Position numbers and translations under genes: made by a program. A DNA stretch of 64,000 nucleotides from the IMG/VR virus record IMGVR_UViG_3300005529_000032, positions 6,594 through 70,593 of that record; one strand, written 5' to 3'. Of this stretch, positions 1 to 64,000 are shown piece after piece. A model generated the notes under the pieces. The model was not told the origin of the DNA. It searched no databases and saw nothing but the letters and a program-made list of their open reading frames with translations. Position 1 is the first letter of the stretch, and each line of letters starts with the position of its first letter. Source of the stretch: a virus.

Positions 1-865
1 CGATGCCTATCAGGTTCGGCACTTGGCCGCGATCCATGAGGATGCGGTCATAGAGCGCCATCACTGCTTCCGCGCTGAAACCAGCGGAGCCGTCGACCGA
101 CTTCGAGATCATCTGGTTTTCAATGCTGCGGTCGACGCCGGCAGTGAGCCCGGTGGACGCGGAACTAATCCAGTACTTCAAGCCGCGCGGACCGGCTGGA
201 TTTGCTCCGGACACGCCTTCGAAGGTGATGACGTCGCCCGCTGTGCCGTTTGGGACGATACCGCTCAGAGTCATCGTGCGAGCGCCGGTGTTGATCTGGG
301 TGGCGTACAAAGTGCCCGCAGATTTAAGGGTGGTTTTGGTCGAATCGTAGACCGTGTAGTATTGTCCGCGCCGCAGCAATTGCGTTCCGAACGCGTTGGT
401 CATGGTATAGACCGAACTGCCGGAGGCTGAGGAGTGCGCGTTCGAAGTCGCGAGCACGGCGGTTCCGTCGCCGTGGATCACCTTATCCCACAACAATTGG
501 AACTCTCGGAAGCCGTTCGCCACTGCTTGCAAGAACGGATTCTGTACTGCGACTTTTTTGTTCGTGGTCGCCTTGATCTGCAGCATGTCGAACTCGAAGT
601 TCAAGCGCATCGAGTAAAACGACTGCAGCATGGCGTTGCCACTTGGCGAGGAGCCTCGTCCCATGTCGCCCAACTGGTTGTCATAGTGGCCGAACCGGCC
701 GCCGAACGTAATTTGGAAGGGTACGCGGTAATCTCGTTCGCCGACGATCTCTACCTCGCCCTTGTCGATGAAATCCGACAGAACCTGAAAGTCTTTTTCC
801 ATCCAGAGCGGAAAGAGCTTGGTTCTGACGACTTCAGACTGTTGCCAGATTTGGTTAGTAGCCAT
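1..865 (-). CDS. Major capsid protein (3'-truncated by window edge)
   Basis: Not in the ORF track. ATG at 865 with AAGGAG RBS, open to the window edge (MATNQIWQQSEVVRTKLFPLWMEKDFQVLSDFIDKGEVEIVGERDYRVPF...GDGTAVLAT...GPRGLKYWI). Lies directly downstream of scaffold and portal genes. Confidence 0.75.
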   Translation of the reverse strand, partial: MATNQIWQQSEVVRTKLFPLWMEKDFQVLSDFIDKGEVEIVGERDYRVPFQITFGGRFGHYDNQLGDMGRGSSPSGNAMLQSFYSMRLNFEFDMLQIKATTNKKVAVQNPFLQAVANGFREFQLLWDKVIHGDGTAVLATSNAHSSASGSSVYTMTNAFGTQLLRRGQYYTVYDSTKTTLKSAGTLYATQINTGARTMTLSGIVPNGTAGDVITFEGVSGANPAGPRGLKYWISSASTGLTAGVDRSIENQMISKSVDGSAGFSAEAVMALYDRILMDRGQVPNLIGI

Positions 866-915
866 TGTCTCCTTGACCCGCGCACGAGACGCGCGCTAGG
901 TTCCTTCAGGCGCAC

Positions 916-2373
916 TTACCCGAGGAGTTGCTGGGCCTGCTTGACCGCTACTGCCGGATCGAACACGTTGTCTTTCATTTGGACGAGGTTATTCGGTGCG
1001 AGCGAGCGCGGCACAGTTCCACCTGAGCCCTTCGGTACGGTGCGGGTTTGCGCGGCTTGGCGCCGGGCGTGGTTTTGGTCGCTCCGCTCTTTCAACCGGG
1101 ACGCGGCAAACTCGAGAATCGGCTTCTTTGCCGCCTCAACTGCGAGTTTCGCGCGATTAACATACGCCTGCTTAATTGCCGCGCCGATCTCGTCCCGTCT
1201 CTGTGCAGAGGCGGCCCGTTGGGCTTGGTCGTTAAGGAGTTGGATTTTTCGGCTGAATCCCTCATCGGCGCGAATGGTCTCGGTGACCTTCCTGTGCAGG
1301 CGGTCAACGACGAGGTCATTGTAGTCGTTGGGGAAGTTCTTCCAGGCTTCAGCGACGCTGGCGAGAGCGGGTTTGATCGCCTCATCGAGAATACCTGTCC
1401 TCACGGTCTGAGAAACACCTTTATGCCAGGAGTCAAACTGTGCAGCTTGCTGGTTTCCGTTGTTTCCGTTCAGAAGAGAATTGAGTCGCGCGTTCTCAGC
1501 TTGCAGCCGCGCCACGTCGCCGCCCGCGTGCTGTCCCGCTAGGCCTGGCATTTCCTCTTTCTTGTAGAAGGGAATGCCCATGCGCTGAGTAATGCTGCGC
1601 ACTTGCGCAATATCGCGGACATCTTTCGGGACGTTGGCAAGCGCTAAAGCAAAGTGTTGCGCTGATAGAAAAAGGCTTTCATCACCCTTCGCGGCCGCTT
1701 CCTCGAACATCTCGCCGACGAGGTCCCGCGCCGCAGTGAACCGGAGCGTCGCGTACGCATCCGGAGCCTTCTCGCGAAGGGTTGTGTACATGCTCTGCGC
1801 GAAGGGAATAGCTGGATCATTGCCGACTTCGCCTTGCTCGCGCGCCCGCTGCATTTCCTCGAGCACGTAATGGAGTACGCCGGCCTGGGTTCGCGGATCT
1901 CCGCTGTTCAGGTCGTTGAATAACCGCTCTTGCGCGATGTAAGCTTCATGATGCAGTTGTAGCGCCTCGAGCGTCGCCGGTTCCCCGATCATTTCCGAGG
2001 CTTTTTGAACAAGCTGGTGATTGCCGTAAATGGTCTTCCAGCGAGGCTCTTCGACGAACAGACCTTCTTTGCCCTGCCGGTTCTTGCCGCGGACTACGCC
2101 CTCGGGAAGCTCTTCCGGTTGTTCGGTGGTCTCGGGCCTCTTTTCCGGTTCGCCGGTTACTGGCTCTTCTTCGGTGGTCTCTTCGGTCTCTTCTCCCGCG
2201 GCCGGTTCTTCAACCGTCGTGTCCTCAACGGGCTCGGGAGTCTCGATAGTATCGCTTGTTTCAGTGCTGCTTTCAGGAGCTTCTGCGTTGTCGACGATGC
2301 CGTCGAACAGGTCCGGAGGGGCCGTCGCTGCCAGATCGGCGCCGGACGTGATGGCTGGTGCTGGTTCTCCCAT
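916..2373 (-). CDS. Putative capsid scaffolding protein
   Basis: 485 aa with an acidic E/P/T-rich N-terminus and helical coiled-coil body; sits between portal and capsid. Confidence 0.65.
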   Translation of the reverse strand: MGEPAPAITSGADLAATAPPDLFDGIVDNAEAPESSTETSDTIETPEPVEDTTVEEPAAGEETEETTEEEPVTGEPEKRPETTEQPEELPEGVVRGKNRQGKEGLFVEEPRWKTIYGNHQLVQKASEMIGEPATLEALQLHHEAYIAQERLFNDLNSGDPRTQAGVLHYVLEEMQRAREQGEVGNDPAIPFAQSMYTTLREKAPDAYATLRFTAARDLVGEMFEEAAAKGDESLFLSAQHFALALANVPKDVRDIAQVRSITQRMGIPFYKKEEMPGLAGQHAGGDVARLQAENARLNSLLNGNNGNQQAAQFDSWHKGVSQTVRTGILDEAIKPALASVAEAWKNFPNDYNDLVVDRLHRKVTETIRADEGFSRKIQLLNDQAQRAASAQRRDEIGAAIKQAYVNRAKLAVEAAKKPILEFAASRLKERSDQNHARRQAAQTRTVPKGSGGTVPRSLAPNNLVQMKDNVFDPAVAVKQAQQLLG

Positions 2374-2396
2374 TACTAGGTAACGTTACCTAGTAA
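2373..2396. promoter_or_regulatory. 24-bp perfect palindrome (two TACYNRGTA operator copies) abutting the scaffold start codon
   Basis: TTACTAGGTAAC|GTTACCTAGTAA. Confidence 0.7.
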
Positions 2397-2484
2397 GTAC
2401 TGTACACCAATATCAATAAGTTGCAACGATCTTCAATGGTTTAGGGGTTTGAAAAGCGTCGTTGCCGGAAGCACGTACGGGCTT

Positions 2485-2520
2485 CACAAAACGGCAAGGT
2501 CCCGGCTGCGAACCGGGACC
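2485..2520 (-). terminator. Putative intrinsic terminator after the portal gene
   Basis: Stem GGTCCCGG/CCGGGACC (2498-2520) followed on the minus strand by TTGCCGTTTTGT. Confidence 0.45.
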
Positions 2521-2671
2521 CTGTACTAGAAGCAGGAAGGAGGTTCCTGCCTATGGAACTTCTGGCGTTCGTAGTGCTCCTCATTTTCATGAGGAAGCGG
2601 CGAACCAGGGTCAAAGTTGAAGTTGGGTGGTGACGCCGCCCGACCCTTCGACTGCATTGTACTAAAAATTA

Positions 2672-5035
2672 CTACTGGACCGGACCGGCGGGAGGCGGAC
2701 CGGCTACACCGTTCGGCAAAGGCGGTATCGGCGAGGCTTGTTGTACGGGCGATGGTCCGACCGGTGGTGTCGGCGCTCCCATGTCCGGAGGTCCCGGAGG
2801 TCCTGCCGGAGCGGGAGGTGCTGCCGATTGCTGTTCGGGAGGTAACCCGGCGCCCTGCAACACCTCGTTCATAAGCTGCGGGAAGTCTTCGAGCTTCGCG
2901 CTGAGGGCCAAGTTCGCCTTGACTGGTGGAGGCGGAGGTGGAGGCGGAGGCGTTGCGAGTGCCTGATGGGCCTGCCAGAATGCTTGTACGTTCTGAAACC
3001 CTTGCGGATTTGAGTTCCGCGCGTCGCGACCGGGCTTCGAAATCATCCACGTCGCGACCACGGCAACGACAAGCGTATGGTTGTCGAACGGGTCAGGCGG
3101 CATGGACGGCTGCGGCTCGCCCGGAGATCCATCGGGTCCCGGTTGCCCTGGCATCGGAGGTTCGGCGAGGAGTTGCTCGATGTCCGAAAGAGTCTTTTCT
3201 TTCTGGTCGCGCAGAGCAGATTCGAATCCGGGTACTTGGATGAGCTCGAAAACCTCTTCGATGTTGAGTGGGTCGAGTACGGAGAGGGCTTGCTGCACCT
3301 CCGGAGGGAAGTCTTTAAGCAGGCTGAACACCGCATCCCGACGGTCGCTCAACGTCATTGGGAAGTCGTCGTTCGCTTCAACGTGCCATCCGGACTCGCG
3401 CAGTTGCGCCATGTCCGCAATGTCGGTTGCGCGGCCGTATGCAGTCTGACGCCGTGCGGTCACAGTTCCGCAGCCATACTTGGCGCGCAACTTCACGAGG
3501 ATAGTCGCCATCTCCTCGGATGCGATACGCATTTCTTCAGCCTGTGGGGCAAGCTGCATGAGCGCCTGATCCCGGCGTTGTTTCGCTTCGCGGTAAGTCT
3601 GCGTTGGTTGGCCGCCGCCCGAGAGCTCGGGCCGGATGCCCGTGATGTCCTGCATGAGCGTGCGCGCCTGAGTCAGGAAAGGTAAAACCTGATCGCCCAG
3701 ACGTGCCGGCGGAATCTGGAAGACACGCTTTGCGATATCGCCATCGACCGGCATCGCCGTCGGGATCAGCTCGTCCGGAACTGCCCGATTGGTGCTTGCC
3801 GCTTTGCGGTCTAATAACTGAGCGTCGAAAATCGTCCGCGTGATCGCCCGCAGGACCGTCTCGAGGGCCATCCCGAAGAGATCGTCAATAGCGCGCTGAA
3901 TCGGAACGGAGTCTCCGGCTATCGGCTTCTCGTGAATTTTCTCGCTGCGTCCCACGCGGCAAACGGTCCACTCATTCTCGACCGCCTGATTGTCGATCTT
4001 GCAGGTTTTTGAGCCAACACGGGCGATATACAGTCCGTCCGAGAACTGGGCTTTAAAAACGGCGCGAGCCTCGGCGTCTTGAATCGCCTCGAACAGGTAC
4101 GTTGGAATCCAGTACTCAGCATGGCGCCAATGGTTGTGCGGCTTGGCTTTCCCTGTGCCCGACGGATTTGTGACGGCGTCCCGCGCTTCCTGTGCTGCGT
4201 TGCTCGAGGCGGAGTAGTCATCGTCCGGAACATCCCCGTCCCGATACTCGTCGAGTGGACCCGGTTGTCCGGCTTGGCCTTTGTACTGCGCGAGCAGCGA
4301 CCACTTGGGACGCATCACCTCAAGCCGGAGCGGATTGTTGCGCAACTCCTCGGCTTCATAGGGAATGCTGACTTCCAGAATCGAATAAACCTGGATCTGC
4401 GCGTCGCCATTGGCGTAGGTTGTCGTTCCAGTGACCACTGGCATCGGGGTTCCGTCCGGTGCCATCTGGATCTCAACTTGCGGCTCGCTGGTCTGTCCGT
4501 ACTTCTTGGCGTCGGTATCCCAATAGCAGCGGATGAAAGCGGGCCCGGTCACATACTGATGAAACGCGAGTGCTTTCCACTTGCGATCAATCTTGGCCTT
4601 GGTCCAGATGTCGCGCACTTGGACGTCGGCATTCTGCGACATCTCGAAATCGTCGCTATTGCCCTCCATGTCGGGTACAGCCTTAACGCGCGGTGCGTTC
4701 TGGCCCATGACCGCCATGTACTTGTAAAGATCTCCGCCGATCACGTTGATTGGAGGAGTCAGTTGGACGGCCGCGCCATTCTCCGAGTCTGCGGAGATGT
4801 CGAACGGAATGTAATCGATGATGTCGCCATAGCCGGAAGTGACCTGCCCTGGGACGGCGAAGTGATTCCCTTTGACGAACTGCCAATTCAGCCGGGCCTG
4901 ATTGACGTGGATCTGCCGCTCCATCTCATACGCGTTGTCCAGTGCTGCTTTGATCAGTTGCGTGAGCACGCTATCGTAGTGTCGAATGATCTCATCGTTC
5001 GACAACGCCGCAGGGGCTGGGCCGACTATCTCCAC
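2672..5035 (-). CDS. Portal protein (P22/podovirus-like)
   Basis: 787 aa with 'LMQDITGIRPELSG' and 'QTYREAKQRRDQA' portal-like segments and a Pro/Gln-rich C-terminal tail; position upstream of scaffold and capsid. Confidence 0.8.
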   Translation of the reverse strand: MEIVGPAPAALSNDEIIRHYDSVLTQLIKAALDNAYEMERQIHVNQARLNWQFVKGNHFAVPGQVTSGYGDIIDYIPFDISADSENGAAVQLTPPINVIGGDLYKYMAVMGQNAPRVKAVPDMEGNSDDFEMSQNADVQVRDIWTKAKIDRKWKALAFHQYVTGPAFIRCYWDTDAKKYGQTSEPQVEIQMAPDGTPMPVVTGTTTYANGDAQIQVYSILEVSIPYEAEELRNNPLRLEVMRPKWSLLAQYKGQAGQPGPLDEYRDGDVPDDDYSASSNAAQEARDAVTNPSGTGKAKPHNHWRHAEYWIPTYLFEAIQDAEARAVFKAQFSDGLYIARVGSKTCKIDNQAVENEWTVCRVGRSEKIHEKPIAGDSVPIQRAIDDLFGMALETVLRAITRTIFDAQLLDRKAASTNRAVPDELIPTAMPVDGDIAKRVFQIPPARLGDQVLPFLTQARTLMQDITGIRPELSGGGQPTQTYREAKQRRDQALMQLAPQAEEMRIASEEMATILVKLRAKYGCGTVTARRQTAYGRATDIADMAQLRESGWHVEANDDFPMTLSDRRDAVFSLLKDFPPEVQQALSVLDPLNIEEVFELIQVPGFESALRDQKEKTLSDIEQLLAEPPMPGQPGPDGSPGEPQPSMPPDPFDNHTLVVAVVATWMISKPGRDARNSNPQGFQNVQAFWQAHQALATPPPPPPPPPVKANLALSAKLEDFPQLMNEVLQGAGLPPEQQSAAPPAPAGPPGPPDMGAPTPPVGPSPVQQASPIPPLPNGVAGPPPAGPVQ

Positions 5036-5425
5036 TTAGTCCTTTCCGAACTTCTCCTGAATAAACTCGTTCTGCCTCTGCTTGACTGCCTCACTGGCCA
5101 AAATGCGCCGCCGTCCCATCGGCTCCGCGCTTGCCGGGTCGGGAATGGTGCCCGGTGACAGATGGGGCGCTTCCGGGTAAGGGACGCCGCCTCCCATTCG
5201 TTGCCACGTCTGGTTGATGTGCATCTGGTAAGCGGTGCGCTCATTCCGTAGGGATTCCTGCATGGTGTCCCACAACCGGGAACGGTCCGCCGCAAGCGTG
5301 TCGATGCGGTCCTGCAGCCGCAAGTTTTCCTGAGTTAGCCGTGCATGATCTTCCCGTAAAGCCTCGAGTTCGGCGTGCACGCGCCGATACTCCGGAAAAA
5401 AACGAATCAGAAAATCACGATCCAT
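5036..5425 (-). CDS. Hypothetical coiled-coil protein
   Basis: MDRDFLIRFF... start with GGAGG RBS; translationally coupled to portal. Confidence 0.6.
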   Translation of the reverse strand: MDRDFLIRFFPEYRRVHAELEALREDHARLTQENLRLQDRIDTLAADRSRLWDTMQESLRNERTAYQMHINQTWQRMGGGVPYPEAPHLSPGTIPDPASAEPMGRRRILASEAVKQRQNEFIQEKFGKD

Positions 5426-5747
5426 AGCCGCCGCGAGATCGTGCTGGTGGTCCGGCTGCTGGCGCGAGTGGGTAGTCATCTTCATCGTTGCTGGTGTCTA
5501 CGTCGCTGGTCTGATCATTGCCGCCCAACTGGTCACTTAGCTGCGAAAGCACGGCTTGCAACGTGCTTGCCTGGTCGGGCGTAAGCCGGAGCGTGATATC
5601 TCCGGTGTCGGTTCCGTCCTCGCTCGAGGCCGGATTGTCCTGTGTCGCGGAAGGACCGAGACTCTGTTTCGCTGGTGGCGCAGAGGACGCGCTGAAATCC
5701 GAAGGCGCGTCGAGATCGGTCGCAGTCTTAGAACGTGGCATTGCCAT
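5415..5747 (-). CDS. Hypothetical acidic protein
   Basis: 110-aa ORF preceded by AGGAGAGG and TACYNRGTA motifs. Confidence 0.55.
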   Translation of the reverse strand: MAMPRSKTATDLDAPSDFSASSAPPAKQSLGPSATQDNPASSEDGTDTGDITLRLTPDQASTLQAVLSQLSDQLGGNDQTSDVDTSNDEDDYPLAPAAGPPARSRGGYGS

Positions 5748-5884
5748 TTTGTTTTCTGCCCTCCTACTAGGTGCAGTTACTCAGTAGCGTACATCAGTCA
5801 CGCGGGGCTTGTCCGAACCCAGCAAAGGAAGGCCAAGCCCGCATGATTTGCTCTGGACTAGTTCGCATCCTCCTTTCGCTTTTT

Positions 5885-8356
5885 TTAATGAACGACTACA
5901 TTCCCTTTCACGGTCAAGGCGCCGGAGACTGTCGCCGGATTTGTGCTCGAGCCGCCGCCCGAGGTCCAGGCAAGGGACACCACCGTCGCTGCGGGTACGG
6001 TGTAGGTAGACCCGGCAGAAACGGTGCTCGTTGCCATGGTGATGTGGTTAAACACAGTCTCGTTATTGTCGTCTGCGCCCGTCGTGTTGTTCAGACGGGT
6101 TTGCGTCAGAGTGCCGGCCGGAACATCGCCTGCCCAGGTTAGGGTCGCCGAACTCGAAGGGTCGGTATTGATGAGCAGGACAGACCGCGCCGTCCCATTT
6201 TTGAACGCATAGGCGAAAAGGCTCGGAACATTACTCTCGGCGGGTAGACCATTCAACGCGGAAACGCTATAAGTTGGCCTGCCACTAGTGAAGCTCGCGC
6301 TGTACATCGTGCCCTGAATCGCGCCGTTCGCGATGAGGAGTCCCAATCCTGCCGGACGCGCGATGTAGCTTGCGCTGATGGAAGCGCTCTCGGAGCCGCC
6401 GATCTCCGGAAAAAGACCAAACAGCGGCAGCACTGTTGAATCCGTTGTGCCCGTGCCGGCCGTCTGGTTCAGGTCCCAGAAATTCTGAGGATCGTTGTAA
6501 ACCCGTAGCCGCTCCATTGCGGCCATGATCTGCATCGGCCCATTCATCAGCGCACCGACATGCGTCGCAAGGTTCGCGCCGGTTGCAGGAGTCGAGTACC
6601 GGAGCTCGTTCGAATTGAACTCGTAAGTGACGATCTTCACTGTCGGCCGCGTGGTCGTAGCGACCCAGTTGTTATAAGCCACGTGCCAGCCGTTTGTGGC
6701 GTCATTCGTGTTGGCCCAGGCGGAAGCAAGATCCGGCTGCCACTCATGCGCCAAGGTATCGATGGTGGTCAGTTGCTCGCCGATATAAGAAGCAATTTCA
6801 ACCGCATCATGATAGGCATCCGCATCATGCGCGTCCTGACAGGAAGCGGTACTAGCGATGTCGCCGTGACAATTGAGATTCAGGGTGTAAAAACTGGTCG
6901 AGTAACTCGCCATGCCCTTCATCGCCCCGAACGCGACCGAGGCTAACTGGCCATAGCGGATGTAACTCTGTGCGCCGCTGCCGCGGGGAGACATTGACTC
7001 GCCATTGAAGTCTGAATTCCACGCTTCATTGCCCAAGCTTAGATAAATGTGCGGCAAAGTAGTCGCGAAGGATGCGCTATGCCCCAGCGCGGCTCGCTTC
7101 GAGCCGTAGGTGGTTCCTGTTCCGCCGCTGATGAAATCGATCAGGTTCTGATCTTCGGCAGTGGTGAAGCTCGTCGGCACGACAATCCACGGCGCCACGT
7201 TGAGCAACTCGCACAACTGTAGGAAGTCGAAAAGACCCTGGCGGGTAGCGGTCCCTCCGTTCCGATCATTTGCCGTCGGATAATCGCCCGTATTGCCCGT
7301 GCCGTAATTCGACGTTTTTCGCCCGAGTTGCGGAGTGATCCAGTTATCGAGGCTCTCGCCAACGTGCTCGTCCCAGAGCCGGAGCGTCCCTGGGTTGATC
7401 GACTGTAGCAGATGTACAGCCTCGTCCCGGTAAACCGTCGTGTTCGCCGCGTCCTGTCCACTGGTCTTGGTTAATTGGACATCATCGAGCTCGAGGACGC
7501 CCTGCCCGGTTGTGCCGAAGTTGATCGAAACAGTCCCGGCTGGCGTGCTCGAGGTTTCAGTACCGGTGAAGGTGAGCGTATATTGCGCCCAACTCGTCGT
7601 CGGGGTAAAGCCCTGGGACGCACTAACGCCTCCAGTGACGCCGCGGCTGACCGACGCTGTGATGGTCGAACTCCCGGAAACGCGCTTCATCCAAAACGTG
7701 AAACTGTAATTGCCACTGAAGAGCACATAATTGTTGTCATTCGTCGAGTCAATGTACGTCGTCAGGTTGACCGAGGAAGACGCGGCCGAGGTGTCGAGCT
7801 TTGCCGCTTGCGTGCCTTGCGTGCTTCCGGATAAGTCGGTTGTTTCTGGTCCGTACGTCGCACCGCCAGAGATGCCGGCAGCCCATCCCTGAATGAGCGT
7901 GCTCGTTTGCCGGATCTCCATATAGTCGCCTGCTACCGGAGCTTGTGAGCACGCCGAACTGAACGTGTAGGTAATGGGCTGGGTGTTCGAAGCGTTGGTG
8001 TTGTTCCCGCTGAGTGTGCCGCCGCAACTCGTGATGCCCGTTGCGCCCACCTTGAACTGGAACGTCGCGCCCGCCCAGAAATTCGTCGGAGCGCCGTCAT
8101 AAATGTCATCCGCGACACAAGTCGTTGTCGTGCCGTTCGCGCAGTAGATGATTTGCGATTTGACGAAACCTTCAAACCCCGGATTATTGAATCCGACGAG
8201 GTTCTTATACATTTGCCCCGAGTCGTAATAATTGGTAGCCGCGAAGTTGATGCCGATCCGGTTCGGACTTGCCTGCACTGTCGTCGCCTCGCTGAGTGTG
8301 AGGGTTTGCGCCTGCACCGCCGTTGCTAGGAGCGCAAGCGAAAAGAGTGTTTTCAC
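5885..8356 (-). CDS. Secreted glycoside hydrolase-like protein (GH-A clan, alpha-L-arabinofuranosidase-like, with CBM-like domain); candidate depolymerase
   Basis: Signal peptide MKTLFSLALLATAVQA|Q; 'LRLW', 'GLFDFLQLCELLNVAPWIVVP', 'YLSLGNEAWN' (NE acid/base), 'VTYE' (nucleophile-like); C-terminal beta-sandwich 'VLLINTD...YTVPAATV'. Confidence 0.65.
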   Translation of the reverse strand: MKTLFSLALLATAVQAQTLTLSEATTVQASPNRIGINFAATNYYDSGQMYKNLVGFNNPGFEGFVKSQIIYCANGTTTTCVADDIYDGAPTNFWAGATFQFKVGATGITSCGGTLSGNNTNASNTQPITYTFSSACSQAPVAGDYMEIRQTSTLIQGWAAGISGGATYGPETTDLSGSTQGTQAAKLDTSAASSSVNLTTYIDSTNDNNYVLFSGNYSFTFWMKRVSGSSTITASVSRGVTGGVSASQGFTPTTSWAQYTLTFTGTETSSTPAGTVSINFGTTGQGVLELDDVQLTKTSGQDAANTTVYRDEAVHLLQSINPGTLRLWDEHVGESLDNWITPQLGRKTSNYGTGNTGDYPTANDRNGGTATRQGLFDFLQLCELLNVAPWIVVPTSFTTAEDQNLIDFISGGTGTTYGSKRAALGHSASFATTLPHIYLSLGNEAWNSDFNGESMSPRGSGAQSYIRYGQLASVAFGAMKGMASYSTSFYTLNLNCHGDIASTASCQDAHDADAYHDAVEIASYIGEQLTTIDTLAHEWQPDLASAWANTNDATNGWHVAYNNWVATTTRPTVKIVTYEFNSNELRYSTPATGANLATHVGALMNGPMQIMAAMERLRVYNDPQNFWDLNQTAGTGTTDSTVLPLFGLFPEIGGSESASISASYIARPAGLGLLIANGAIQGTMYSASFTSGRPTYSVSALNGLPAESNVPSLFAYAFKNGTARSVLLINTDPSSSATLTWAGDVPAGTLTQTRLNNTTGADDNNETVFNHITMATSTVSAGSTYTVPAATVVSLAWTSGGGSSTNPATVSGALTVKGNVVVH

Positions 8357-8997
8357 TGCACGCCCGCGCGGATGTCCGGCATCTCGTCAGCTTGGTCGCC
8401 CGAAAAGGCAATCGTGGCCGGGAATCCGGTCGTGTAATTATTCGAATCGAATTGGTTGTGCGCTCCTGCCGTTCCCCATCCGAAGGAAACACCATTACCG
8501 CCCGTAGCGCTTGCCACAAGCTGATAAGTTGAGCCGCCCGTGAGTGTCACTGTCGGAATGGACGCGCCCGAGGAATTGACAAACGCGGTGTGCTCGACCC
8601 AGGACAAGGATGTGCTGGGGACAGTGATCGCCGCCGATCCCTGCGCGATCAGCGTGTGATCATGGGTTCCGTCGACGGGTCCATAAATCGCGACTCGCGC
8701 CGTTCCCGCAGAAGCGCCGGCATTCTCGACGTAGACAGCTAATGAAACGAGGGTCTTACTGCCGGAACCGGGACACGTGGCATAGGGAGCGCCCGCGCTG
8801 GTATCTAGGCCCACATAAAAGTTAGTGAGGTCGTCCAGGCTGGTCCCTATCGGCGTGCCGGTCGATGTGCTGGCCACTGCTCCGAAGTAAGTCGTTGTTG
8901 CTGCGCCGCTGCCCTTACTTCCCGGACCAGGGAAGGGCAGGAACTGTGCACAGCAAACACTTGCGGCAATCAGTGCGATCACAAGAAGGGTCCGCAT
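8353..8997 (-). CDS. Signal-peptide beta-rich virion/fibre-associated protein
   Basis: MRTLLVIALIAASVCCA|Q; T/S/G-rich; TGATG coupling to the upstream gene. Confidence 0.6.
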   Translation of the reverse strand: MRTLLVIALIAASVCCAQFLPFPGPGSKGSGAATTTYFGAVASTSTGTPIGTSLDDLTNFYVGLDTSAGAPYATCPGSGSKTLVSLAVYVENAGASAGTARVAIYGPVDGTHDHTLIAQGSAAITVPSTSLSWVEHTAFVNSSGASIPTVTLTGGSTYQLVASATGGNGVSFGWGTAGAHNQFDSNNYTTGFPATIAFSGDQADEMPDIRAGVQ

Positions 8998-11948
8998 CAG
9001 CGAGTCACTCTCCAATTCAGCGTCACTGCGCCTGGAGTGATGCTCGAGGACGTACTGTTACAAACTTTGAAATTGACATTGTTCGCCGTCGGGTAAGGGT
9101 ATATCTCCAATCCGCCCGAGGTCGACGCCGCATAGCCGGTAACACCAGTGATGTCGGCATTTGGAGTGAATTGAATCACGTCGGTTGTTGCGACGCCAGA
9201 AGCGGAGACGGTAACAACTGTCGCGCATGTGGCCGAGGAGATCGCGCTTGTACCCAGCGCGGCCGTGCCCGACGCAATAAGTTGCACTGGACTGACCCAA
9301 CTACCAACGCCTGCAGTTGTGACACTGAGGTATTGCCCGTTTGAAGCTGGCGCTGCGGCAGGAAGCGTCACGGTATAAGCGGTCACAGACGTTGGAGCCT
9401 GCAGCCCGATGCTGTTCGCCGCCGCCGAGTTAGCAGTGCCTTGTCCAAGCTGTACAAATCCAGCCGTCGTGCCGCCGCTGGTGAATCCGCCTGTAGCTGT
9501 CAGGACGTGGGTCGAGTTGTTATAGCTGAGGTTTGTCGAGTCGCCGCCGAACGCGCCCGAATTGTTGTACTGGACCGCCGTGTTACTCCCTGCAGGCGTG
9601 CCATTGCCACTTACTGCCCAAGCCGAAGACTGACAGATATAGAGTGCGCCGGTATCGGTGCGGCTGTAGAGCGAGCCATTCACGCACGACCCCGTTGGAG
9701 CGCCGGTTCCACGGCACCAGCTTTCGCCGGACAGCGTTGAGCCGAGCACCACGCAATTTGCTGCAGCCAAGTTGCCCGTGTTGTTCGAGGTCGGAGCCGC
9801 CGCGCCCGCCACAATGCCGTTATCAGTGAGTGTCCCGTTCGGCGCAACATTGCCGATGAGCCCCTGCGAGGCACCGCCCGCCGTTCGATACACGTTTGCC
9901 GAAACAACGCCGGTTGCGTTCGCGCACTTCACGTTGATGGTGTGACTGCTATCCAACGTTGTAGGACCGACGGAGGTCGAAGCCGCGGCACTCGCCGTCG
10001 TTTCGCCTCCGACAGGATCGAGGCCCGTACAAGTGAAGCTATAGCTTCCGGCCGCGCCGCCGACAATTGTCCCGATGGATGCAGCGGGCACGGAGGCAGC
10101 AACAGCCTTGAGGCCGCTCGAGCCGGAAATCGCCGAGACAGTCAATGGCTCATTGGCAAACGTTACGCCTTGGTAACCGAACTGCGCCACCGTCTGCGAT
10201 CCTTGCGTCGCGTCTTTGATGTACACGTAAGGAGCAGAACCAGATTGTTCGCCGACCTGCAGCGTGTCCATGTCCGTGCGCGGGCTTTGAAACTGCATCT
10301 GCGCGGTCGCGCTCGAAGATGGCGAATAGATCGTTACTTGCGGGCCATAAATACGCATGTTCCCGTTCAGGATTGTTTGCTCTGTGCCGCTGCTCCCGCC
10401 ACATTGCCGCAGTCCGAGTACGTCAACATTGGTCTGCGAGGCGTTGTAGGAACTGTTTAGATTCGGGTCGGGGCCGGAGCTCGTGACTATCGTGTTGTAA
10501 CCGCCGTTGGCTTGTGTGCCATCGCACATACCGTTCAGGGTCAAGTTTGTCGCGCCCGCGGACGTGTTGATGAAAAAATCGCTCGACCCGGCGTAGCCTG
10601 TATTCGCGCCGCTCGCTGGTCCGGTGGTGTTCCACAGTCGGTGAACTGCAGCGATGGACGTGTTTGAGCCTTCGAGGTCAAACGCAAACGCGAGCGGGGA
10701 ATCAGGCTCTGCGCCAAAGTAGAGATTGTTGCCGTGATCTTCGAACGAGATGGCCGAGTCTCCGTATGGGTGATCATGAAACGAATGAATCGCGCCGCCT
10801 TGAAACCGCATGGCAGCGATGTTCGCGATTCCCACTGGTTGTAAATCCTGCGTCGTCGAATCAAACACGTTTTGCAAGTCAAAAATATAGTTCCACTTCC
10901 CGGTGTTTTGAATCTGGACATACAGGTTCGCCGGCGAGTCGCAGTTGACTCCTCCCGGAAACGTATAAGTTCCCGTGGTGACTGCTCCGCCCGATACTGG
11001 AACGGTTAAGTTACTCGGCATTGTGCCGCAAACCCATTTCGAAGTATTCGAAGCGTTCGCTGTGCCGTTGCCGTTTCCGCCGCGGCCCAAGATCCAGACC
11101 GTTGCAGTTGCGCCGGTGTACCCGGTAGTGGTTCCGCCGCCTGCGGTCACAATGACGGTGATCGTTCCGCCGCTAATGGATGCGGATGCCGTCGCGCGTG
11201 GGGCCGCTCCGCCGATTGTGGTGTCGGTCAGATTCGCGATAATCAGGTTGCCGTCCGAGCCATTGGTCGCCGTCGAGCCGAACTGAACCATGCTGGTCCC
11301 ATCAGTGCCGCCGTTGTATTTGTTGTCGCGAATCTGGGTCCCGTAAATGCCGTACAGTCCCATCACCTTCGGGGCGTTGCTCTGCGCATTGAAATAAATT
11401 CCCCGGATGTGCCCTGCCGGTTTCGGGCTACCGGGCGCGATGTAGACCATAGGATCAGTGATCAGGCACGTCTGATTGACCTGCGACTTATCCCACCCTT
11501 GCCCCTCCATGCTCAACGTATAGCCGGAAGCTGACCGCGGCAACGCAAGGTCCGCGCATTGGCTGTAGATGTTGTCGCCAGCAACGAGCACAGCCGCTTG
11601 ATCATTCGTTGTAATCCAGTTGATTGCCGTCGCTTTCGCGCAATCCCATTGCGTCGTGTAATTCGTCGCTGCAACCGTGCAGGACGTCGGAAAGCCGTCG
11701 GCATAGAACTTTGTGTTGATCTGCGGAGCAAAGATAGTCTTATTGCTCAACGTTTGCGTGTCGGTTGTGCCGACGATCGAGCCAGTCGGAGCGGGTACGG
11801 TCCCCTGCCACGAGCTCGAGCCACTGTACACCGTCAGGCCGGCACTGCCGCTCGGCCAAGTTTGCTGACCGCCGCCCGGCCCATTGATCACAATTGTCTG
11901 TGCGAACGCGACGGTGCAGCAGACGGAAGCGAGAAACCAACGAATCAT
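8997..11948 (-). CDS. Tail fibre/tailspike-like protein with beta-helix region
   Basis: ~983 aa G/S/T-rich; 'IVGTTDTQTLSNKT', 'GTGAPTGSCVNGSLYSRTD' and 'PAGSNTAVQYNNSGAFGG' are typical fibre motifs; N-terminal signal peptide. Confidence 0.7.
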   Translation of the reverse strand: MIRWFLASVCCTVAFAQTIVINGPGGGQQTWPSGSAGLTVYSGSSSWQGTVPAPTGSIVGTTDTQTLSNKTIFAPQINTKFYADGFPTSCTVAATNYTTQWDCAKATAINWITTNDQAAVLVAGDNIYSQCADLALPRSASGYTLSMEGQGWDKSQVNQTCLITDPMVYIAPGSPKPAGHIRGIYFNAQSNAPKVMGLYGIYGTQIRDNKYNGGTDGTSMVQFGSTATNGSDGNLIIANLTDTTIGGAAPRATASASISGGTITVIVTAGGGTTTGYTGATATVWILGRGGNGNGTANASNTSKWVCGTMPSNLTVPVSGGAVTTGTYTFPGGVNCDSPANLYVQIQNTGKWNYIFDLQNVFDSTTQDLQPVGIANIAAMRFQGGAIHSFHDHPYGDSAISFEDHGNNLYFGAEPDSPLAFAFDLEGSNTSIAAVHRLWNTTGPASGANTGYAGSSDFFINTSAGATNLTLNGMCDGTQANGGYNTIVTSSGPDPNLNSSYNASQTNVDVLGLRQCGGSSGTEQTILNGNMRIYGPQVTIYSPSSSATAQMQFQSPRTDMDTLQVGEQSGSAPYVYIKDATQGSQTVAQFGYQGVTFANEPLTVSAISGSSGLKAVAASVPAASIGTIVGGAAGSYSFTCTGLDPVGGETTASAAASTSVGPTTLDSSHTINVKCANATGVVSANVYRTAGGASQGLIGNVAPNGTLTDNGIVAGAAAPTSNNTGNLAAANCVVLGSTLSGESWCRGTGAPTGSCVNGSLYSRTDTGALYICQSSAWAVSGNGTPAGSNTAVQYNNSGAFGGDSTNLSYNNSTHVLTATGGFTSGGTTAGFVQLGQGTANSAAANSIGLQAPTSVTAYTVTLPAAAPASNGQYLSVTTAGVGSWVSPVQLIASGTAALGTSAISSATCATVVTVSASGVATTDVIQFTPNADITGVTGYAASTSGGLEIYPYPTANNVNFKVCNSTSSSITPGAVTLNWRVTR

Positions 11949-12286
11949 TAACGTCCCCAATAGCTGATCTGCGCGGTTCCGCCGCCTGAGTAAGTCAGCA
12001 GGTTCGCGCGCGCGTAAATGACCGGCTTCCCGTCGACATGGAACATGGTGGAACTAGTGCAACTCTGAGTGCCGCTGAGATCGAACCAGTTCACGTTGTC
12101 CTGCGAACCTTCGAGCCGCACGGTGCAGGTCGCGGGCGAGCCGACAACTACCTGCAGGGTGTGATTCTGCGCCTGCGATAACCAACCTGGCGTTGTGCCG
12201 GCTGCGGAGAGCGTCGCAGTATAAGGAGCCGGAGATTGCGCGACCAGCAATCCGGCAGAAAATAAGAATAGTAGAAAACGCTTCAT
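11948..12286 (-). CDS. Small signal-peptide beta-sandwich protein
   Basis: MKRFLLFLFSAGLLVA|Q; 'VRLEGSQDNVNWFDL' motif seen in phage virion accessory proteins. Confidence 0.65.
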   Translation of the reverse strand: MKRFLLFLFSAGLLVAQSPAPYTATLSAAGTTPGWLSQAQNHTLQVVVGSPATCTVRLEGSQDNVNWFDLSGTQSCTSSTMFHVDGKPVIYARANLLTYSGGGTAQISYWGR

Positions 12287-12287
12287 G

Positions 12288-14309
12288 TCAGTTCACCCTG
12301 TGCCGGGAGCTCGAGGCGCGCGGCAGGCTGAATCCTTTCGTCTGAGATCTGTGCTGTTTGTCGTAACGCGCCGCTTGCGTCTGCGCGATCATCGCGAGCC
12401 GCGTGGGGTCCGTCAATTCCTGGCCGAACGCTGCGCGATAGTGTTCCTGGACCCGGACGATCTCCTCGCCGAGCCAGAGGCCCTTCGGCATGACCGCCTC
12501 GAGATCCTTAAAGGCCATCATGGTGTGGCGCAGGGAATCTAAGCCGTCGTCGCCGCCGATGCCGTCGATCGCGTTAAATTTCTGGACATCTTCCTGCCGC
12601 GGCGGTTGATCTGTCTTGGCTTCGCCCAGTCCGCGTATCGCTTCTTTGCAGCGCCGCCAGAGCACCATCTTCGGCAGAACCTCGGGTCCGCGCACTTGCC
12701 GGGTTTTCGAGAGCTCGCGTTCATACTGCTCGACACCCGCGCGCCGGAAGACCTCGGCTAACCGCGCCTTTAGCTCGTCCTCAGTCTCGTTCAGGATCGG
12801 CCGGAAACGCAGCATCTCCACGAGGTAGCTCCACCCGGAGATCCGGTCTGTGTTCGCCGGCTTGAGCGCAATCACTAGCTGTCCCTGTGCGAACTCCTGC
12901 TTGCGCCGCTCAAACATTTGCTGCGCCATCTGCGGGTCTTTCGACATGGCGAGCCGCTCGTCGTCGTTGTAGCGGAGGAGGAACGCGCCGTATGGCCCCA
13001 GGACCTGCTTGATGCCGTCCGCCATCTGCTCGGCCTTAGTCTTATCCGCATCGGTCTTACTAAACGCGTCCGGCGAAAGCGCAATGGTGACTTGCTTCTC
13101 CGGCAAGAACTCGAGATCCGGCAGCCACCATTTCGCGAGCGTGACGCCCATCTCGAACGAGCCGACCAGACGGACCGCTAACTCGTCATAGATGTGTATC
13201 CGCTTGTCCTGTTGGTTTTTGCACGCCTTATGGAAAACTGCGTTGTGCGAAAAGCCCCAGTCGCCGCCGCCAAAGCGCGGCCACCAGGACTTGAGCTCCG
13301 CCTCCTCGATGACGTGCTGCGCCCAGGGATACCGCTCCTTCTCGACATCTGTGACGGGCCCGTCGGGCCGGAACTCTGAGAAGTAAATGCCGGAGCCCGC
13401 GTCCCAGTCGCCCTCAATCCAGTGCTTCCGTGTGATCTCGTCTTGCGCGAGCAGCATGCCCTCGTACTGCTTGTTCGTGCGTAAGTAAGGGTTATCCTCC
13501 AAACGCATCGGGATGAAGATGCGGATCAATCCCGTGATCGGGTCGCGCATCGGCGTGTTCCAGGGGATGAGCTTGCCGTCTCCGCTGCGCACTTTGACGA
13601 AGCGGTTCTTCACCCACTCGTGCCCGTCGCCATCCGGGTTTGTGGTCGAGAGGATCTGGCAGCGCAACGGCGGAAAGGTCTTCTTGACAAGTTGCCCAGT
13701 CTGCGCGTCCCGGACCGTGTGTACGCGCAGTTGCTTTTTGTTGCGCAGCGAGCCGAGCAGTTTTAGATACCACCGCTCTTCGGGAATCTGCGTTAGCTCA
13801 TCGAGCCCGATCTTAGTGAGTCCCTGGCCGCGGTATTTTTCGTACGCGTCTTTGTCGCCGAGGTGATTGGTATAGATCTTTGCGCCCGAGGGGAAGTCGA
13901 AAACCGTCGGGTCATCCTTCGCCTTGCCGCCAAAGGGACGAAAGAACTCCTTGCACTCGTCCACGAACTCGGCCATCGACTGATACTCTTTGCGCAACAG
14001 AAGGCCGCGGAAGCTCGGCTCGTTCAGATACGAATAGCGCGCCGGGTCGTCGGGCTCGAGCCGCGGGTCTCCCATGGCGCACCACGCAATCAGCGCGGAG
14101 CTCTTGCTGCCGCCGCGACGGCCGCCGATCAGAATCTCATCGTAAGGACAGAGCAGGGTCCATGTCTGGGGCCCAATGTTCGACGCCCAGTTGGTGCTGC
14201 CATCTTTCGGATTGAGGAATTTAACCTGAAATCCCGGATCGAGGCCCGGCTGCTCATATTGGAGCCAGTGCGGTACGTCCGGAATGGGATAACTTAGTGC
14301 GCCGTCCAT
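12288..14309 (-). CDS. terL: Terminase large subunit
   Basis: Walker A 'GGRRGGSKS', Walker B 'IGLDELTQ', 'STTNPDGDGHEWVKNRF', 'EDNPYL', nuclease 'GGDWGF...DDGLDSLRH'. Start placed at MDGALSY (14309). Confidence 0.92.
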   Translation of the reverse strand: MDGALSYPIPDVPHWLQYEQPGLDPGFQVKFLNPKDGSTNWASNIGPQTWTLLCPYDEILIGGRRGGSKSSALIAWCAMGDPRLEPDDPARYSYLNEPSFRGLLLRKEYQSMAEFVDECKEFFRPFGGKAKDDPTVFDFPSGAKIYTNHLGDKDAYEKYRGQGLTKIGLDELTQIPEERWYLKLLGSLRNKKQLRVHTVRDAQTGQLVKKTFPPLRCQILSTTNPDGDGHEWVKNRFVKVRSGDGKLIPWNTPMRDPITGLIRIFIPMRLEDNPYLRTNKQYEGMLLAQDEITRKHWIEGDWDAGSGIYFSEFRPDGPVTDVEKERYPWAQHVIEEAELKSWWPRFGGGDWGFSHNAVFHKACKNQQDKRIHIYDELAVRLVGSFEMGVTLAKWWLPDLEFLPEKQVTIALSPDAFSKTDADKTKAEQMADGIKQVLGPYGAFLLRYNDDERLAMSKDPQMAQQMFERRKQEFAQGQLVIALKPANTDRISGWSYLVEMLRFRPILNETEDELKARLAEVFRRAGVEQYERELSKTRQVRGPEVLPKMVLWRRCKEAIRGLGEAKTDQPPRQEDVQKFNAIDGIGGDDGLDSLRHTMMAFKDLEAVMPKGLWLGEEIVRVQEHYRAAFGQELTDPTRLAMIAQTQAARYDKQHRSQTKGFSLPRASSSRHRVN

Positions 14310-16198
14310 CCCCCGCCGCCGGTGCAATACGCGAGTAAGTGATAACTGCCGCCGCCCGAGATATTCGCTCCATAAACGTTTGTGTTCGCGTCCTTGACCG
14401 GCTGCATGGTTCCTTCGTTCGTGCCATTGCAAGCCGGTAGTTGGATCACATTGACCGGGGTCATCATGATCGCCATCCCGCCCACAAATAACGTCGTCGG
14501 CGCTACTCCCGTGCCGGCCTGCCCGGCTGATATCTGCGCTTGCGAGCCGAACATGCTATACGAGACAAAGCCCGCGTTGTTTGGGTCCGAAGAGTTTGTT
14601 GAGCGGAAGCCCGACTCGGTCGCTGTGCCGTTCGGCGCCGTCGTGATGTAGCTGATGGTGTTGGTCTGGCCGATCGCCTGGAAGCGCACGCCGCCTGTGC
14701 CGAGACGTGGGTCGTAAGTCCAGGAGTAACCGCCGCCAAAGTTCCAAGTGCCGACGGACCCATTGCCGAGCACAACTTCGTTCGAGGCGGTGCAGTAAGC
14801 CCGATACCCGATGCAAGTCGAGTTAGTCAGGATCGATGAGGAGTTCTTGGTTGCATTTTCTCCCAACAGCGTCATCTGACTATCCGTCGTAATGTGTTTA
14901 TTGACATTGTTGATGTCGAGGAAGTCGTTGCCCGAATAAAATCCGATTGCCGTGTCGTCATTCGCGCCGTCCTGCACAAAGAACAAAGAACTGCCGCCGA
15001 TCGCGGTCAGATGGTTGTTGACACAGACAGTCGGCACGCTTCCGTCGGCATTTGTGCATTGGCCGGCGTTGGTTCCGACAGCAGTGTTATAGAGTCCCCC
15101 GGTCTGATCCTGCAGCGCGGAAGCTCCAATACAGACGTTGTCTTCACTCGCGCCCACTCCGCCCACAAACAGATTGCAAGCCGCGACGCCGACGCCAGTG
15201 TTAAACCGTCCGTGCTGCGCATCCTGCAAGGTGCTCGGCCCGATAGCGACGTTGTTCGCGCCATCGATGTTCGCGTTGAGGGCTTCGTCTCCATCGGCGG
15301 TGTTTAGGAATCCACCGATGTTCTGCTGGCAACTGAGAACCCCGGTGCAAGTGTTGCGGAAGCCGTAACGATTAAACTCCAGCGAGTCGACGCCGGTGGC
15401 GGTGTTAAAGAATCCCGAGCCGTTTGATGCAAGCGCGTTTGTTCCGCCGCCAAAGTTCCAATACCCACTGCTGTTCGCCGCGAGTACATTGAAGCCAAAG
15501 CCAGAATTGAACGTGCCGTCTAAGCCGAACGCATCGGTGCGGCCTGGTACGGTCGAGGCTAAGGAGTTCCCGCCCCACCCGATGTTCTCTGCCGAGAGAT
15601 TGCTCCGCAACTCCGCGGCGTTGCTACTGCCGGTCGCGCCGTCGAGTTGCGCGATGCTGGCCGGTTGCAGGCTGACAATCTGCTTGACCGAGATCGCGCT
15701 CAACGTCCCGTGAAATCCGGCCGCCTCAGACTCGACTGTGCTTGGAGCAGGCGTGAAGGTAACGCTTGCGTTTCCAGTGGTCCCCGCAATCAGATCCATG
15801 GACGTCGGGTTGACGCCCGTGTCTGAGCAAGACCAAAACGTTGTCGCACTCACAGACCCGAGAGCCACTGTGACGGCGCCGCAGCCGGTGTAAGTCCACG
15901 CAATCAAATAATGCGTGCCGGTCGTGACAGCGAAAGCGGGCGAGGTGAGAGCGCCCGTCGAATTGACGGCAAAGGTGTAAGTGCCGCCGCCGCTATTGGT
16001 GACTCCGCTTCCAACGGTCCATGTTGCCGGCGCGGTGTTTAGCTCTGTGGTGGTCGCAGAGTTTGTGGTCTGGGGTATTTGTAGCGGGTTCTTGTTCCGG
16101 ATCTGCGTCTGGAAATCGAACTGAGATTGTTGCCCATTCGCCAGTCCTGCTGTAACAAGCAGAATGGCTAGGCAGGTCTCAATACAGCGGGATTTCAT
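14294..16198 (-). CDS. Tail fibre-like protein with NTAxGxxAL repeats
   Basis: Repeated 'NTATGVDSL/NTADGDEAL/NVAIGPSTL' 14-aa beta-roll repeats; N-terminal signal peptide. Confidence 0.7.
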   Translation of the reverse strand: MKSRCIETCLAILLVTAGLANGQQSQFDFQTQIRNKNPLQIPQTTNSATTTELNTAPATWTVGSGVTNSGGGTYTFAVNSTGALTSPAFAVTTGTHYLIAWTYTGCGAVTVALGSVSATTFWSCSDTGVNPTSMDLIAGTTGNASVTFTPAPSTVESEAAGFHGTLSAISVKQIVSLQPASIAQLDGATGSSNAAELRSNLSAENIGWGGNSLASTVPGRTDAFGLDGTFNSGFGFNVLAANSSGYWNFGGGTNALASNGSGFFNTATGVDSLEFNRYGFRNTCTGVLSCQQNIGGFLNTADGDEALNANIDGANNVAIGPSTLQDAQHGRFNTGVGVAACNLFVGGVGASEDNVCIGASALQDQTGGLYNTAVGTNAGQCTNADGSVPTVCVNNHLTAIGGSSLFFVQDGANDDTAIGFYSGNDFLDINNVNKHITTDSQMTLLGENATKNSSSILTNSTCIGYRAYCTASNEVVLGNGSVGTWNFGGGYSWTYDPRLGTGGVRFQAIGQTNTISYITTAPNGTATESGFRSTNSSDPNNAGFVSYSMFGSQAQISAGQAGTGVAPTTLFVGGMAIMMTPVNVIQLPACNGTNEGTMQPVKDANTNVYGANISGGGSYHLLAYCTGGGGWTAH

Positions 16199-16395
16199 TG
16201 CCCGTAGTTCTTGCGCCTCTTCTGCGCGTTCACAGCGAAACGCGACTTCTGACCGATCTTTCCTTTGGCTTGATAGTGCTCGCGAGCGAACTCCATCGGG
16301 CTCTGCCCATGCTGCCTCGCAACGCGCGTGAGCGAGCCTTCCTCGAAATCAGGACTTTTTGTCGTCCGCTGAATCCACTTTTCCTGGATCGCCAT
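16195..16395 (-). CDS. Small basic phage protein
   Basis: MAIQEKWIQ...GSLTRVA...; GGAGGAG RBS. Confidence 0.6.
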   Translation of the reverse strand: MAIQEKWIQRTTKSPDFEEGSLTRVARQHGQSPMEFAREHYQAKGKIGQKSRFAVNAQKRRKNYGQ

Positions 16396-16534
16396 CGACT
16401 CCTCCCTCAAAAGGCCCGCTCGGCTCTGGTTCTTTCAGATGCACCTCGCGCCGCTTGCAGCAATGCGTCCCGATATACAAACCGAGCGCAAACAGCACGA
16501 CGAACAGCAGGATCATTGCGACCGCCCACTTCAT
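16349..16534 (-). CDS. Small membrane protein
   Basis: One N-terminal TM helix; ATGA overlap with the upstream gene. Confidence 0.5.
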   Translation of the reverse strand: MKWAVAMILLFVVLFALGLYIGTHCCKRREVHLKEPEPSGPFEGGVDGDPGKVDSADDKKS

Positions 16535-16713
16535 GAGCCGTACGGTTTCCGCTTGCGCGACGGCGAAGCCCGCTCCGGCAGTCCCTTTTCCTTCGTGGCC
16601 GCGAAGTCGTGCATTTGCTGGTGCGTCATATGGATGCCGCGCTCCTCCGCCATGCCGGGATTGTGTTCCAGCATCCCGAAGAATTTACGCTGCTTCTTGC
16701 TGACTGCCGGCAT
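16531..16713 (-). CDS. DUF3008-like small protein
   Basis: MPAVSKKQRKFFGM...HDFAATKEKGLP. Confidence 0.65.
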   Translation of the reverse strand: MPAVSKKQRKFFGMLEHNPGMAEERGIHMTHQQMHDFAATKEKGLPERASPSRKRKPYGS

Positions 16714-16722
16714 GCGAAGCCC

Positions 16723-17058
16723 CTACGTCGTCGGTGTCGGCGGAGTCTGTGTGCTCCCCTGGCCGCTCAAACTCTGCGTCTCGGCGTCGACGCGCGCCTG
16801 CAGGTTGTTAATGTCGCTGACCACCGACTCGATATCGGCGTCACTCGTGCCGCTCTGCGCCGATGCCAACTTGTTTGCGATAGCCGTGAGCTCGTTGCTG
16901 ATGCTCGCTCCCATGCTGGCTACGCTGTGCTTGAGGTCGTCTAGTGCTGCCATGATTTGCTCCTGTGTTTTGTCGAGAGTGTCGAACCGGGGAAAGAGCT
17001 CAGATCGCAGCAGGTTGCGGATAAACCGCTCCCAACTCGACCATCCTATTCCCATCAT
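16723..17058 (-). CDS. Small coiled-coil protein
   Basis: 'IMAALDDLKHSVASM...' heptads; start uncertain. Confidence 0.5.
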   Translation of the reverse strand: MMGIGWSSWERFIRNLLRSELFPRFDTLDKTQEQIMAALDDLKHSVASMGASISNELTAIANKLASAQSGTSDADIESVVSDINNLQARVDAETQSLSGQGSTQTPPTPTT

Positions 17059-17100
17059 GCCTAGCAGTGTACCTTAGAAAACCTACTTAGTAACAGTACC

Positions 17101-17262
17101 TTACGGGTGCCGGAACGCTCCGAAAATCAGCAAAAGCACGAGGATGAGGACCAATAATCCTAAGCCGCCGCTCGGATAGTACCCCCAGTTTGCCGAGTAG
17201 GGCCACACGGGAAATACTCCGAGCGTAAGCACCAGGAGCACGATAATCAGTACGATCAACAT
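17101..17262 (-). CDS. DUF3309-family small membrane protein (53 aa)
   Basis: Not in the ORF track: MLIVLIIVLLVLTLGVFPVWPYSANWGYYPSGGLGLLVLILVLLLIFGAFRHP*. Confidence 0.75.
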   Translation of the reverse strand: MLIVLIIVLLVLTLGVFPVWPYSANWGYYPSGGLGLLVLILVLLLIFGAFRHP

Positions 17263-18656
17263 TCCATCTCCTCCAAAAACTCGATTAGCTTCACGCCGAT
17301 ATACTCGGCTTTCTCTGGGACCACTGCATTACCAAGCCGGGAGAGCCGCTTGGTGCGGTTGCTCATAGCTCGGTCCAACTGATCGGAAAGCCCATCAGCC
17401 ACTCCACGAAGCGGGGATTCAAGCGCCGGCGCGAGGTCTGGCCGTCCGGCGAGGATGAGTGGCCAGATGGCGTCTCCGGGTCCTGGCGCGTAGCGAAGCG
17501 GTGCTCCACGAAGTTCTGGAGTTGCTCGCCCTTCTGTGTCCCGCTCCGCTCCTGATAACTCTGCTTGTTCGGCGTCCGGTAGTCGCGTGCCGCTGGCGTC
17601 GGAAAGAATCGCGCCTGCTGGTCGAGTCCCATCTCGTCCTTCCGGTCCCCGCTGCGGCTCCGAAACGAATCCGTTGCGGGAGTCTGCCAGATGGTGGCCT
17701 CCTCGGAAAGAATCTTGCCGCCCGTCCCCGGCGTGCGTGTCGACGCCCGGACTTGCTCCTTCACTGGCGTCGGCCAGTTGTTCGCCTGCTTCGCGAACTC
17801 CCCGCCGCCGCAGCCGCCGACTTTGCCCTTGTGGTCCCGGTTGCTCATTCCGTGCGGCGTGTGCCACAACTCCGCTTGGTGCGCCAATTGCACCGTCGGG
17901 TCCAGCGGACTGACGCGACCGTGGATCTTGTTCGGATGGTGATCCCGCTCCATTGGGGTGCGCCATAAATCGGTCGCTGTTGCTAGATCGTGCGGTTTGT
18001 AGTGACAGTCGGTCGCTGCGAAGCCCGGTCCGCGCGCATGCGCGTGCGCTTCCGGTGTCGGCCATGTGGTCGCGACTACCGTTAAGTCCTGATAGCCGCC
18101 GTTCTCCATCGAGCGCCGCCGTGAGGGTCCGCCTGCGTTGTTCGCGTTGTCCTCGGTCGGTGTAGGCCACGATGAACACGCGCTTGCGGATATGACTGGC
18201 TCCGAAGTCCGAAGCTCGTAAACAGAACCAGACACACACATACCCGAGTCCGGAAAGGTCTCCGAGTACTCGTCGCATTGCATCGTGAGTAAGGAGACCT
18301 GGTGTGTTCTCAATAAGCACGAGCCGGGGTCGAAGCTCCCCAATAAGACGGGCGAACTCAAGCCAAAGACCCGAGCGAGTTGGCGCGCCATCCGCATCGA
18401 AGAGTCCGGCCCGCTTTCCGGCTTGGCTAACGTCCTGGCAGGGGAAGCCGCCGGCCAATAGGTCAACGGCGTCGAGATCTCGTCCGGATACATGTCTGAT
18501 ATCTCCATGCCGCTTTACTCCCGGCCAATGTTTTTTCAGAACCTTCGTGCAAAACGCATCTACCTCGATCTGCCATTGACACTCCCATCCGGCGCGCTCC
18601 AGACCTAAGTCGAGTCCACCAATACCCGTGAACAACGAACCAAAGGTGAACTTCAC
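17256..18656 (-). CDS. C5-cytosine DNA methyltransferase, alpha polypeptide
   Basis: Motif I 'SLFTGIGG', IV 'GGFPCQD', VI 'IENTPGL', VIII 'HIRKRVFIVA', X 'RLSRLGNAVVP'; no motif IX in this frame. Confidence 0.88.
   Translation of the reverse strand: MKFTFGSLFTGIGGLDLGLERAGWECQWQIEVDAFCTKVLKKHWPGVKRHGDIRHVSGRDLDAVDLLAGGFPCQDVSQAGKRAGLFDADGAPTRSGLWLEFARLIGELRPRLVLIENTPGLLTHDAMRRVLGDLSGLGYVCVWFCLRASDFGASHIRKRVFIVAYTDRGQREQRRRTLTAALDGERRLSGLNGSRDHMADTGSARACARTGLRSDRLSLQTARSSNSDRFMAHPNGAGSPSEQDPRSRQSAGPDGAIGAPSGVVAHAARNEQPGPQGQSRRLRRRGVREAGEQLADASEGASPGVDTHAGDGRQDSFRGGHHLADSRNGFVSEPQRGPEGRDGTRPAGAILSDASGTRLPDAEQAELSGAERDTEGRATPELRGAPLRYAPGPGDAIWPLILAGRPDLAPALESPLRGVADGLSDQLDRAMSNRTKRLSRLGNAVVPEKAEYIGVKLIEFLEEMEC
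17363..18493 (-). CDS. C5-methyltransferase beta polypeptide encoded in an alternative frame
   Basis: Nested same-strand ORF with repeated W-x-T-P modules and motif IX-like 'RRRLNPRFVEWLMGFP'; GGAG RBS before ATG 18493 (ORF is open from 18508). Confidence 0.75.
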   Translation of the reverse strand: MYPDEISTPLTYWPAASPARTLAKPESGPDSSMRMARQLARVFGLSSPVLLGSFDPGSCLLRTHQVSLLTMQCDEYSETFPDSGMCVSGSVYELRTSEPVISASACSSWPTPTEDNANNAGGPSRRRSMENGGYQDLTVVATTWPTPEAHAHARGPGFAATDCHYKPHDLATATDLWRTPMERDHHPNKIHGRVSPLDPTVQLAHQAELWHTPHGMSNRDHKGKVGGCGGGEFAKQANNWPTPVKEQVRASTRTPGTGGKILSEEATIWQTPATDSFRSRSGDRKDEMGLDQQARFFPTPAARDYRTPNKQSYQERSGTQKGEQLQNFVEHRFATRQDPETPSGHSSSPDGQTSRRRLNPRFVEWLMGFPISWTEL

Positions 18657-20629
18657 TCAACGTCCTCAAAGCCGGTCTCTAAGAAATCCGGATTCAAATA
18701 CACCCGCGTAATGACGCCCTGCACGCGGCGCCGCGCCTGCCGCCATCCGAGTTGCTGCAGGCAGCGCACCACGCCCACCTTGTCGGCTTGTGTCTGACTC
18801 GACACGGGCTTATTGATGCACTGATCCAATACCTCGGGCAATGTCACGGACTCCCGATTGATGACCCAGCGCTTAATGCGATCCAGCCAGACATGCACGT
18901 CGACGCGCTTGGCCTGCTCCCGCTTCGCCGCCTCGATCACACTGTCTTGCTGTAGCCACCACACGGCTTTCTGCCGGTAGAGCTCGACCGCCTCGGCCCA
19001 TAACTGGTCGCGGTCTTCGTGCAGCGCATCGAGCTCGATCTTGCCCACTTCCACGGGCCAGAACCTGCGGTTGCCTGTTGTGTCCTTCAGCGGCTCGTAC
19101 TCGTTCGTGGTCGCGAGAAACACCGTCTGCCGCGGATGCTCCACATTCTGCCGCCCGTACATCGGCCGGTAGATGTCGACACTGCGGCTCATGTAGGCTT
19201 TCACGCTGGTCAAGGCCGCCTTGTTCAGCGCCGCGAGCTCCTGGAGCTCCACAATCCAGCGGCCCACGAGATGCAGCTTCGCGTCTTTCTCGCTCAGGTC
19301 CGGCAGATCATCACTGAACCACGGCTCCCCGAGCAGCCGGCACAAGCTCGACTTCATTAAGCCTTCCGCGCCGATGAACATCAGCGCTGCATCGGCTTTG
19401 CAACCTGGTTGAAAGATCCGCGCCACTGCGCTGATCAACCAGCAACGCCCGGCCGTGCTCGTGTATGGGTCGAGTTTTACTCCCGCGTAGCGCGTCAGCC
19501 ATTGATCGACGCGCGGCTCGCTATCCCAATGCAAACTGTTCAGGTAATCGCGCACGGGATGAAACGTGTGTCGCGACGCTACCGCCTGGACTGCGTCATA
19601 AGCCGAATCTTTGCCGACCTCGATGTGGTGCGACTGCAGCCAATACGTCAGCTCCAAAGTGTCGAGCTCAATCCACTCTGTTGTGTGTTTGGTTCGCTCC
19701 CACCAGGGCAAGGTGGAGGGCTTCAAAACCTTGTCTGCAAACTCATCGCGCATCAGTCCGGCAAACTCGGGCGCGTTCGCCACTGCTACCTGAGCATTCA
19801 CGCCCAATGCTTTCGGCTTGCCAGTGTCCGTCGTGTACAGCCGCGCTTTCCATCCCGTCGCGCTGTTGAACTGGATCTGGCGGATGGCTTCGAGCACTAC
19901 CTCTGGCCCGCTGCCTGCTAACCAGTCATCGACGCCTTTGCCGAAATCCATGTCCCATTCGAGGTTTCCCACCTCGGCGCCGCGCTCGCGCAGGATGATG
20001 CTCAAAGCCCAACGCGCTTTCTTCACCGCGTCCTTCAACACGGCGTCTGAATCAAACGCGATGATGAATTTGCGTGCGCGATAGTACAGCAAGTCCATGT
20101 CTGGAATCTGGCCACGCACTGCGACTCTCGCGCCATACTCGTTCGTGGTCGTCCCGATGATGCCCATGAAGTTATTCACGCCACTCACTCCGACGGGAAT
20201 AAACTCCGGAACACCTGTGCGCCAGTTCGCAAGCCGCCACAGCGCGAGCGTTTTCAACTCGCCTTCGGTGACGATCACCGGCACGTTGATGTCTTGGACG
20301 AGTTTCGGATCTAAGTGACGCGGGAAGTACAACCGATTGCGGTCCCCTGGCGCTGACAGATATTTCCGGCTTGGCTTGCCGGTCCGCGCGTCGATCTCGG
20401 GATTCTCGCGCCGCAACCGCGCTGCCACCGGATCATTTGGCCTGCCGGGCAGGAAATACCAGATGCCGATGCCTGAGTAATCAAAGCTGCCGCGCCCGGC
20501 AATGAGCTCTTTGCCTTCGACGTGATTGAGGTGTTTCAGTCCGGCCGCGCGTGCCGTTGCCGGATCGATCCAGCGTTTCCCGAGCTCGACTATCTCGGCA
20601 TCCGTGAGGTCGTGGCCTATCTCAATCAC
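18653..20629 (-). CDS. Primase-helicase (DUF3854 Toprim-like + VirE/VapE ATPase)
   Basis: 'VIVTEGELK', 'IAFDSD', 'KGVDDWL', 'FHPVRDYL', 'GAEGLMKSS', 'YRPMYGR', 'DTTGNRRFWPV'. Confidence 0.88.
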   Translation of the reverse strand: MIEIGHDLTDAEIVELGKRWIDPATARAAGLKHLNHVEGKELIAGRGSFDYSGIGIWYFLPGRPNDPVAARLRRENPEIDARTGKPSRKYLSAPGDRNRLYFPRHLDPKLVQDINVPVIVTEGELKTLALWRLANWRTGVPEFIPVGVSGVNNFMGIIGTTTNEYGARVAVRGQIPDMDLLYYRARKFIIAFDSDAVLKDAVKKARWALSIILRERGAEVGNLEWDMDFGKGVDDWLAGSGPEVVLEAIRQIQFNSATGWKARLYTTDTGKPKALGVNAQVAVANAPEFAGLMRDEFADKVLKPSTLPWWERTKHTTEWIELDTLELTYWLQSHHIEVGKDSAYDAVQAVASRHTFHPVRDYLNSLHWDSEPRVDQWLTRYAGVKLDPYTSTAGRCWLISAVARIFQPGCKADAALMFIGAEGLMKSSLCRLLGEPWFSDDLPDLSEKDAKLHLVGRWIVELQELAALNKAALTSVKAYMSRSVDIYRPMYGRQNVEHPRQTVFLATTNEYEPLKDTTGNRRFWPVEVGKIELDALHEDRDQLWAEAVELYRQKAVWWLQQDSVIEAAKREQAKRVDVHVWLDRIKRWVINRESVTLPEVLDQCINKPVSSQTQADKVGVVRCLQQLGWRQARRRVQGVITRVYLNPDFLETGFEDVE

Positions 20630-20641
20630 GCCGCGCGTCCC

Positions 20642-21016
20642 CTAGATGTGACCCAGCTTCTCTAGCTCCTCCAAGATCGACGTCTCGAAGTTTCGGTACG
20701 CATCCAAGCTCCCGAAGCGAATGATGGTCTTGTACACTACCTTGCCGTTGTCGCCCCGCCGCAACTCCCCGTTCTCGATCGTCGGCGCACCTGGCAGCAT
20801 GATCCAGCGGCGCTGCCCGTTGTCATGCACGAGGCATCCGAGGATCTGCATTCCCGTCGGCAGCGTCACTGTGAAGGTGCCCACCAGGGTATTGCGATGC
20901 ACGGCTCGCCAGTCGGAAATGATTGGGATTGAGTCTTCCATCACCATCACCTCGGACATCGGTTCGAGTGTGGGTGCGTCGAGGACGGCTGAGGCAGAGG
21001 GCAACGGGTTCTCCAA
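20642..21016 (-). CDS. SpoVG-like small nucleic-acid-binding protein
   Basis: 'TLVGTFTVTLPTGMQILGCLVH...RWIMLPG...VYKTII'; start uncertain. Confidence 0.55.
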   Translation of the reverse strand: MENPLPSASAVLDAPTLEPMSEVMVMEDSIPIISDWRAVHRNTLVGTFTVTLPTGMQILGCLVHDNGQRRWIMLPGAPTIENGELRRGDNGKVVYKTIIRFGSLDAYRNFETSILEELEKLGHI

Positions 21017-21185
21017 GGTTTAGAGATCGACAGCTAACTCAGCGTCCAGAGAAACCAACCACAGTCCCATTTCCGCATCGGCTTCCCTGGACGCCAATCG
21101 CTTCGAGTATATCCCCTACTCAGTAGGGCTACGCAACCGAAATCTACCTAGTAGGCTTACCGAGTAGTGGCCGCCGTCTGTCATC

Positions 21186-21222
21186 TCAAAAACAAAAAGA
21201 CCGGGCTTTTGACCCGGTCTTT
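21186..21222 (-). terminator. Intrinsic terminator
   Basis: AAAGACCGGG-loop-CCCGGTCTTT followed by a T-tract on the minus strand. Confidence 0.7.
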
Positions 21223-21293
21223 CCCACGTTGACTTTGCTTCGTTTGCCAAAGGCTTCGAAAGGCTCTGCAATCTTTCGAAGGGAGTGAAACTA

Positions 21294-21533
21294 TTATGGC
21301 GCAGTTCCGGCCTGCCGCGTGCAACCATGGCCACGCCGCGCGACCGTCAGCGATACCTGCTCGCCGCATCTCGGGCACGGAATCATGGTCGCTGGCCGTC
21401 CGCCTGCTCTCGTCACCACAGTTCGCTTGGAGAGCTTATACAGCGCGACAAAGCTGCGGATGGCCGACTGGCATTCCACACTGGTCCGCAAATGCTCCAG
21501 CGTGGCCGGACGTCCGCAGTGTGGGCACTTCAT
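21294..21533 (-). CDS. Small Cys-rich (CPxCG x2) protein
   Basis: MKCPHCGRP...CPRCGEQ; GAGGAGG RBS. Confidence 0.6.
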   Translation of the reverse strand: MKCPHCGRPATLEHLRTSVECQSAIRSFVALYKLSKRTVVTRAGGRPATMIPCPRCGEQVSLTVARRGHGCTRQAGTAP

Positions 21534-22063
21534 AATTCCTCCTCGCTGAAGATATCTGCGCAGCGGAACTCAGCAAGATGCAGAATCGCGTCATCGCCGC
21601 TAAACCGCTGCGTGATGTAATCCTGGCCTGTGATCTCGACTTGCTTCAGACGATCATTCACCACCCAGAACCCCGAGCAGCCGTGGCGCAAACACACATC
21701 GATCTTCTCGGCAATCTCTTCCGCCGTGTTGCCCGGCGAGAGCACCTCGACCACAATATCCGGAGCGCCTTGCAGGTAGCTGTCAGGCGGTGTTTGTTGC
21801 GCCCGTTCCCGTTTCACGACGCCAATATCCGCACGCCAAACTTCGTACTCGGGCAGCGGTTGAAAGGCCATCTCCACGCGCACAATGCCCCAGGAGGACA
21901 TGCTGCGTGCGAGCAACGTGCGGATGCGCTCCTGCAACTGCTCGTGTCTCCATTTCGGCGGAGGCATCGTTACCACCTCCCCGTGATGCAACTCGAAGCG
22001 ACCCGATGGGTCCGGAAGTGTGAGAAACTCCCCGACCGTGACCAATGTCGTGAAAATACCCAT
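21530..22063 (-). CDS. Uma2/DUF820-family PD-(D/E)xK nuclease-like protein
   Basis: 'FELHHGEVVTMPPP', 'APDIVVEVLSPGN', 'FWVVN'. Confidence 0.85.
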   Translation of the reverse strand: MGIFTTLVTVGEFLTLPDPSGRFELHHGEVVTMPPPKWRHEQLQERIRTLLARSMSSWGIVRVEMAFQPLPEYEVWRADIGVVKRERAQQTPPDSYLQGAPDIVVEVLSPGNTAEEIAEKIDVCLRHGCSGFWVVNDRLKQVEITGQDYITQRFSGDDAILHLAEFRCADIFSEEEL

Positions 22064-22070
22064 CTCACCC

Positions 22071-22283
22071 TCAATTCCCCCGGTCTTCGATGATCCCAAC
22101 GCGCTTGTCGAGCTCGTGCAGTGCGCCCGTCAGCATCTCCATACTCGTGCTTAGTTTGTCGAGTCCCGCCTCGATGCGGTCCGCACGCTTATTGCTCAGG
22201 ACTAATGCCGTGATGGCGACGCCTGCCGTTGATCCTGCCGTTGCGACGGATGTCACCACGGCGACGATGATGTTGCTGTCCAT
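22071..22283 (-). CDS. Small TM + coiled-coil protein
   Basis: Hydrophobic N-terminus followed by heptads; same architecture as 24450-24686. Confidence 0.6.
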   Translation of the reverse strand: MDSNIIVAVVTSVATAGSTAGVAITALVLSNKRADRIEAGLDKLSTSMEMLTGALHELDKRVGIIEDRGN

Positions 22284-22338
22284 GCCTTTTCCCTATTCTC
22301 CCTTGTTGGTAGTGAATTTGACTACCCAATCTTCCTTC

Positions 22339-22821
22339 CTATCCACACACAAATGCGGGAGCCTGCTCCCGGATCTCGTCATACTGCGCCGGGGCAGCAT
22401 TGCCGCCCTCGATGCGCTCCACAAACCAATAGCTGCGTTCGAAGCTGTAGCTGATGCGCAGGTCGACAAAGAACCCGTTGCGATCCTGGTCGACGCCAAA
22501 CACGCGATAGCGGCTGTTGCCGAGTGACATCCAGTGCGTAAAGTACATGGCTATTTGCCCTCCCCCTGGGAGCCGCAACCTTCCGACCAGGAATAATCCG
22601 CATCGAGTTCCGGGGTCGATCCGGCAGTCGCAGACCTCGCCTACCTCGACCGGATACCCGCAGTCGAAGCAGTCGACGTAGCGGACCCATGCCTGCCGCT
22701 CCTCCTGCCACGTCTTTTTCCCGTTCGGGCATCCCGCCTCATGCGCGAATACCCCGTTAATGTTTGCCGCCTGACATTGATCGCAGCGCATAAACCTTCC
22801 TCCGAGTCCAGAATAACTCAC
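22339..22821 (-). CDS. Cys-rich hypothetical protein
   Basis: 'CDQCQAANINGVFAHEAGCPN'; probable start MRCDQ; a second in-frame RBS+ATG at MYFTHW. Confidence 0.5.
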   Translation of the reverse strand: MSYSGLGGRFMRCDQCQAANINGVFAHEAGCPNGKKTWQEERQAWVRYVDCFDCGYPVEVGEVCDCRIDPGTRCGLFLVGRLRLPGGGQIAMYFTHWMSLGNSRYRVFGVDQDRNGFFVDLRISYSFERSYWFVERIEGGNAAPAQYDEIREQAPAFVCG

Positions 22822-22909
22822 CTAGCGAGTATATGCAATGGTTTGGTATGGTCTTTCCTCGGAAAATTTCCGGCCTTGCCGCCTGCCTGGATTGGGATGG
22901 CCTTGGCCC

Positions 22910-23228
22910 GTGAACAGCGTGCACGGCTCTGTGTACAGTGTCAGGCCGTCATTCTGGGACTGTTCACAGGTCGTAACCCGTTGTGTCTCCTACTACTTAT
23001 CTCTTCTGTGAACAGTGTGAACAGTATAAAGGAATAAAAGTATATAGTAGGTGGGCATAATGTAATAGCAAATAGGTATATAAGAGGAGAAGGATAGAAA
23101 CTGCGGTACACACTGCACACACTGTGCACAGACGCACTAAGTGCCTTTGGAATCAATGATTTAGCCTGTGAACAGTCTGTGAACAGTAAGGTGTGAACAG
23201 TCTCGAAAGACCGTTGGGACCGTTCACA
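22910..23228. repeat. Iteron-like (T)GTGAACAG repeats around an AT-rich core; putative replication origin
   Basis: Direct copies at 22910, 23007, 23016, 23167, 23178, 23192; inverted copies at 22960 and 23222; AT-rich 23025-23100. Confidence 0.6.
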
Positions 23229-23353
23229 AAAGGTGGGTAAAAAACAAGTGCCGGATGGCCTAACGGCTACCCGGCTCCTGTAGGCTACCTGATGCGGTCG
23301 CCCCTGTCAATGGGTTGACACTTCTGCCATTCGCCTGACACTAATAGAGCAGG

Positions 23354-23935
23354 ATGGGAAGACCCAAAGGTCAATACATCATTAACGAACTCCCGGAAAG
23401 CACTCGATCTAAAGTACTTGATGCACTCCTGGCCGGAGCCTCGCTGCGCGAATGCGCCAAAATCGGAGGCGTCAGCCACGAAGCTGTGAAAACTTACAAA
23501 CAGAATGTTTTCCTGCCAGCAGTTCACAAAGCCCGGCAAATTCAAGCGCTGCAAGGACTTCCTACGTCTGACACCCAAAAAGCCATCGAGCATATTTCCC
23601 TGACGCGCGACGTCATCCAAACGAGTCCACTCCGAGACCGCCTCCAATTCCTTTGGTCTGAGTCCGAGGATGCTGTTAAGCGAGCAAAGAGAGCCGTTCG
23701 CGTGGTCAAAGACCCAGCTTCCGGCGAGCTTGTTCCAGTTGGCCCGGACGTCGCCGCTATCGCGCCCGTCCTCAACCAAGCACACAAGAATTGTGAGTTA
23801 CTTGGGCGGGTAACTGGCGAACTAGAAAGCGCTCCGTCGGCTAACATCGCCGTTCAGATCGTGATGCCAGGTGCGCCACAAAATCCGCCTGCGGCCGAAC
23901 TTCCATATATCGATGTCAGCGTCAAAAAACGCTGA
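23354..23935 (+). CDS. HTH protein, terminase small subunit-like
   Basis: N-terminal HTH 'ALLAGASLRECAKIGGVSHEAV', helical middle, C-terminal 'ELLGRVTGEL...NIAVQIV'; no other TerS candidate found near terL. Confidence 0.55.
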   Translation: MGRPKGQYIINELPESTRSKVLDALLAGASLRECAKIGGVSHEAVKTYKQNVFLPAVHKARQIQALQGLPTSDTQKAIEHISLTRDVIQTSPLRDRLQFLWSESEDAVKRAKRAVRVVKDPASGELVPVGPDVAAIAPVLNQAHKNCELLGRVTGELESAPSANIAVQIVMPGAPQNPPAAELPYIDVSVKKR

Positions 23936-24449
23936 AAACTGCCGATTTTGAGGGGTGTTGGGATATCAGACGGCTCTCAGCGATTCGTTATAGCTCGTTT
24001 CTGAGGGCAAAAATTTTCACGTCTGCGAACGCTATTACGAAATTTGCTGAAATTCACTTACTGACTTAGTGTGATTGAGTTAGTCCTACTTACTAAGTGG
24101 GAATAGACCATCTCGACTGGATGGAATAGACCGAGTAAGTCGAGCGGGTAAGTCGGGAAAGATGGTGACCATCCATTTAGGAACTACCCACCCCACCCCC
24201 ATACCCCATTTTCAAGGAACCTTCCGCCGGCCGGGTTAAAGTCTAAATCTCATGCGCGCAGTCTGGCTGCTAACATGGCACTCGCCGACTAGTGCGAAGC
24301 TAGTTTAGTGGAACAGGAAACCAGCACGGCGAACGTGGTAGATGGGTTGTTTGCGATCGCGCGGGCGCTGCATCAGGTAGCAAAAGCGATCGAGGAGGGA
24401 TATAGGGATGAAAGCGGCGGGAACGGAATGACGTAGAGAACGGGGAGTT

Positions 24450-24686
24450 TTAGCGGACGAGGCGGGAAGAGGACTCGATTTTATCGAGGCGGTCATCGAT
24501 GCGATTGAAGCGTTGTTCGGTGGAGGATTTGAGGTCGGTGATACGGGCCGAGAGGGAGGCATTGAGGTCGTCGATGCGTTTACTGAGTTCCTCGAGGCGT
24601 TTATTGTTGTTCCAGTGAGCGAGGAGGATAGCGGCGACGACGGGGAGGACGCCGTAGAAGACCTGGAGAGCTTGGGAATTGGGCAT
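24450..24686 (-). CDS. Small TM + coiled-coil protein
   Basis: 'LPVVAAILLAHWNNNKRLEELSKRIDDL...RFNRIDDRLDKIE'. Confidence 0.65.
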   Translation of the reverse strand: MPNSQALQVFYGVLPVVAAILLAHWNNNKRLEELSKRIDDLNASLSARITDLKSSTEQRFNRIDDRLDKIESSSRLVR

Positions 24687-24724
24687 GGGCGGGGCCGTTG
24701 GTAGTCATTATAACTACTTTACGT

Positions 24725-24778
24725 AGTTTAGGGAGTTTAAGAAGTTTAGGGAGTTTAAGAAGTTTAGGGAGTTGACGA
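24725..24778. repeat. 9/18-bp tandem repeat
   Basis: AGTTTAGGG AGTTTAAGA AGTTTAGGG AGTTTAAGA AGTTTAGGG AGTTGACGA. Confidence 0.85.
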
Positions 24779-25006
24779 GGTTTTCTCGGGTGCCTGGGGT
24801 GTGGGGCGGGCGCGGTCGAGTTCAGCTTGGAGTTGGGCGGCGCAGCGGTCGCAGAGGAATTCGGAGTCGGAGCGGGGCTGGAGGTCGCCATCGAGGGTGT
24901 AGGTGTAGGTGGCGCGGTGGGTAGCGGGTTTGGAGCACAACGGAGCTTCGCAGAACATGCGGGCGGAGCGTTCGAGGTCAGGGAGTGGGGTGAGGGAGAT
25001 GGTCAT
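24764..25006 (-). CDS. Small Cys-containing hypothetical protein
   Basis: CxxxxC...CxxC; member of the coupled minus-strand operon. Confidence 0.5.
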   Translation of the reverse strand: MTISLTPLPDLERSARMFCEAPLCSKPATHRATYTYTLDGDLQPRSDSEFLCDRCAAQLQAELDRARPTPQAPEKTSSTP

Positions 25007-25238
25007 AGGGCGTGTTCGCGGGCGCAGAGTTCGCGGGCTTCGGCGGCCCGCACGGGGGCTTCGAAGGCTTTTTTAGAGAGGCGGTTGAACTCGATGGTGA
25101 ATTGGTGGAGTTGGGCGTCTTGTTTATGGATGACGGTTTGGAGGTAGTGGTTAGTGGCGATGAGGGAGAGGACGGCGATGGTCATCAGGACACGGAAGAC
25201 GAGGTCGAAGATATGGGATTTGGACAAGGGGGATTCTT

Positions 25239-25517
25239 TTAGTTTGGGTTTTTGGAGGTGGTTTGGCGGGCGGCGTGGCGGAGGTGGATGGTCCAGGCGA
25301 CGGCGCGTTCGCGGCCGGGGTGTTCGCAGGCTTCTTTCATGGCGGCTACCTGGGCTCCGAGGCGTTTCGATTGGGCGAGGAGGCGGTCGCGTTCGGCTTG
25401 GGACTGGTTGAGTTTCTCGCGGATCTGGCGGTACATGGCGGCGGAGTGGTGATCGACGGCGACGGCGACGGCGCAGACGGCGAGGTTCAGGAAGAGCAGG
25501 GCGAGGCGGAATTTCAT
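25239..25517 (-). CDS. Signal-anchor coiled-coil protein
   Basis: MKFRLALLFLNLAVCAVAVA...; ATGA coupling. Confidence 0.5.
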   Translation of the reverse strand: MKFRLALLFLNLAVCAVAVAVDHHSAAMYRQIREKLNQSQAERDRLLAQSKRLGAQVAAMKEACEHPGRERAVAWTIHLRHAARQTTSKNPN

Positions 25518-25732
25518 AGGGGTTGTGGTCCTTTGGTGGAGTTGTTCCAAGCGATAGCACATTCGGGACAGGGTAGGTATTGGATGGAGTTGGGCAGTTT
25601 CGGGGCGACGAGGACTTGGTGGCCGCAGGCGAGGGTATAGGCTCCGGCGTTGGCGGCGGGGTCGGAGTCGTTGCGTTCTTCGATGAGGCGGAAGAAGCGG
25701 AGTTGGTCGTAGAGGGTAGGGTCAATGAGCAT
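25514..25732 (-). CDS. Small hypothetical protein
   Basis: 'LACGH...CPEC' motif shared with 27973-28383. Confidence 0.5.
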   Translation of the reverse strand: MLIDPTLYDQLRFFRLIEERNDSDPAANAGAYTLACGHQVLVAPKLPNSIQYLPCPECAIAWNNSTKGPQPL

Positions 25733-25744
25733 AGGTTTTGGGTC

Positions 25745-25978
25745 TCAGCTTCGGCGAAGGAGTTTCTGGAGCAGGGTTTGGTTGAAGACGACGGTATCGG
25801 CGCCGTCGGCGAGGAGTTTGCCTTGGTTGAGGAGGCGTTTCGCGGAGATGGGATCGATACCGAGGCGGTTTTGGATGACGCGGAAGAGGAGTTTCATTTG
25901 CTCGGGGTCATCGGAGCGGACGAGGACGTGGGTATCGCGTATGGCGAGGAGGTAGGTTTGGGGCTCGCGGGGGCGCAT
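25745..25978 (-). CDS. Hypothetical protein
   Basis: Coupled ORF in the early operon. Confidence 0.45.
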   Translation of the reverse strand: MRPREPQTYLLAIRDTHVLVRSDDPEQMKLLFRVIQNRLGIDPISAKRLLNQGKLLADGADTVVFNQTLLQKLLRRS

Positions 25979-26452
25979 TTACTTGGGTTCCTCGGTAAAG
26001 GGCCGCTCGCACCAGAGGCAGCGTTTATTGTGGCGGAGGTGCTGCGCATGGAGGGTAGGGCGGCCGGTGGCGGCGTTGTAGCGTTCGGCGAGGAAGTGGT
26101 GGACGAGGCCGCAGTGCGGGCAGGTATAGACGAGCAGTGGGCCGATACCGAGGAGTGCGCGGAGGTCGTCCATGGAAGCTTGCGGGACGCCGTGTTCGCC
26201 GGTGAGCGCGAGGTAGCCGGACGGGGGATGTTGGGGCGGTTCGGCGTCTGCGAGGATCGGGCCGATAGGGCGGAGGGACTCGCTAGGCGGCCATTCGAGG
26301 TCTTCGGGTGAGACGGCTTGGGTATTGCGGCCGAAGGTAACGAAGAGGAAGTTGGGGTTCCAGCTATAGAGGGTGCCGAGATTCGGCTGGCCTCGCGTAT
26401 AGCGGACCCAGCGGCCGGCATCGGCGGGGGAGAGGGTTTTGGGATCGATCAT
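25979..26452 (-). CDS. Hypothetical zinc-finger protein
   Basis: CPHC...CLWC; N-terminal SH3-like segment 'GRWVRY...LFVTF'. Confidence 0.55.
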   Translation of the reverse strand: MIDPKTLSPADAGRWVRYTRGQPNLGTLYSWNPNFLFVTFGRNTQAVSPEDLEWPPSESLRPIGPILADAEPPQHPPSGYLALTGEHGVPQASMDDLRALLGIGPLLVYTCPHCGLVHHFLAERYNAATGRPTLHAQHLRHNKRCLWCERPFTEEPK

Positions 26453-26703
26453 GGGCGTTTCCGGAGTTGGCGGATGTCTTTTGAGATTTCGCGGATCACC
26501 AAGGCGGTGATAAAGACTGTGAAGCAGGCGGTGAACCAGCTATGGAGGAGCCACGCCGTGAAGGCGAGGGCGGGCGGCAGGGTGAGCAGCAGCAGAATTT
26601 CGGTGGTGAGGGATTCAACGAGCAGGCGGCGTTGTTGTTTGCGCCAGAACCGTTCAAACGCGGACTGGGCTTCGATTTGGAGTTGGTAGTCGTCTTCGGT
26701 CAT
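26449..26703 (-). CDS. Small 2-TM membrane protein
   Basis: Hydrophobic central segments; ATGA overlaps. Confidence 0.5.
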   Translation of the reverse strand: MTEDDYQLQIEAQSAFERFWRKQQRRLLVESLTTEILLLLTLPPALAFTAWLLHSWFTACFTVFITALVIREISKDIRQLRKRP

Positions 26704-27116
26704 GGGAGTTTGGCTCCGAGCAGGGCTTCGAGGGAACGTTTTGAGATGCGTTGCCAGCGCGGCTGAAGGTCTTCGGGGGAGAAGGTGACCAGGTCGAAAG
26801 ACTCCTCGATCGTTTCGCGGCGGCGCGAGGGAGGGTAGGAGCTGGAGTCGTAATGTTCCACCAGGACAAGGCGGGCGGGGTTAAGCTCGGGCCAACGGTG
26901 GAGGACGGCGCGCCGGGCGTCTTCGATGCCGTTGGTGATAGAGCAGCCGGGATTGTCGGCGAGCTCGGTGAGAAGGACGACGGTGAGGGGATGGACGTGG
27001 AAGAGGCGGACGCGGAACTTCATATCGAGCCGGTAGCGGGGCGTCGAGAGGATCTCGTCGTGAGTGGGCTCGGCGAGCGAGTCAGGCGCGCACTTCGATT
27101 TCATACTGGTCTCCAA
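26700..27116 (-). CDS. Hypothetical phage protein
   Basis: 'LTELADNPGCSITNGIE...VEHY' conserved-looking motif. Confidence 0.6.
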   Translation of the reverse strand: METSMKSKCAPDSLAEPTHDEILSTPRYRLDMKFRVRLFHVHPLTVVLLTELADNPGCSITNGIEDARRAVLHRWPELNPARLVLVEHYDSSSYPPSRRRETIEESFDLVTFSPEDLQPRWQRISKRSLEALLGAKLP

Positions 27117-27351
27117 GCAGGCTCGTGGTGGTTTCGGCGGAGTAGTTGACGGTCAATGGCAGGGCTCCGATGAGGATGCCGGACCCACTACGGACGGGAG
27201 ACTCGAGGAAGAGGCCGACGGACTGGGTCGAATCGGCGGAGATGGGAGAGGCGAGGGCGACGCGGGCGTAGGACCACTCCGGGTCACCGACGAGGCGGAT
27301 GCGGATACGGTCGCCTTGCTCGAGCGGCACAGGGAGCATGGGAGTGGGCAT
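27082..27351 (-). CDS. Hypothetical protein
   Basis: GGAG RBS; beta-rich 89 aa. Confidence 0.45.
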   Translation of the reverse strand: MPTPMLPVPLEQGDRIRIRLVGDPEWSYARVALASPISADSTQSVGLFLESPVRSGSGILIGALPLTVNYSAETTTSLLGDQYEIEVRA

Positions 27352-27354
27352 AGG

Positions 27355-27660
27355 TTACTCCGGAGGAGTGGTCCCCAGTTTGGGTTCGGGCTCGGGCCAC
27401 GCGGGCGCGAGCGGATGGTCTCTACAGACGGGGGTGAGTGGGGGATGGACCAAGCCGGAGTCGACCAGGACGAAGGAGCCCAGGCTCTTCGCGAGAAACT
27501 CGCACAGCATAGTCCAGTGGATTCTTGCTTTCTTACCGCACTCAGCGCAGGCGATGTGTTGGTTGTAGCGCAGGAAGCGGACGCTCTCGCGTAGCTCTTC
27601 TGGGAAGAGTTTATTCGGCTTCGCTTCGCGGATATCGACCCAGAGGAGTTCGTCAGGCAT
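27355..27660 (-). CDS. Hypothetical Cys/His protein
   Basis: MPDELLW...CAECG...VCRDH. Confidence 0.5.
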   Translation of the reverse strand: MPDELLWVDIREAKPNKLFPEELRESVRFLRYNQHIACAECGKKARIHWTMLCEFLAKSLGSFVLVDSGLVHPPLTPVCRDHPLAPAWPEPEPKLGTTPPE

Positions 27661-27976
27661 GGGCGTTCCGTCCGGTGAGTTTCTCAAGATCGGCTTGGCT
27701 GATAACGAAATAGCGTCCATTGCGACCGAGGAGCATTCTTGCCTCGATGGCTTGGCGGTAGCAGGCAACTAGTTGGCCGATCAGGAAGCACTCCGCATCG
27801 GTCAGCAGGCGCGTGGCGGCGGTGTCCGACAAGGCGAGCAACAGATCTTTGGCTTCGTCCTCGCGCAGGGGCGGCAAGGGCCGGGCCTCGGGATGTTGCC
27901 GTTCGGTCTGAGCGATGGATTGCTCGAGGTGACGCTTCATGTCCGCGAGCTCTTCGTAGGTGTAGTCGTTCTTCAT
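27653..27976 (-). CDS. Hypothetical protein
   Basis: MKNDYTYEEL..., ATGA-coupled. Confidence 0.5.
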   Translation of the reverse strand: MKNDYTYEELADMKRHLEQSIAQTERQHPEARPLPPLREDEAKDLLLALSDTAATRLLTDAECFLIGQLVACYRQAIEARMLLGRNGRYFVISQADLEKLTGRNAHA

Positions 27977-28383
27977 TCCGCGACGGCGACCTCCGCGACG
28001 AACGCGCCGCACTTTTTGCACTTGATGGTGAGATTGGCGGTTATCTTCGAGTACGAGACGTCGACGCCGTAGTGGGGATGGCAGCGGGCGTGAAAGTAGA
28101 GGACGGAATGATCGTGTCCGCAGTTGGGAGTGCCACAGCCTTCCCGGTGGAGTTTCGCGCGTGTGAGCGGTTCAGGTTGGGCGGCTGCTTTCATGCACTC
28201 GAGGCAGAGCACGCGGCCTCCGGTATGGCTGACATCGCCGAAAGAGAGGACTTCGTGGCCACACTCGAGCGTGATGTGCTTCCCGGTGCGTGAGCCCTCC
28301 ATCGGCACCGTCGCGACGATACGCTTGTGAAATTCGGTATCGCCCGGCGGCAGGTCGGGTTCGAAAGTGAGGTCAAGAGGCAT
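27973..28383 (-). CDS. Zinc-finger-rich hypothetical protein
   Basis: LECGH..CLEC..CGTPNCGHDH..CH..CKKC. Confidence 0.6.
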   Translation of the reverse strand: MPLDLTFEPDLPPGDTEFHKRIVATVPMEGSRTGKHITLECGHEVLSFGDVSHTGGRVLCLECMKAAAQPEPLTRAKLHREGCGTPNCGHDHSVLYFHARCHPHYGVDVSYSKITANLTIKCKKCGAFVAEVAVAE

Positions 28384-28530
28384 TTTTATTTATTCATCCC
28401 CGATAAGTCATAGAGAGCAAGAATCGAAGCGAGAAGCGGATTGTCCATTAACTTCTCTCGTGTCACATCGAGCGTAATTGTCAGCTCGTTGCCGTCGCGT
28501 ACAAGTTCGATAGTGACGGTGAAGCGCTCT

Positions 28531-28758
28531 TCAGGCATCAATCCTCCGCACGCGGTGGCACGCGATGAAGACGGGCACTTCGGGAAGGTCGTCCCAATGG
28601 ACGAAGTAACCCATCATGAGATGGCCGGTGAGCGGGTCGCGGACGGGACCGACGCGCTCGATGACAGTTGCAGGCGAGCCGTCCTGGTGTCCGTCTCTCG
28701 GTTCGCTATTGATTTTGACGACGCGCGTGCCGCGTGGAAAAACTTCTTGTTCAGGCAT
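28531..28758 (-). CDS. Small SH3-like hypothetical protein
   Basis: 'FPRGTRVVK...YFVHWDD'. Confidence 0.55.
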   Translation of the reverse strand: MPEQEVFPRGTRVVKINSEPRDGHQDGSPATVIERVGPVRDPLTGHLMMGYFVHWDDLPEVPVFIACHRVRRIDA

Positions 28759-29677
28759 GGTGAGTCTCGGTGGGAAGGTAGCGCTCAAAGCGTTTCACGT
28801 AGCGATCGAGCGCGGCTAATCCGCCCTCTTCTCTGCGCGCCATAGCTTCAAGGATGGGTAAACCAGTGTCGATGGACTCTTGCACCTCGGCGCGTGTGGC
28901 GACGCGGCCGGAGGCATACCATTCGACCGACTCGGGTTCTCCCATAGTGATCAGCGGTTTGCCTGTGCCGTCATTAAAGACGTCGTAACTGCGCGTGGTC
29001 CACAGCATTGCGACTCCTGGGTTGCGCGTAATGGCGTGACCGCCTACACGTTCTTTAGTGGTCGCGTTGTTGATGACGTCGTCCTCGCGCCGGACCATGC
29101 GCGGGTTACTGAGGAAGGGGCAGTTGAGAGCAGACCAGCGGGCGCAATCGAGATGACACGGGGGCTCAGAGGTCGTGCGGTTGATGCCGCACATAGGCCC
29201 GGCGACAAAGGTGATGTGGACACCCATGCGGTTGCCGCAGACCCAGCAAAGCTTCTCTTTGACGGCGCGAATCCACTTATAGTTATCCATAGCGCGGAAT
29301 TCGGGCTTTCCGTCGTGCCAAGCGACAAACCAGGGAACCGGATAGCCGCGGTCGTCGCAGGGCAGGTCATTCATGTACTTCGGCAGGGTGTCGAGATTGA
29401 TGGGGGTCATACTTTCTCTCCTGGTTTGAGCACTTCCACCTTCCAGCCAATGCGGCGGGATGTTTTTGAGTCCTCCGGACTTCATCAACTCTTGTACGCT
29501 TTGCCAACTATCTTCCTGCTCGATGCCCTCGAGGATGCTCTGTGCCATGTCGCGCAGGCCTGCGGCATAGAGAGCGGACCCTTCCGCTTTACCACTCGGC
29601 CGTTGCTGGGGCAGCGTGTCTAAGTACGCGATGTACTTCGAAATCTGCTCGATGAGGTGCTCGCTGTCGACCATCAT
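28751..29677 (-). CDS. Conserved hypothetical protein (possible internal start at MTPINL)
   Basis: 'RGYPVPWFV...LCWVCG...EPPCHLDCARWSALNCPFL'; AGGAGAG before the internal ATG. Confidence 0.65.
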   Translation of the reverse strand: MMVDSEHLIEQISKYIAYLDTLPQQRPSGKAEGSALYAAGLRDMAQSILEGIEQEDSWQSVQELMKSGGLKNIPPHWLEGGSAQTRRESMTPINLDTLPKYMNDLPCDDRGYPVPWFVAWHDGKPEFRAMDNYKWIRAVKEKLCWVCGNRMGVHITFVAGPMCGINRTTSEPPCHLDCARWSALNCPFLSNPRMVRREDDVINNATTKERVGGHAITRNPGVAMLWTTRSYDVFNDGTGKPLITMGEPESVEWYASGRVATRAEVQESIDTGLPILEAMARREEGGLAALDRYVKRFERYLPTETHHA

Positions 29678-30105
29678 GTGCCTTGCCTCGGAAACTTGCT
29701 CATAATTCGTGTGTTCACTCCCTGCAGAACCTTCGGGTCGAGGGCACCGAACAGGCAGCCACAGACCACGCAGAACACGAGAGTAATCGGCGCTTCGCCT
29801 TTGTAGACGCCGAGTTGCTCGATAGTTGAGGTGCAGTGCGCACAGATGGGCCGCTTGGCTTCACTAACTGCAGCGCGTTCATCGAGCGCGACCTCGGCTG
29901 CATTCTTCAGTTCTTGCGCGTCCGCGACGGGCGTCTCACTGAAGTCAATAATGAGGTCGAGCCGTTTCGGGATACCGTCGGGGAACATATCCTCGAGGTG
30001 TAGAAAAATAGGCCGGTGTTGGCGCAAGTACTCGAGATTGCCGGGCTCGAGGATGAGCGCGAAGAAGGGTTTTCCAGAAGGATCTTTGCCGGTGATTTGG
30101 TTCAT
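29674..30105 (-). CDS. Hypothetical CxxC protein
   Basis: CAHC...CVVCG. Confidence 0.55.
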   Translation of the reverse strand: MNQITGKDPSGKPFFALILEPGNLEYLRQHRPIFLHLEDMFPDGIPKRLDLIIDFSETPVADAQELKNAAEVALDERAAVSEAKRPICAHCTSTIEQLGVYKGEAPITLVFCVVCGCLFGALDPKVLQGVNTRIMSKFPRQGT

Positions 30106-30376
30106 AACTTGGGGACCTCAGTTTGGGAGTGGCGGCGTGGAGTGTGTCTTTGGCGACCACCTCCTCAGCCTTGGGAACTTGGGCTTTGAACGCATCCTGC
30201 AGCGCCTTGACGGCTGTAACGGATTCGGTGATGCAGTCAATTTTGTGACCACGGCTTTCGACGTAGTCGGACATGACCTTCATCGCGCCTTCGCCGGCGA
30301 GCCAGAGGAGTAGAGACCATTGCTGCCGCGGGCAGTGTGAGTGTGAGCGTTTCGGGTGTATCCATGGGCGCGTCCA

Positions 30377-30655
30377 TTAGTTCTTACCGGATTTCCTTTC
30401 GTAGGGGATAGCTTCGCGGATCTCTTCGAGATGTTGCGGGGTGAGTTTGTCAAGCGTGAGCTTCGGCTGTGCGCAGTGCGGACAAATGAGCTCGATATTC
30501 TCGCGACCGAAGTGCTGGATGGTCTCCTGGCCGGTGGGAAAGATACCAAGTTGCTCGCCGCAGCGGTCGCAGTGATAGGCGACGCTCATGCGCGGATGCA
30601 CGCGAGTCAAGTCGCGCAGCCGTGCGCAGATTAAGCGGGCTTCTTTCTCAGGCAT
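30377..30655 (-). CDS. Small zinc-binding protein
   Basis: CDRCG...CPHC. Confidence 0.55.
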   Translation of the reverse strand: MPEKEARLICARLRDLTRVHPRMSVAYHCDRCGEQLGIFPTGQETIQHFGRENIELICPHCAQPKLTLDKLTPQHLEEIREAIPYERKSGKN

Positions 30656-31178
30656 GAGCGGTCTGCTCCTCCTCTGAAAAGAAATTAAAGAAGCGTCCTT
30701 CCCCGCGGCCGAAGCCCGAGTCGGAGTCCTTCTTTTCGCGCAGGATCAGGTGGCCGTTCGCGTTGCGGTAAAAGAACTGCAGGACGATGCGCTGATAGAT
30801 CGGCGTCTCGAGCGTGACGACGATGCACTCGCGGCGTTTGCCGACACCCATGCGCTCGAGCTCTTGTAGATCGCCGCGTTGCGCAATATGGAAGAGTGGG
30901 TGTGCTTTATCGACGTCCATGACCCACGCTTCAACTATATTGACGACGGCGTACGCGTTGCGGGTCTTAACCAGATCACGCACCAGCGCACAGAGCGCGT
31001 CTGCCGCCACTTCGCGCGGAGTGTCGTCCGGAATTTCTTCCGCGGAGATGACATCGATATGGTCTTGGGAGTGAACCTGGAACATGGGTGCGAGGCCGCC
31101 ATGCTCCCGCGCATAGCGGATGGCGAGATCGAGGGCATGATCGACAAACAGGCTGAGTTGAGGAATGCTGGGAATCAT
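30648..31178 (-). CDS. Hypothetical protein
   Basis: 'VVNIVEAWV...RRECIVVTLET'; coupled ORF. Confidence 0.6.
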   Translation of the reverse strand: MIPSIPQLSLFVDHALDLAIRYAREHGGLAPMFQVHSQDHIDVISAEEIPDDTPREVAADALCALVRDLVKTRNAYAVVNIVEAWVMDVDKAHPLFHIAQRGDLQELERMGVGKRRECIVVTLETPIYQRIVLQFFYRNANGHLILREKKDSDSGFGRGEGRFFNFFSEEEQTAHA

Positions 31179-31474
31179 AGTGGGTCCATCCCAAGTTCGG
31201 TACAGATGTGCAGAAAAGTGTTTATTGCCTCACGCGAGCGAATCGCGTCAACCAGACTGCGCAGATTTGCGAGGGCCGCTCGGTCCTCCGGGCGGGCGTA
31301 TGGGTTTCTATCCCAGGTACCAGAGCCCACCCACTGCCGCAGGTATGCGCGCATGGTGGCGATATCGTCAGGCGTCATGGGACCGCCCGTCAAGTATCGT
31401 TGCACGACCGGGGCTAGTCGCCCACTAGTTTCGTGCATCCAGTAACCCGGTTGCTCGGGTTTCGTCACTTGCAC
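31175..31474 (-). CDS. Hypothetical protein
   Basis: 'PGYWMHETSGRLAPVV...GMDPL'; GAGG RBS. Confidence 0.6.
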   Translation of the reverse strand: MQVTKPEQPGYWMHETSGRLAPVVQRYLTGGPMTPDDIATMRAYLRQWVGSGTWDRNPYARPEDRAALANLRSLVDAIRSREAINTFLHICTELGMDPL

Positions 31475-31578
31475 CTCGCATTGTACACAACTGGTGAGAC
31501 GTTTTGTCCGGCGACGTTTAATCCGAGATAAGCCGCTTGAGAAGAGACAAGTCGAGAGCGAACCTGAACTATGTAGAT

Positions 31579-31806
31579 ATGAATAGTAACTTCATTGCCG
31601 CTTCTCAGGATGCGGCTCATCCTCAGCATCATTTCTCGTTGGGTCAAGTGCTCGCGACGGTGATGCTCGGTGCAACCGATGCACTGGTAGCGGCTTCCGA
31701 CCCGAAGAACATTCCGGCGTCTGTTTCTAGTTTTGTAAACGGATTCCTGCAGATCTGGATGCCTGCGGCAACGCAAAGCACCCAGAGCACGCAAACAGCG
31801 GCTTAA
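31579..31806 (+). CDS. Small hydrophobic protein (holin/antiholin candidate)
   Basis: Plus-strand ORF convergent on the lysis genes and followed by a terminator. Confidence 0.4.
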   Translation: MNSNFIAASQDAAHPQHHFSLGQVLATVMLGATDALVAASDPKNIPASVSSFVNGFLQIWMPAATQSTQSTQTAA

Positions 31807-31821
31807 GTTGCGCGAAGCTTC

Positions 31822-31861
31822 AGGGGGCGGCTGTTAAACCGCCTCCGCGCTTTTTTATTTG
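31822..31861 (+). terminator. Intrinsic terminator
   Basis: GGGGGCGG-loop-CCGCCTCC then GCGCTTTTTTATTT. Confidence 0.5.
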
Positions 31862-32133
31862 TGGCGGCCAACGAGCTCGTCGAGTTGCTGCTCAATGTGA
31901 GTGAGCCGCTCATCGAGGAGACGGTCTTTTTCTTCCTGGAATCTATCCTTCGCTTCGTGTTCCTTGCGAGGCACCACTTCGTTCTCGAGAACGACCACAC
32001 GCCGCGTCAGGTCGGCGACGTCCGCGCGCAGCGTGGTGAACATCGCGACCAACGAGCAGAGCGTGACGAGGGCGTGCAGCACAACCTGCGGGGGAAGCAG
32101 GGCCCGGAAAAAATCTTTAGTGTCTTCGGCCAT
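31855..32133 (-). CDS. Holin-like TM + coiled-coil protein
   Basis: One TM segment then heptads; directly downstream of the endolysin candidate. Confidence 0.5.
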   Translation of the reverse strand: MAEDTKDFFRALLPPQVVLHALVTLCSLVAMFTTLRADVADLTRRVVVLENEVVPRKEHEAKDRFQEEKDRLLDERLTHIEQQLDELVGRHK

Positions 32134-32134
32134 G

Positions 32135-32491
32135 TTAAACAAACTCCCAGTCGACCATGGCATTATCTGTAAGCGCGAGCGCGTGCCACACACACTCGCC
32201 GAGGTCGATGCCGGCGCTATTTGTTCCGCACCCAGAGACACTGATGCCGCGTTCTGCAGCCGGCCGGGCACCGTCGAAGACATAGGCATCATCTTCAGTA
32301 TTCCAAGGTCCAACATCGAGGACCGTTGCAGTGCAAGTTTTCCCATTTTCCGGATTGGTGAGCCGGACGCACCGGTGCAGCGCCCGCACGGAGGGGAGGG
32401 CCACGAACGGAGTCGTGACGTCGATGACCCAGCCGGTCGCAGTGCGTTTCCCGACTAGGCCTTCTCGCGTAGCTTTCACGCGCATGGCCAC
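32135..32491 (-). CDS. Endolysin candidate, double-psi beta-barrel (RlpA-like lytic transglycosylase)
   Basis: 'TATG...FVALP...VRLTNPENGKTCTATVLDVGPW...GIDL' DPBB signature. Confidence 0.65.
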   Translation of the reverse strand: MAMRVKATREGLVGKRTATGWVIDVTTPFVALPSVRALHRCVRLTNPENGKTCTATVLDVGPWNTEDDAYVFDGARPAAERGISVSGCGTNSAGIDLGECVWHALALTDNAMVDWEFV

Positions 32492-32618
32492 GTAGTACCC
32501 CCACTCAGTAAGTGCGCTGTCCCGGAGATTTCTCGGTGTCGTTACTTAGTAGGACTTTCAGGTACTAGGCGTGCCGGGCGTGGTGTTTTTCACGCTTTGA
32601 CCCTAAGATGAAAACAAG

Positions 32619-33392
32619 ATGAAGGCACCAGAGCAGCGAAAGCGGGCGGTTGGCTATTGCCGCGTAAGTACAAAGAAGCAGGACATCAGTTTAGAGGCGC
32701 AGGAAGAGCAAATCCGGGCCATGGCGGTCGTAAAAGGCTGGGATTTGGTCGACATGAAGATCGATCGGGACGAATTTTCGGGCGATTTGGACCGTCCAGG
32801 GCTCGAAGAAGTGCTCGAAATGGTCAAAAATCAGGCCATCGACGCCGTTATTTTCGCGAAATTGGACCGTCTGAGCCGGTCGACGCGAGATGTCATTTTG
32901 CTGATGGATTTGTTCAACAAAAAGGGCGTTGGACTGGTGAGTTTAGCCGAAAATCTGGACACAAAGAGCTCCATGGGGCGGTTTTTTGTGCGCATGATTG
33001 CGTCGCTCGCGGAGCTCGAGCGCGAGATGATCGGGGACCGGACCAGAACAGGCATGCAGCACCTGATCAAGCTCGGAATGCCGACTGGGAACCCGCGGTA
33101 CGGCTTTCGCGCACAGCAGAAGAACCGGCATTTGCCCCTGAGCGAGAAGAAGCCCGTGGTGCCCGAGCCCGTGGAGCAGGAGATTGTCCAACTGGTCCAC
33201 GAGTTGCGCCGCCAGGGTTATAAACTGCGCGAGATCGCAGACAAATTAAACGAACGAGGCTTCAAAACGCGCGTCCGCGGCAAGATCGGCGGCAAGCCGT
33301 TCCGGCTGCAGTATGTGGATCGCATTTTAAAGTTAGAGCAGGCCGTTTTTGCTCGCCCAGATGGTGAGTCCAGCGACGCTCTTCACGCCTAA
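32619..33392 (+). CDS. Serine recombinase (resolvase/invertase family)
   Basis: 'GYCRVSTKKQ', 'DRPGL', 'KLDRLSRS', 'AELEREMIGDRT', 'GNPRYGF'. Confidence 0.92.
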   Translation: MKAPEQRKRAVGYCRVSTKKQDISLEAQEEQIRAMAVVKGWDLVDMKIDRDEFSGDLDRPGLEEVLEMVKNQAIDAVIFAKLDRLSRSTRDVILLMDLFNKKGVGLVSLAENLDTKSSMGRFFVRMIASLAELEREMIGDRTRTGMQHLIKLGMPTGNPRYGFRAQQKNRHLPLSEKKPVVPEPVEQEIVQLVHELRRQGYKLREIADKLNERGFKTRVRGKIGGKPFRLQYVDRILKLEQAVFARPDGESSDALHA

Positions 33393-33611
33393 CCTCTCAC
33401 TGATGACTTTGCGGTGAAACTCGACCGTGCGCCGGCTGATCTCGAGCTCGTCGCCGATCTCGGAGGAGGTCATACCGAGGGCAACCATGCGGACGATTTG
33501 CCGCTGGTGGTCGGTGAGCTCGCGGCGGATGGGTTGACCGCAGTGGGGGCAGAACTCACGGGCGGCCTTTTTCTTTTTCGGGGGAGCGGACTTCTTCGTA
33601 GTAGTGGGCAT
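33333..33611 (-). CDS. LuxR-type HTH regulator
   Basis: 'LTDHQRQIVRMVALGMTSSEIGDELEISRRTVEFHRKVI...LGV'. Confidence 0.85.
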   Translation of the reverse strand: MPTTTKKSAPPKKKKAAREFCPHCGQPIRRELTDHQRQIVRMVALGMTSSEIGDELEISRRTVEFHRKVISERLGVKSVAGLTIWASKNGLL

Positions 33612-33734
33612 TGCTAGGTAGTCCTACGAAGCAATCTTACTACTTTTGACTACCAAGTAAACCCCAGAGAGAACACTTGGACGGGAGCCACTTTTCCAGT
33701 GACTCCTAATTCCGATTCATACCTTCTTCTTTGT

Positions 33735-33781
33735 CCCCGGCAGGGTTTCTAGTCTCCGATCCTGCCGGGGTTTTGTTTTGT
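33735..33781 (+). terminator. Intrinsic terminator
   Basis: CCCCGGCAGG...CCTGCCGGGG TTTTGTTTTGT. Confidence 0.55.
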
Positions 33782-33794
33782 GGTTTGGCTGCCG

Positions 33795-34080
33795 GGTGCC
33801 CCAAAAGGTGCCCCAAAAGCGGGGCATCCCAGCGGAACTCATTAAAAACAAGAATTCTACTTCTACAGAACTCTTTGCCTCCGGAGCAAAAGGTCGGTGG
33901 TTCGAATCCACTCGGGCGTACCACAAAAAGTAGTCAATAACCCTTTTAATTCAAACAGTTTGCCGCGTTGGGCCGTAGTGTGGGTGTACTTAGTAGGTTT
34001 CATTAGATTTCAACCGATTTTGACCCTTTTGGACCCTCGAGGTGCCCCAAAAGGTGCCCCTGGGGCACCCTGGGGCACCC
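33795..34080. mobile_element. attP site with arm-type repeats
   Basis: GGTGCCCC(AAAA) direct pairs at 33795/33807 and 34041/34053; inverted copies at 33821, 34062 and 34072; they flank a tRNA 3' fragment next to int. Confidence 0.8.
33874..33923 (+). tRNA. 3' part of tRNA-Arg(CCG) (attP core; not a complete gene)
   Basis: Anticodon arm TTTGC-CTCCGGA-GCAAA, T-arm GGTGG-TTCGAAT-CCACT, acceptor 3' strand CGGGCGT-A-CCA; no 5' acceptor strand or D-arm upstream. Confidence 0.85.
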
Positions 34081-35351
34081 CCTTCAGAGACCAGATTTCC
34101 GTCTTCGAAGGTGATGAGCATCTCTTCCAGAACCGAAGACGCTTGCCGCTTGTTCGAGAACCATTCCATGCCGCGGTCCATGTCTTCCTGGGAGGGGTGG
34201 ATGTACTTGTTCAGCATGGCGAGGTCGGTGTGTCCGAGGATCTTCGAGAGGACGGGCAGTTGACCTCCAGCGAGGGCGTACCGGGTTGCGAAAGTGTGCC
34301 GCATGTCGTATAGCCGGCAGGTTATCCCGCATCCGCCGACTCGAGCTCCTTGGCTGTTCGGTCGGCCGCGGGTCGCTCGCTCGTGCGACTTCTGAAGGGT
34401 GGTTCGCGGTCCATCGTTTTTCGGGGAAGGGAACACCCAAAGGCCGGGTGTTGAAAGGCGCCGGGCAAAGATCCGGAATGTGGTCTCAGTCATCCTCAGT
34501 TTGCGGTGTGCGCCCTTCGACTTTCCCTCCGAGCTACTGTCCCAGATCGTGAAGTGGCGGTTGAATAGGTCCACATGACTTTGCTGCAGGGACATGATTT
34601 CGTCAGGACGTGGGCCCTGCTCGAGCATGATTGTGGCAACATCAAATAGGTCGGTGCTTTCCTGCCTAGCGGCGGTTAGATATCTGGCCTCCTCGTCTGG
34701 CGACAGGACTCTCATTGCAGTGGAGTCCTGTTCGCTTGGGATCTTCACCTCGATATCCTCACCCCGCGCAAAAGGATCTCCGGCGATCCAACCATTCTTC
34801 CGCGCATAGGCGCAAAAGCTGCGGATAATGAGCAGTTGTTTATGTAGCGTATTGTCGTGAATGCCACTCTCGCGACGCCACATTTTGAAGCGTTCCAACT
34901 CGCCCGGCGTCAGCCGATTTAAGGGCAATCGGAGCTTTTCCAAATAGAATTGGAAGGAAGCCATTAGGGAAGCCTGCCATTTGCATTTCCCACCCCGAGG
35001 GTGTTCGCTGCGATACCAAGCATTAAACTCAGAAATCGCCCGGTCAATTGGCATACTCATCTGCCGCACAACCGTCTTTCCCTGAATAATGCTCTGCTTG
35101 TGGGCTTCTTTGAGAGCCTGCGCTTTAAGAATGTTTTCGGGTACGGCCGCCAAATCGGTTGTTACGGAGTAAGGCACTCCGTTCACTTTGAATCGGTAGC
35201 GCCACTTCCCTCTGTGGTTCTCGAGGCCGAGGAGCGTCGGTGGTCTGGACGCTTTCTCTTGCGTAGCGCTCGACTTCGTAGTCGGGGTATCGGACGGCAC
35301 CGCCGATCTTTGCAAAGGCCGGGCCTTTCCGCCTTGATCTCCAGTTAGCAA
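33990..35351 (-). CDS. int: Tyrosine integrase
   Basis: 'QGPRPDEI' (R), 'KSK' (K), 'YDMRHTFATR', 'ILGH', 'KYIH' (Y); start codon uncertain. Confidence 0.92.
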   Translation of the reverse strand: MLTGDQGGKARPLQRSAVPSDTPTTKSSATQEKASRPPTLLGLENHRGKWRYRFKVNGVPYSVTTDLAAVPENILKAQALKEAHKQSIIQGKTVVRQMSMPIDRAISEFNAWYRSEHPRGGKCKWQASLMASFQFYLEKLRLPLNRLTPGELERFKMWRRESGIHDNTLHKQLLIIRSFCAYARKNGWIAGDPFARGEDIEVKIPSEQDSTAMRVLSPDEEARYLTAARQESTDLFDVATIMLEQGPRPDEIMSLQQSHVDLFNRHFTIWDSSSEGKSKGAHRKLRMTETTFRIFARRLSTPGLWVFPSPKNDGPRTTLQKSHERATRGRPNSQGARVGGCGITCRLYDMRHTFATRYALAGGQLPVLSKILGHTDLAMLNKYIHPSQEDMDRGMEWFSNKRQASSVLEEMLITFEDGNLVSEGGAPGCPRGTFWGTSRVQKGQNRLKSNETY

Positions 35352-35409
35352 GGGTCGACTCCTTTAGTTTTAGGATTTCGGCGGTTTCCGCTGCTGTTAG
35401 TAGCTTCAT
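35125..35409 (-). CDS. xis: Excisionase-like HTH_17/AlpA protein
   Basis: MKLLTAAETAEILKLKESTLANWRSRRKGPAFAKIGGAVRY. Confidence 0.8.
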   Translation of the reverse strand: MKLLTAAETAEILKLKESTLANWRSRRKGPAFAKIGGAVRYPDYEVERYARESVQTTDAPRPREPQREVALPIQSERSALLRNNRFGGRTRKHS

Positions 35410-35554
35410 TGCGTTTCGCTTCCTGCCAGCGCTTCTTAATCGCTGCCTTGGCGATCTTTTTGAGCCTGGTTTGTGACATCTTGGCGAAGCCTTTTGGCAC
35501 TTTGGCCTTGCCACCTTCGCGGCCGAGTGCAGCCGCAGCTTTAGTTAGGTCCAT
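35345..35554 (-). CDS. Small basic protein
   Basis: 'AAAALGREGGK...IAKAAIKKRW'; preceded by palindrome GCGCTTA-N8-TAAGCGC (35556-35577). Confidence 0.65.
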   Translation of the reverse strand: MDLTKAAAALGREGGKAKVPKGFAKMSQTRLKKIAKAAIKKRWQEAKRNEATNSSGNRRNPKTKGVDPC

Positions 35555-35737
35555 GGCGCTTACGATACCATAAGCGCTAAAAGGTACTGCGGAGGGATGG
35601 GTTACGCTTTTCCTCCTTCAATCGGTCGCATTCTTGCTTGAGATCTCCGATGGCGATGCGGAGTAAGGTCAGATCCACATTCAGGCCGGCGAGGAACAAC
35701 GCGATCAGGCGGTCGCGTTCGGCGGGCTCGAGCACTT

Positions 35738-36355
35738 TCATGACACCTTCCGATCAAGCGCTTGCAGGACGCGGTAATGGTTCTGCAGCGCAACAAACAG
35801 GTCATGCGAGCCACCCTGGTCTGGATGCAACTTCCGGGCAGCGACACGGTAAGCTCCGTCGAGATCCCGACGGATATCGTCGATGCCAAGACCACTATAT
35901 TGAGTGAGGAATTGCTCGGCTGCCACCTTCGAGTCGATAGATGCCGGAGCTCCGAGACGGCGGAAGCCCTGATATTGCTCGCGTCCACGCGTCACGCCGT
36001 AGCGGTCCACTGCCCGCAGCGCCTCGAGAGAAAGTGCGATGGCGCGGAGGTTATCTTCCCAGTCGATAAAGGTGTCGCACGGGTAGCTGTACGCTTCTTT
36101 GCCGGCGTCGAATGAGAGGATCACGCCCGGTTGCGCCGGTCGCGCCGAGCTCTTCGGCCATCCATCATTGCGGATCTCGCTGGGGGCGAAGTACGCCTGG
36201 ATGACAACGTCCTTCGCGCGCAGGTAAGCGAGTTCGCGCTCGAGCAGGTCCAGCGTCTTCGAGTAAGCCGCTTTGAATTTACCCGAACGGCGGTTGGACG
36301 GAGGCGTCTGCTTGCCGGGCCACTGATCGACCGGACGGAAGACAGCGTTAAGCAT
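35738..36355 (-). CDS. Phage protein with C-terminal J-domain
   Basis: 'AYRVAARKLHPDQGG' HPD motif; 'NLRAIALSLEALRAVDRYG'. Confidence 0.8.
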   Translation of the reverse strand: MLNAVFRPVDQWPGKQTPPSNRRSGKFKAAYSKTLDLLERELAYLRAKDVVIQAYFAPSEIRNDGWPKSSARPAQPGVILSFDAGKEAYSYPCDTFIDWEDNLRAIALSLEALRAVDRYGVTRGREQYQGFRRLGAPASIDSKVAAEQFLTQYSGLGIDDIRRDLDGAYRVAARKLHPDQGGSHDLFVALQNHYRVLQALDRKVS

Positions 36356-36566
36356 GAGCCTTGGCCTTTCCTTTTCGGAACTGTCCGGCGTCCGGGCAAT
36401 TCCAAAAGTGGTTAATCCCCTCTTTGGTATAGGGCGTGAGCTTCTCGCTTCCGTAGTGCTGGATGAAGAAAAGCATCACGCCGCACGACTTACAAACCCG
36501 GCTGAACGCGGCGACATCGGAGAGTAACTTCTCCATGCGCTCTTCGATGGGCGGGATATTCGCCAC
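36348..36566 (-). CDS. Small zinc-binding protein
   Basis: CKSCG...HFWNCP. Confidence 0.6.
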   Translation of the reverse strand: MANIPPIEERMEKLLSDVAAFSRVCKSCGVMLFFIQHYGSEKLTPYTKEGINHFWNCPDAGQFRKGKAKAHA

Positions 36567-36567
36567 G

Positions 36568-36771
36568 TCAGTTCACCTTCCGCTTATCAAAGGAGGAGGG
36601 CGGCTTCATCAGTTGGATAGTCGCGATCTCCTCCTCCGTGAGCCAGAACGTTGTTGTGCTGCCGTCCCCGTTGTGCTGCACAACACGGAGCATGCGGTAA
36701 CTTTCACCTTCCTCCCACTCATACTCGGTACAACTCCGCGGCAAACTAAGAGGCACTGGCATCGCTGCCAC
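36568..36771 (-). CDS. Hypothetical protein
   Basis: Coupled ORF in the operon. Confidence 0.4.
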   Translation of the reverse strand: MAAMPVPLSLPRSCTEYEWEEGESYRMLRVVQHNGDGSTTTFWLTEEEIATIQLMKPPSSFDKRKVN

Positions 36772-37252
36772 CTTCGTAGTCCGAGAAGAACGAACGCTGC
36801 CGTTCGGTGTCTGTCATCGGCATGGTCTTGACGACCTCGAGCGTCTTTTGAGAGATGAGGCTTTTCATGCCAGGTGTGGGCCGGTTCAGCACGACATCAC
36901 ACGGCGTCGGCACAAGCTCATACCCTTCGCGGATGTTCTTGCAGAGCAGGTCAATATCGGCTTCTCTTTTCTCGATCTGGGCCTTAAAGGAGTCGGAAGC
37001 CTGCTTCTTCTCCTCCTCAAGGCGCTCCACGTCCGCGCGAACGCGGGCGATGGATTTGGCTTTCTCGAGCAGTTCCTCGTCGGTGAACTGCCGTTTGACT
37101 TCTTCGATGTGGGTAATCTGCCGAGGTTCGTTCATGATGCTCCTTTCAATGTCCGGTTGGTTCGTGGCTGCAAACCGTTCCCATTCGATTGCAGCGTCGA
37201 GGAAGCGGTCAACGCCGCCCGCTCTCGTCACGATCTGTTTCACGCTTTCCAC
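36746..37252 (-). CDS. Conserved phage coiled-coil protein
   Basis: 'FTDEELLEKA...IREGYE...MTDTERQ'; alternative start MNEPRQ. Confidence 0.6.
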   Translation of the reverse strand: MESVKQIVTRAGGVDRFLDAAIEWERFAATNQPDIERSIMNEPRQITHIEEVKRQFTDEELLEKAKSIARVRADVERLEEEKKQASDSFKAQIEKREADIDLLCKNIREGYELVPTPCDVVLNRPTPGMKSLISQKTLEVVKTMPMTDTERQRSFFSDYEGGSDASAS

Positions 37253-37264
37253 TGCTTCGGTCTT

Positions 37265-37759
37265 TCAATCCCTAAACGCTTCAAGAGTCTTCGCAAGAGG
37301 CAAAGCTCCAGATTCGCCTTTAACCCTATCCTCGAGTTTTCGGACGCGGCGCGGGTCCAAAACTGTCGTAATCATCCCCAGAATCGAAGCGGTCGCGTTG
37401 AACCTCATCTTTTCTTGGGCATTAAGCCCGACGTAGTCGTGGACCCCCTGGGACACCCGGTTAAAGCTCCGTCGCGCCTTCCGCCGGATTGAGCACACAT
37501 CTGCCTCGGCATTGCGAATCACCCCGATATCGTCTAGCCGCATCATTCCGACGTTTTTTACAGCGGCGAAGACTAATCCCTCCTTTTCGAGCATCTTGCG
37601 TGCGCTTTGCAGGGACCCGCGCGCCTGCTTCTGAGGATCGCGGCCGATCCGGGTCTGCATCTCGACATAAGTAACAATGCCTCGAATCTCGGTACTTCTC
37701 AGTAACTCGGCCAGCATCTTCGTGTCGATACTTGCTGTGAACGTCGGAGTGGTGATCAT
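37265..37759 (-). CDS. Hypothetical 164-aa basic helical protein immediately downstream of the pentamer arrays
   Basis: ATG 37759; its RBS (AAGGA) is the last unit of tract C. Confidence 0.7.
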   Translation of the reverse strand: MITTPTFTASIDTKMLAELLRSTEIRGIVTYVEMQTRIGRDPQKQARGSLQSARKMLEKEGLVFAAVKNVGMMRLDDIGVIRNAEADVCSIRRKARRSFNRVSQGVHDYVGLNAQEKMRFNATASILGMITTVLDPRRVRKLEDRVKGESGALPLAKTLEAFRD

Positions 37760-37764
37760 AAGAA

Positions 37765-37884
37765 TCCTTGCCTTGCTTCGTCTGGCCGCGTGATGCCACG
37801 CCAAGCGGCGCACTGCGCTGCGGAGCCGGACGATGAGTCGCGGTGTCCGGTCGAGCGGTGTCGCGAGGCGAGTGGTCACGCCGG
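37765..37884 (-). ncRNA. Pentamer-periodic tract C (putative guide RNA, 23-24 units)
   Basis: Top-strand purine every 5 nt from 37770 to 37880 (22 G + 1 A); minus-strand units NN+VDC. Confidence 0.8.
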
Positions 37885-37914
37885 AAAAAAACGGAAGATT
37901 GCATGTATGAATGA

Positions 37915-38004
37915 ACCTTGTGCTGCGTTGCCGGGTGTTGCGAAGCGCTGCGCTGCCGGATCGCGTCATGCCACGCCGGGTGGAGTGCTGCGCCGAGATG
38001 GTTA
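37915..38004 (-). ncRNA. Pentamer-periodic tract B (putative guide RNA, 17-18 units)
   Basis: Top-strand purine every 5 nt from 37915 to 38000 (16 G + 2 A). Confidence 0.8.
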
Positions 38005-38025
38005 AAGAAGTAGTGCATATAAAGT

Positions 38026-38125
38026 CCCTCGTGATGCCTTGTCTCGCTGGGACCCGTCGAGCTCGGCCAAGCCGTGCCGCGCGAAGACCAGAGAAGTCCG
38101 GCGCAGCCGTGCTGTGACATGCAGA
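38026..38125 (-). ncRNA. Pentamer-periodic tract A (putative guide RNA, 19-20 units)
   Basis: Top-strand G at every fifth base from 38031 to 38121 (19/19); begins 3 nt after the RAMP-like stop codon. Confidence 0.85.
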
Positions 38126-38128
38126 AGG

Positions 38129-38710
38129 TTAAGCGGCTGCATCGAGAGCGACGTCGAGCCACTCGATCCGATCAACCTTGAAACGACCGTAGAAACCATT
38201 CTTGGCGGGACGAAAGCGTCCGATGCCGATCACGCGACCGGCCCACGTAATGTGTTCAGTGAAAATCTCCTGGTTGATGATTTCGTCGAGGACGTAAACG
38301 AGCAGGACGCCACTCCAAGATGGGATAATGGGAAAGTTTCTCCAGACCCGAGTGCTACCGCCTCGCCTCCCATCTGCTGGAACGAATAGTCGCTCTTTCG
38401 CCACGTCCATAGCTTTAATCGGAAGCACGAGGGGATCAGCAATTAAGATCCCGGATTCAAATTTTGCTTTGAATGTAGCGCCTCTCTTGCCGGGAATTTT
38501 GATTTGCAGATACTGTGCCGATTCAGAGAGGCAGTTCTTAAAAGCCATTGGCGGGATGTAGACATACCCCTCTTCGTTCACGTGCATGCGATGCCGCCAT
38601 GTGCGGAGGTCATAATCTTCGTGCGTTTCGCTACGTTCCTTGTCCACCTCGTAATGCCTTGATTGGCTGTAGACGGACGTTGATGTGAGATGTACTTTTG
38701 CGAGTTTCAT
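38129..38710 (-). CDS. Solo RAMP/Cas7-like RNA-binding protein (Vipr-like), 193 aa
   Basis: N-terminal strand 'KVHLTSTS', 'VYIPPMAFKNCL' (RAMP IP-x-S/A-x-K motif), C-terminal Gly-rich loop 'GRVIGIGRFRPAKNGFYGRFKV'; AAGGGAG RBS; no other cas genes present. Confidence 0.75.
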   Translation of the reverse strand: MKLAKVHLTSTSVYSQSRHYEVDKERSETHEDYDLRTWRHRMHVNEEGYVYIPPMAFKNCLSESAQYLQIKIPGKRGATFKAKFESGILIADPLVLPIKAMDVAKERLFVPADGRRGGSTRVWRNFPIIPSWSGVLLVYVLDEIINQEIFTEHITWAGRVIGIGRFRPAKNGFYGRFKVDRIEWLDVALDAAA

Positions 38711-38738
38711 GCTTACTCCCTTACAAGCTGAATCGTGG

Positions 38739-39110
38739 TTACTTACCAAAACCTCTCAGGCCCTCTCCAGGCTGTAGACACTCGGCGAGTTGCCGCAAGC
38801 CGCTTTCTGCCGTGCGAGCCACCACGTACACGCCGCCGAGCTCGCGAATCATGGCGCAAAAATTCTTCTGGGCTTCATTGAGCCGGTCTTTCCCGGCCTT
38901 AGTCTCGATCTCGAGGCGGCGCCCACTCGGGCCGATGATGCCGGAGAGATCTCCCTGCCCATTCACGCCGGCATTGAGAAACCGCTCCCGTCCTCCGGTG
39001 CCGAGGACTTTTGCCTTGACCCTGTTATTCCGCCAGAGCCGGATTGCAGGAAACCGCTCCGGGACCCGGATGAGTAACTCGGCGTTGAGTAAGCTCCCTG
39101 GGGTGCTCAT
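38739..39110 (-). CDS. VRR-NUC-like nuclease
   Basis: 'LWRNN...GQGDLSG...LEIETKAGKDRLNEAQKNF...GGVYVVAR'. Confidence 0.85.
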   Translation of the reverse strand: MSTPGSLLNAELLIRVPERFPAIRLWRNNRVKAKVLGTGGRERFLNAGVNGQGDLSGIIGPSGRRLEIETKAGKDRLNEAQKNFCAMIRELGGVYVVARTAESGLRQLAECLQPGEGLRGFGK

Positions 39111-40534
39111 GCGGACCTCATCCATTCCTTCGGCGGCCAGTGACCGAACACGATCTTGAAGCGGACCATCGGCCAGTTCGGCTTGTAGCCGCGCATCCGC
39201 GCAATCTGCCGGTACTCTTCGAACTTGGCCCGGCGCGTGTCCTCTCGCTGTTCTTGCTGCCACTGCTCGATAGCAGCTTGTTTCTGTTCTTCGCGGTACT
39301 CCTCGAGTTCGCCGCGCGCGGTGTCGATCCGGCGTTCAAACTTCGGAATCGGCGCGAGGCAGTAAGGACAGGCCGTGACTCCGGTTCTGAACGTCGCGAA
39401 ACAACGTCTACAGGTCGTGATGCTGAGAACCGATTCGTTGCCGCTGTGCTGGATGGCTTTCCCTTCCAGCGACCACTGAATGTCGTCCTCAAAGAACGCG
39501 TTCAGGCGTCCGGTGTTATCAAAATGGTCCAGAACGTAAAAGTTGGTTTTTCTGCGGTGCGGACGGCTCGCGCGGCCGAGCATTTGGCGCCAGAGACCTT
39601 CGCTCGCTGTGGCGCGGGCTCCGATGATACAGGAACAACAAGGATGATCCCACCCATAGGCCACCAAACCAACATTCGCGACGATCGGAAGGGACCCATG
39701 GTCAAACTCACGCCACACGCGTTCCCGTTCCGCATCAGGGGTGTCAGCATCGACATAAGCACATGGAACTCCTGCACAACGAAATTTCTCGGCAATCTCG
39801 CTCGCATGATGCTGCGAGACGCCAAACGCAACCGTCTTGCGGTCCGACGCAAGCCGCTTCCATTGCTCCACAACATCGCCGACTAACTTCGGCTTGTCGC
39901 ACACCTCCGCGAGTTGCTTCTTATTGAACTCGCCGGCTGTCTTGGCAACGCCGCTCAGATCCGGTGCGCCTTTCGGACGAAACACCACACTGGGAACGAG
40001 ATAGCCGAGCGCAATGAGCTCCCGGACCGAGGAACCCTGCACCATGTAGTCGGCTATCTCCCCCAGACCGCGCCCGTCGAGGCGCACGGGCGTTGCGGTT
40101 CCGAGTAGCAGCTTTGCGTTGGGGTAGCGGTCAATGACCTTCTTCCAGGTATCCGAGACGGCAAAGTGCGCCTCATCGAGAATGAGCAAGTCCGCCGGCG
40201 GAGTATCTTCGCGCCGGTGAATCGTGTCAATACTTGCGACATGCACCGATAAGTGCGGCTTGCGGCGCGGGTCGTCAGACATGATGACGCCGTGCTCGAT
40301 GCCGAGACGGTCCAAGCGCTGACTCATGTCATGCACGAGGTTGCGACGGTTCACCAGGAACACCACGCGTTTGCCGCGGCTCGTGACACCGTGAACTATA
40401 AAGGTGTATAACGTGCCCTTCCCGCTCCCGGTGGGCGACACCAGGAGTACGCTGCGATACTGCCGCATCGCTTCGCGCACGGCCGCCAGGTCGCGTTGCT
40501 GGTAAGGCCGCAAGGTCGGGCACGCCATCATCAC
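39107..40534 (-). CDS. SF2 DEAD/ResIII-like helicase with C-terminal zinc finger
   Basis: 'LRPYQ', 'SPTGSGKG', 'LDEAH', 'TATPVRLDG', 'QMLGRASR', 'CRRC...CPYC'. Confidence 0.92.
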   Translation of the reverse strand: MMMACPTLRPYQQRDLAAVREAMRQYRSVLLVSPTGSGKGTLYTFIVHGVTSRGKRVVFLVNRRNLVHDMSQRLDRLGIEHGVIMSDDPRRKPHLSVHVASIDTIHRREDTPPADLLILDEAHFAVSDTWKKVIDRYPNAKLLLGTATPVRLDGRGLGEIADYMVQGSSVRELIALGYLVPSVVFRPKGAPDLSGVAKTAGEFNKKQLAEVCDKPKLVGDVVEQWKRLASDRKTVAFGVSQHHASEIAEKFRCAGVPCAYVDADTPDAERERVWREFDHGSLPIVANVGLVAYGWDHPCCSCIIGARATASEGLWRQMLGRASRPHRRKTNFYVLDHFDNTGRLNAFFEDDIQWSLEGKAIQHSGNESVLSITTCRRCFATFRTGVTACPYCLAPIPKFERRIDTARGELEEYREEQKQAAIEQWQQEQREDTRRAKFEEYRQIARMRGYKPNWPMVRFKIVFGHWPPKEWMRSA

Positions 40535-40536
40535 GG

Positions 40537-41868
40537 TTAGTCTCCGGCTGGGCTCGAGACTGTGAGCGGATGATCACTCACGCTCGCGATAAGGAACTGC
40601 ATGCCGGTGCTCTCGGCGTACTTCTGCGCCGTGTTGAGCAACGCTGTGCGCTTCTCAGAGTCGAAATGCTCGGCGTCATCGAGGACAACGAAACCGGCTT
40701 CTCCGTGCGCGAGAACAGCAATCCGCAGGCAAAACCGGATCTTTGCCTCTGTGTTCCAGCGGTTGAACGGAATGAGTTTGCCGTTCTCATTACGCAGTAT
40801 CCGGCCATCCTGAATCAGAACGTCCTTGATGGGGAGACGGGACGCAACCGTCTCTTTGAGCGCGTCGAGCCGGTCTATCGCCTCGGTCAGAACCTTTGAA
40901 AACGCGCGGTTCTGCTCTGCGTCTTTTTTGGCCAATTCGAGCGATTTGCGGGTCCCTTCGGCCTGCGCTTGGTTCCGGGCCCGTTCTTTCGCGGTCCCGA
41001 GCTCCGCGACCACTGTGGTCAGGCGTGAGTTGACGTCGGCGCCAATCTGGTCGGCTTTTGCGTTGGCTTGCACCCGGATCTGCTCGATCTTCTTATTGAG
41101 TGCGTCGCCGGCTGCGCGGAGTGCCTGCTCGTATTCGTCCTGTGCCTTCTCTTTGTCCGCTTCGAACTCTTTTCGGAGTTGGCCGACCCTTTTCTGACGT
41201 TCGGTTTCAAGCTCGCTTTTCTGCGATTCGAGCCGCTCAACTACTTCCGTCCAGTCGTGGCCCTCGGGCGCCGCGGGAGGCAGTGTCTTCTCGAGCTCTG
41301 CCGCGTGCTTTTCCTTCGCATCCGCGCTAACGTTCCAGTCCCGGCGCCGGTCATAACACTCTTTGCGGAGTTTCGCTATCCGATCAAGCGCCGTCCCGCC
41401 CGTAGGGACAGAAATATCGGCTCCGCCGAGCGCATCCTTGATCTCCTGGTCGCTACAGTCCATGGGCATGACCCGGAGCAGCGTTTCGACCTGCTTTTCC
41501 TCCGGCAGTTCCAAGAACGCAACCGGGTCATAGCTGATGGCGTTCGCCATGGCATCGATTTGCTCGCGCGAGACGACAAAACGCTTACTGCCGGGCGCAC
41601 GCCACGAGCGGACCGTCTCATTCCGTTCCCGGCTGGCCTTGCACTTCACTGCGGCGCCGTTGTCGAGCTCAATCAGAATCTCGCCTTCCTTTTCGTCGCC
41701 ATGGATCATGTCTTCGTCGTGGCCGCGGCCGAACGCGTACCGGATCGAATCGAGCAGCGAGCTTTTCCCTTGCCCGTTTTTGCCCTGAATCAGCGCGACG
41801 CTCGGCAGTTTGGTTTCAAACGAGGCGAACCCCGCCATATTGGTGATCGTGATAGAAGCGAGTCGCAT
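40537..41868 (-). CDS. SMC/Rad50-like ABC ATPase
   Basis: 'GKNGQGKSS', long coiled coil, 'VVLDDAEHFD'. Confidence 0.85.
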   Translation of the reverse strand: MRLASITITNMAGFASFETKLPSVALIQGKNGQGKSSLLDSIRYAFGRGHDEDMIHGDEKEGEILIELDNGAAVKCKASRERNETVRSWRAPGSKRFVVSREQIDAMANAISYDPVAFLELPEEKQVETLLRVMPMDCSDQEIKDALGGADISVPTGGTALDRIAKLRKECYDRRRDWNVSADAKEKHAAELEKTLPPAAPEGHDWTEVVERLESQKSELETERQKRVGQLRKEFEADKEKAQDEYEQALRAAGDALNKKIEQIRVQANAKADQIGADVNSRLTTVVAELGTAKERARNQAQAEGTRKSLELAKKDAEQNRAFSKVLTEAIDRLDALKETVASRLPIKDVLIQDGRILRNENGKLIPFNRWNTEAKIRFCLRIAVLAHGEAGFVVLDDAEHFDSEKRTALLNTAQKYAESTGMQFLIASVSDHPLTVSSPAGD

Positions 41869-43181
41869 TAGAACAAGTCACCATCCTTTGGTCCGGCTGG
41901 CGGAGGTGCTTGCGGAGGCGGCGGCGTGGTTGCAGGCTCTTCGTCCACCTTCTTATTCGCCGTCCGGCGTTGCTGCAACTTATCGGCGAGATCTTGCGTT
42001 TTCGCGTTGGTCGCGTTCGCCGCGGAAGCAGATGGCCCGGAGGGATTGGCTGCGGGTGACTGGGGAGTTTGAGGAGCAGACTCCTCCGCAGGTCCCTCCG
42101 GATAAAACTCGTCCGACATCGCTTGCGCGCTGAAGGGCGTGTCTTCGTCGTCTTCGACGTAAGCAGGTTCGGCTGAAGCTTCGATCATCCGGCGCGGCGG
42201 CGTCGGCTCGGCAATTTGCCGGAACTTCCACGCCTGTTCGATGAGGTTCTTGCGCAGTGACTCTATGTCTTCGGCTCGGAACTCGAGGCTGACTCCATAC
42301 TGCGTCGCCGGCTGCCCGTTGTGTTTCGTCTTGTAGGCCCGGAGGACCATTTTGAGAGGAATTCCAGCAAGGCGGCCTCCAGTGAGGGCTTTAATTCGCT
42401 CAATGCTGCTAAAGATCTGGGTGATGGACCGGATTCCAGACGTATGAAAATATGCAGTCCCACCGACACGTATGTTTTTCGCCAGTTGAAACTTGAGATC
42501 TCCGCCTGGGTGACATGGACTCGGAAGGGTGCGTCCCCGGTCGTCGACGGACTCTTGACTGAAGGGGCATCCGCAGGTCCAGCACCCGTCGATGATGGGG
42601 AAATGTTTTTCGCCACGCTGTTTCGCCTCCTCTACTAACTGTTTGTCCTGCGCCGTGTCCGCCATCGACAACACGCGCATTGCGTTGACGCCGTCGCCTT
42701 TACACTTCAGTTCCGACGAGCTCCACATCTGGTAAGCGCCGTTGAACGGGTTGTCATCGAGAAAGACAACGTCAATCTCGGTCGGCATGATGCCGTGCGC
42801 CTCGATCGCTTCAAAGTCGGGTTCAAAAATCTCCGTGCCGTCCTGTTGCAACACGGGCCGCGTGAAAGTGAAAAACCCGATCTTGCGCGGGTAGTTCACC
42901 ATCTCGGCTTTCGCGTAGTTGTCGTGGTAGAACTGTTCGGCTTCTTTGCGGGTCTTGAGCTTCCCGACCGTTTTGAATTCGATCTTGTTGTCACCCTTGA
43001 CGGCCATGCGGAAGTACCAGAGACCGTCGTTGTGAATCCAGCAATTCAGTCCCCGGCCGCGCGGTAGACCAATACCCACCTTCAAAATTTTTGCTTCCCG
43101 CAAAATGAGGCTCCCATCCGGTTCGTGCGTAATGCCGAACATCACTCCAGGGATGGGCCGCTTACCTGCTATCTGCAACAT
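41868..43181 (-). CDS. Gp3-like (recombination directionality factor-like) protein
   Basis: 'LKCKGDG', 'CGCP...CHPGGDLKF', 'GGTAYFHTSG.RSI...LAGIPLKM'; lies between the YqaJ nuclease and the ATPase. Confidence 0.65.
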   Translation of the reverse strand: MLQIAGKRPIPGVMFGITHEPDGSLILREAKILKVGIGLPRGRGLNCWIHNDGLWYFRMAVKGDNKIEFKTVGKLKTRKEAEQFYHDNYAKAEMVNYPRKIGFFTFTRPVLQQDGTEIFEPDFEAIEAHGIMPTEIDVVFLDDNPFNGAYQMWSSSELKCKGDGVNAMRVLSMADTAQDKQLVEEAKQRGEKHFPIIDGCWTCGCPFSQESVDDRGRTLPSPCHPGGDLKFQLAKNIRVGGTAYFHTSGIRSITQIFSSIERIKALTGGRLAGIPLKMVLRAYKTKHNGQPATQYGVSLEFRAEDIESLRKNLIEQAWKFRQIAEPTPPRRMIEASAEPAYVEDDEDTPFSAQAMSDEFYPEGPAEESAPQTPQSPAANPSGPSASAANATNAKTQDLADKLQQRRTANKKVDEEPATTPPPPQAPPPAGPKDGDLF

Positions 43182-43361
43182 TTATACGCGCTCCTCATAG
43201 ATCTCGATCAATCTCTCTTCCTGTTCATCGGTGATCCATGACTCCGCTTTCCAGCGACGACGGACCGACTCCATAAACTTCTGTTCCTCTTCCGTCAGGT
43301 CCTTGCCGTCGCCGGTGAGGCTGTCAATCATGGACTGAATCACGTTTTTCGGTTCGGTCAT
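43182..43361 (-). CDS. 59-aa hypothetical protein
   Basis: Not in the ORF track: MTEPKNVIQSMIDSL...LTEEEQKFMES...ITDEQEERLIEIYEERV*; TGATG coupling. Confidence 0.65.
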   Translation of the reverse strand: MTEPKNVIQSMIDSLTGDGKDLTEEEQKFMESVRRRWKAESWITDEQEERLIEIYEERV

Positions 43362-44407
43362 CAGTAAACTCGCAGTGGCCTTGATTCGACTGCTTTTTTA
43401 AAGGTGTCCGCGGGTAGAAATTCCTGCTCGAACTTGTGCTTCGCCTGCCAGAGTTCGGGATGTTTCGCAATGGCATCGATCAGCATGTTCCGTAAACGGT
43501 CGTGCTCGGATGCGAGGAAAGCGAAATCGCCTCGCATGGCAACCTGCGGACGGAAGTACACCTTATGTCCGGCCACCTCGAGTTGCTCGCGAGCGCCGAT
43601 GCGGGTCTTGAGCTCTTCCTTGGCGTCCTCGACCAACTGTTCCGCTTCGTCCAGGAGCTTTTTACGCTCGAGGTACTCGGTCAGCAATGGGCGCAGTGTT
43701 TCATCGCGCTCCAGGCCCTTATTGCTACCGGCCTCGACCTGGATGAGCGCAGCACCTTGGCAGGATTTGCGGTATTGGCACTTTTGGCAGCGGCTATCAT
43801 CCGGCTCGAGACGGTCCGGGATATCACCGCTTTGGACTTGCCGCCAGAATGCGCGGTCTTCCGCGACGATCAGATCCGCCAGAACACTGTCGCGGTCGAC
43901 GTCCCAGTGCAGCAGTTCGCCGCTATCGCGCGAGCCAATGCCGTACGAGCCCCATGGCGTTCCCGCGACTACCATGCCGTGCTGTAGCTGCAGGATGTAA
44001 TCTTCCGGCAATCCCTCGCGCTTGATCTTGTAGAACACCGCGCGGCCCACGGCTTTGAGCTCGAGCACGCCTGGCTGATCGCGGTTGCTGTCATCGACCA
44101 TGCGGTCGACATTCACCCGCAATTCCGGATATTCGGGATGAATGAGCGGCTCGGGCCGGACATCGACGAGGCGGCCTGTCATCTGCGCGTACTTCTCCCC
44201 GAAGAAAGGCTCGAGATAAGCGCCGAGCGCTATCGCGTCGTTCTCCGGCTCCGGATAATCTGGCGGGACGTTGCGCTTGTCATAGAACAGCCTGCGCCGG
44301 CATCCGTATCCGACGTTGAAGACGGAAGCAACGTCCGAGCCTCCAACGCCTTTCTTCCGCTCGGCGAGAAAAACGGAGCGATCAATTTGGGGCTTCTCGT
44401 TCATCAT
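43361..44407 (-). CDS. YqaJ-like (lambda-exonuclease family) recombination nuclease
   Basis: 'RKKGVGGSD', 'GAYLEP', 'VNVDR', 'VLELK', 'YILQLQHGM'. Confidence 0.9.
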   Translation of the reverse strand: MMNEKPQIDRSVFLAERKKGVGGSDVASVFNVGYGCRRRLFYDKRNVPPDYPEPENDAIALGAYLEPFFGEKYAQMTGRLVDVRPEPLIHPEYPELRVNVDRMVDDSNRDQPGVLELKAVGRAVFYKIKREGLPEDYILQLQHGMVVAGTPWGSYGIGSRDSGELLHWDVDRDSVLADLIVAEDRAFWRQVQSGDIPDRLEPDDSRCQKCQYRKSCQGAALIQVEAGSNKGLERDETLRPLLTEYLERKKLLDEAEQLVEDAKEELKTRIGAREQLEVAGHKVYFRPQVAMRGDFAFLASEHDRLRNMLIDAIAKHPELWQAKHKFEQEFLPADTFKKAVESRPLRVY

Positions 44408-44605
44408 TTAGCGTGCGACTGCCTTTGATGGGGGTTTGCGGTCCGGGTTGCTCTCGCGATGTTGCCGGACGAAGTTCACGAGGGCCCTGCGCATGATGGC
44501 GGACCGGGTTTGTTCTTCCTCGATAGAGATCTTGTCGATCTCATCCACCAAGTCCACCTTGAGCTTGAGGCTTATGTTGAGCTTTTCATTGTTTGCTGCG
44601 GCCAC
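44408..44605 (-). CDS. Ribbon-helix-helix (CopG-like) regulator in the cro position
   Basis: 'ISLKLKVDLVDEIDKISIEEEQTRSAIMRRAL'; GGAGG RBS. Confidence 0.75.
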   Translation of the reverse strand: MAAANNEKLNISLKLKVDLVDEIDKISIEEEQTRSAIMRRALVNFVRQHRESNPDRKPPSKAVAR

Positions 44606-44811
44606 CGTGCTACCTCCTATTACTAAGTAGTCATACTGACTGTAATCGTACTACGGGTACGAACTGAGGCAACCAGCAAAACTTCAGGTCTTTTTGGTTG
44701 CTCGGGGACGGCGCCGCAACGGGCAGGAGGGCACACATTTCCTGTGTGCTTCCAGAGACGGAAGCGCTGCGTGAGGTCAGCGCAACTGTGTTATATTGCC
44801 TTCAGTTTCGC

Positions 44812-44877
44812 GACTAGTCTCGTACTAGCCGGACTAGTGCGCTACGTATTACTTATAAGACTAGTCCGACACTAGTT
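44812..44877. promoter_or_regulatory. Cluster of five ACTAGY operator-like sites in a divergent intergenic region
   Basis: GACTAGTC 44812, TACTAGCC 44823, GACTAGTG 44832, GACTAGTC 44859, CACTAGTT 44870. Confidence 0.6.
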
Positions 44878-44927
44878 CAAGGTTTTTGTTTCAATTGCGC
44901 GAAGGTTTGGGTGGACGTCAAGCTGGG

Positions 44928-45494
44928 ATGAAACGCGGTGGTGGTGGACTCAATAAAAGAAAGAAAGCTCAGGCCGACGAGGTTGAGCAGATTTCTTTCA
45001 AGCTTCTAGGAAAAGAAGCTCGCTTGAAACAGCGGTTCCTCGAAATGCTGCAGCGACGTGGCTCCAGCATGCGGGACCGGCTGATTGCTTATATGTATTT
45101 CGACGTGAAGCACGACGGCGAGGTAGTGATGATGCCCTTGCGTGCGCACGATTCGGAATCCACAGATTTTCCACAAGATTTCGACAAGTATCTAGGAGGA
45201 CTAGGTGAAGTTACCATGGAATCACCCAGTCACGAGTGCTACAGTCAACTGGCAATTATTCTGGACCAAGCCCCGGAAGATATCCGGGACTTAGTTACTA
45301 GGACGATCGAGAAATTTGCACAAGTCACCGTCCAACATAGACTTTTTGACGAAAACATAGATGGGCGAGACAAAGAGAGGGACATCCGCCAGCCTCGGCC
45401 GGATAGACCTAAGCACCTGCCAGGAGATCGCGACGTTGCTCGGCGAACTGGCACTGTTAAAAACCAGAGCCATCTGGGTGGAGAGACAGGTTAG
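44928..45494 (+). CDS. Putative repressor (RHH-like N-terminus) in the cI position
   Basis: 'QISFKL...LKQRFLEMLQRRGSSMRDRLIAYM'; divergent from the RHH gene. Confidence 0.5.
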   Translation: MKRGGGGLNKRKKAQADEVEQISFKLLGKEARLKQRFLEMLQRRGSSMRDRLIAYMYFDVKHDGEVVMMPLRAHDSESTDFPQDFDKYLGGLGEVTMESPSHECYSQLAIILDQAPEDIRDLVTRTIEKFAQVTVQHRLFDENIDGRDKERDIRQPRPDRPKHLPGDRDVARRTGTVKNQSHLGGETG

Positions 45495-45676
45495 AAACCT
45501 GTTGAAGGAGCTTGGGGCTCGAGCCCCATGTAAAAAGCCGGTTCTCCCGGAGCGGGGAAAAGCCACAAAACGGCATCGGGAGTCCGCTTAGATGTGACGT
45601 TTAATCCGTAGCTGTCTTGTCCGTCGACGTTCCGTCCGTGGTGTTTCGGCAGTAATTCCTATAGGATGCGTCCTTC

Positions 45677-45988
45677 ATGGGACGTAAACACGCCACCAAG
45701 TCGGCCAAGTCGACCAAGGCCATTAACGAAGCATTCGGAAAGGCTCTCCGAATGCTTCGCGAATCAAAGCAGTGGTCGCAGGAGGAATTTGCCCGGCAAT
45801 GCGAGCTCGACCGCACTTACATTTCCCTCATTGAGCGGGGGAAGCAAAGCCCCACACTAAGAAATGTTCAAATATTTTGCCGTGGATTGGATATCTCGCT
45901 GGTCGAGCTATTCGCGCTGGTTGAAAAGAACCTGCCGCACGACAAATATCACTGCACTTCCGCCGGCACTGCGAAGTCGGGCCGATGA
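45677..45988 (+). CDS. XRE-family HTH regulator
   Basis: 'FGKALRMLRESKQWSQEEFARQCELDRTYISLIERGKQSPTL'. Confidence 0.9.
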   Translation: MGRKHATKSAKSTKAINEAFGKALRMLRESKQWSQEEFARQCELDRTYISLIERGKQSPTLRNVQIFCRGLDISLVELFALVEKNLPHDKYHCTSAGTAKSGR

Positions 45989-48900
45989 ACCAGAGGCGGA
46001 GTTCGGAAGTGGAGTTTGTTGGCTAAGTCACGCGTATCAGCATCCCAGAGAAAGGGCTTGCGCCAAGCCTTAGAGAGCTTCTCCCGCATGATGCCCTCCA
46101 CGTGTTTCCGTTCTTCCGGACTTGCGGCATCGTACGCCTTGAGCGCGGTGTAAAGGCCATCGCCCGAGACGGGCAGGCTCTTGAACGCGGCAGCCAGTGT
46201 GTTCTGGTGCGCACGGGAGACGATGCTCTTCACGTCCGCAGAAGTCAGCGTTCCGTCCCGGATCGCGCTCTGTGCGATCTGCCGAACTTTATTCATGTCG
46301 CCGGACTTCGTCGCAAGGAACAGTTGCGCCCTCGCGCGAGAGTGTTCCGTCGGTGCCGGGGTGACTTGTGCCCGCTGTTCCTGCTGGAACTGCGCGATGA
46401 TCTTTTCGGCTTTGCTCATCCCAACGTCGCGCCCGGCCGGCATGATGCCGACGAGCGGCAACGCGGTTTTCGCAAGGGACTGTCCTCGCTCGAGGTTCTT
46501 TTTGACACCTTGCACAGAATAGGGCGTTACGAAGCTGCCCAGATAATTGCCGAGTCCGACGCCGCCGTGGCCGATAATCTTTTCATTGCGATAGGTCCGG
46601 TTGCGCGCCAAGCCGCCCACAATACTGAGCAGTGGAGCGGACTTCGCAACCAGTGTCGCGGTCGGCTTGGTGAGGTAAGAGTAAACGTCCTTTGCCAAGT
46701 AGGTCGGCAAAACGATGCGGCTGGGCTGGCCGTCCTCGGTGATTCCGCCGTCCCGCGGCATGACGTAATCCATGAGCTCATCCGGACGTTGGCCGCTCAA
46801 GAGCCAACTGACGACGGCATTGATGACTGCGCCGCCAAGCAGCAGAGCGATGAGAAACGCCGTCCGGTCCGTGAACTCGACCGGTTTGCCGCGTGCCCCG
46901 TCGCCAATCATCTTCAGAGCATCGTAGACGCCGCCGCCAAGCTCGCGAACGCTTCCAATATTCCATCCAGGCCGCCCGACTCCGGCATTCATCAGGTTCC
47001 GGACAATGCCGTTCATGAACAGGTTCTTCTGCGAGAGTTGACCAAACCGGTTATCGATGGAGTCCCAGATTTTGCCGAACCGTTCGCGTGCTTCGTCCAG
47101 GGTCATGTCCGGACGTTGTTCGAGCTCAAGTTGCGCCCGTCGTGCGAACGCGCCGAGTTTCACGCGTGGAACCAAGTACTCCATAATCGGCTTCATGATC
47201 TGTTCCATGGCCGCAAAGGGTGCCCGGATACTCGTGCCGAAGATGCGCCGGAGGAAATTGCCCTGCCGGTTCCAAGCGTTCTTCATCCCTTGCGTCCAGT
47301 TCGTCGCGTAATAGAGATCCTGCCGGGCACGGCCGCCGCCCTTCTTGAGCGCGTCGACAATGGCGTAGGTCATCGGGTCCGGAGCCTGCTCCGTGCCATC
47401 CCAGACCTTCTGCAGTTTCGTCCCACTCAAAAAATCACTTGTCACGGAAGCGAAGGGCGTAAAGCCGCGGACTATCGCCTTTCCGGCCTCGATGGGCTTG
47501 GCGGCTGCGAGTTGCTTTAAGCCGAGCGCTATATCAGAGAACGAGGAATTGAGCGCCGTTGTCAGACCGTGATACCAACTTGCGCTCAGTTCGATCATGT
47601 TGAGCGTGTTGTTCGCATCGCGCCACAGCTTGAAGGCGTCGAGTTGGATACCGGGCGAGAGGTGATTATTGATGACCCGCGCCAGTGGTTCGGCGGCCCA
47701 GTAGCGCCCCATCTCGCGCCGGCCGAACACGCGAACATAACTCGGCGAGACGACGTCGTTGATGTGTTTGCTGGTGTGCTCCCAGTCGGCTTGCGCGATC
47801 TCGAAGTCTTCCGGGTCCTCGTAATCTTGTGGCCTCGGAGCCGGGATATCGATCTTCACTGCGCCACGTTTCGGACCGAAAACAGTAAAGATTCGGTCGT
47901 CGATGGGCGCTAATCCCTGAGCCCGCGCCTGCCGTTCGCCGCCCGCGCGGACATAGGCAATGCGTCCCTCGCTCTGGAGTTCGTCAAAGACCAAGTGCGC
48001 CGTGATGGATTTATCCATTTGCGCGAGCTTCGACAAAATGAAGTCGACCGGATTGTCGAACTTCGCCTCGAGCGTAAAGTCCGGATCTTCGAGAGCTTCC
48101 TTGAGCGTCGGGTATTTGCGCTGCTTCTTGAACGCCTCCGACCCGGCTATGGGACGTTTTTGCAGCCATCCCTGAACCCAGTCCGCCGCCTGGTCCGGCT
48201 TCTTGTACTCGTGCGGCAGGTAATTCTCGATGTACGCGCGGAGAATGCCGAGATCCTGGAGTTCCTGATACCGGCCATCGAACATCTTGCGAGCCACGTC
48301 CGCGAAAGCTCTCTCGATGGGCGATAACTTGGCTGTCTGGCCCGTCTCGATCGCGTCGTAAACGTCGAGACCATAGACGCCGTGCTTCTTTACACCGCTC
48401 TTATAGAAGTAGTCCTTGAAAGTCTTGAGCGCATTGTAGGCACGGTCCCGCCGCTGGTCCTGCTCGGACATCATCTCGCGCAACATTCCGGTGCCCTTGC
48501 GTGCCGGTTCGCCGCGGGTTTGCGGCGCGGTGAGGCTCTGGATGTCATCGAGAGACTTGGCCAAGCGCTGTGCCGCGGATTTAAATACAGGCGCGATGTC
48601 CTCGGAGAACAGTTCATGCAGGTCGCCGGCGAACTTCTGCAGCTTTGCCAGATCCTGCGGCGCCAGGATGATCGACCCGCGCTCTCCTTCGCTCCGGCGA
48701 ACCAGCAAGGGACCTTTGCCGTGCTCGAGCGAGACTTCCCCCTCGCCACGCTCGACGTACCACTCATCCGGGTCCGCGTTGAGCCGCTCTTTCGACTGCT
48801 CGGGCGTCTCCGCCGGCGGAGTCCACTTATTGTTGAAGTCCCTCGCCTTGTCCTGAAACCCCGCAGGCATCTTCGTCCAGTTCCAGTCGAGTGATGCAGC

Positions 48901-51900
48901 CGCCTTCCGGGCGTAATCGACGGCATGCCAATCGGTCCGCAAGCCGCCGCGAATCAGTAATCCGCTCGGGATGTGCTGCACGTTCCATGTGGGTCCGGCG
49001 CCGCGGTAAGCCGGTTTCTCTTCCGAAACGCCAAGTTCCGGAGTGACTATGTTTCCTTTGACGGTGAAGCGCGAGCCGTTGGATGATGAACCCTGCCACT
49101 TGCGCTGCGGAAGCCACTTCGCATGTATGGACGCGTTCGGGTCCTGCAGGAACTTATAGAGCGGGTTAGAGGGGTTTGTCTGCGCCTCTTCGGCGGCCCG
49201 CAATGCTGCTTTGTCATCGCCGGTTTCGCCGAGCTTCATTGCGAGCTCCGCCTGCCGGCGCTTCATTTGGGCGAGCTTTTCTTCCTGTGGAAATGCGTCT
49301 CCGTACTTACTTTCTAGCTCCGTCTGCTTTTTCGTGAACCGGCGCAGTTCGTCCCGCTGATGCTTCAGCAGGTCATTGAACTCGACCTGCCGCTTCATCG
49401 TGTCCATGATGGCTTCGGAGGTTTCCTTCGAACCATAGGGGGACGAAATGGCATAAGTGCCGGACGACGCTTTGAGACGCGCACCCGGCGTGGTGTAGAT
49501 CGCAATGTGGTTCGTAGCGCTGCGCCAAGGTATCTCGGACGCCTCGCCTTTGGTCTTCTCCCAGTCCGCGTGCACCTTCTCGGCGTCTTCCCGGCTGAGT
49601 TCCTTAGTCTTGATCTCCTCCGGCATATAGCGGTTGTTCCGCATGTCGGCGACATCGTTATAACCTTGGAGCTCGTAGTACATCACCTTCTTGTCAGGAA
49701 GCTGCACGCGCACGAAGCTGCGCGCCTTGCGGCCTTTCTCGGTGCGTCCTTCAATGCTGTTCGTGCGTGCGATGGTCTGGAGCTCAAAGCCGCGGTACGT
49801 GGCGTCGATGGTTCTGCCGTCCTGGGCGACCGGGCCCATGGAGTCGAGCAGTTGGAAGAGTGCCTCGCCGCCCTTGCTGCGCATCTCATTGCCCGAAAAC
49901 CGCTGTCCGGCGACAATCATGTCCGGATTTGCGTCGCGTGTGGCGATGTCCTCTTCGTACTCCTGAATGCGCTCTTTCGTGGCCCGAATGGTCGCGGGAA
50001 GCGTGGCCATTTGCTGCGCGATAGCGCTCTGTTCACTGAGAAATGCGCCGCGCATGACGTCGAGCTTGTGGATGTCCTGGTCGAGGATGATCTTTTCCCG
50101 GATCTCCGGGTTGCCGGACGAGATCGCTTTCGCCTGCTCATAACTGAGCACCAGGGGCGAGAGCTCGTCGACGTCATCCATGTTCGGGTCGCCTTCCATT
50201 AACTGCTCGATCGGCGCCGCTTTGCTCGAGAGCGTTTCCCACATGAACGCGTCGAAACTGCCCTCGGTCATGTAGCGATACAAGCGAACCGATTTGATGT
50301 GGCCGTTATCGTAGAGCCAGTTTCCCTGCCGCACAATGCGACCGTCGCGTTGCTGCATGTCGCGAGGCCGCCAGGGAGCGTCAAGGTGATGCAAGGCAAC
50401 CAGTAGCCGCTGGACGTTCGTCCCGGCACCCATCTTCTCCGTACTACCCAATAAGACCCGGAGCTTGCCGGAGTTCATCCGGTCGAACATATCCTGCTTC
50501 TGCGCGTCCGTTTTGGCGTCCTGCGCAAAGGCAATTTCGTCTGCTGGGATACCGCTCTTCACGAGCTTCTTTTTGATGTCCTCGTACACCGAGGCGCGTT
50601 CGCGCGACTCCTCGGCCGTTTCGGCTTCTTCTTCCTCCTCTTCTTCTTTGCCGCCGAACGGGTCCTCTTCGTCCGCTTCGGCTGCGGGTTTGTTTGCGAT
50701 CTCGAGCGCGGGCTTGGCTTTTACCTTCTCGCTCTTCGGCGTCCCGAGGTCGAGAAATACAAGCTGCGTTCCCTTGAGGTCTTTGAACTCGTTGTAGACG
50801 TCGAGAATCTGCTTAACTGCCAAGTTCGGCTTGCTCTTCGGGTCATCGGGCAGGCTGGGCCGGACTAACCGCATGTCGAGCGAGGCTTTGCGACCGTCGC
50901 TCGAGATTTTGAGCATGTTGTCCTGCTCGGGTTCCACCTCGCCCGCGCGGACCGCGTCCGCACGCTCGCCGATGTGCAGAACGTATTCCTTCAGCGCGTC
51001 CGATGCCGGCGCAACAATGTCGACGTAGCCGCCCTTGTAAACGGCAGGCGTCGGTAGATTCAATTGCTTCGCGGTTCGGATGTCCGCCACAAGGCGGAAC
51101 ATGGCCATCATCTGTGCCGCGTTCTTGAACTTACTGAAGCGGGTGCGCTGGATGAAGCGGCCGCCCTCGGGTGCGACCTCCATCTGGGTGCGCGTTTCGC
51201 CGAATGTTTTGGCCCATGCGTCGAACTGGTCGAACCCTTCGCGCTCGAGGTAGTTCGGCATCAGATACCGCATCATCGTCCAGATCTCGGCGATGGAGTT
51301 ACTCACTGGCGTTCCGGTCGCAAACACAACACCTTTGTCGCCGCCGTGCAAGCCGGACACGAAGCGGGTCTTGAGCAACATATCCGTCGCGCGGTCGCTA
51401 TCGGTGTTCGGCAAACCAGCGATACGGTCCATTTGTGTCATGTAGCCGAGGTTCTTGAACAGGTCCGCCTCGTCCACAAAAATCTGATCGACGCCGAGTT
51501 CTTCAAACGTGAGCCCGGTGTCCTTGGACTCTTTCTTTAGCCGCTTCTCGAGCTTCGCCTCGAGCGAGGCTTTACGGCGATACAGTTGCTTGATGGTCGG
51601 GTTCTGCCGCGCGTCCTTGTCGGACATGCCCGCGCGTGCGGCGTCGATCGCCTCTTCGATCTCACTGAGTTGCTCTTCAACGAAGTTCTTGTACGTCTCC
51701 GGCTTGACGCCGAGTTTCTCAAAGCTCTTATGCCCGACGATAACCGCGTCATAGTTGCCGGACGCGATACGCGCCATGAGCCGCTGGCGGTTCTGCTTCT
51801 CGAAGTCCTTCTTTGTGGGCACCAGGATTTGCGCACCTGGATAAGCGCGCATCCAATCGTCGGCCCACTGCTGTACGAGATGGTTCGGGACGGCTACCAA

Positions 51901-54900
51901 TGGCTTCTTACGCATGCCGAGACGGCGCAACTCCATCGCCGCCATAATCATCTCGAGCGTCTTCCCGGCTCCGACGACGTGGGCATAGAGCGTGTTCCCT
52001 GATTGGATGGTGCGCCAGACGGCATTCTGCTGATGCGGCTCCGGCTTCCCAGACCGTAGCCACGAGGTATTGAGACCGGGGAACGTGAGGTGCGAGCCGT
52101 CATACTCGCGCAACCGCAGATTATTCACCTCAATGTTGAACTTCTGCTCGAGCCGCTGTGACCGCTCCGGATCGCGCCACAACCAGTTCGTAAACGCATC
52201 CTTGAGTTTCTGCTGCTTCTCGACAGCTTTGATGGTCTCGTCGGGATTCTTGACGGTACGCTCGTTGCCGTCCATGTCCGTATAAGTGTCACGCGCAACC
52301 GGACTCTGGCCGTTCAATGCTTTCTCGAACAAGTCGATGCCGTCGAAGTAAGCCGTTCCGAACTCGGTTGTATTCGCTACGCCGTGGTCGCTGAAATGCG
52401 GACTGGTATTAACGCCAAAAGTACCCGTCTGCACGATGTAGTTCACAGCCTGACTGGCGGGTCGTTCCGGGGAGCCCATCGCGCCCTCGACGCGCAGAAC
52501 CTCGTGCGCGAACCGTGAATAGTCGGTGTCCGGTATCCACGTAGCGCCGAGCGAAGCTTTAATCTTGCCGGCTGGTTTCCAGGCAGGCTGAACCTTCTCG
52601 AGCGCTTCGACGTTCGCCTGAAACTCGGGATGCTCTTCTGCGATGAACTTCGCATCCGCTAGTTTCTGCCGGACATTGCCCGAAAGATACTCGTCCTGAG
52701 TCTCCCATTTATTGCTCGTGGGGTTGCGGAAGATCTTGCCCGTGAGCTCCTTCTGCAGCGTTGCCGGGTCGCGTCCGGTCAACTCCTGCATCCGGTCCCA
52801 GTCCATGCGCCCGAGCTCATTCAGGCTGACGGCGAGCGCTTCGGCCGCAGTGTCAACACGCTCGATACGCTGGGGCTTCTGAATGGTGCGGCCATGGAAG
52901 ATCGGTCGCGTCTTCGCGATGACATAGCGGTCCTTGCCGTGAGTAAGAACAACTTGTTTGCCGTCCTTCGAGACGCTCCACTTCCCCTTGTCCTTCGCCG
53001 CCTTGGGGGCGTCCCGATAGGCATCTTTGTTGAAATCTTCGAGTAGTCCGGAAACGACTGGCCAATCCGGATCTTGCGCAAACACTAAAGCATTGCCGAG
53101 CAGACCGACGGGCCCATACTCGGCGACAAAGCCCGCGTATTCCTTATTCAGGTCCGCGCGGGCCTTTGTGACCTCTTCCTCCGGCATGTCGAGCCGCTGA
53201 GTGCGAATGACCTCGCGAGCCATCCCCCGGAGTTCGATCAGGCCGCGCATACGGTCGAGTTTCTTCCCCTTGAAGGTGACCGGCTTAAACACTCCGCCTT
53301 GACGCTGAACGACTGCACCGTTGACGATGCCGAACTGATGATCTTTGATATGACTCGCGTCCGGATAGTTCTCGACTAACTCGTCGTTCGCTCCGGTGTG
53401 TCCTGCGGTCCAGTCCGGCATGACGTTAGCCGGGAGCCGATTAAACAGGTCCTTCAGCTTGTCCATGCTGAACTCGCCGAAGAGTTCTGGATAGCCGCGA
53501 GCGTACTGCGTTCCCGGCCTCATCTCGCCCATCATCATTTCCGGATGAGCGTGGAAATACTCATTGACGTTGACCAACTCTCCGCCCGGCATGGTGAGCT
53601 TTGGAGATTCGAGCCACTTGTTATCGGTCAGCGGAACTTCGCCGGGCATCCGCTTGCGGAGTGCGATGATGTCGACCGTGACGCTGGTGCCGGCATTCTC
53701 TTGAAACGTGTCGCGCGGTAAGCGAATGGCGCCGAGTAATTCGGCCCGTTCATTCATCCACTTCCGGAACCCTTGGTTCTGACCGTCCATGGTGTACCGC
53801 GACGTGATGGCGAACATAATGCCGCCCGGCCGCAGTTTGTCCATGGTCTTCGCGAAGAAGTAGTTATGAACGTTCTTTGTGAGGAAAGGTTGCCGTTTGT
53901 AAGCCGGGTCCACGACCGGATGATTTGCGAACGGGACATTGCCGATCGCCGCATCGAAGTAGTTGTCCGGCAGATTCGTTTCCTGGTAACCCTTCACAAG
54001 GACGTTGCTGCCTGGGAACAGAGCGCGGGACATAGCGCCGGTCATAACGTCGAGCTCTACACCCGTGCGCGAGGTGCCCGGCATCAGGTCCTCGGGCATC
54101 ATCATGAAGAAGTTGCCGATACCCATGCCGGGTTCGATGACGCTCTGGCCGGCGTGGAAGCCCATGCGTTTCAGCGCATCCCACATAGCCGCTGCGATAT
54201 CGCGCCGGGTATAGTGCGCGTTCTGAGTGGAAGCCTCAGCCGCCCGCAGTTCTTCGCGGCTTAGTAACCCGTGCAGGTCTTCGCGCAGTCCGGCCCACTC
54301 GCGCTTATAGCCGGTGAAGATGCCTTGTGCGATCTCGGACATGCCCCACCCGACGAACTTTGCAATCTTCTGCTGTTCCTCGAGCGTAGCCGCGCGGTTG
54401 CCCTCGGCAATGATCTGTTTGATGGTACGGATGGCCTCGAGGTTCGCTCGAGCGCGGGTCTTTGCGCCGCTGTTTTCGATTGCGGCTGCTTCTTCGACGG
54501 TTAGCCGGAAGTCTCCGGAGAGGTTATTGGTTGGAGTTGGCTCGGCCTGAACGTCAGAGGCGCGGGTTCCTCCGGCAGGAGATACCACTCCCGGTACGCG
54601 ATCTCCTGCGCCCGGTCGTACGGCATGTTGTTCGGGCTCGACGTGAGTGTCTGCATGAGGTCCAGCGTGTTCACCGCCGCCGCCCAGACCGCCTGGTAGA
54701 GTTTCCCCTCCTTCTCCAGGTCCGCGCACATCTTGGGCCGGAATTCCTTCCAGTGCTCGAGGACCTTCTCCGCGAACGGGCTCTCTTCCACCTCGTTCCG
54801 TGCCTGCTGTTCCGGCGTCACTGGGTTCCTCCGCTTCTATTTTCTCAGGGGCTTCAATATCCCGTGGTCTGGCGAGGTCTACGGCGGGTTCAGGCGCGGG

Positions 54901-57900
54901 TGCCTCTGCGTTCGTCAGCAGGTTGAGAGGGACAGTGTAGACCTTGCCAATGGGATGGTATCCGGGGATCTTCATCCCCTCATCACCTTTCACCCTGGCA
55001 GTTCCGTCCTCCTGGTCGATGCCGCGGATGGTTCCGGTGACCACGTCGCCATTCGTCCGGGTCCACTGAACGCGGTCGCCTTCCTTGAACTCTGGCGCGG
55101 CGGCTTCTGATTCCTGCGGTGCTGCCTCGATCGCGTGCGGCGTGCCGAGGTCCTGGGGTTCTGTAGGCTCCGGTGTAGGCGCTATCTCCGTGGTTTGTGC
55201 TCTCGGGAAGTCGTCCCTCTCGGGTCTTGGACCGGCCGCGCGCCACGCCTCGTGGTTTATCTTTGCCGTAGTCCAGTCAGGATGCTCAGCGTTTAGACGC
55301 CGTGCGTGTTCGCCAACCGACTCACCCCAGACACGTTTTGCCGCCTCCCAAGCATCCCAATCCCATTTCAGATAGTTTGCGTATCCTTCTCGCGCATTAC
55401 GCTCTACCTCTTCGTCGCTTATCCGCTTGCCTTCTTGTCGGTCAGCATCCTTGGAGGCAAATTCAGTGAGATACTCCTCGTCAGGTTCGATACCCTTGGC
55501 GCGAGCATCCTGTTGTCGAGACAAATACGCACGCTGGTAAGCCGCGTTCCAGCGCTTCAGTTGGTCATTTTGTGCCTCAATCTCATCGTTCTTAAAAGTA
55601 TCGAAGGTTAAGACTGGCAACTTGCCAGATGGCGCTTCAACCTTAGCTGACGGCACCTCAACTTGACTTGACGGCTGCGCTTCCCGTGCCTGCGCTCCGA
55701 CCTCCTGCGGTCGAGCGAGGTCTTCGGGCAGCGGTGCGGCTGGTGCTGGGATATGGCGCCCGACCAAGTCCCGCATCGCCGTCTGAAAATTTTGATCGCG
55801 CGGAATTTGCGAATATTCTTGCGCGAACGTTCTAAATTCCTCCGGAGTCTTCAGACCGCCGCGGTCGCGAACCATCTTGGCCGCTTGTAGAACCGCACTG
55901 GGAGCACCCGCCTCCGTAACGTCGCCGGCTAGGACCTTTTGCCAAAGCGAGTCGTACATATTCCCGGTGATGGCGCTCGCCATCTCGCCGCCAGCTTTAT
56001 CGAGCCCGGTCTGACTAAGGCGTGGCGCCGCAACCTGGGTTGCTGGCGTTTCAACTGGGGTTGTAGTCTGCTCGACCGGCTGTGGCGCGGCAAGATCCTG
56101 GGGAGCGGGGGCCGGAGTTACGGTGGGTGGTGCCTCCGGTTGTTGCCTCTCTCCCAGGACCTGCTCCGGCGACTCCACGCTGACGCTGCCGCCCGGTGGA
56201 GTCAGATTCTGCGTCGCCTGAACGGTCTTCTCGAAGTGCTCGGGATCTGTGACCGTGCTCTGGACTTCTGTGCCGTACGGAGCTCGCCCGACAACGGTAA
56301 TTTCCTGCCCTGGTGTGATCTCGGACTTGTCCGGCGAACCGAGGCCGACACTCGCATCGCCTAGCAACTCATGGAGGGTATTATTCGCCGCGGCACGCCG
56401 GATCTCCCCGCGCGTAATGAGATCGTCCCGGTAGACGTAGATGTTGCCGAACGGGTCATGCGTGGTCGCAGTTCCCGGCGGATACTGGGTCGGCATCGGG
56501 CCGCCCTTTGGAAACATAACAACGCGCCGCTGCCCGGTCGCCAACTGCCCCAATTGAGCATTCAGGGTGTCCGGCGATTCCGGAACCGTTTGGACCGCGG
56601 CCGTCGGCGGATTCGGTGTTGCCGGCGAGACTCTTTCTGATTTGGTGATCGGCGGAGGCTCTGGTTTTTCTGCGAGTGGCTCCTCCGGTGAGCCTGCTGC
56701 CGGGGTTGCTTTAGGTCCCTTGGTTCCCGGCTCGAATCCGTGCATCGCCGCAGACGGAGCGGTGGGGATTTGCGTACCGGCATGCTGCTCGATGAACGAC
56801 CGCGCCTCATCAAACGAGCCCTTGAAGACCACTTGGGGCTCGAGGGGCGGTCGCTGTCCCAATGCCTCGGTCGTTAGTCTTTCCGATTCCAGCGCGATCT
56901 GAACAAAATCCCAATCCGGATGTTCGTCGGATAAGTTCCTTCGATTGACTAAATCGAGCTGGTGCCAAGCCGGCAGGTCTCCCTGTTGGTGCACTATATA
57001 GTTGCCCTCTGGGTCCGGGCCTTGAATGGAGTACCTTGGGGCAGTCAGGTCTGGTGCTACGCCGGCACCCTTCGTTGGATGCTCGCCCAGTTCCTCCTCA
57101 AATCCTGCAAACGGATCTATCCGGCTCGCCTGGGCATTCCGGATGAGTTGGATCTTGTTAGCAACAGCCGCTTGCCGCTGAATCAATTGGTCGCGCTTGC
57201 GCGGATTCCTAATCTCGTTCGGGTCACGTTGCAGTAGAGTTAGTTCTTCGGGGGTGAGATAGTCCTCGGGCTGGCTGGCTCCGGGTCGCGCCTGCTCGGC
57301 TGTTTGCGCCAATGGACCAGTCCCTCTACCCGCCTGCTGCTCCGCCCATTGCTGCATTTGCTCTGGCAGGATGGCGCCCGGCGCATGCTCCGGCAGCACC
57401 GGAGTTGCGCCCTTGGAGCGTATCCAGGACAAGATGTCGCTCGGCTTCCCGGTAAACACGTTTTTGCCAGTCTCGTCCGTCAGTTGGAAAAGTGGACTCC
57501 CGCGGCGGTCCCCTCCACCCGCTCCCAGCGTGACTTGGCTACCGTCCGGCAGGCTATAGCGCTGCTCGACGCCCTGCAGTATGCGATCAGCAAGGTCTGC
57601 GCCGAGTTGCTGCCGTTCACGCATATCGCCAATCTGTTGCCAGCGCTCCGCGGCCTCGGCCTTTATTTGTGCGTATCGCTGGATGCGATTTCGTAATGCA
57701 ATCTCGCCAGTTCCCCAGAGTGCAGGGAGCATGCCGATGAGTTGGCCGGTTTCCTGCGCATCCTCGTCATTCATTCCGGCGCGCTTGGCCGTGTAGGTCG
57801 AGAGGTCAGACACCCCCTGAGACAATCCCCACCAGCCAGCAGCCATAGGGATATCGGCAGCGCCCAAACCCGCGAGCGCCGGGGTCGCAGCCTCGAACGC

Positions 57901-58707
57901 GCCCAAGCCGATCTTTCCGGCGCCGCGCCATTTCTCTTTCGCTTCCGGCTGGGCCATCTGCTCGATGCCGCTGGCGATTTGTTGCCCGCCGAGGAGCGGG
58001 GCATCGAGTACGCCGAGAGGCCCGGTTCCCAATGCCAAGTCGCTTCCGACAGTGGATCGCTTACCCGTGCGCGGGTTGATGAAAGTGCCCGGTTGCGCCA
58101 GTTCCTCGGGAGTGTAGCCGCGCAACTCGTGCGGAGCCTGCATCAGCGCCCGCTCGGTCATTTGCGGACCGACTGCAGGGCCGCCGAGAGCTTCGGCGAT
58201 ATCTGGGGTCCGCATCTCTGGAGATCCGACCGGGTAGATACCATAGCCCTGCTGGATACGATTCATTTCCAGCTCTGACTTCGTATGGGCGATTAAGCTC
58301 GGGTCGTGCTGCTTGAGCTCCTCGGGGTGATAGCCGACCGGCGTTGTGTCTTGCACAAAGGCGCCTGGACGGTAGCGTGCCGGGTTCACCGCAAAAGGAG
58401 TCGCGGGTGCTGGAGGATTCGCCGCCAGATCGGCATAGCGTGTTTGCGCGGGTGATTCCGTTATCGATGGAAGACCGGGCCGCGTGAACTGGTCCATCTC
58501 GCGTGCGCCTTGCGCTCGAGCTTCGGGCGAGTGCTGCAGGTAATCGAGGATCTCCCCCGAGCCATAGCCGTTCGTCCGCGCTTCCTTGAACCGGGGTGCT
58601 AAGTCGCTGCGGGAGGAAGTGAGATAGTCAACAATCTCGTCATCGGAGTAGCCGTTATCGCGCGCTTCTCCGATCTGGCCTGCGAGTTGAAGAGCGTCAG
58701 CCGCCAT
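45949..58707 (-). CDS. Giant DarB-like virion-ejected polyvalent protein (N6-adenine MTase-like + SNF2 helicase + large C-terminal domain), 4252 aa
   Basis: 'NAHYT', 'IEPGMGIGNF', 'AIGNVPF'; helicase 'AHVVGAGKT', 'FVDEADLFKN', 'FATGTPVSN', 'GAGTNVQ', 'QRDGRIVRQGN'; N-terminal 'AR.NGY...EI.DYL' repeats. Confidence 0.9.
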   Translation of the reverse strand: MAADALQLAGQIGEARDNGYSDDEIVDYLTSSRSDLAPRFKEARTNGYGSGEILDYLQHSPEARAQGAREMDQFTRPGLPSITESPAQTRYADLAANPPAPATPFAVNPARYRPGAFVQDTTPVGYHPEELKQHDPSLIAHTKSELEMNRIQQGYGIYPVGSPEMRTPDIAEALGGPAVGPQMTERALMQAPHELRGYTPEELAQPGTFINPRTGKRSTVGSDLALGTGPLGVLDAPLLGGQQIASGIEQMAQPEAKEKWRGAGKIGLGAFEAATPALAGLGAADIPMAAGWWGLSQGVSDLSTYTAKRAGMNDEDAQETGQLIGMLPALWGTGEIALRNRIQRYAQIKAEAAERWQQIGDMRERQQLGADLADRILQGVEQRYSLPDGSQVTLGAGGGDRRGSPLFQLTDETGKNVFTGKPSDILSWIRSKGATPVLPEHAPGAILPEQMQQWAEQQAGRGTGPLAQTAEQARPGASQPEDYLTPEELTLLQRDPNEIRNPRKRDQLIQRQAAVANKIQLIRNAQASRIDPFAGFEEELGEHPTKGAGVAPDLTAPRYSIQGPDPEGNYIVHQQGDLPAWHQLDLVNRRNLSDEHPDWDFVQIALESERLTTEALGQRPPLEPQVVFKGSFDEARSFIEQHAGTQIPTAPSAAMHGFEPGTKGPKATPAAGSPEEPLAEKPEPPPITKSERVSPATPNPPTAAVQTVPESPDTLNAQLGQLATGQRRVVMFPKGGPMPTQYPPGTATTHDPFGNIYVYRDDLITRGEIRRAAANNTLHELLGDASVGLGSPDKSEITPGQEITVVGRAPYGTEVQSTVTDPEHFEKTVQATQNLTPPGGSVSVESPEQVLGERQQPEAPPTVTPAPAPQDLAAPQPVEQTTTPVETPATQVAAPRLSQTGLDKAGGEMASAITGNMYDSLWQKVLAGDVTEAGAPSAVLQAAKMVRDRGGLKTPEEFRTFAQEYSQIPRDQNFQTAMRDLVGRHIPAPAAPLPEDLARPQEVGAQAREAQPSSQVEVPSAKVEAPSGKLPVLTFDTFKNDEIEAQNDQLKRWNAAYQRAYLSRQQDARAKGIEPDEEYLTEFASKDADRQEGKRISDEEVERNAREGYANYLKWDWDAWEAAKRVWGESVGEHARRLNAEHPDWTTAKINHEAWRAAGPRPERDDFPRAQTTEIAPTPEPTEPQDLGTPHAIEAAPQESEAAAPEFKEGDRVQWTRTNGDVVTGTIRGIDQEDGTARVKGDEGMKIPGYHPIGKVYTVPLNLLTNAEAPAPEPAVDLARPRDIEAPEKIEAEEPSDAGTAGTERGGREPVRGEGPRALEGIPAQDVRGPGEGGETLPGGLGGGGEHAGPHADTHVEPEQHAVRPGAGDRVPGVVSPAGGTRASDVQAEPTPTNNLSGDFRLTVEEAAAIENSGAKTRARANLEAIRTIKQIIAEGNRAATLEEQQKIAKFVGWGMSEIAQGIFTGYKREWAGLREDLHGLLSREELRAAEASTQNAHYTRRDIAAAMWDALKRMGFHAGQSVIEPGMGIGNFFMMMPEDLMPGTSRTGVELDVMTGAMSRALFPGSNVLVKGYQETNLPDNYFDAAIGNVPFANHPVVDPAYKRQPFLTKNVHNYFFAKTMDKLRPGGIMFAITSRYTMDGQNQGFRKWMNERAELLGAIRLPRDTFQENAGTSVTVDIIALRKRMPGEVPLTDNKWLESPKLTMPGGELVNVNEYFHAHPEMMMGEMRPGTQYARGYPELFGEFSMDKLKDLFNRLPANVMPDWTAGHTGANDELVENYPDASHIKDHQFGIVNGAVVQRQGGVFKPVTFKGKKLDRMRGLIELRGMAREVIRTQRLDMPEEEVTKARADLNKEYAGFVAEYGPVGLLGNALVFAQDPDWPVVSGLLEDFNKDAYRDAPKAAKDKGKWSVSKDGKQVVLTHGKDRYVIAKTRPIFHGRTIQKPQRIERVDTAAEALAVSLNELGRMDWDRMQELTGRDPATLQKELTGKIFRNPTSNKWETQDEYLSGNVRQKLADAKFIAEEHPEFQANVEALEKVQPAWKPAGKIKASLGATWIPDTDYSRFAHEVLRVEGAMGSPERPASQAVNYIVQTGTFGVNTSPHFSDHGVANTTEFGTAYFDGIDLFEKALNGQSPVARDTYTDMDGNERTVKNPDETIKAVEKQQKLKDAFTNWLWRDPERSQRLEQKFNIEVNNLRLREYDGSHLTFPGLNTSWLRSGKPEPHQQNAVWRTIQSGNTLYAHVVGAGKTLEMIMAAMELRRLGMRKKPLVAVPNHLVQQWADDWMRAYPGAQILVPTKKDFEKQNRQRLMARIASGNYDAVIVGHKSFEKLGVKPETYKNFVEEQLSEIEEAIDAARAGMSDKDARQNPTIKQLYRRKASLEAKLEKRLKKESKDTGLTFEELGVDQIFVDEADLFKNLGYMTQMDRIAGLPNTDSDRATDMLLKTRFVSGLHGGDKGVVFATGTPVSNSIAEIWTMMRYLMPNYLEREGFDQFDAWAKTFGETRTQMEVAPEGGRFIQRTRFSKFKNAAQMMAMFRLVADIRTAKQLNLPTPAVYKGGYVDIVAPASDALKEYVLHIGERADAVRAGEVEPEQDNMLKISSDGRKASLDMRLVRPSLPDDPKSKPNLAVKQILDVYNEFKDLKGTQLVFLDLGTPKSEKVKAKPALEIANKPAAEADEEDPFGGKEEEEEEEAETAEESRERASVYEDIKKKLVKSGIPADEIAFAQDAKTDAQKQDMFDRMNSGKLRVLLGSTEKMGAGTNVQRLLVALHHLDAPWRPRDMQQRDGRIVRQGNWLYDNGHIKSVRLYRYMTEGSFDAFMWETLSSKAAPIEQLMEGDPNMDDVDELSPLVLSYEQAKAISSGNPEIREKIILDQDIHKLDVMRGAFLSEQSAIAQQMATLPATIRATKERIQEYEEDIATRDANPDMIVAGQRFSGNEMRSKGGEALFQLLDSMGPVAQDGRTIDATYRGFELQTIARTNSIEGRTEKGRKARSFVRVQLPDKKVMYYELQGYNDVADMRNNRYMPEEIKTKELSREDAEKVHADWEKTKGEASEIPWRSATNHIAIYTTPGARLKASSGTYAISSPYGSKETSEAIMDTMKRQVEFNDLLKHQRDELRRFTKKQTELESKYGDAFPQEEKLAQMKRRQAELAMKLGETGDDKAALRAAEEAQTNPSNPLYKFLQDPNASIHAKWLPQRKWQGSSSNGSRFTVKGNIVTPELGVSEEKPAYRGAGPTWNVQHIPSGLLIRGGLRTDWHAVDYARKAAASLDWNWTKMPAGFQDKARDFNNKWTPPAETPEQSKERLNADPDEWYVERGEGEVSLEHGKGPLLVRRSEGERGSIILAPQDLAKLQKFAGDLHELFSEDIAPVFKSAAQRLAKSLDDIQSLTAPQTRGEPARKGTGMLREMMSEQDQRRDRAYNALKTFKDYFYKSGVKKHGVYGLDVYDAIETGQTAKLSPIERAFADVARKMFDGRYQELQDLGILRAYIENYLPHEYKKPDQAADWVQGWLQKRPIAGSEAFKKQRKYPTLKEALEDPDFTLEAKFDNPVDFILSKLAQMDKSITAHLVFDELQSEGRIAYVRAGGERQARAQGLAPIDDRIFTVFGPKRGAVKIDIPAPRPQDYEDPEDFEIAQADWEHTSKHINDVVSPSYVRVFGRREMGRYWAAEPLARVINNHLSPGIQLDAFKLWRDANNTLNMIELSASWYHGLTTALNSSFSDIALGLKQLAAAKPIEAGKAIVRGFTPFASVTSDFLSGTKLQKVWDGTEQAPDPMTYAIVDALKKGGGRARQDLYYATNWTQGMKNAWNRQGNFLRRIFGTSIRAPFAAMEQIMKPIMEYLVPRVKLGAFARRAQLELEQRPDMTLDEARERFGKIWDSIDNRFGQLSQKNLFMNGIVRNLMNAGVGRPGWNIGSVRELGGGVYDALKMIGDGARGKPVEFTDRTAFLIALLLGGAVINAVVSWLLSGQRPDELMDYVMPRDGGITEDGQPSRIVLPTYLAKDVYSYLTKPTATLVAKSAPLLSIVGGLARNRTYRNEKIIGHGGVGLGNYLGSFVTPYSVQGVKKNLERGQSLAKTALPLVGIMPAGRDVGMSKAEKIIAQFQQEQRAQVTPAPTEHSRARAQLFLATKSGDMNKVRQIAQSAIRDGTLTSADVKSIVSRAHQNTLAAAFKSLPVSGDGLYTALKAYDAASPEERKHVEGIMREKLSKAWRKPFLWDADTRDLANKLHFRTPPLVHRPDFAVPAEVQ
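54501..54821 (-). CDS. Nested TnpV-like small protein in an alternative frame of the giant gene
   Basis: GGAGG-6nt-GTG start; 'HWKEFRPKMCADLEKEGKL...RAQEIAYREW'. Confidence 0.6.
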   Translation of the reverse strand: MTPEQQARNEVEESPFAEKVLEHWKEFRPKMCADLEKEGKLYQAVWAAAVNTLDLMQTLTSSPNNMPYDRAQEIAYREWYLLPEEPAPLTFRPSQLQPITSPETSG

Positions 58708-59977
58708 GTTGTCTAAAGATGTCGCCTAGACCCTTTCGGGGCTTCCCGGTTTTCCCGCCGCCAGTAGCGCCGCCGCCCGTCGGCTTCGGTGGTGCCGAAC
58801 CGTATTGGTAGTGCGACGGATCGCCGCCCAGAATGGAAACGTCCGATTCGAAGTTGTTCTGAATGGTCTGCTTCTGAGTCGCTAAGTCGTCCCAGACTGC
58901 CTGTTTGTCCGCTTCCGTTGCCTCGGGGCCTAGTTGGGCGAGGCGTTTTCGCGCTTGCCCTTCGATCTCAAGTAAAGCAGCGTTCTTCTTGTCGTTCGCG
59001 GCCTTAAACTGCGCCGGAGTACTGCGTGGTGCGTTCGGGTCACGCGGCTCGCGGTGTTCGCGGTCGAACATCTCGCGTGCGGTGTTGACGGTTGCCGGGT
59101 CGAAGTCCTGCGGGTGAAGCATGACATCGGCGGGGTTGAGATTACGCGATGCTGCCGGCTTCATTGCCTGCTGGTAAATGGAGATCGGAACATCGGTTCC
59201 CGGAGCTACCCCGATATGCTTCGCCAGTACCGGATCAGTCACTGTTAGAGTTCGTTCCGGCTTCTCGTACTTCCCGGCTGCAATACGTGCCAGTTCGGTT
59301 GCAGTGCTCTGCGGAATCTTGGTCCCTGCCTTGAAGATGCCGCCAGTCTCTTGTTCGAGTTCCGGCGTAACGAGAACATCGCCGCCGCGGCCGAGCCCTT
59401 CCATATAGTCGGCGTGCGCCTTCATATACTGCGCTTGTGCCTGCAGTTGCTGGCTCTTCCACCATGCGCCCTGCTTGCCGGCTTCGATCTCGGCTTGCGC
59501 TTGCGCGGGCTCGAGCTCATTGGTCTGCCAACGTTGCATTGCCGCCTGATAGCCGGGATGCTGAATAGCCCCTTGCATCGAAGCGATGTCGATGGGTGGA
59601 TGCCTGCGACCAGACGCGTTACTCCATCCCGCAAGGCCGCCCGCCGCTGCCGCCGCCAAATTCTGCCACCATTTCGGCTTGTTGAGTTGCGGCCGGTCGC
59701 CATAGACGGTCTGTAGCCGGGCCATCGCGCTCTGATATCCGGCATCCGGACTTTGGGCCGTCGGGTCTTCATCCGGCGCATTGATGCCCGGTATGTAAGC
59801 TGGCGGAATCGACGACGGTCCCGTGGCGCCGGGTACAGGTTGCGCGTCCGGACTCGGACCCGTCGGTGTGCCGAGATTCGGCGCGGCTAACCGGCGATAC
59901 GGAACCGGGACGTTGAACGGATCATCATCGTCCGGGAGATAGCCGAAGTTCGGAGGCAAAGTGTTGAAAGCGGCCAC
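58697..59977 (-). CDS. Internal virion/ejection protein
   Basis: P/Q/A-rich, hydrophobic 'LAAAAAGGLAGW' segment; upstream of the giant gene. Confidence 0.6.
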   Translation of the reverse strand: MAAFNTLPPNFGYLPDDDDPFNVPVPYRRLAAPNLGTPTGPSPDAQPVPGATGPSSIPPAYIPGINAPDEDPTAQSPDAGYQSAMARLQTVYGDRPQLNKPKWWQNLAAAAAGGLAGWSNASGRRHPPIDIASMQGAIQHPGYQAAMQRWQTNELEPAQAQAEIEAGKQGAWWKSQQLQAQAQYMKAHADYMEGLGRGGDVLVTPELEQETGGIFKAGTKIPQSTATELARIAAGKYEKPERTLTVTDPVLAKHIGVAPGTDVPISIYQQAMKPAASRNLNPADVMLHPQDFDPATVNTAREMFDREHREPRDPNAPRSTPAQFKAANDKKNAALLEIEGQARKRLAQLGPEATEADKQAVWDDLATQKQTIQNNFESDVSILGGDPSHYQYGSAPPKPTGGGATGGGKTGKPRKGLGDIFRQHGG

Positions 59978-59990
59978 TTGAGAAGCTCCT

Positions 59991-61355
59991 TTAAACCCGT
60001 GCGCGGAAGGGATGGTTCATTGGTCGCGCAGCCGGAAGCGCGGCAAAACTGGGCCGCACTTTTGCGCCGGCGCGATAGTTGAGCGGAACGGCGGCCTCAC
60101 CAGGACTGAGATTGACTCGCGTCGGCTTGGTGAAAATACCGTTCGTCCCCTGTGGTGCGGTGGGCATCTGTCCGAAGCCCGGCGTCGGGTTGCGCAGCAT
60201 CTTCGGAATGTCGCCCGTTGCGATACCTCCATCGGCCAGAAAACCGGCGCCCGCCAGTTTCGAGAGACCACCTCCGATCGCCTTGCCCATATTGGTGTAG
60301 GTATCGACAGGGTTCCATGGTCGGCTCTGTTGTGGCTGACCCGTTGGCTGTGCTGGCACGTTCTTCAGCGCCATTCCGACCTTCGACCACCAAGGCACGT
60401 TTGGCGCATTGACGCCCGGCTGGTAAGCAGGAGGTGCGCTCGGGGTCCCCGAGAGTGATGGTGTGACGCCCGCTAGTGGGTCCATAACGACGTCGCCGTC
60501 CTGCATGTAGTCAGCAGTGGGCAGGCGAACAACCTTCTCCGGCCCGTTCTCGCCGACGACTGCTGGAGAGGTTCCCGGCGAAACTCCGCCCTCCTCAAGA
60601 AACGCGCTCGCGACGCCGCTCGCCGCGCCCATGAACTTATCGAAGCCGGTCGGGTTCTGGCTGGCTTGTTCTGCGGTTTGAGCACCCTGGTTCAGTCCGC
60701 CTGTCTCGGTCCCATAACTCTGCTCCTGGCGTCCGCGTGCTGCTTCGGCCTCCTGCGCCTGTTGCGCCTGCAGGCCGCCGTAATAGCCGAGCCCCTGGGC
60801 CTGCTGGCCCATGCGGGCCTGACCGATACTTTGCGCACGCTGCGCCGCGGCGTTCGAAGCCGCGACTCTCGCCTGAGTCATCGCGTCGCCTGCTTGTGCG
60901 CCTTCCTGTTGCGCCGCTCGAGCACGATAGGCCGCCATGGCTGCAGGGTTCCCTCCGGCCGCCGCGGCTGCGCGTTGCGCTGCTCCCACGCTGGCAGCAG
61001 TGCCGGTTCCTGCCGAGATGCCCGCGCCCGTGACGATCTGTTGTTGCTGCTCGGGCGTCATCTGGATCTGCGACAACTCGCTTGCGTTGTAGCCGCCTTT
61101 GCCTTGTGCGAGCGGAGATTCGATGTTGCCGAGATAGTCCTGCGTCTGTTGCGCTTGGCCCGAGTACTGATTCGCGAGTGCTTGGTCCTGGGCGCTGAGT
61201 TGCTGACCCTGTTGGTAAATGGTCTGCCGGTCGCCCTGGGTGATCTTTCTCGGGTCCGTCTCCGTGAGATCGACGTTGGGCTTTACCTTAGTGCCGCCGC
61301 CGTAGGCGTTCGGAGTGTAATAATTCGAGGATCTCGGAAAGTAAGTCGAAGCCAT
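59991..61355 (-). CDS. Internal virion/pilot protein
   Basis: A/Q/G-rich; 'GG...AVVGENGPE' and 'LADGG...LSPGEAAVP' motifs; GGAGG RBS. Confidence 0.6.
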   Translation of the reverse strand: MASTYFPRSSNYYTPNAYGGGTKVKPNVDLTETDPRKITQGDRQTIYQQGQQLSAQDQALANQYSGQAQQTQDYLGNIESPLAQGKGGYNASELSQIQMTPEQQQQIVTGAGISAGTGTAASVGAAQRAAAAAGGNPAAMAAYRARAAQQEGAQAGDAMTQARVAASNAAAQRAQSIGQARMGQQAQGLGYYGGLQAQQAQEAEAARGRQEQSYGTETGGLNQGAQTAEQASQNPTGFDKFMGAASGVASAFLEEGGVSPGTSPAVVGENGPEKVVRLPTADYMQDGDVVMDPLAGVTPSLSGTPSAPPAYQPGVNAPNVPWWSKVGMALKNVPAQPTGQPQQSRPWNPVDTYTNMGKAIGGGLSKLAGAGFLADGGIATGDIPKMLRNPTPGFGQMPTAPQGTNGIFTKPTRVNLSPGEAAVPLNYRAGAKVRPSFAALPAARPMNHPFRARV

Positions 61356-61364
61356 AAATTCCTC

Positions 61365-63617
61365 CTAAACCAAGGCAAGCGTGCCCGTCTTATAGGTGCC
61401 TGAGCTATAACGGACACGCACCTTCAGGTTGTTTCCTGTCTCGTCCAAGTAAAAGCTGATCTGACTCGCAGCGATATCAGCGTCCGCCGGCGCCGCGTTC
61501 GGAGCCATCTGCATAATTGCGCCGGTGGGTTGCGCGTTCAGCGCGAGGTGGATGCCTGTTCCGCCTGACATATCACGCGTGAGTAAGGCAATGCCACTGT
61601 CGACCGTTGTCGCGCCGCGGGCCTTGAAAATGCCCATGATGGCCGCACCATCGCGCAGTGTGCCGCCCGTGTCTTTTGAGACGAACTCGATCGTGGCGTA
61701 ATTGCCGGCCGTCGCGTTGTAGTTATTGATGCGAACGTTGATATTCGCAAGGTTCGTGGGAGTAGCATCCGCCGAGTCGCTTCCGACTTGTAGCGGTGCG
61801 GTCGCGCCGGTGAGGTTGATGCCCACACGCGCGGTAAAAAAGTTATTCGCGCTCCAGGTGTTCACGCTGCTGAGAAGAGATGTTCCCGCGCTGTTGAATG
61901 TGTTCCAGTCGCTCGAGGAGAGATACCCGCTATGCGTCGCGTCGGCTTTCGTAACCTGGATGGTTGTCCCAGATCCAAGCAGTGCGCCTGCCCCCCCTGT
62001 GATGGTTAGGACGGAGGAACCGGTTTCAGTCAAACTGCCGGACCCTGCCGTTGTGCCGCTGATCGTCCCTCCGCTGATAGCAGAGGAGGTGATGGTCGAG
62101 TTCGAGATATTCGCGCCATTGACGATAAGTTGGCCGTCCGGGAAAGCGCGGATTTTGTAATTCGTGAAGCTTCTGCCGACGGCGATGGTCTGAGCGAGAA
62201 GTCCGGCATAGTAGCGCGAGACTGTTCCGCCGCCCGAGTAAGTCCCGTTTCCATTGATCGCGGTCCCCGAGAGGTCCGTCATGGTGAAGTTACTGCCCGA
62301 GACGTTCTCAACAATGCGATAGCCGTTGATGGCGGTGTCGCCCACTGCCCCGGCGATAAAGACGGTATCGCCATTCACATAGGTATGCCCTGGCGCCGTG
62401 ATGGTGTCCGGACTGCCGTGACTGGTTGCGGTGATGCTGATCGCGGTTTCTGTAATGACCTCGATCGTGGTCACGACGTTCCCGGACTGATCGTAGAGCG
62501 ACAAAGAGGGCGGATTCGCGTCGAGATGGATCATTGCGGGGTTCGACGACGTCGTCAGCGAGATCTCGGGAATGTTCGGATTCAATAGAATCGTCCCGCT
62601 CGCCGACGTGAGAGTGATGGTCGCGTTCTTGATCTGCAGGGAGCCGTCGGCGAAAGCGCGCAGCTTGTAATTGGAGAACGAGGGACCGACGGCGATAGTC
62701 TGGGCGAGCATGCCGCCGAAGTAGCGCAAGCACGTCCCACCCGAGCTATATACACCCGCGAAAGTCGAGGACAGCAGGTCGATATGTGTTGCATCCACAA
62801 CCGAAATAATCCATTGCCCGGTCGCGTTCGGCACTCCACCCACATTCGCGACGTTGACCTGGTCGCCGCTCGAGTAAGTGTGGGCTACTGCGGTTGTGAG
62901 CCGGATCAGTCCGCTTCCGTTGTTGACGGCGCCCGAGATCTGTAAAACGCGGTCGACCTGGCCGCCCGAGGTGTAAGTTCCCGCAAAGACGGATTTCTGC
63001 AGGTCGATATGGCTCGAGTCGATGACCGTTACAGTCCAGATTCCGGTTGCGTTTGGAATGCCGCCCACTTTTTGCACACGCGCCTGATTGCCCGTGACAA
63101 GGGTGTGGCCTGCGACGGTGAGACGAACAAGGCCGCTTCCGTTGTCGGCCGCGCCGGAGACGGTAAGCACGTCGTTCTGTGCTCCCAGCCAAGCAGCATG
63201 ACCGCCGTACGGGTCGAGTATGTCGAGCCAACCGCTCTGACCGACTGTGACGGAGCCGTCTGTGTTTGCGTTGAAAAGAGCATTTTGCGGATTATTCGTT
63301 CCAAGCGGATCGCCGACATGGATCTCGTTCAGGAAATTCGTATAGCGCACGCCGCCATAGGTGAAATCGCCAAAAGCCGCTACCACCTTGCCGGTTGTCG
63401 CGTCCTTGAGCAGCAGTTGACTGACCGAGGGTGCATTCGTGGCGAGGACGGTATGTAGTTGGTCGACGTGAGACGAGAGTGACTCGATATCCCGCGCGAG
63501 CTCCTGGCTGAACGGCAGCTTTGCGTTGCGCACCTTTGCCGGAGAGACCGGCTTCGAGGGCGTCGGAGTCCCTTTGGTGATGAGCGTCGAAGTTGTCGCG
63601 TCAATTGTCGCTGCCAT
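61365..63617 (-). CDS. Tail fibre/needle-like protein with repeated beta modules
   Basis: Repeats 'GA.DNGSGL.RLT...H...G.QV.V..VGG.PNATG.W...HIDL..S.FAG.Y.SGG'; TAATG coupling. Confidence 0.65.
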   Translation of the reverse strand: MAATIDATTSTLITKGTPTPSKPVSPAKVRNAKLPFSQELARDIESLSSHVDQLHTVLATNAPSVSQLLLKDATTGKVVAAFGDFTYGGVRYTNFLNEIHVGDPLGTNNPQNALFNANTDGSVTVGQSGWLDILDPYGGHAAWLGAQNDVLTVSGAADNGSGLVRLTVAGHTLVTGNQARVQKVGGIPNATGIWTVTVIDSSHIDLQKSVFAGTYTSGGQVDRVLQISGAVNNGSGLIRLTTAVAHTYSSGDQVNVANVGGVPNATGQWIISVVDATHIDLLSSTFAGVYSSGGTCLRYFGGMLAQTIAVGPSFSNYKLRAFADGSLQIKNATITLTSASGTILLNPNIPEISLTTSSNPAMIHLDANPPSLSLYDQSGNVVTTIEVITETAISITATSHGSPDTITAPGHTYVNGDTVFIAGAVGDTAINGYRIVENVSGSNFTMTDLSGTAINGNGTYSGGGTVSRYYAGLLAQTIAVGRSFTNYKIRAFPDGQLIVNGANISNSTITSSAISGGTISGTTAGSGSLTETGSSVLTITGGAGALLGSGTTIQVTKADATHSGYLSSSDWNTFNSAGTSLLSSVNTWSANNFFTARVGINLTGATAPLQVGSDSADATPTNLANINVRINNYNATAGNYATIEFVSKDTGGTLRDGAAIMGIFKARGATTVDSGIALLTRDMSGGTGIHLALNAQPTGAIMQMAPNAAPADADIAASQISFYLDETGNNLKVRVRYSSGTYKTGTLALV

Positions 63618-64000
63618 TACTTGTTGTAGAGATCGTTCTTCGCATAACCCACGATCTCGCTCAGTTCCCACCACGCGTCGACCGCGTTCGTTCCTATCTG
63701 CACGGTGTAGTTTTCAATCCGGGCGAGGTCGAGTTTTTCCTGATACATCGTTCCCGGCTCGGGCGAGAGCGTGGCCGGAACTCCGCTTGCCGTCAATAGC
63801 GTTGGCATGACGCTGGTCGTTTTGTCTGGGCCATAGACAGTTGTGAGCAGAGTTCCATTGCCGCGGACCCAGATGTCGAGCGCCCCGACGCGGATCATGC
63901 GGGAGTTGAAGTCACTAACGCCACGGATCAAGCCGGATTCCCAAAAACTGTTGATGGCGTGCCCCTGGTCGTTCCTAGTTGTCGAGTCGAAGTGCGCGAT
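63617..64000 (-). CDS. Tail tubular/stabilisation protein, C-terminal part (5'-truncated)
   Basis: Frame open to the window edge ('GHAINSFWESG...'); position upstream of fibre and ejection genes. Confidence 0.5.
   Translation of the reverse strand: MAHFDSTTRNDQGHAINSFWESGLIRGVSDFNSRMIRVGALDIWVRGNGTLLTTVYGPDKTTSVMPTLLTASGVPATLSPEPGTMYQEKLDLARIENYTVQIGTNAVDAWWELSEIVGYAKNDLYNK

What the first reader, a model, noticed from the sequence alone, without database searches (positions are those of the whole stretch)
37765..37884. Tract C decodes (antisense) to the HTH of a homologue of the TerS-like gene 23354-23935
Seen: the reverse-complemented NN string (..gc at ac aa gc ct ct ga gg at tc gt cg ga gt gc gc tg ac gg) reads A-[I/M]-T-[K/N]-A-L-L-[D/E]-G-[I/M]-S-V-R-[E/D]-V-A-A-[W/C]-T-G. 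The self gene at 23423-23470 encodes A-L-L-A-G-A-S-L-R-E-C-A-K-I-G-G (gca ctc ctg gcc gga gcc tcg ctg cgc gaa tgc gcc aaa atc gga ggc). Nine of 16 dinucleotides are identical, again in wobble-skipping phase and at the conserved HTH positions. Inference: the target is a more diverged competitor's copy of this gene. The orientation relative to the coding strand is opposite to tract A, which favours dsDNA targeting.
Basis: partly seen in the sequence, partly recalled or inferred. Interest (0 to 1): 0.8.

Follow-up and report, generated by a model that had tools for sequence, protein, structure and literature searches.

The report
VIPR guide RNA tract in phage
The tract is one of three guide RNAs of a phage-borne VIPR system, a CRISPR-like silencing device first described in 2026, and its variable bases spell a DNA-binding (helix-turn-helix) motif that probably belongs to a gene of a rival phage.

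Summary
It lies on the + strand at 37788-37884 with a period of five bases (40 of 40 letters).

The 370-bp gap between two minus-strand genes holds three tracts of 19, 16 and 23 five-base units. On the minus strand each unit reads [G/C][G/A/T][C/T]-NN, and 58 of 58 units carry a pyrimidine at position 3.

The upstream gene (38129-38710) folds as a Cas7/Csm3-like RAMP. The downstream gene (37265-37759) is a winged-helix protein. Of 80 related viral loci, 76 carry such tracts.

This matches VIPR systems: Vipr + Vap + GGY/NN vrRNAs with a one-base-skip code (bioRxiv 10.64898/2026.04.26.720920). The kind is therefore already known, and this locus is a new member.

- The 9-of-16 match to the phage's own gene is at chance level in this contig.
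- The decoded peptide fits that gene family's helix-turn-helix profile like a typical member (31.8 bits; 0 of 100,000 shuffles reach it).
- No real target reaching 80% NN match was found.

The parts
38129..38710 (-). vipr: 193-aa RAMP (Cas7/Csm3-like) protein with a glycine-rich loop near its C-terminus
   Evidence: AF2 model has pLDDT 90.3. Foldseek against PDB gives 105 hits at E<=1e-3; the best are type VII Cas7 (8z4l_F, E 1.3e-7) and type III Csm3. The protein matches phrog_4652 at E 1.2e-14. The family profile matches the Felixounavirus (Mijalis/SUSP2-type) protein with hhalign probability 96.6%, E 5.4e-10.
38029..38122 (-). vrRNA tract A: 19 five-base units
   Evidence: G at period 5 in 19 of 19 units. 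Unit list.
37998..38028 (-). A+T-rich spacer or tail after tract A
   Evidence: Read directly. No consensus promoter or terminator was found.
37918..37997 (-). vrRNA tract B: 16 units, one with T instead of C at the pyrimidine position
37883..37917 (-). A+T-rich spacer or tail after tract B, ending in a run of seven T on the minus strand
   Evidence: Read directly.
37788..37882 (-). vrRNA tract C, variable (guide) part: 19 units.
37768..37787 (-). 3' end of tract C: four A-rich units (...CGAAG CAAGG CAAGG). This ending recurs at tract ends in relatives and here also supplies the ribosome-binding site of vap.
37265..37759 (-). vap: 164-aa accessory protein, an N-terminal winged helix followed by a helical domain
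   Evidence: AF2 model has pLDDT 86.8. Only weak Foldseek matches to MarR/PadR/GntR-type regulators (best E 0.043). A homologue is present in 72 of 80 loci chosen by the RAMP gene. No BLASTP similarity to the Mijalis neighbour gene.
23411..23470 (+). Helix-turn-helix segment of the phage's own gene 23354-23935. It resembles the decode of tract C but is not itself a target.
   Evidence: 22 of 40 and 20 of 32 letters match, below the 80% rule. Family profile test.

Best explanation
Tract C is the guide part of one of three VIPR RNAs (vrRNAs). They are encoded on the minus strand between vipr (38129-38710) and vap (37265-37759) of a temperate soil phage.

By analogy with the published systems, copies of the RAMP protein Vipr line up along the RNA, one per five-base unit. 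Each copy holds the constant triplet, here [G/C][G/A/T][C/T], and presents the two variable bases. Those bases pair with one strand of double-stranded DNA, skipping every third base, and the bound complex silences transcription.

The guide of tract C is antisense to a reading frame that spells a helix-turn-helix. The target is therefore most likely the helix-turn-helix coding segment of a rival phage's gene. I put about 0.45 on it being a homologue of the phage's own gene 23354-23935. The own copy differs at 18 of 40 guide letters and so escapes.

What is shown here: the periodic tracts, their conservation next to these two genes, the RAMP fold, and the fit of the decode to the family profile. 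What is inferred from the papers: transcription, filament assembly, DNA binding and silencing.

The confidence given is for the VIPR identity, not for the named target.
For: - 58 of 58 units have a pyrimidine at position 3 and none has C at position 2, while positions 4 and 5 use all four bases.
- Period-5 tracts lie next to the homologous genes in 7 of 7 viral loci and in all 17 metagenome loci.
- They also occur in 76 of 80 loci chosen by the RAMP gene, and 72 of those 80 carry the winged-helix gene.
- The NN pairs differ between loci while the frame is kept.
- The RAMP fold is well supported, with homology to the Felixounavirus protein. That protein's locus shows GGT-NN tracts, one upstream and three downstream, as the paper describes for SUSP1.
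- The paper defines VIPR by these parts and by the one-base-skip rule with the wobble position skipped. Structural abstract: 10.64898/2026.04.26.720927.
- No self site reaches 80% NN match; the best is 25 of 40. This agrees with the paper's finding of no self-targeting.
- Target class: profile test, conditional test and L105.
- Parallel case: tract A decodes to the zinc-ribbon motif of the phage's own helicase at 39365-39421 (score 65, against a maximum of 55 in 100 shuffles).
Against: - No RNA data exist for this phage; the only sequencing run listed is DNA.
- The constant triplet is looser than GGY. GGC makes up only 15 of 58 units, and CGC, GAC, CAC and CTC are common.
- Tract C has 23 units, whereas the paper reports 9-16 for its two studied clades.
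- No conserved structured 3' tail was identified, and Rfam finds nothing.
- No natural target was found in the own contig or in 104 fetched loci totalling 663 kb (best 25 of 42).
- IMG/VR searched with three exact 9-unit windows gave 0, 0 and 1 hit. The single hit extends to no more than 21 of 44 letters.
- GTDB genomes searched with an exact 10-unit window gave 7 hits. All extend to only 25-29 of 44 letters, 20 of them by construction, and four are one Treponema gene that is not a helix-turn-helix.
- The match to the own gene is at chance level.
Confidence: 0.9

Rival explanations
1. Tract C is a VIPR guide, but its target is a helix-turn-helix of another family, such as a lysis-lysogeny regulator, a transposase or a terminase small subunit with an HTH_23/HTH_28-type motif. 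It is not a homologue of gene 23354-23935.
For: - The core L-L-x-G-x-S-x-R-x-[IV]-A-x-x-x-G is generic to this helix-turn-helix class (my own knowledge).
- One homologue of the own gene carries PF13384/PF13518, and another is named 'transposase' by its source.
- The paper reports prophage lysis-lysogeny regulators as frequent targets.
- No family member carries the decoded peptide.
Against: - The decode also fits family-specific columns: I/V at column 1, W at column 17 and V at column 14.
- It beats chance at the columns where it differs from the own gene.
- I had no other helix-turn-helix families in hand to compare, so specificity is untested.
Confidence: 0.3
2. The helix-turn-helix reading is a coincidence. 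The guide aims at something else, at a decoy, or at nothing.
For: - The self-match is at chance level.
- The full 19-unit string matches L105 at only 22 of 38 letters, and 16% of shuffles do as well.
- The other orientation of the guide is also free of forced stop codons.
- No target was found in any collection.
Against: - 0 of 100,000 shuffles reach the profile score, and the decode scores like a median family member.
- Control guides (C reversed, A and B in both orientations) score 3.7 bits or less at their best offsets, against 31.8.
- Tract A shows the same kind of resemblance to another own gene.
Confidence: 0.2
3. The tracts are not guides. They are protein-binding leaders, with triplets spaced by two bases as in the TRAP-binding sites of Bacillus trp leaders. 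These would let the RAMP or winged-helix protein control translation of vap and its neighbours.
For: - Tract C runs into the ribosome-binding site, with the ATG at 37759.
- In relatives many tracts end ...CAAGG a few bases before a start codon.
- This role could coexist with a guide role.
Against: - Tandem arrays of up to 8 tracts occur with no gene behind them (L057, L072).
- One tract is followed by a terminator-like hairpin (L002).
- The published experiments show that guide function depends on the NN pairs.
Confidence: 0.07
4. The tracts act as double-stranded DNA: iterons of a replication origin or a partition site bound by the winged-helix protein.
For: - The locus sits in the replication module, next to a helicase and a VRR-NUC nuclease.
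- A winged-helix protein is always nearby.
- A+T-rich spacers separate the tracts.
Against: - A 5-bp repeat with only about three constrained positions is a poor site for a winged-helix dimer (inference).
- The orientation always follows the direction of the genes.
- The RAMP fold of the neighbour and the published RNA data account for all the features.
Confidence: 0.02

Closest known systems
VIPR systems (Viral Interference Programmable Repeat): Vipr + Vap + vrRNA. Sources: bioRxiv 10.64898/2026.04.26.720920 (Results and four Methods sections read), 10.64898/2026.04.26.720927 and 10.64898/2026.10.15.759431 (abstracts and outlines only).
   Same: - The system is phage-borne.
- It is a minimal two-gene locus with a RAMP protein and a DNA-binding accessory protein.
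- Roughly 100-base tracts of five-base units have a constant triplet and two hypervariable bases.
- Several tracts stand in a row.
- Read with one base skipped, the guide gives an open frame with the skip at the wobble position.
- No self site reaches 80% NN match.
   Different: - The triplet here is [G/C][G/A/T][C/T] rather than GGY.
- The tracts have 16-23 units, against the 9-16 reported for the SUSP1 and P. fulva clades.
- All three tracts lie between vipr and vap, not one upstream and three downstream.
- The accessory protein has no detectable sequence similarity to the Felixounavirus one.
- The tail is short and T-rich, with no recognised structure.
- I could not assign one of the seven types, because the type tables and figures are in supplements or images that I could not see.
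Class 1 CRISPR-Cas backbone proteins (Cas7 of type VII, Csm3 of type III-A)
   Same: The fold of the 193-aa protein matches (Foldseek probability 1.0, E down to 1.3e-7). The idea is also shared: a protein filament on a guide RNA that breaks base pairing at regular intervals.
   Different: No CRISPR repeat-spacer array and no other cas genes lie nearby. The period is 5 with only 2 pairing bases, not 6 with 5. The guide is written in the genome rather than acquired.
TRAP-binding sites in Bacillus trp leaders: (G/U)AG triplets with 2-3-base spacers (recalled, not looked up)
   Same: Triplets recur every five bases on an RNA that reaches a ribosome-binding site.
   Different: No TRAP-like protein is present. 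The neighbouring protein is a RAMP, and the variable bases, not the triplets, carry the information.

Membership tests
VIPR | Vipr protein: a RAMP fold (RRM core) with a glycine-rich loop, homologous to known Vipr proteins | tested here: met
   AF2 pLDDT 90.3. Foldseek finds Cas7/Csm3 with 105 hits at E<=1e-3. The motif G-I-G-R-F-R-P...G-R-F is conserved in 37 homologues. hhalign gives 96.6% probability to the Mijalis protein, which is 99% identical to that of phage SUSP2. SUSP1 itself was not among the rows shown.
VIPR | Thumb domain of the RAMP protein | not tested
   I did not inspect the model for a thumb.
VIPR | vrRNA: at least four tandem five-base units of the YNNGG / GGY-NN type, or a related consensus | tested here: met
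   Tracts of 19, 16 and 23 units. Y is present at 58 of 58 units, position 2 is G, A or T, and position 1 is G or C in 52 of 58. This is a looser consensus than GGY, and the paper allows NNNGG, YNNNG and NNNNG variants.
VIPR | NN pairs hypervariable while the repeat frame is conserved among relatives | tested here: met
   Positions 4 and 5 use all four bases. Tracts are present in 76 of 80 related loci with different NN content. No formal per-site entropy was computed.
VIPR | Minimal locus with an accessory vap gene that interacts with DNA | tested here: met
   The 164-aa winged-helix protein lies directly downstream. A homologue occurs in 72 of 80 loci. The paper lists winged-helix-like Vap proteins.
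VIPR | Encoded by a virus or provirus, outside a CRISPR locus | tested here: met
   The 70.6-kb contig carries an integrase, a primase-helicase, a tail spike, a helicase and a VRR-NUC nuclease. No CRISPR-like repeats lie in 37600-38300.
VIPR | Roughly 100-nt transcripts that co-purify with Vipr | not testable with these tools
   No RNA run was listed for this sequence.
VIPR | Conserved 3' tail after the repeat tract | tested here: inconclusive
   Tracts end in A-rich units (...CAAGG) followed by T-rich sequence, both here and in relatives. No structure was tested, and there is no Rfam hit.
VIPR | A natural target with >=80% NN match under the one-base-skip rule | tested here: inconclusive
   None was found.
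VIPR | No self-targeting at >=80% NN match | tested here: met
   Best self scores are 25 of 40 (C), 20 of 32 (B) and 23 of 38 (A).
CRISPR-Cas (type III / VII) | A repeat-spacer array and further cas genes (Cas5, Cas10 or Cas14, Cas6, Cas1/2) | tested here: not met
   Direct repeats in the region are only the period-5 tracts. The neighbours are a winged-helix protein, a VRR-NUC nuclease and a helicase.
   No Pfam or PHROG hit. One homologue has HTH_23/HTH_28. No ORF of 250 aa or more lies between 20629 and 28751, and the nearest large ORF is a primase-helicase on the other strand.

The most novel reading that the evidence does not exclude
The guides of this phage are aimed at the most conserved motifs of a rival's counterparts of its own genes. 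Tract C spells the helix-turn-helix of the 23354 family, and tract A spells the zinc ribbon of the helicase. On this reading VIPR serves here as a kin-exclusion weapon among related temperate soil phages. The phage's own copies would be kept safe by divergence at about 40% of the guide letters, partly through synonymous codon families (AGA in the own gene against CGN in the guide for arginine in tract A).
Probability: 0.4. Interest if true: 0.45.

Novelty: new member of a known kind. Interest (0 to 1): 0.33.

Why it matters
- The scan recovered, from raw sequence alone, a system class that was published only in 2026.
- It adds an uncultivated temperate soil phage with a looser repeat consensus, longer guides and a different accessory protein.
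- The related family is large. More than 1,100 proteins match the RAMP gene, and 76 of 80 sampled viral loci carry tracts. Such tracts are therefore a cheap marker for annotating VIPR loci and for predicting phage-phage conflicts.
- The target prediction gives a concrete, testable case of one phage silencing a relative's regulator-like gene.
- It does not reveal a new kind of mechanism.

Tried and rejected
- Rfam found nothing in the whole window at gathering thresholds, in 37600-38300 at E<=1, or in L072 and L057 when I looked for hammerhead ribozymes between tracts.
- No tRNA genes were found.
- The consensus promoter and terminator scan of 37100-38900 found 0 and 0 sites.
- Before finding the papers I considered a TRAP-like RNA leader, replication iterons or a centromere, R-loop origins, primase sites and restriction-site chains. 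I dropped them once the RAMP fold and the VIPR preprint explained all the features.
- A literature search on periodicity terms gave nothing relevant.
- blastn and tblastn against INPHARED phages at default thresholds gave no match. At E<=10, 133 weak matches appeared.
- Single-protein scans of viral contigs found no relatives.
- A genome-contig scan for the winged-helix family found none, so no host could be named.
- Sequencing runs: no RNA holder was listed; the only run is a soil-metagenome DNA run that may be the source.
- Target searches that found nothing are listed in the Against line.
- One search used a column offset that was wrong by one, so its first two score lines are void. One search is the corrected run.

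Full report
**The observation.**
Sampling the + strand every five bases from 37788 gives 40 of 40 letters. The next best placement at any period from 2 to 8 anywhere in the window gives 26 of 40.

The string is the variable part of a strict five-base periodicity. G stands at every fifth + strand base in 18 of 19, 16 of 17 and 19 of 19 units of three tracts. The longest such run in the 70.6-kb contig is 19, against a mean of 10.0 and a maximum of 15 in 100 block shuffles. No other part of the contig has long tracts of this kind.

The three tracts fill the 370-bp gap between two minus-strand genes, with A+T-rich spacers between them. Read on the minus strand, the 58 units are [G/C][G/A/T][C/T]-NN:
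- position 3 is C in 56 units and T in 2;
- position 2 is never C;
- positions 4 and 5 use all four bases.

**The neighbours.**
The upstream gene (38129-38710, 193 aa) has no Pfam hit and matches only phrog_4652, of unknown function. Its AlphaFold model (pLDDT 90.3) matches the Cas7 backbone protein of type VII CRISPR complexes (E 1.3e-7) and Csm3 of type III-A complexes. In all there are 105 PDB hits at E<=1e-3.

The downstream gene (37265-37759, 164 aa) folds as a winged helix plus a helical domain (pLDDT 86.8). Its matches to MarR/PadR/GntR-type regulators are weak (best E 0.043).

The wider context is a temperate phage: a helicase, a VRR-NUC nuclease, an integrase, a primase-helicase, a methyltransferase and a tail spike.

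**Conservation.**
- The winged-helix family is small, with 7 proteins. The RAMP family is large, with 1,174 proteins at E<=0.001 among 1,200 candidates.
- All 7 viral loci found with the winged-helix alignment carry period-5 tracts beside the gene. So do the 17 metagenome loci, under a looser detector that also gives about 14 minimal false tracts per shuffled 70 kb.
- Of 80 viral loci chosen by the RAMP gene, 76 have tracts (at least 11 of 12 successive units), 72 have the winged-helix gene and 69 have both.
- The constant triplet varies by clade: strict GGC in L005 and L012, GAC/GAT in the A+T-richer L007. The NN pairs differ everywhere.
- Tracts end in A-rich units (...CAAGG) followed by T-rich sequence.
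- Some loci hold arrays of 7-8 tracts with no gene behind them (L057, L072).

**What it is.**
A full-text search led to bioRxiv 10.64898/2026.04.26.720920. I read its Results and four Methods sections. The paper describes VIPR systems:
- a phage-encoded RAMP protein (Vipr);
- an accessory DNA-interacting protein (Vap, some of them winged-helix-like);
- roughly 100-nt vrRNAs made of YNNGG (GGY/NN) units plus a 3' tail.

In those systems the NN pairs bind double-stranded DNA with one base skipped per unit. The skipped base usually falls on the codon wobble position, and targets occur on either strand. Natural targets are rival phages, satellites and prophage regulators. A target is called at >=80% NN match, and no self site passes that threshold.

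A companion abstract reports Vipr filaments that sequester each GGY and present the NN pairs, forming an R-loop triplex. A third abstract reports guides aimed at relatives' genes.

A direct link to those systems exists. The RAMP family profile matches the Citrobacter phage Mijalis protein (hhalign 96.6%, E 5.4e-10), which is 99% identical to that of Escherichia phage SUSP2. The Mijalis locus shows GGT-NN tracts, one upstream and three downstream. This is the layout the paper gives for SUSP1.

The window therefore holds a VIPR locus, and tract C is its third vrRNA.

The decode is correct and is antisense to the guide. The link to the own gene does not stand on its own:
- The own site matches 20 of 32 letters, as do three other sites in the contig.
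- 91% of 300 shuffled strings reach 20 or more somewhere in the contig.
- At the amino-acid level the site ties for first, and 14% of 200 shuffles do as well.

Independent family data help the claim. A profile search found 380 relatives of the 23354 protein.
- Against a position matrix from the 118 members with an ungapped helix-turn-helix segment, the decode scores 31.8 bits when the best allowed residue is taken (44th percentile of members). It scores 20.8 bits when the allowed residues are averaged (7th percentile). None of 100,000 order shuffles reaches either value.
- At the 10 columns where the guide differs from the own gene, it still fits the family. 2,414 of 100,000 permutations and 268 of 100,000 random draws do as well; with averaged residues the figures are 5,653 and 2,075.
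- In the one viral homologue with DNA in hand (L105), the helix-turn-helix site matches 23 of 32 letters, reached by 2 of 2,000 shuffles. The full 19 units match only 22 of 38, and 16% of shuffles reach that.

Against the claim:
- No family member carries the peptide. The best are 11 of 19 and 11 of 16 positions among 159 proteins, although that still exceeds all 200 shuffles.
- The motif core is generic to this helix-turn-helix class.
- I had no other helix-turn-helix families to compare, so specificity to this family is untested.

**Search for a real target.** None was found.
- Own contig: maximum 25 of 40 letters.
- 104 fetched loci (663 kb): maximum 25 of 42.
- IMG/VR with three exact 9-unit windows: 0, 0 and 1 hit, the last a chance hit.
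- GTDB genomes with one exact 10-unit window: 7 hits. All extend at background level (25-29 of 44, 20 by construction), and four are the same Treponema gene, which is not a helix-turn-helix.

Absence here is therefore weak evidence.

**A parallel case.**
Tract A, read in the sense of the guide, decodes to I/M-T-T-C/W-R-F/L-C/W-F/L-A-T-F/L-R-S-G-P. Its best match in the contig is the zinc-ribbon segment of the phage's own helicase (39365-39421). The score is 65, against a maximum of 55 in 100 shuffles. At the letter level the match is only 23 of 38, which is chance level.

Two of the three guides thus resemble conserved motifs of the phage's own genes, on opposite coding strands.

**Verdict.**
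The kind is already known, from preprints of 2026, and this locus is a new member. It differs by a looser triplet, longer guides, all guides placed between vipr and vap, and an accessory protein unrelated in sequence to the Felixounavirus one.

The 'TerS-like' label for gene 23354-23935 is not supported.

I could not see the paper's supplements, so I cannot say which of the seven types this is, or whether this clade is in their list.

Noticed in passing
window 38029-38122 (tract A) and 39365-39421 (-): The guide-sense decode of tract A matches the zinc-ribbon motif ITTCRRCFATFRTG of the phage's own DEAD-type helicase. The BLOSUM score is 65, against a maximum of 55 in 100 shuffles. At the letter level only 23 of 38 match, with arginine codons from the other codon family.
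   Followed up: partly
window 37918-37997 (tract B) and about 23786 (+): In the + orientation, tract B's best amino-acid match in the contig falls on the most conserved motif (ELLGRVTGEL) of the same gene, 23354-23935. The score is 33, and 37% of shuffles do as well, so it is not significant.
   Followed up: partly
L072 3131-3873: Seven period-5 tracts are separated by a conserved spacer of about 55 nt that carries a hairpin, giving a CRISPR-array-like layout. No Rfam family, hammerhead included, matched at gathering score. The paper mentions ribozyme-interspersed arrays.
   Followed up: partly
L057 5075-6050: Eight tandem tracts of about 100 nt each end in the same short ...ACAAGG + T-rich motif, with no gene behind them.
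   Followed up: no
window 24600-26200: Strong period-3, period-6 and period-9 G runs suggest a collagen-like or other glycine-repeat coding region. No ORF of 250 aa or more lies between 20629 and 28751.
   Followed up: no
window 45949-58707 (-): A single ORF of 4,252 aa. I did not examine it.
   Followed up: no
L106 (Citrobacter phage Mijalis) 2100-2300 and 3490-3870: GGT-NN tracts are annotated as intergenic or overlap a small 'hypothetical protein' CDS (locus 2244-2378). That small CDS is probably a mis-call over a vrRNA.
   Followed up: no
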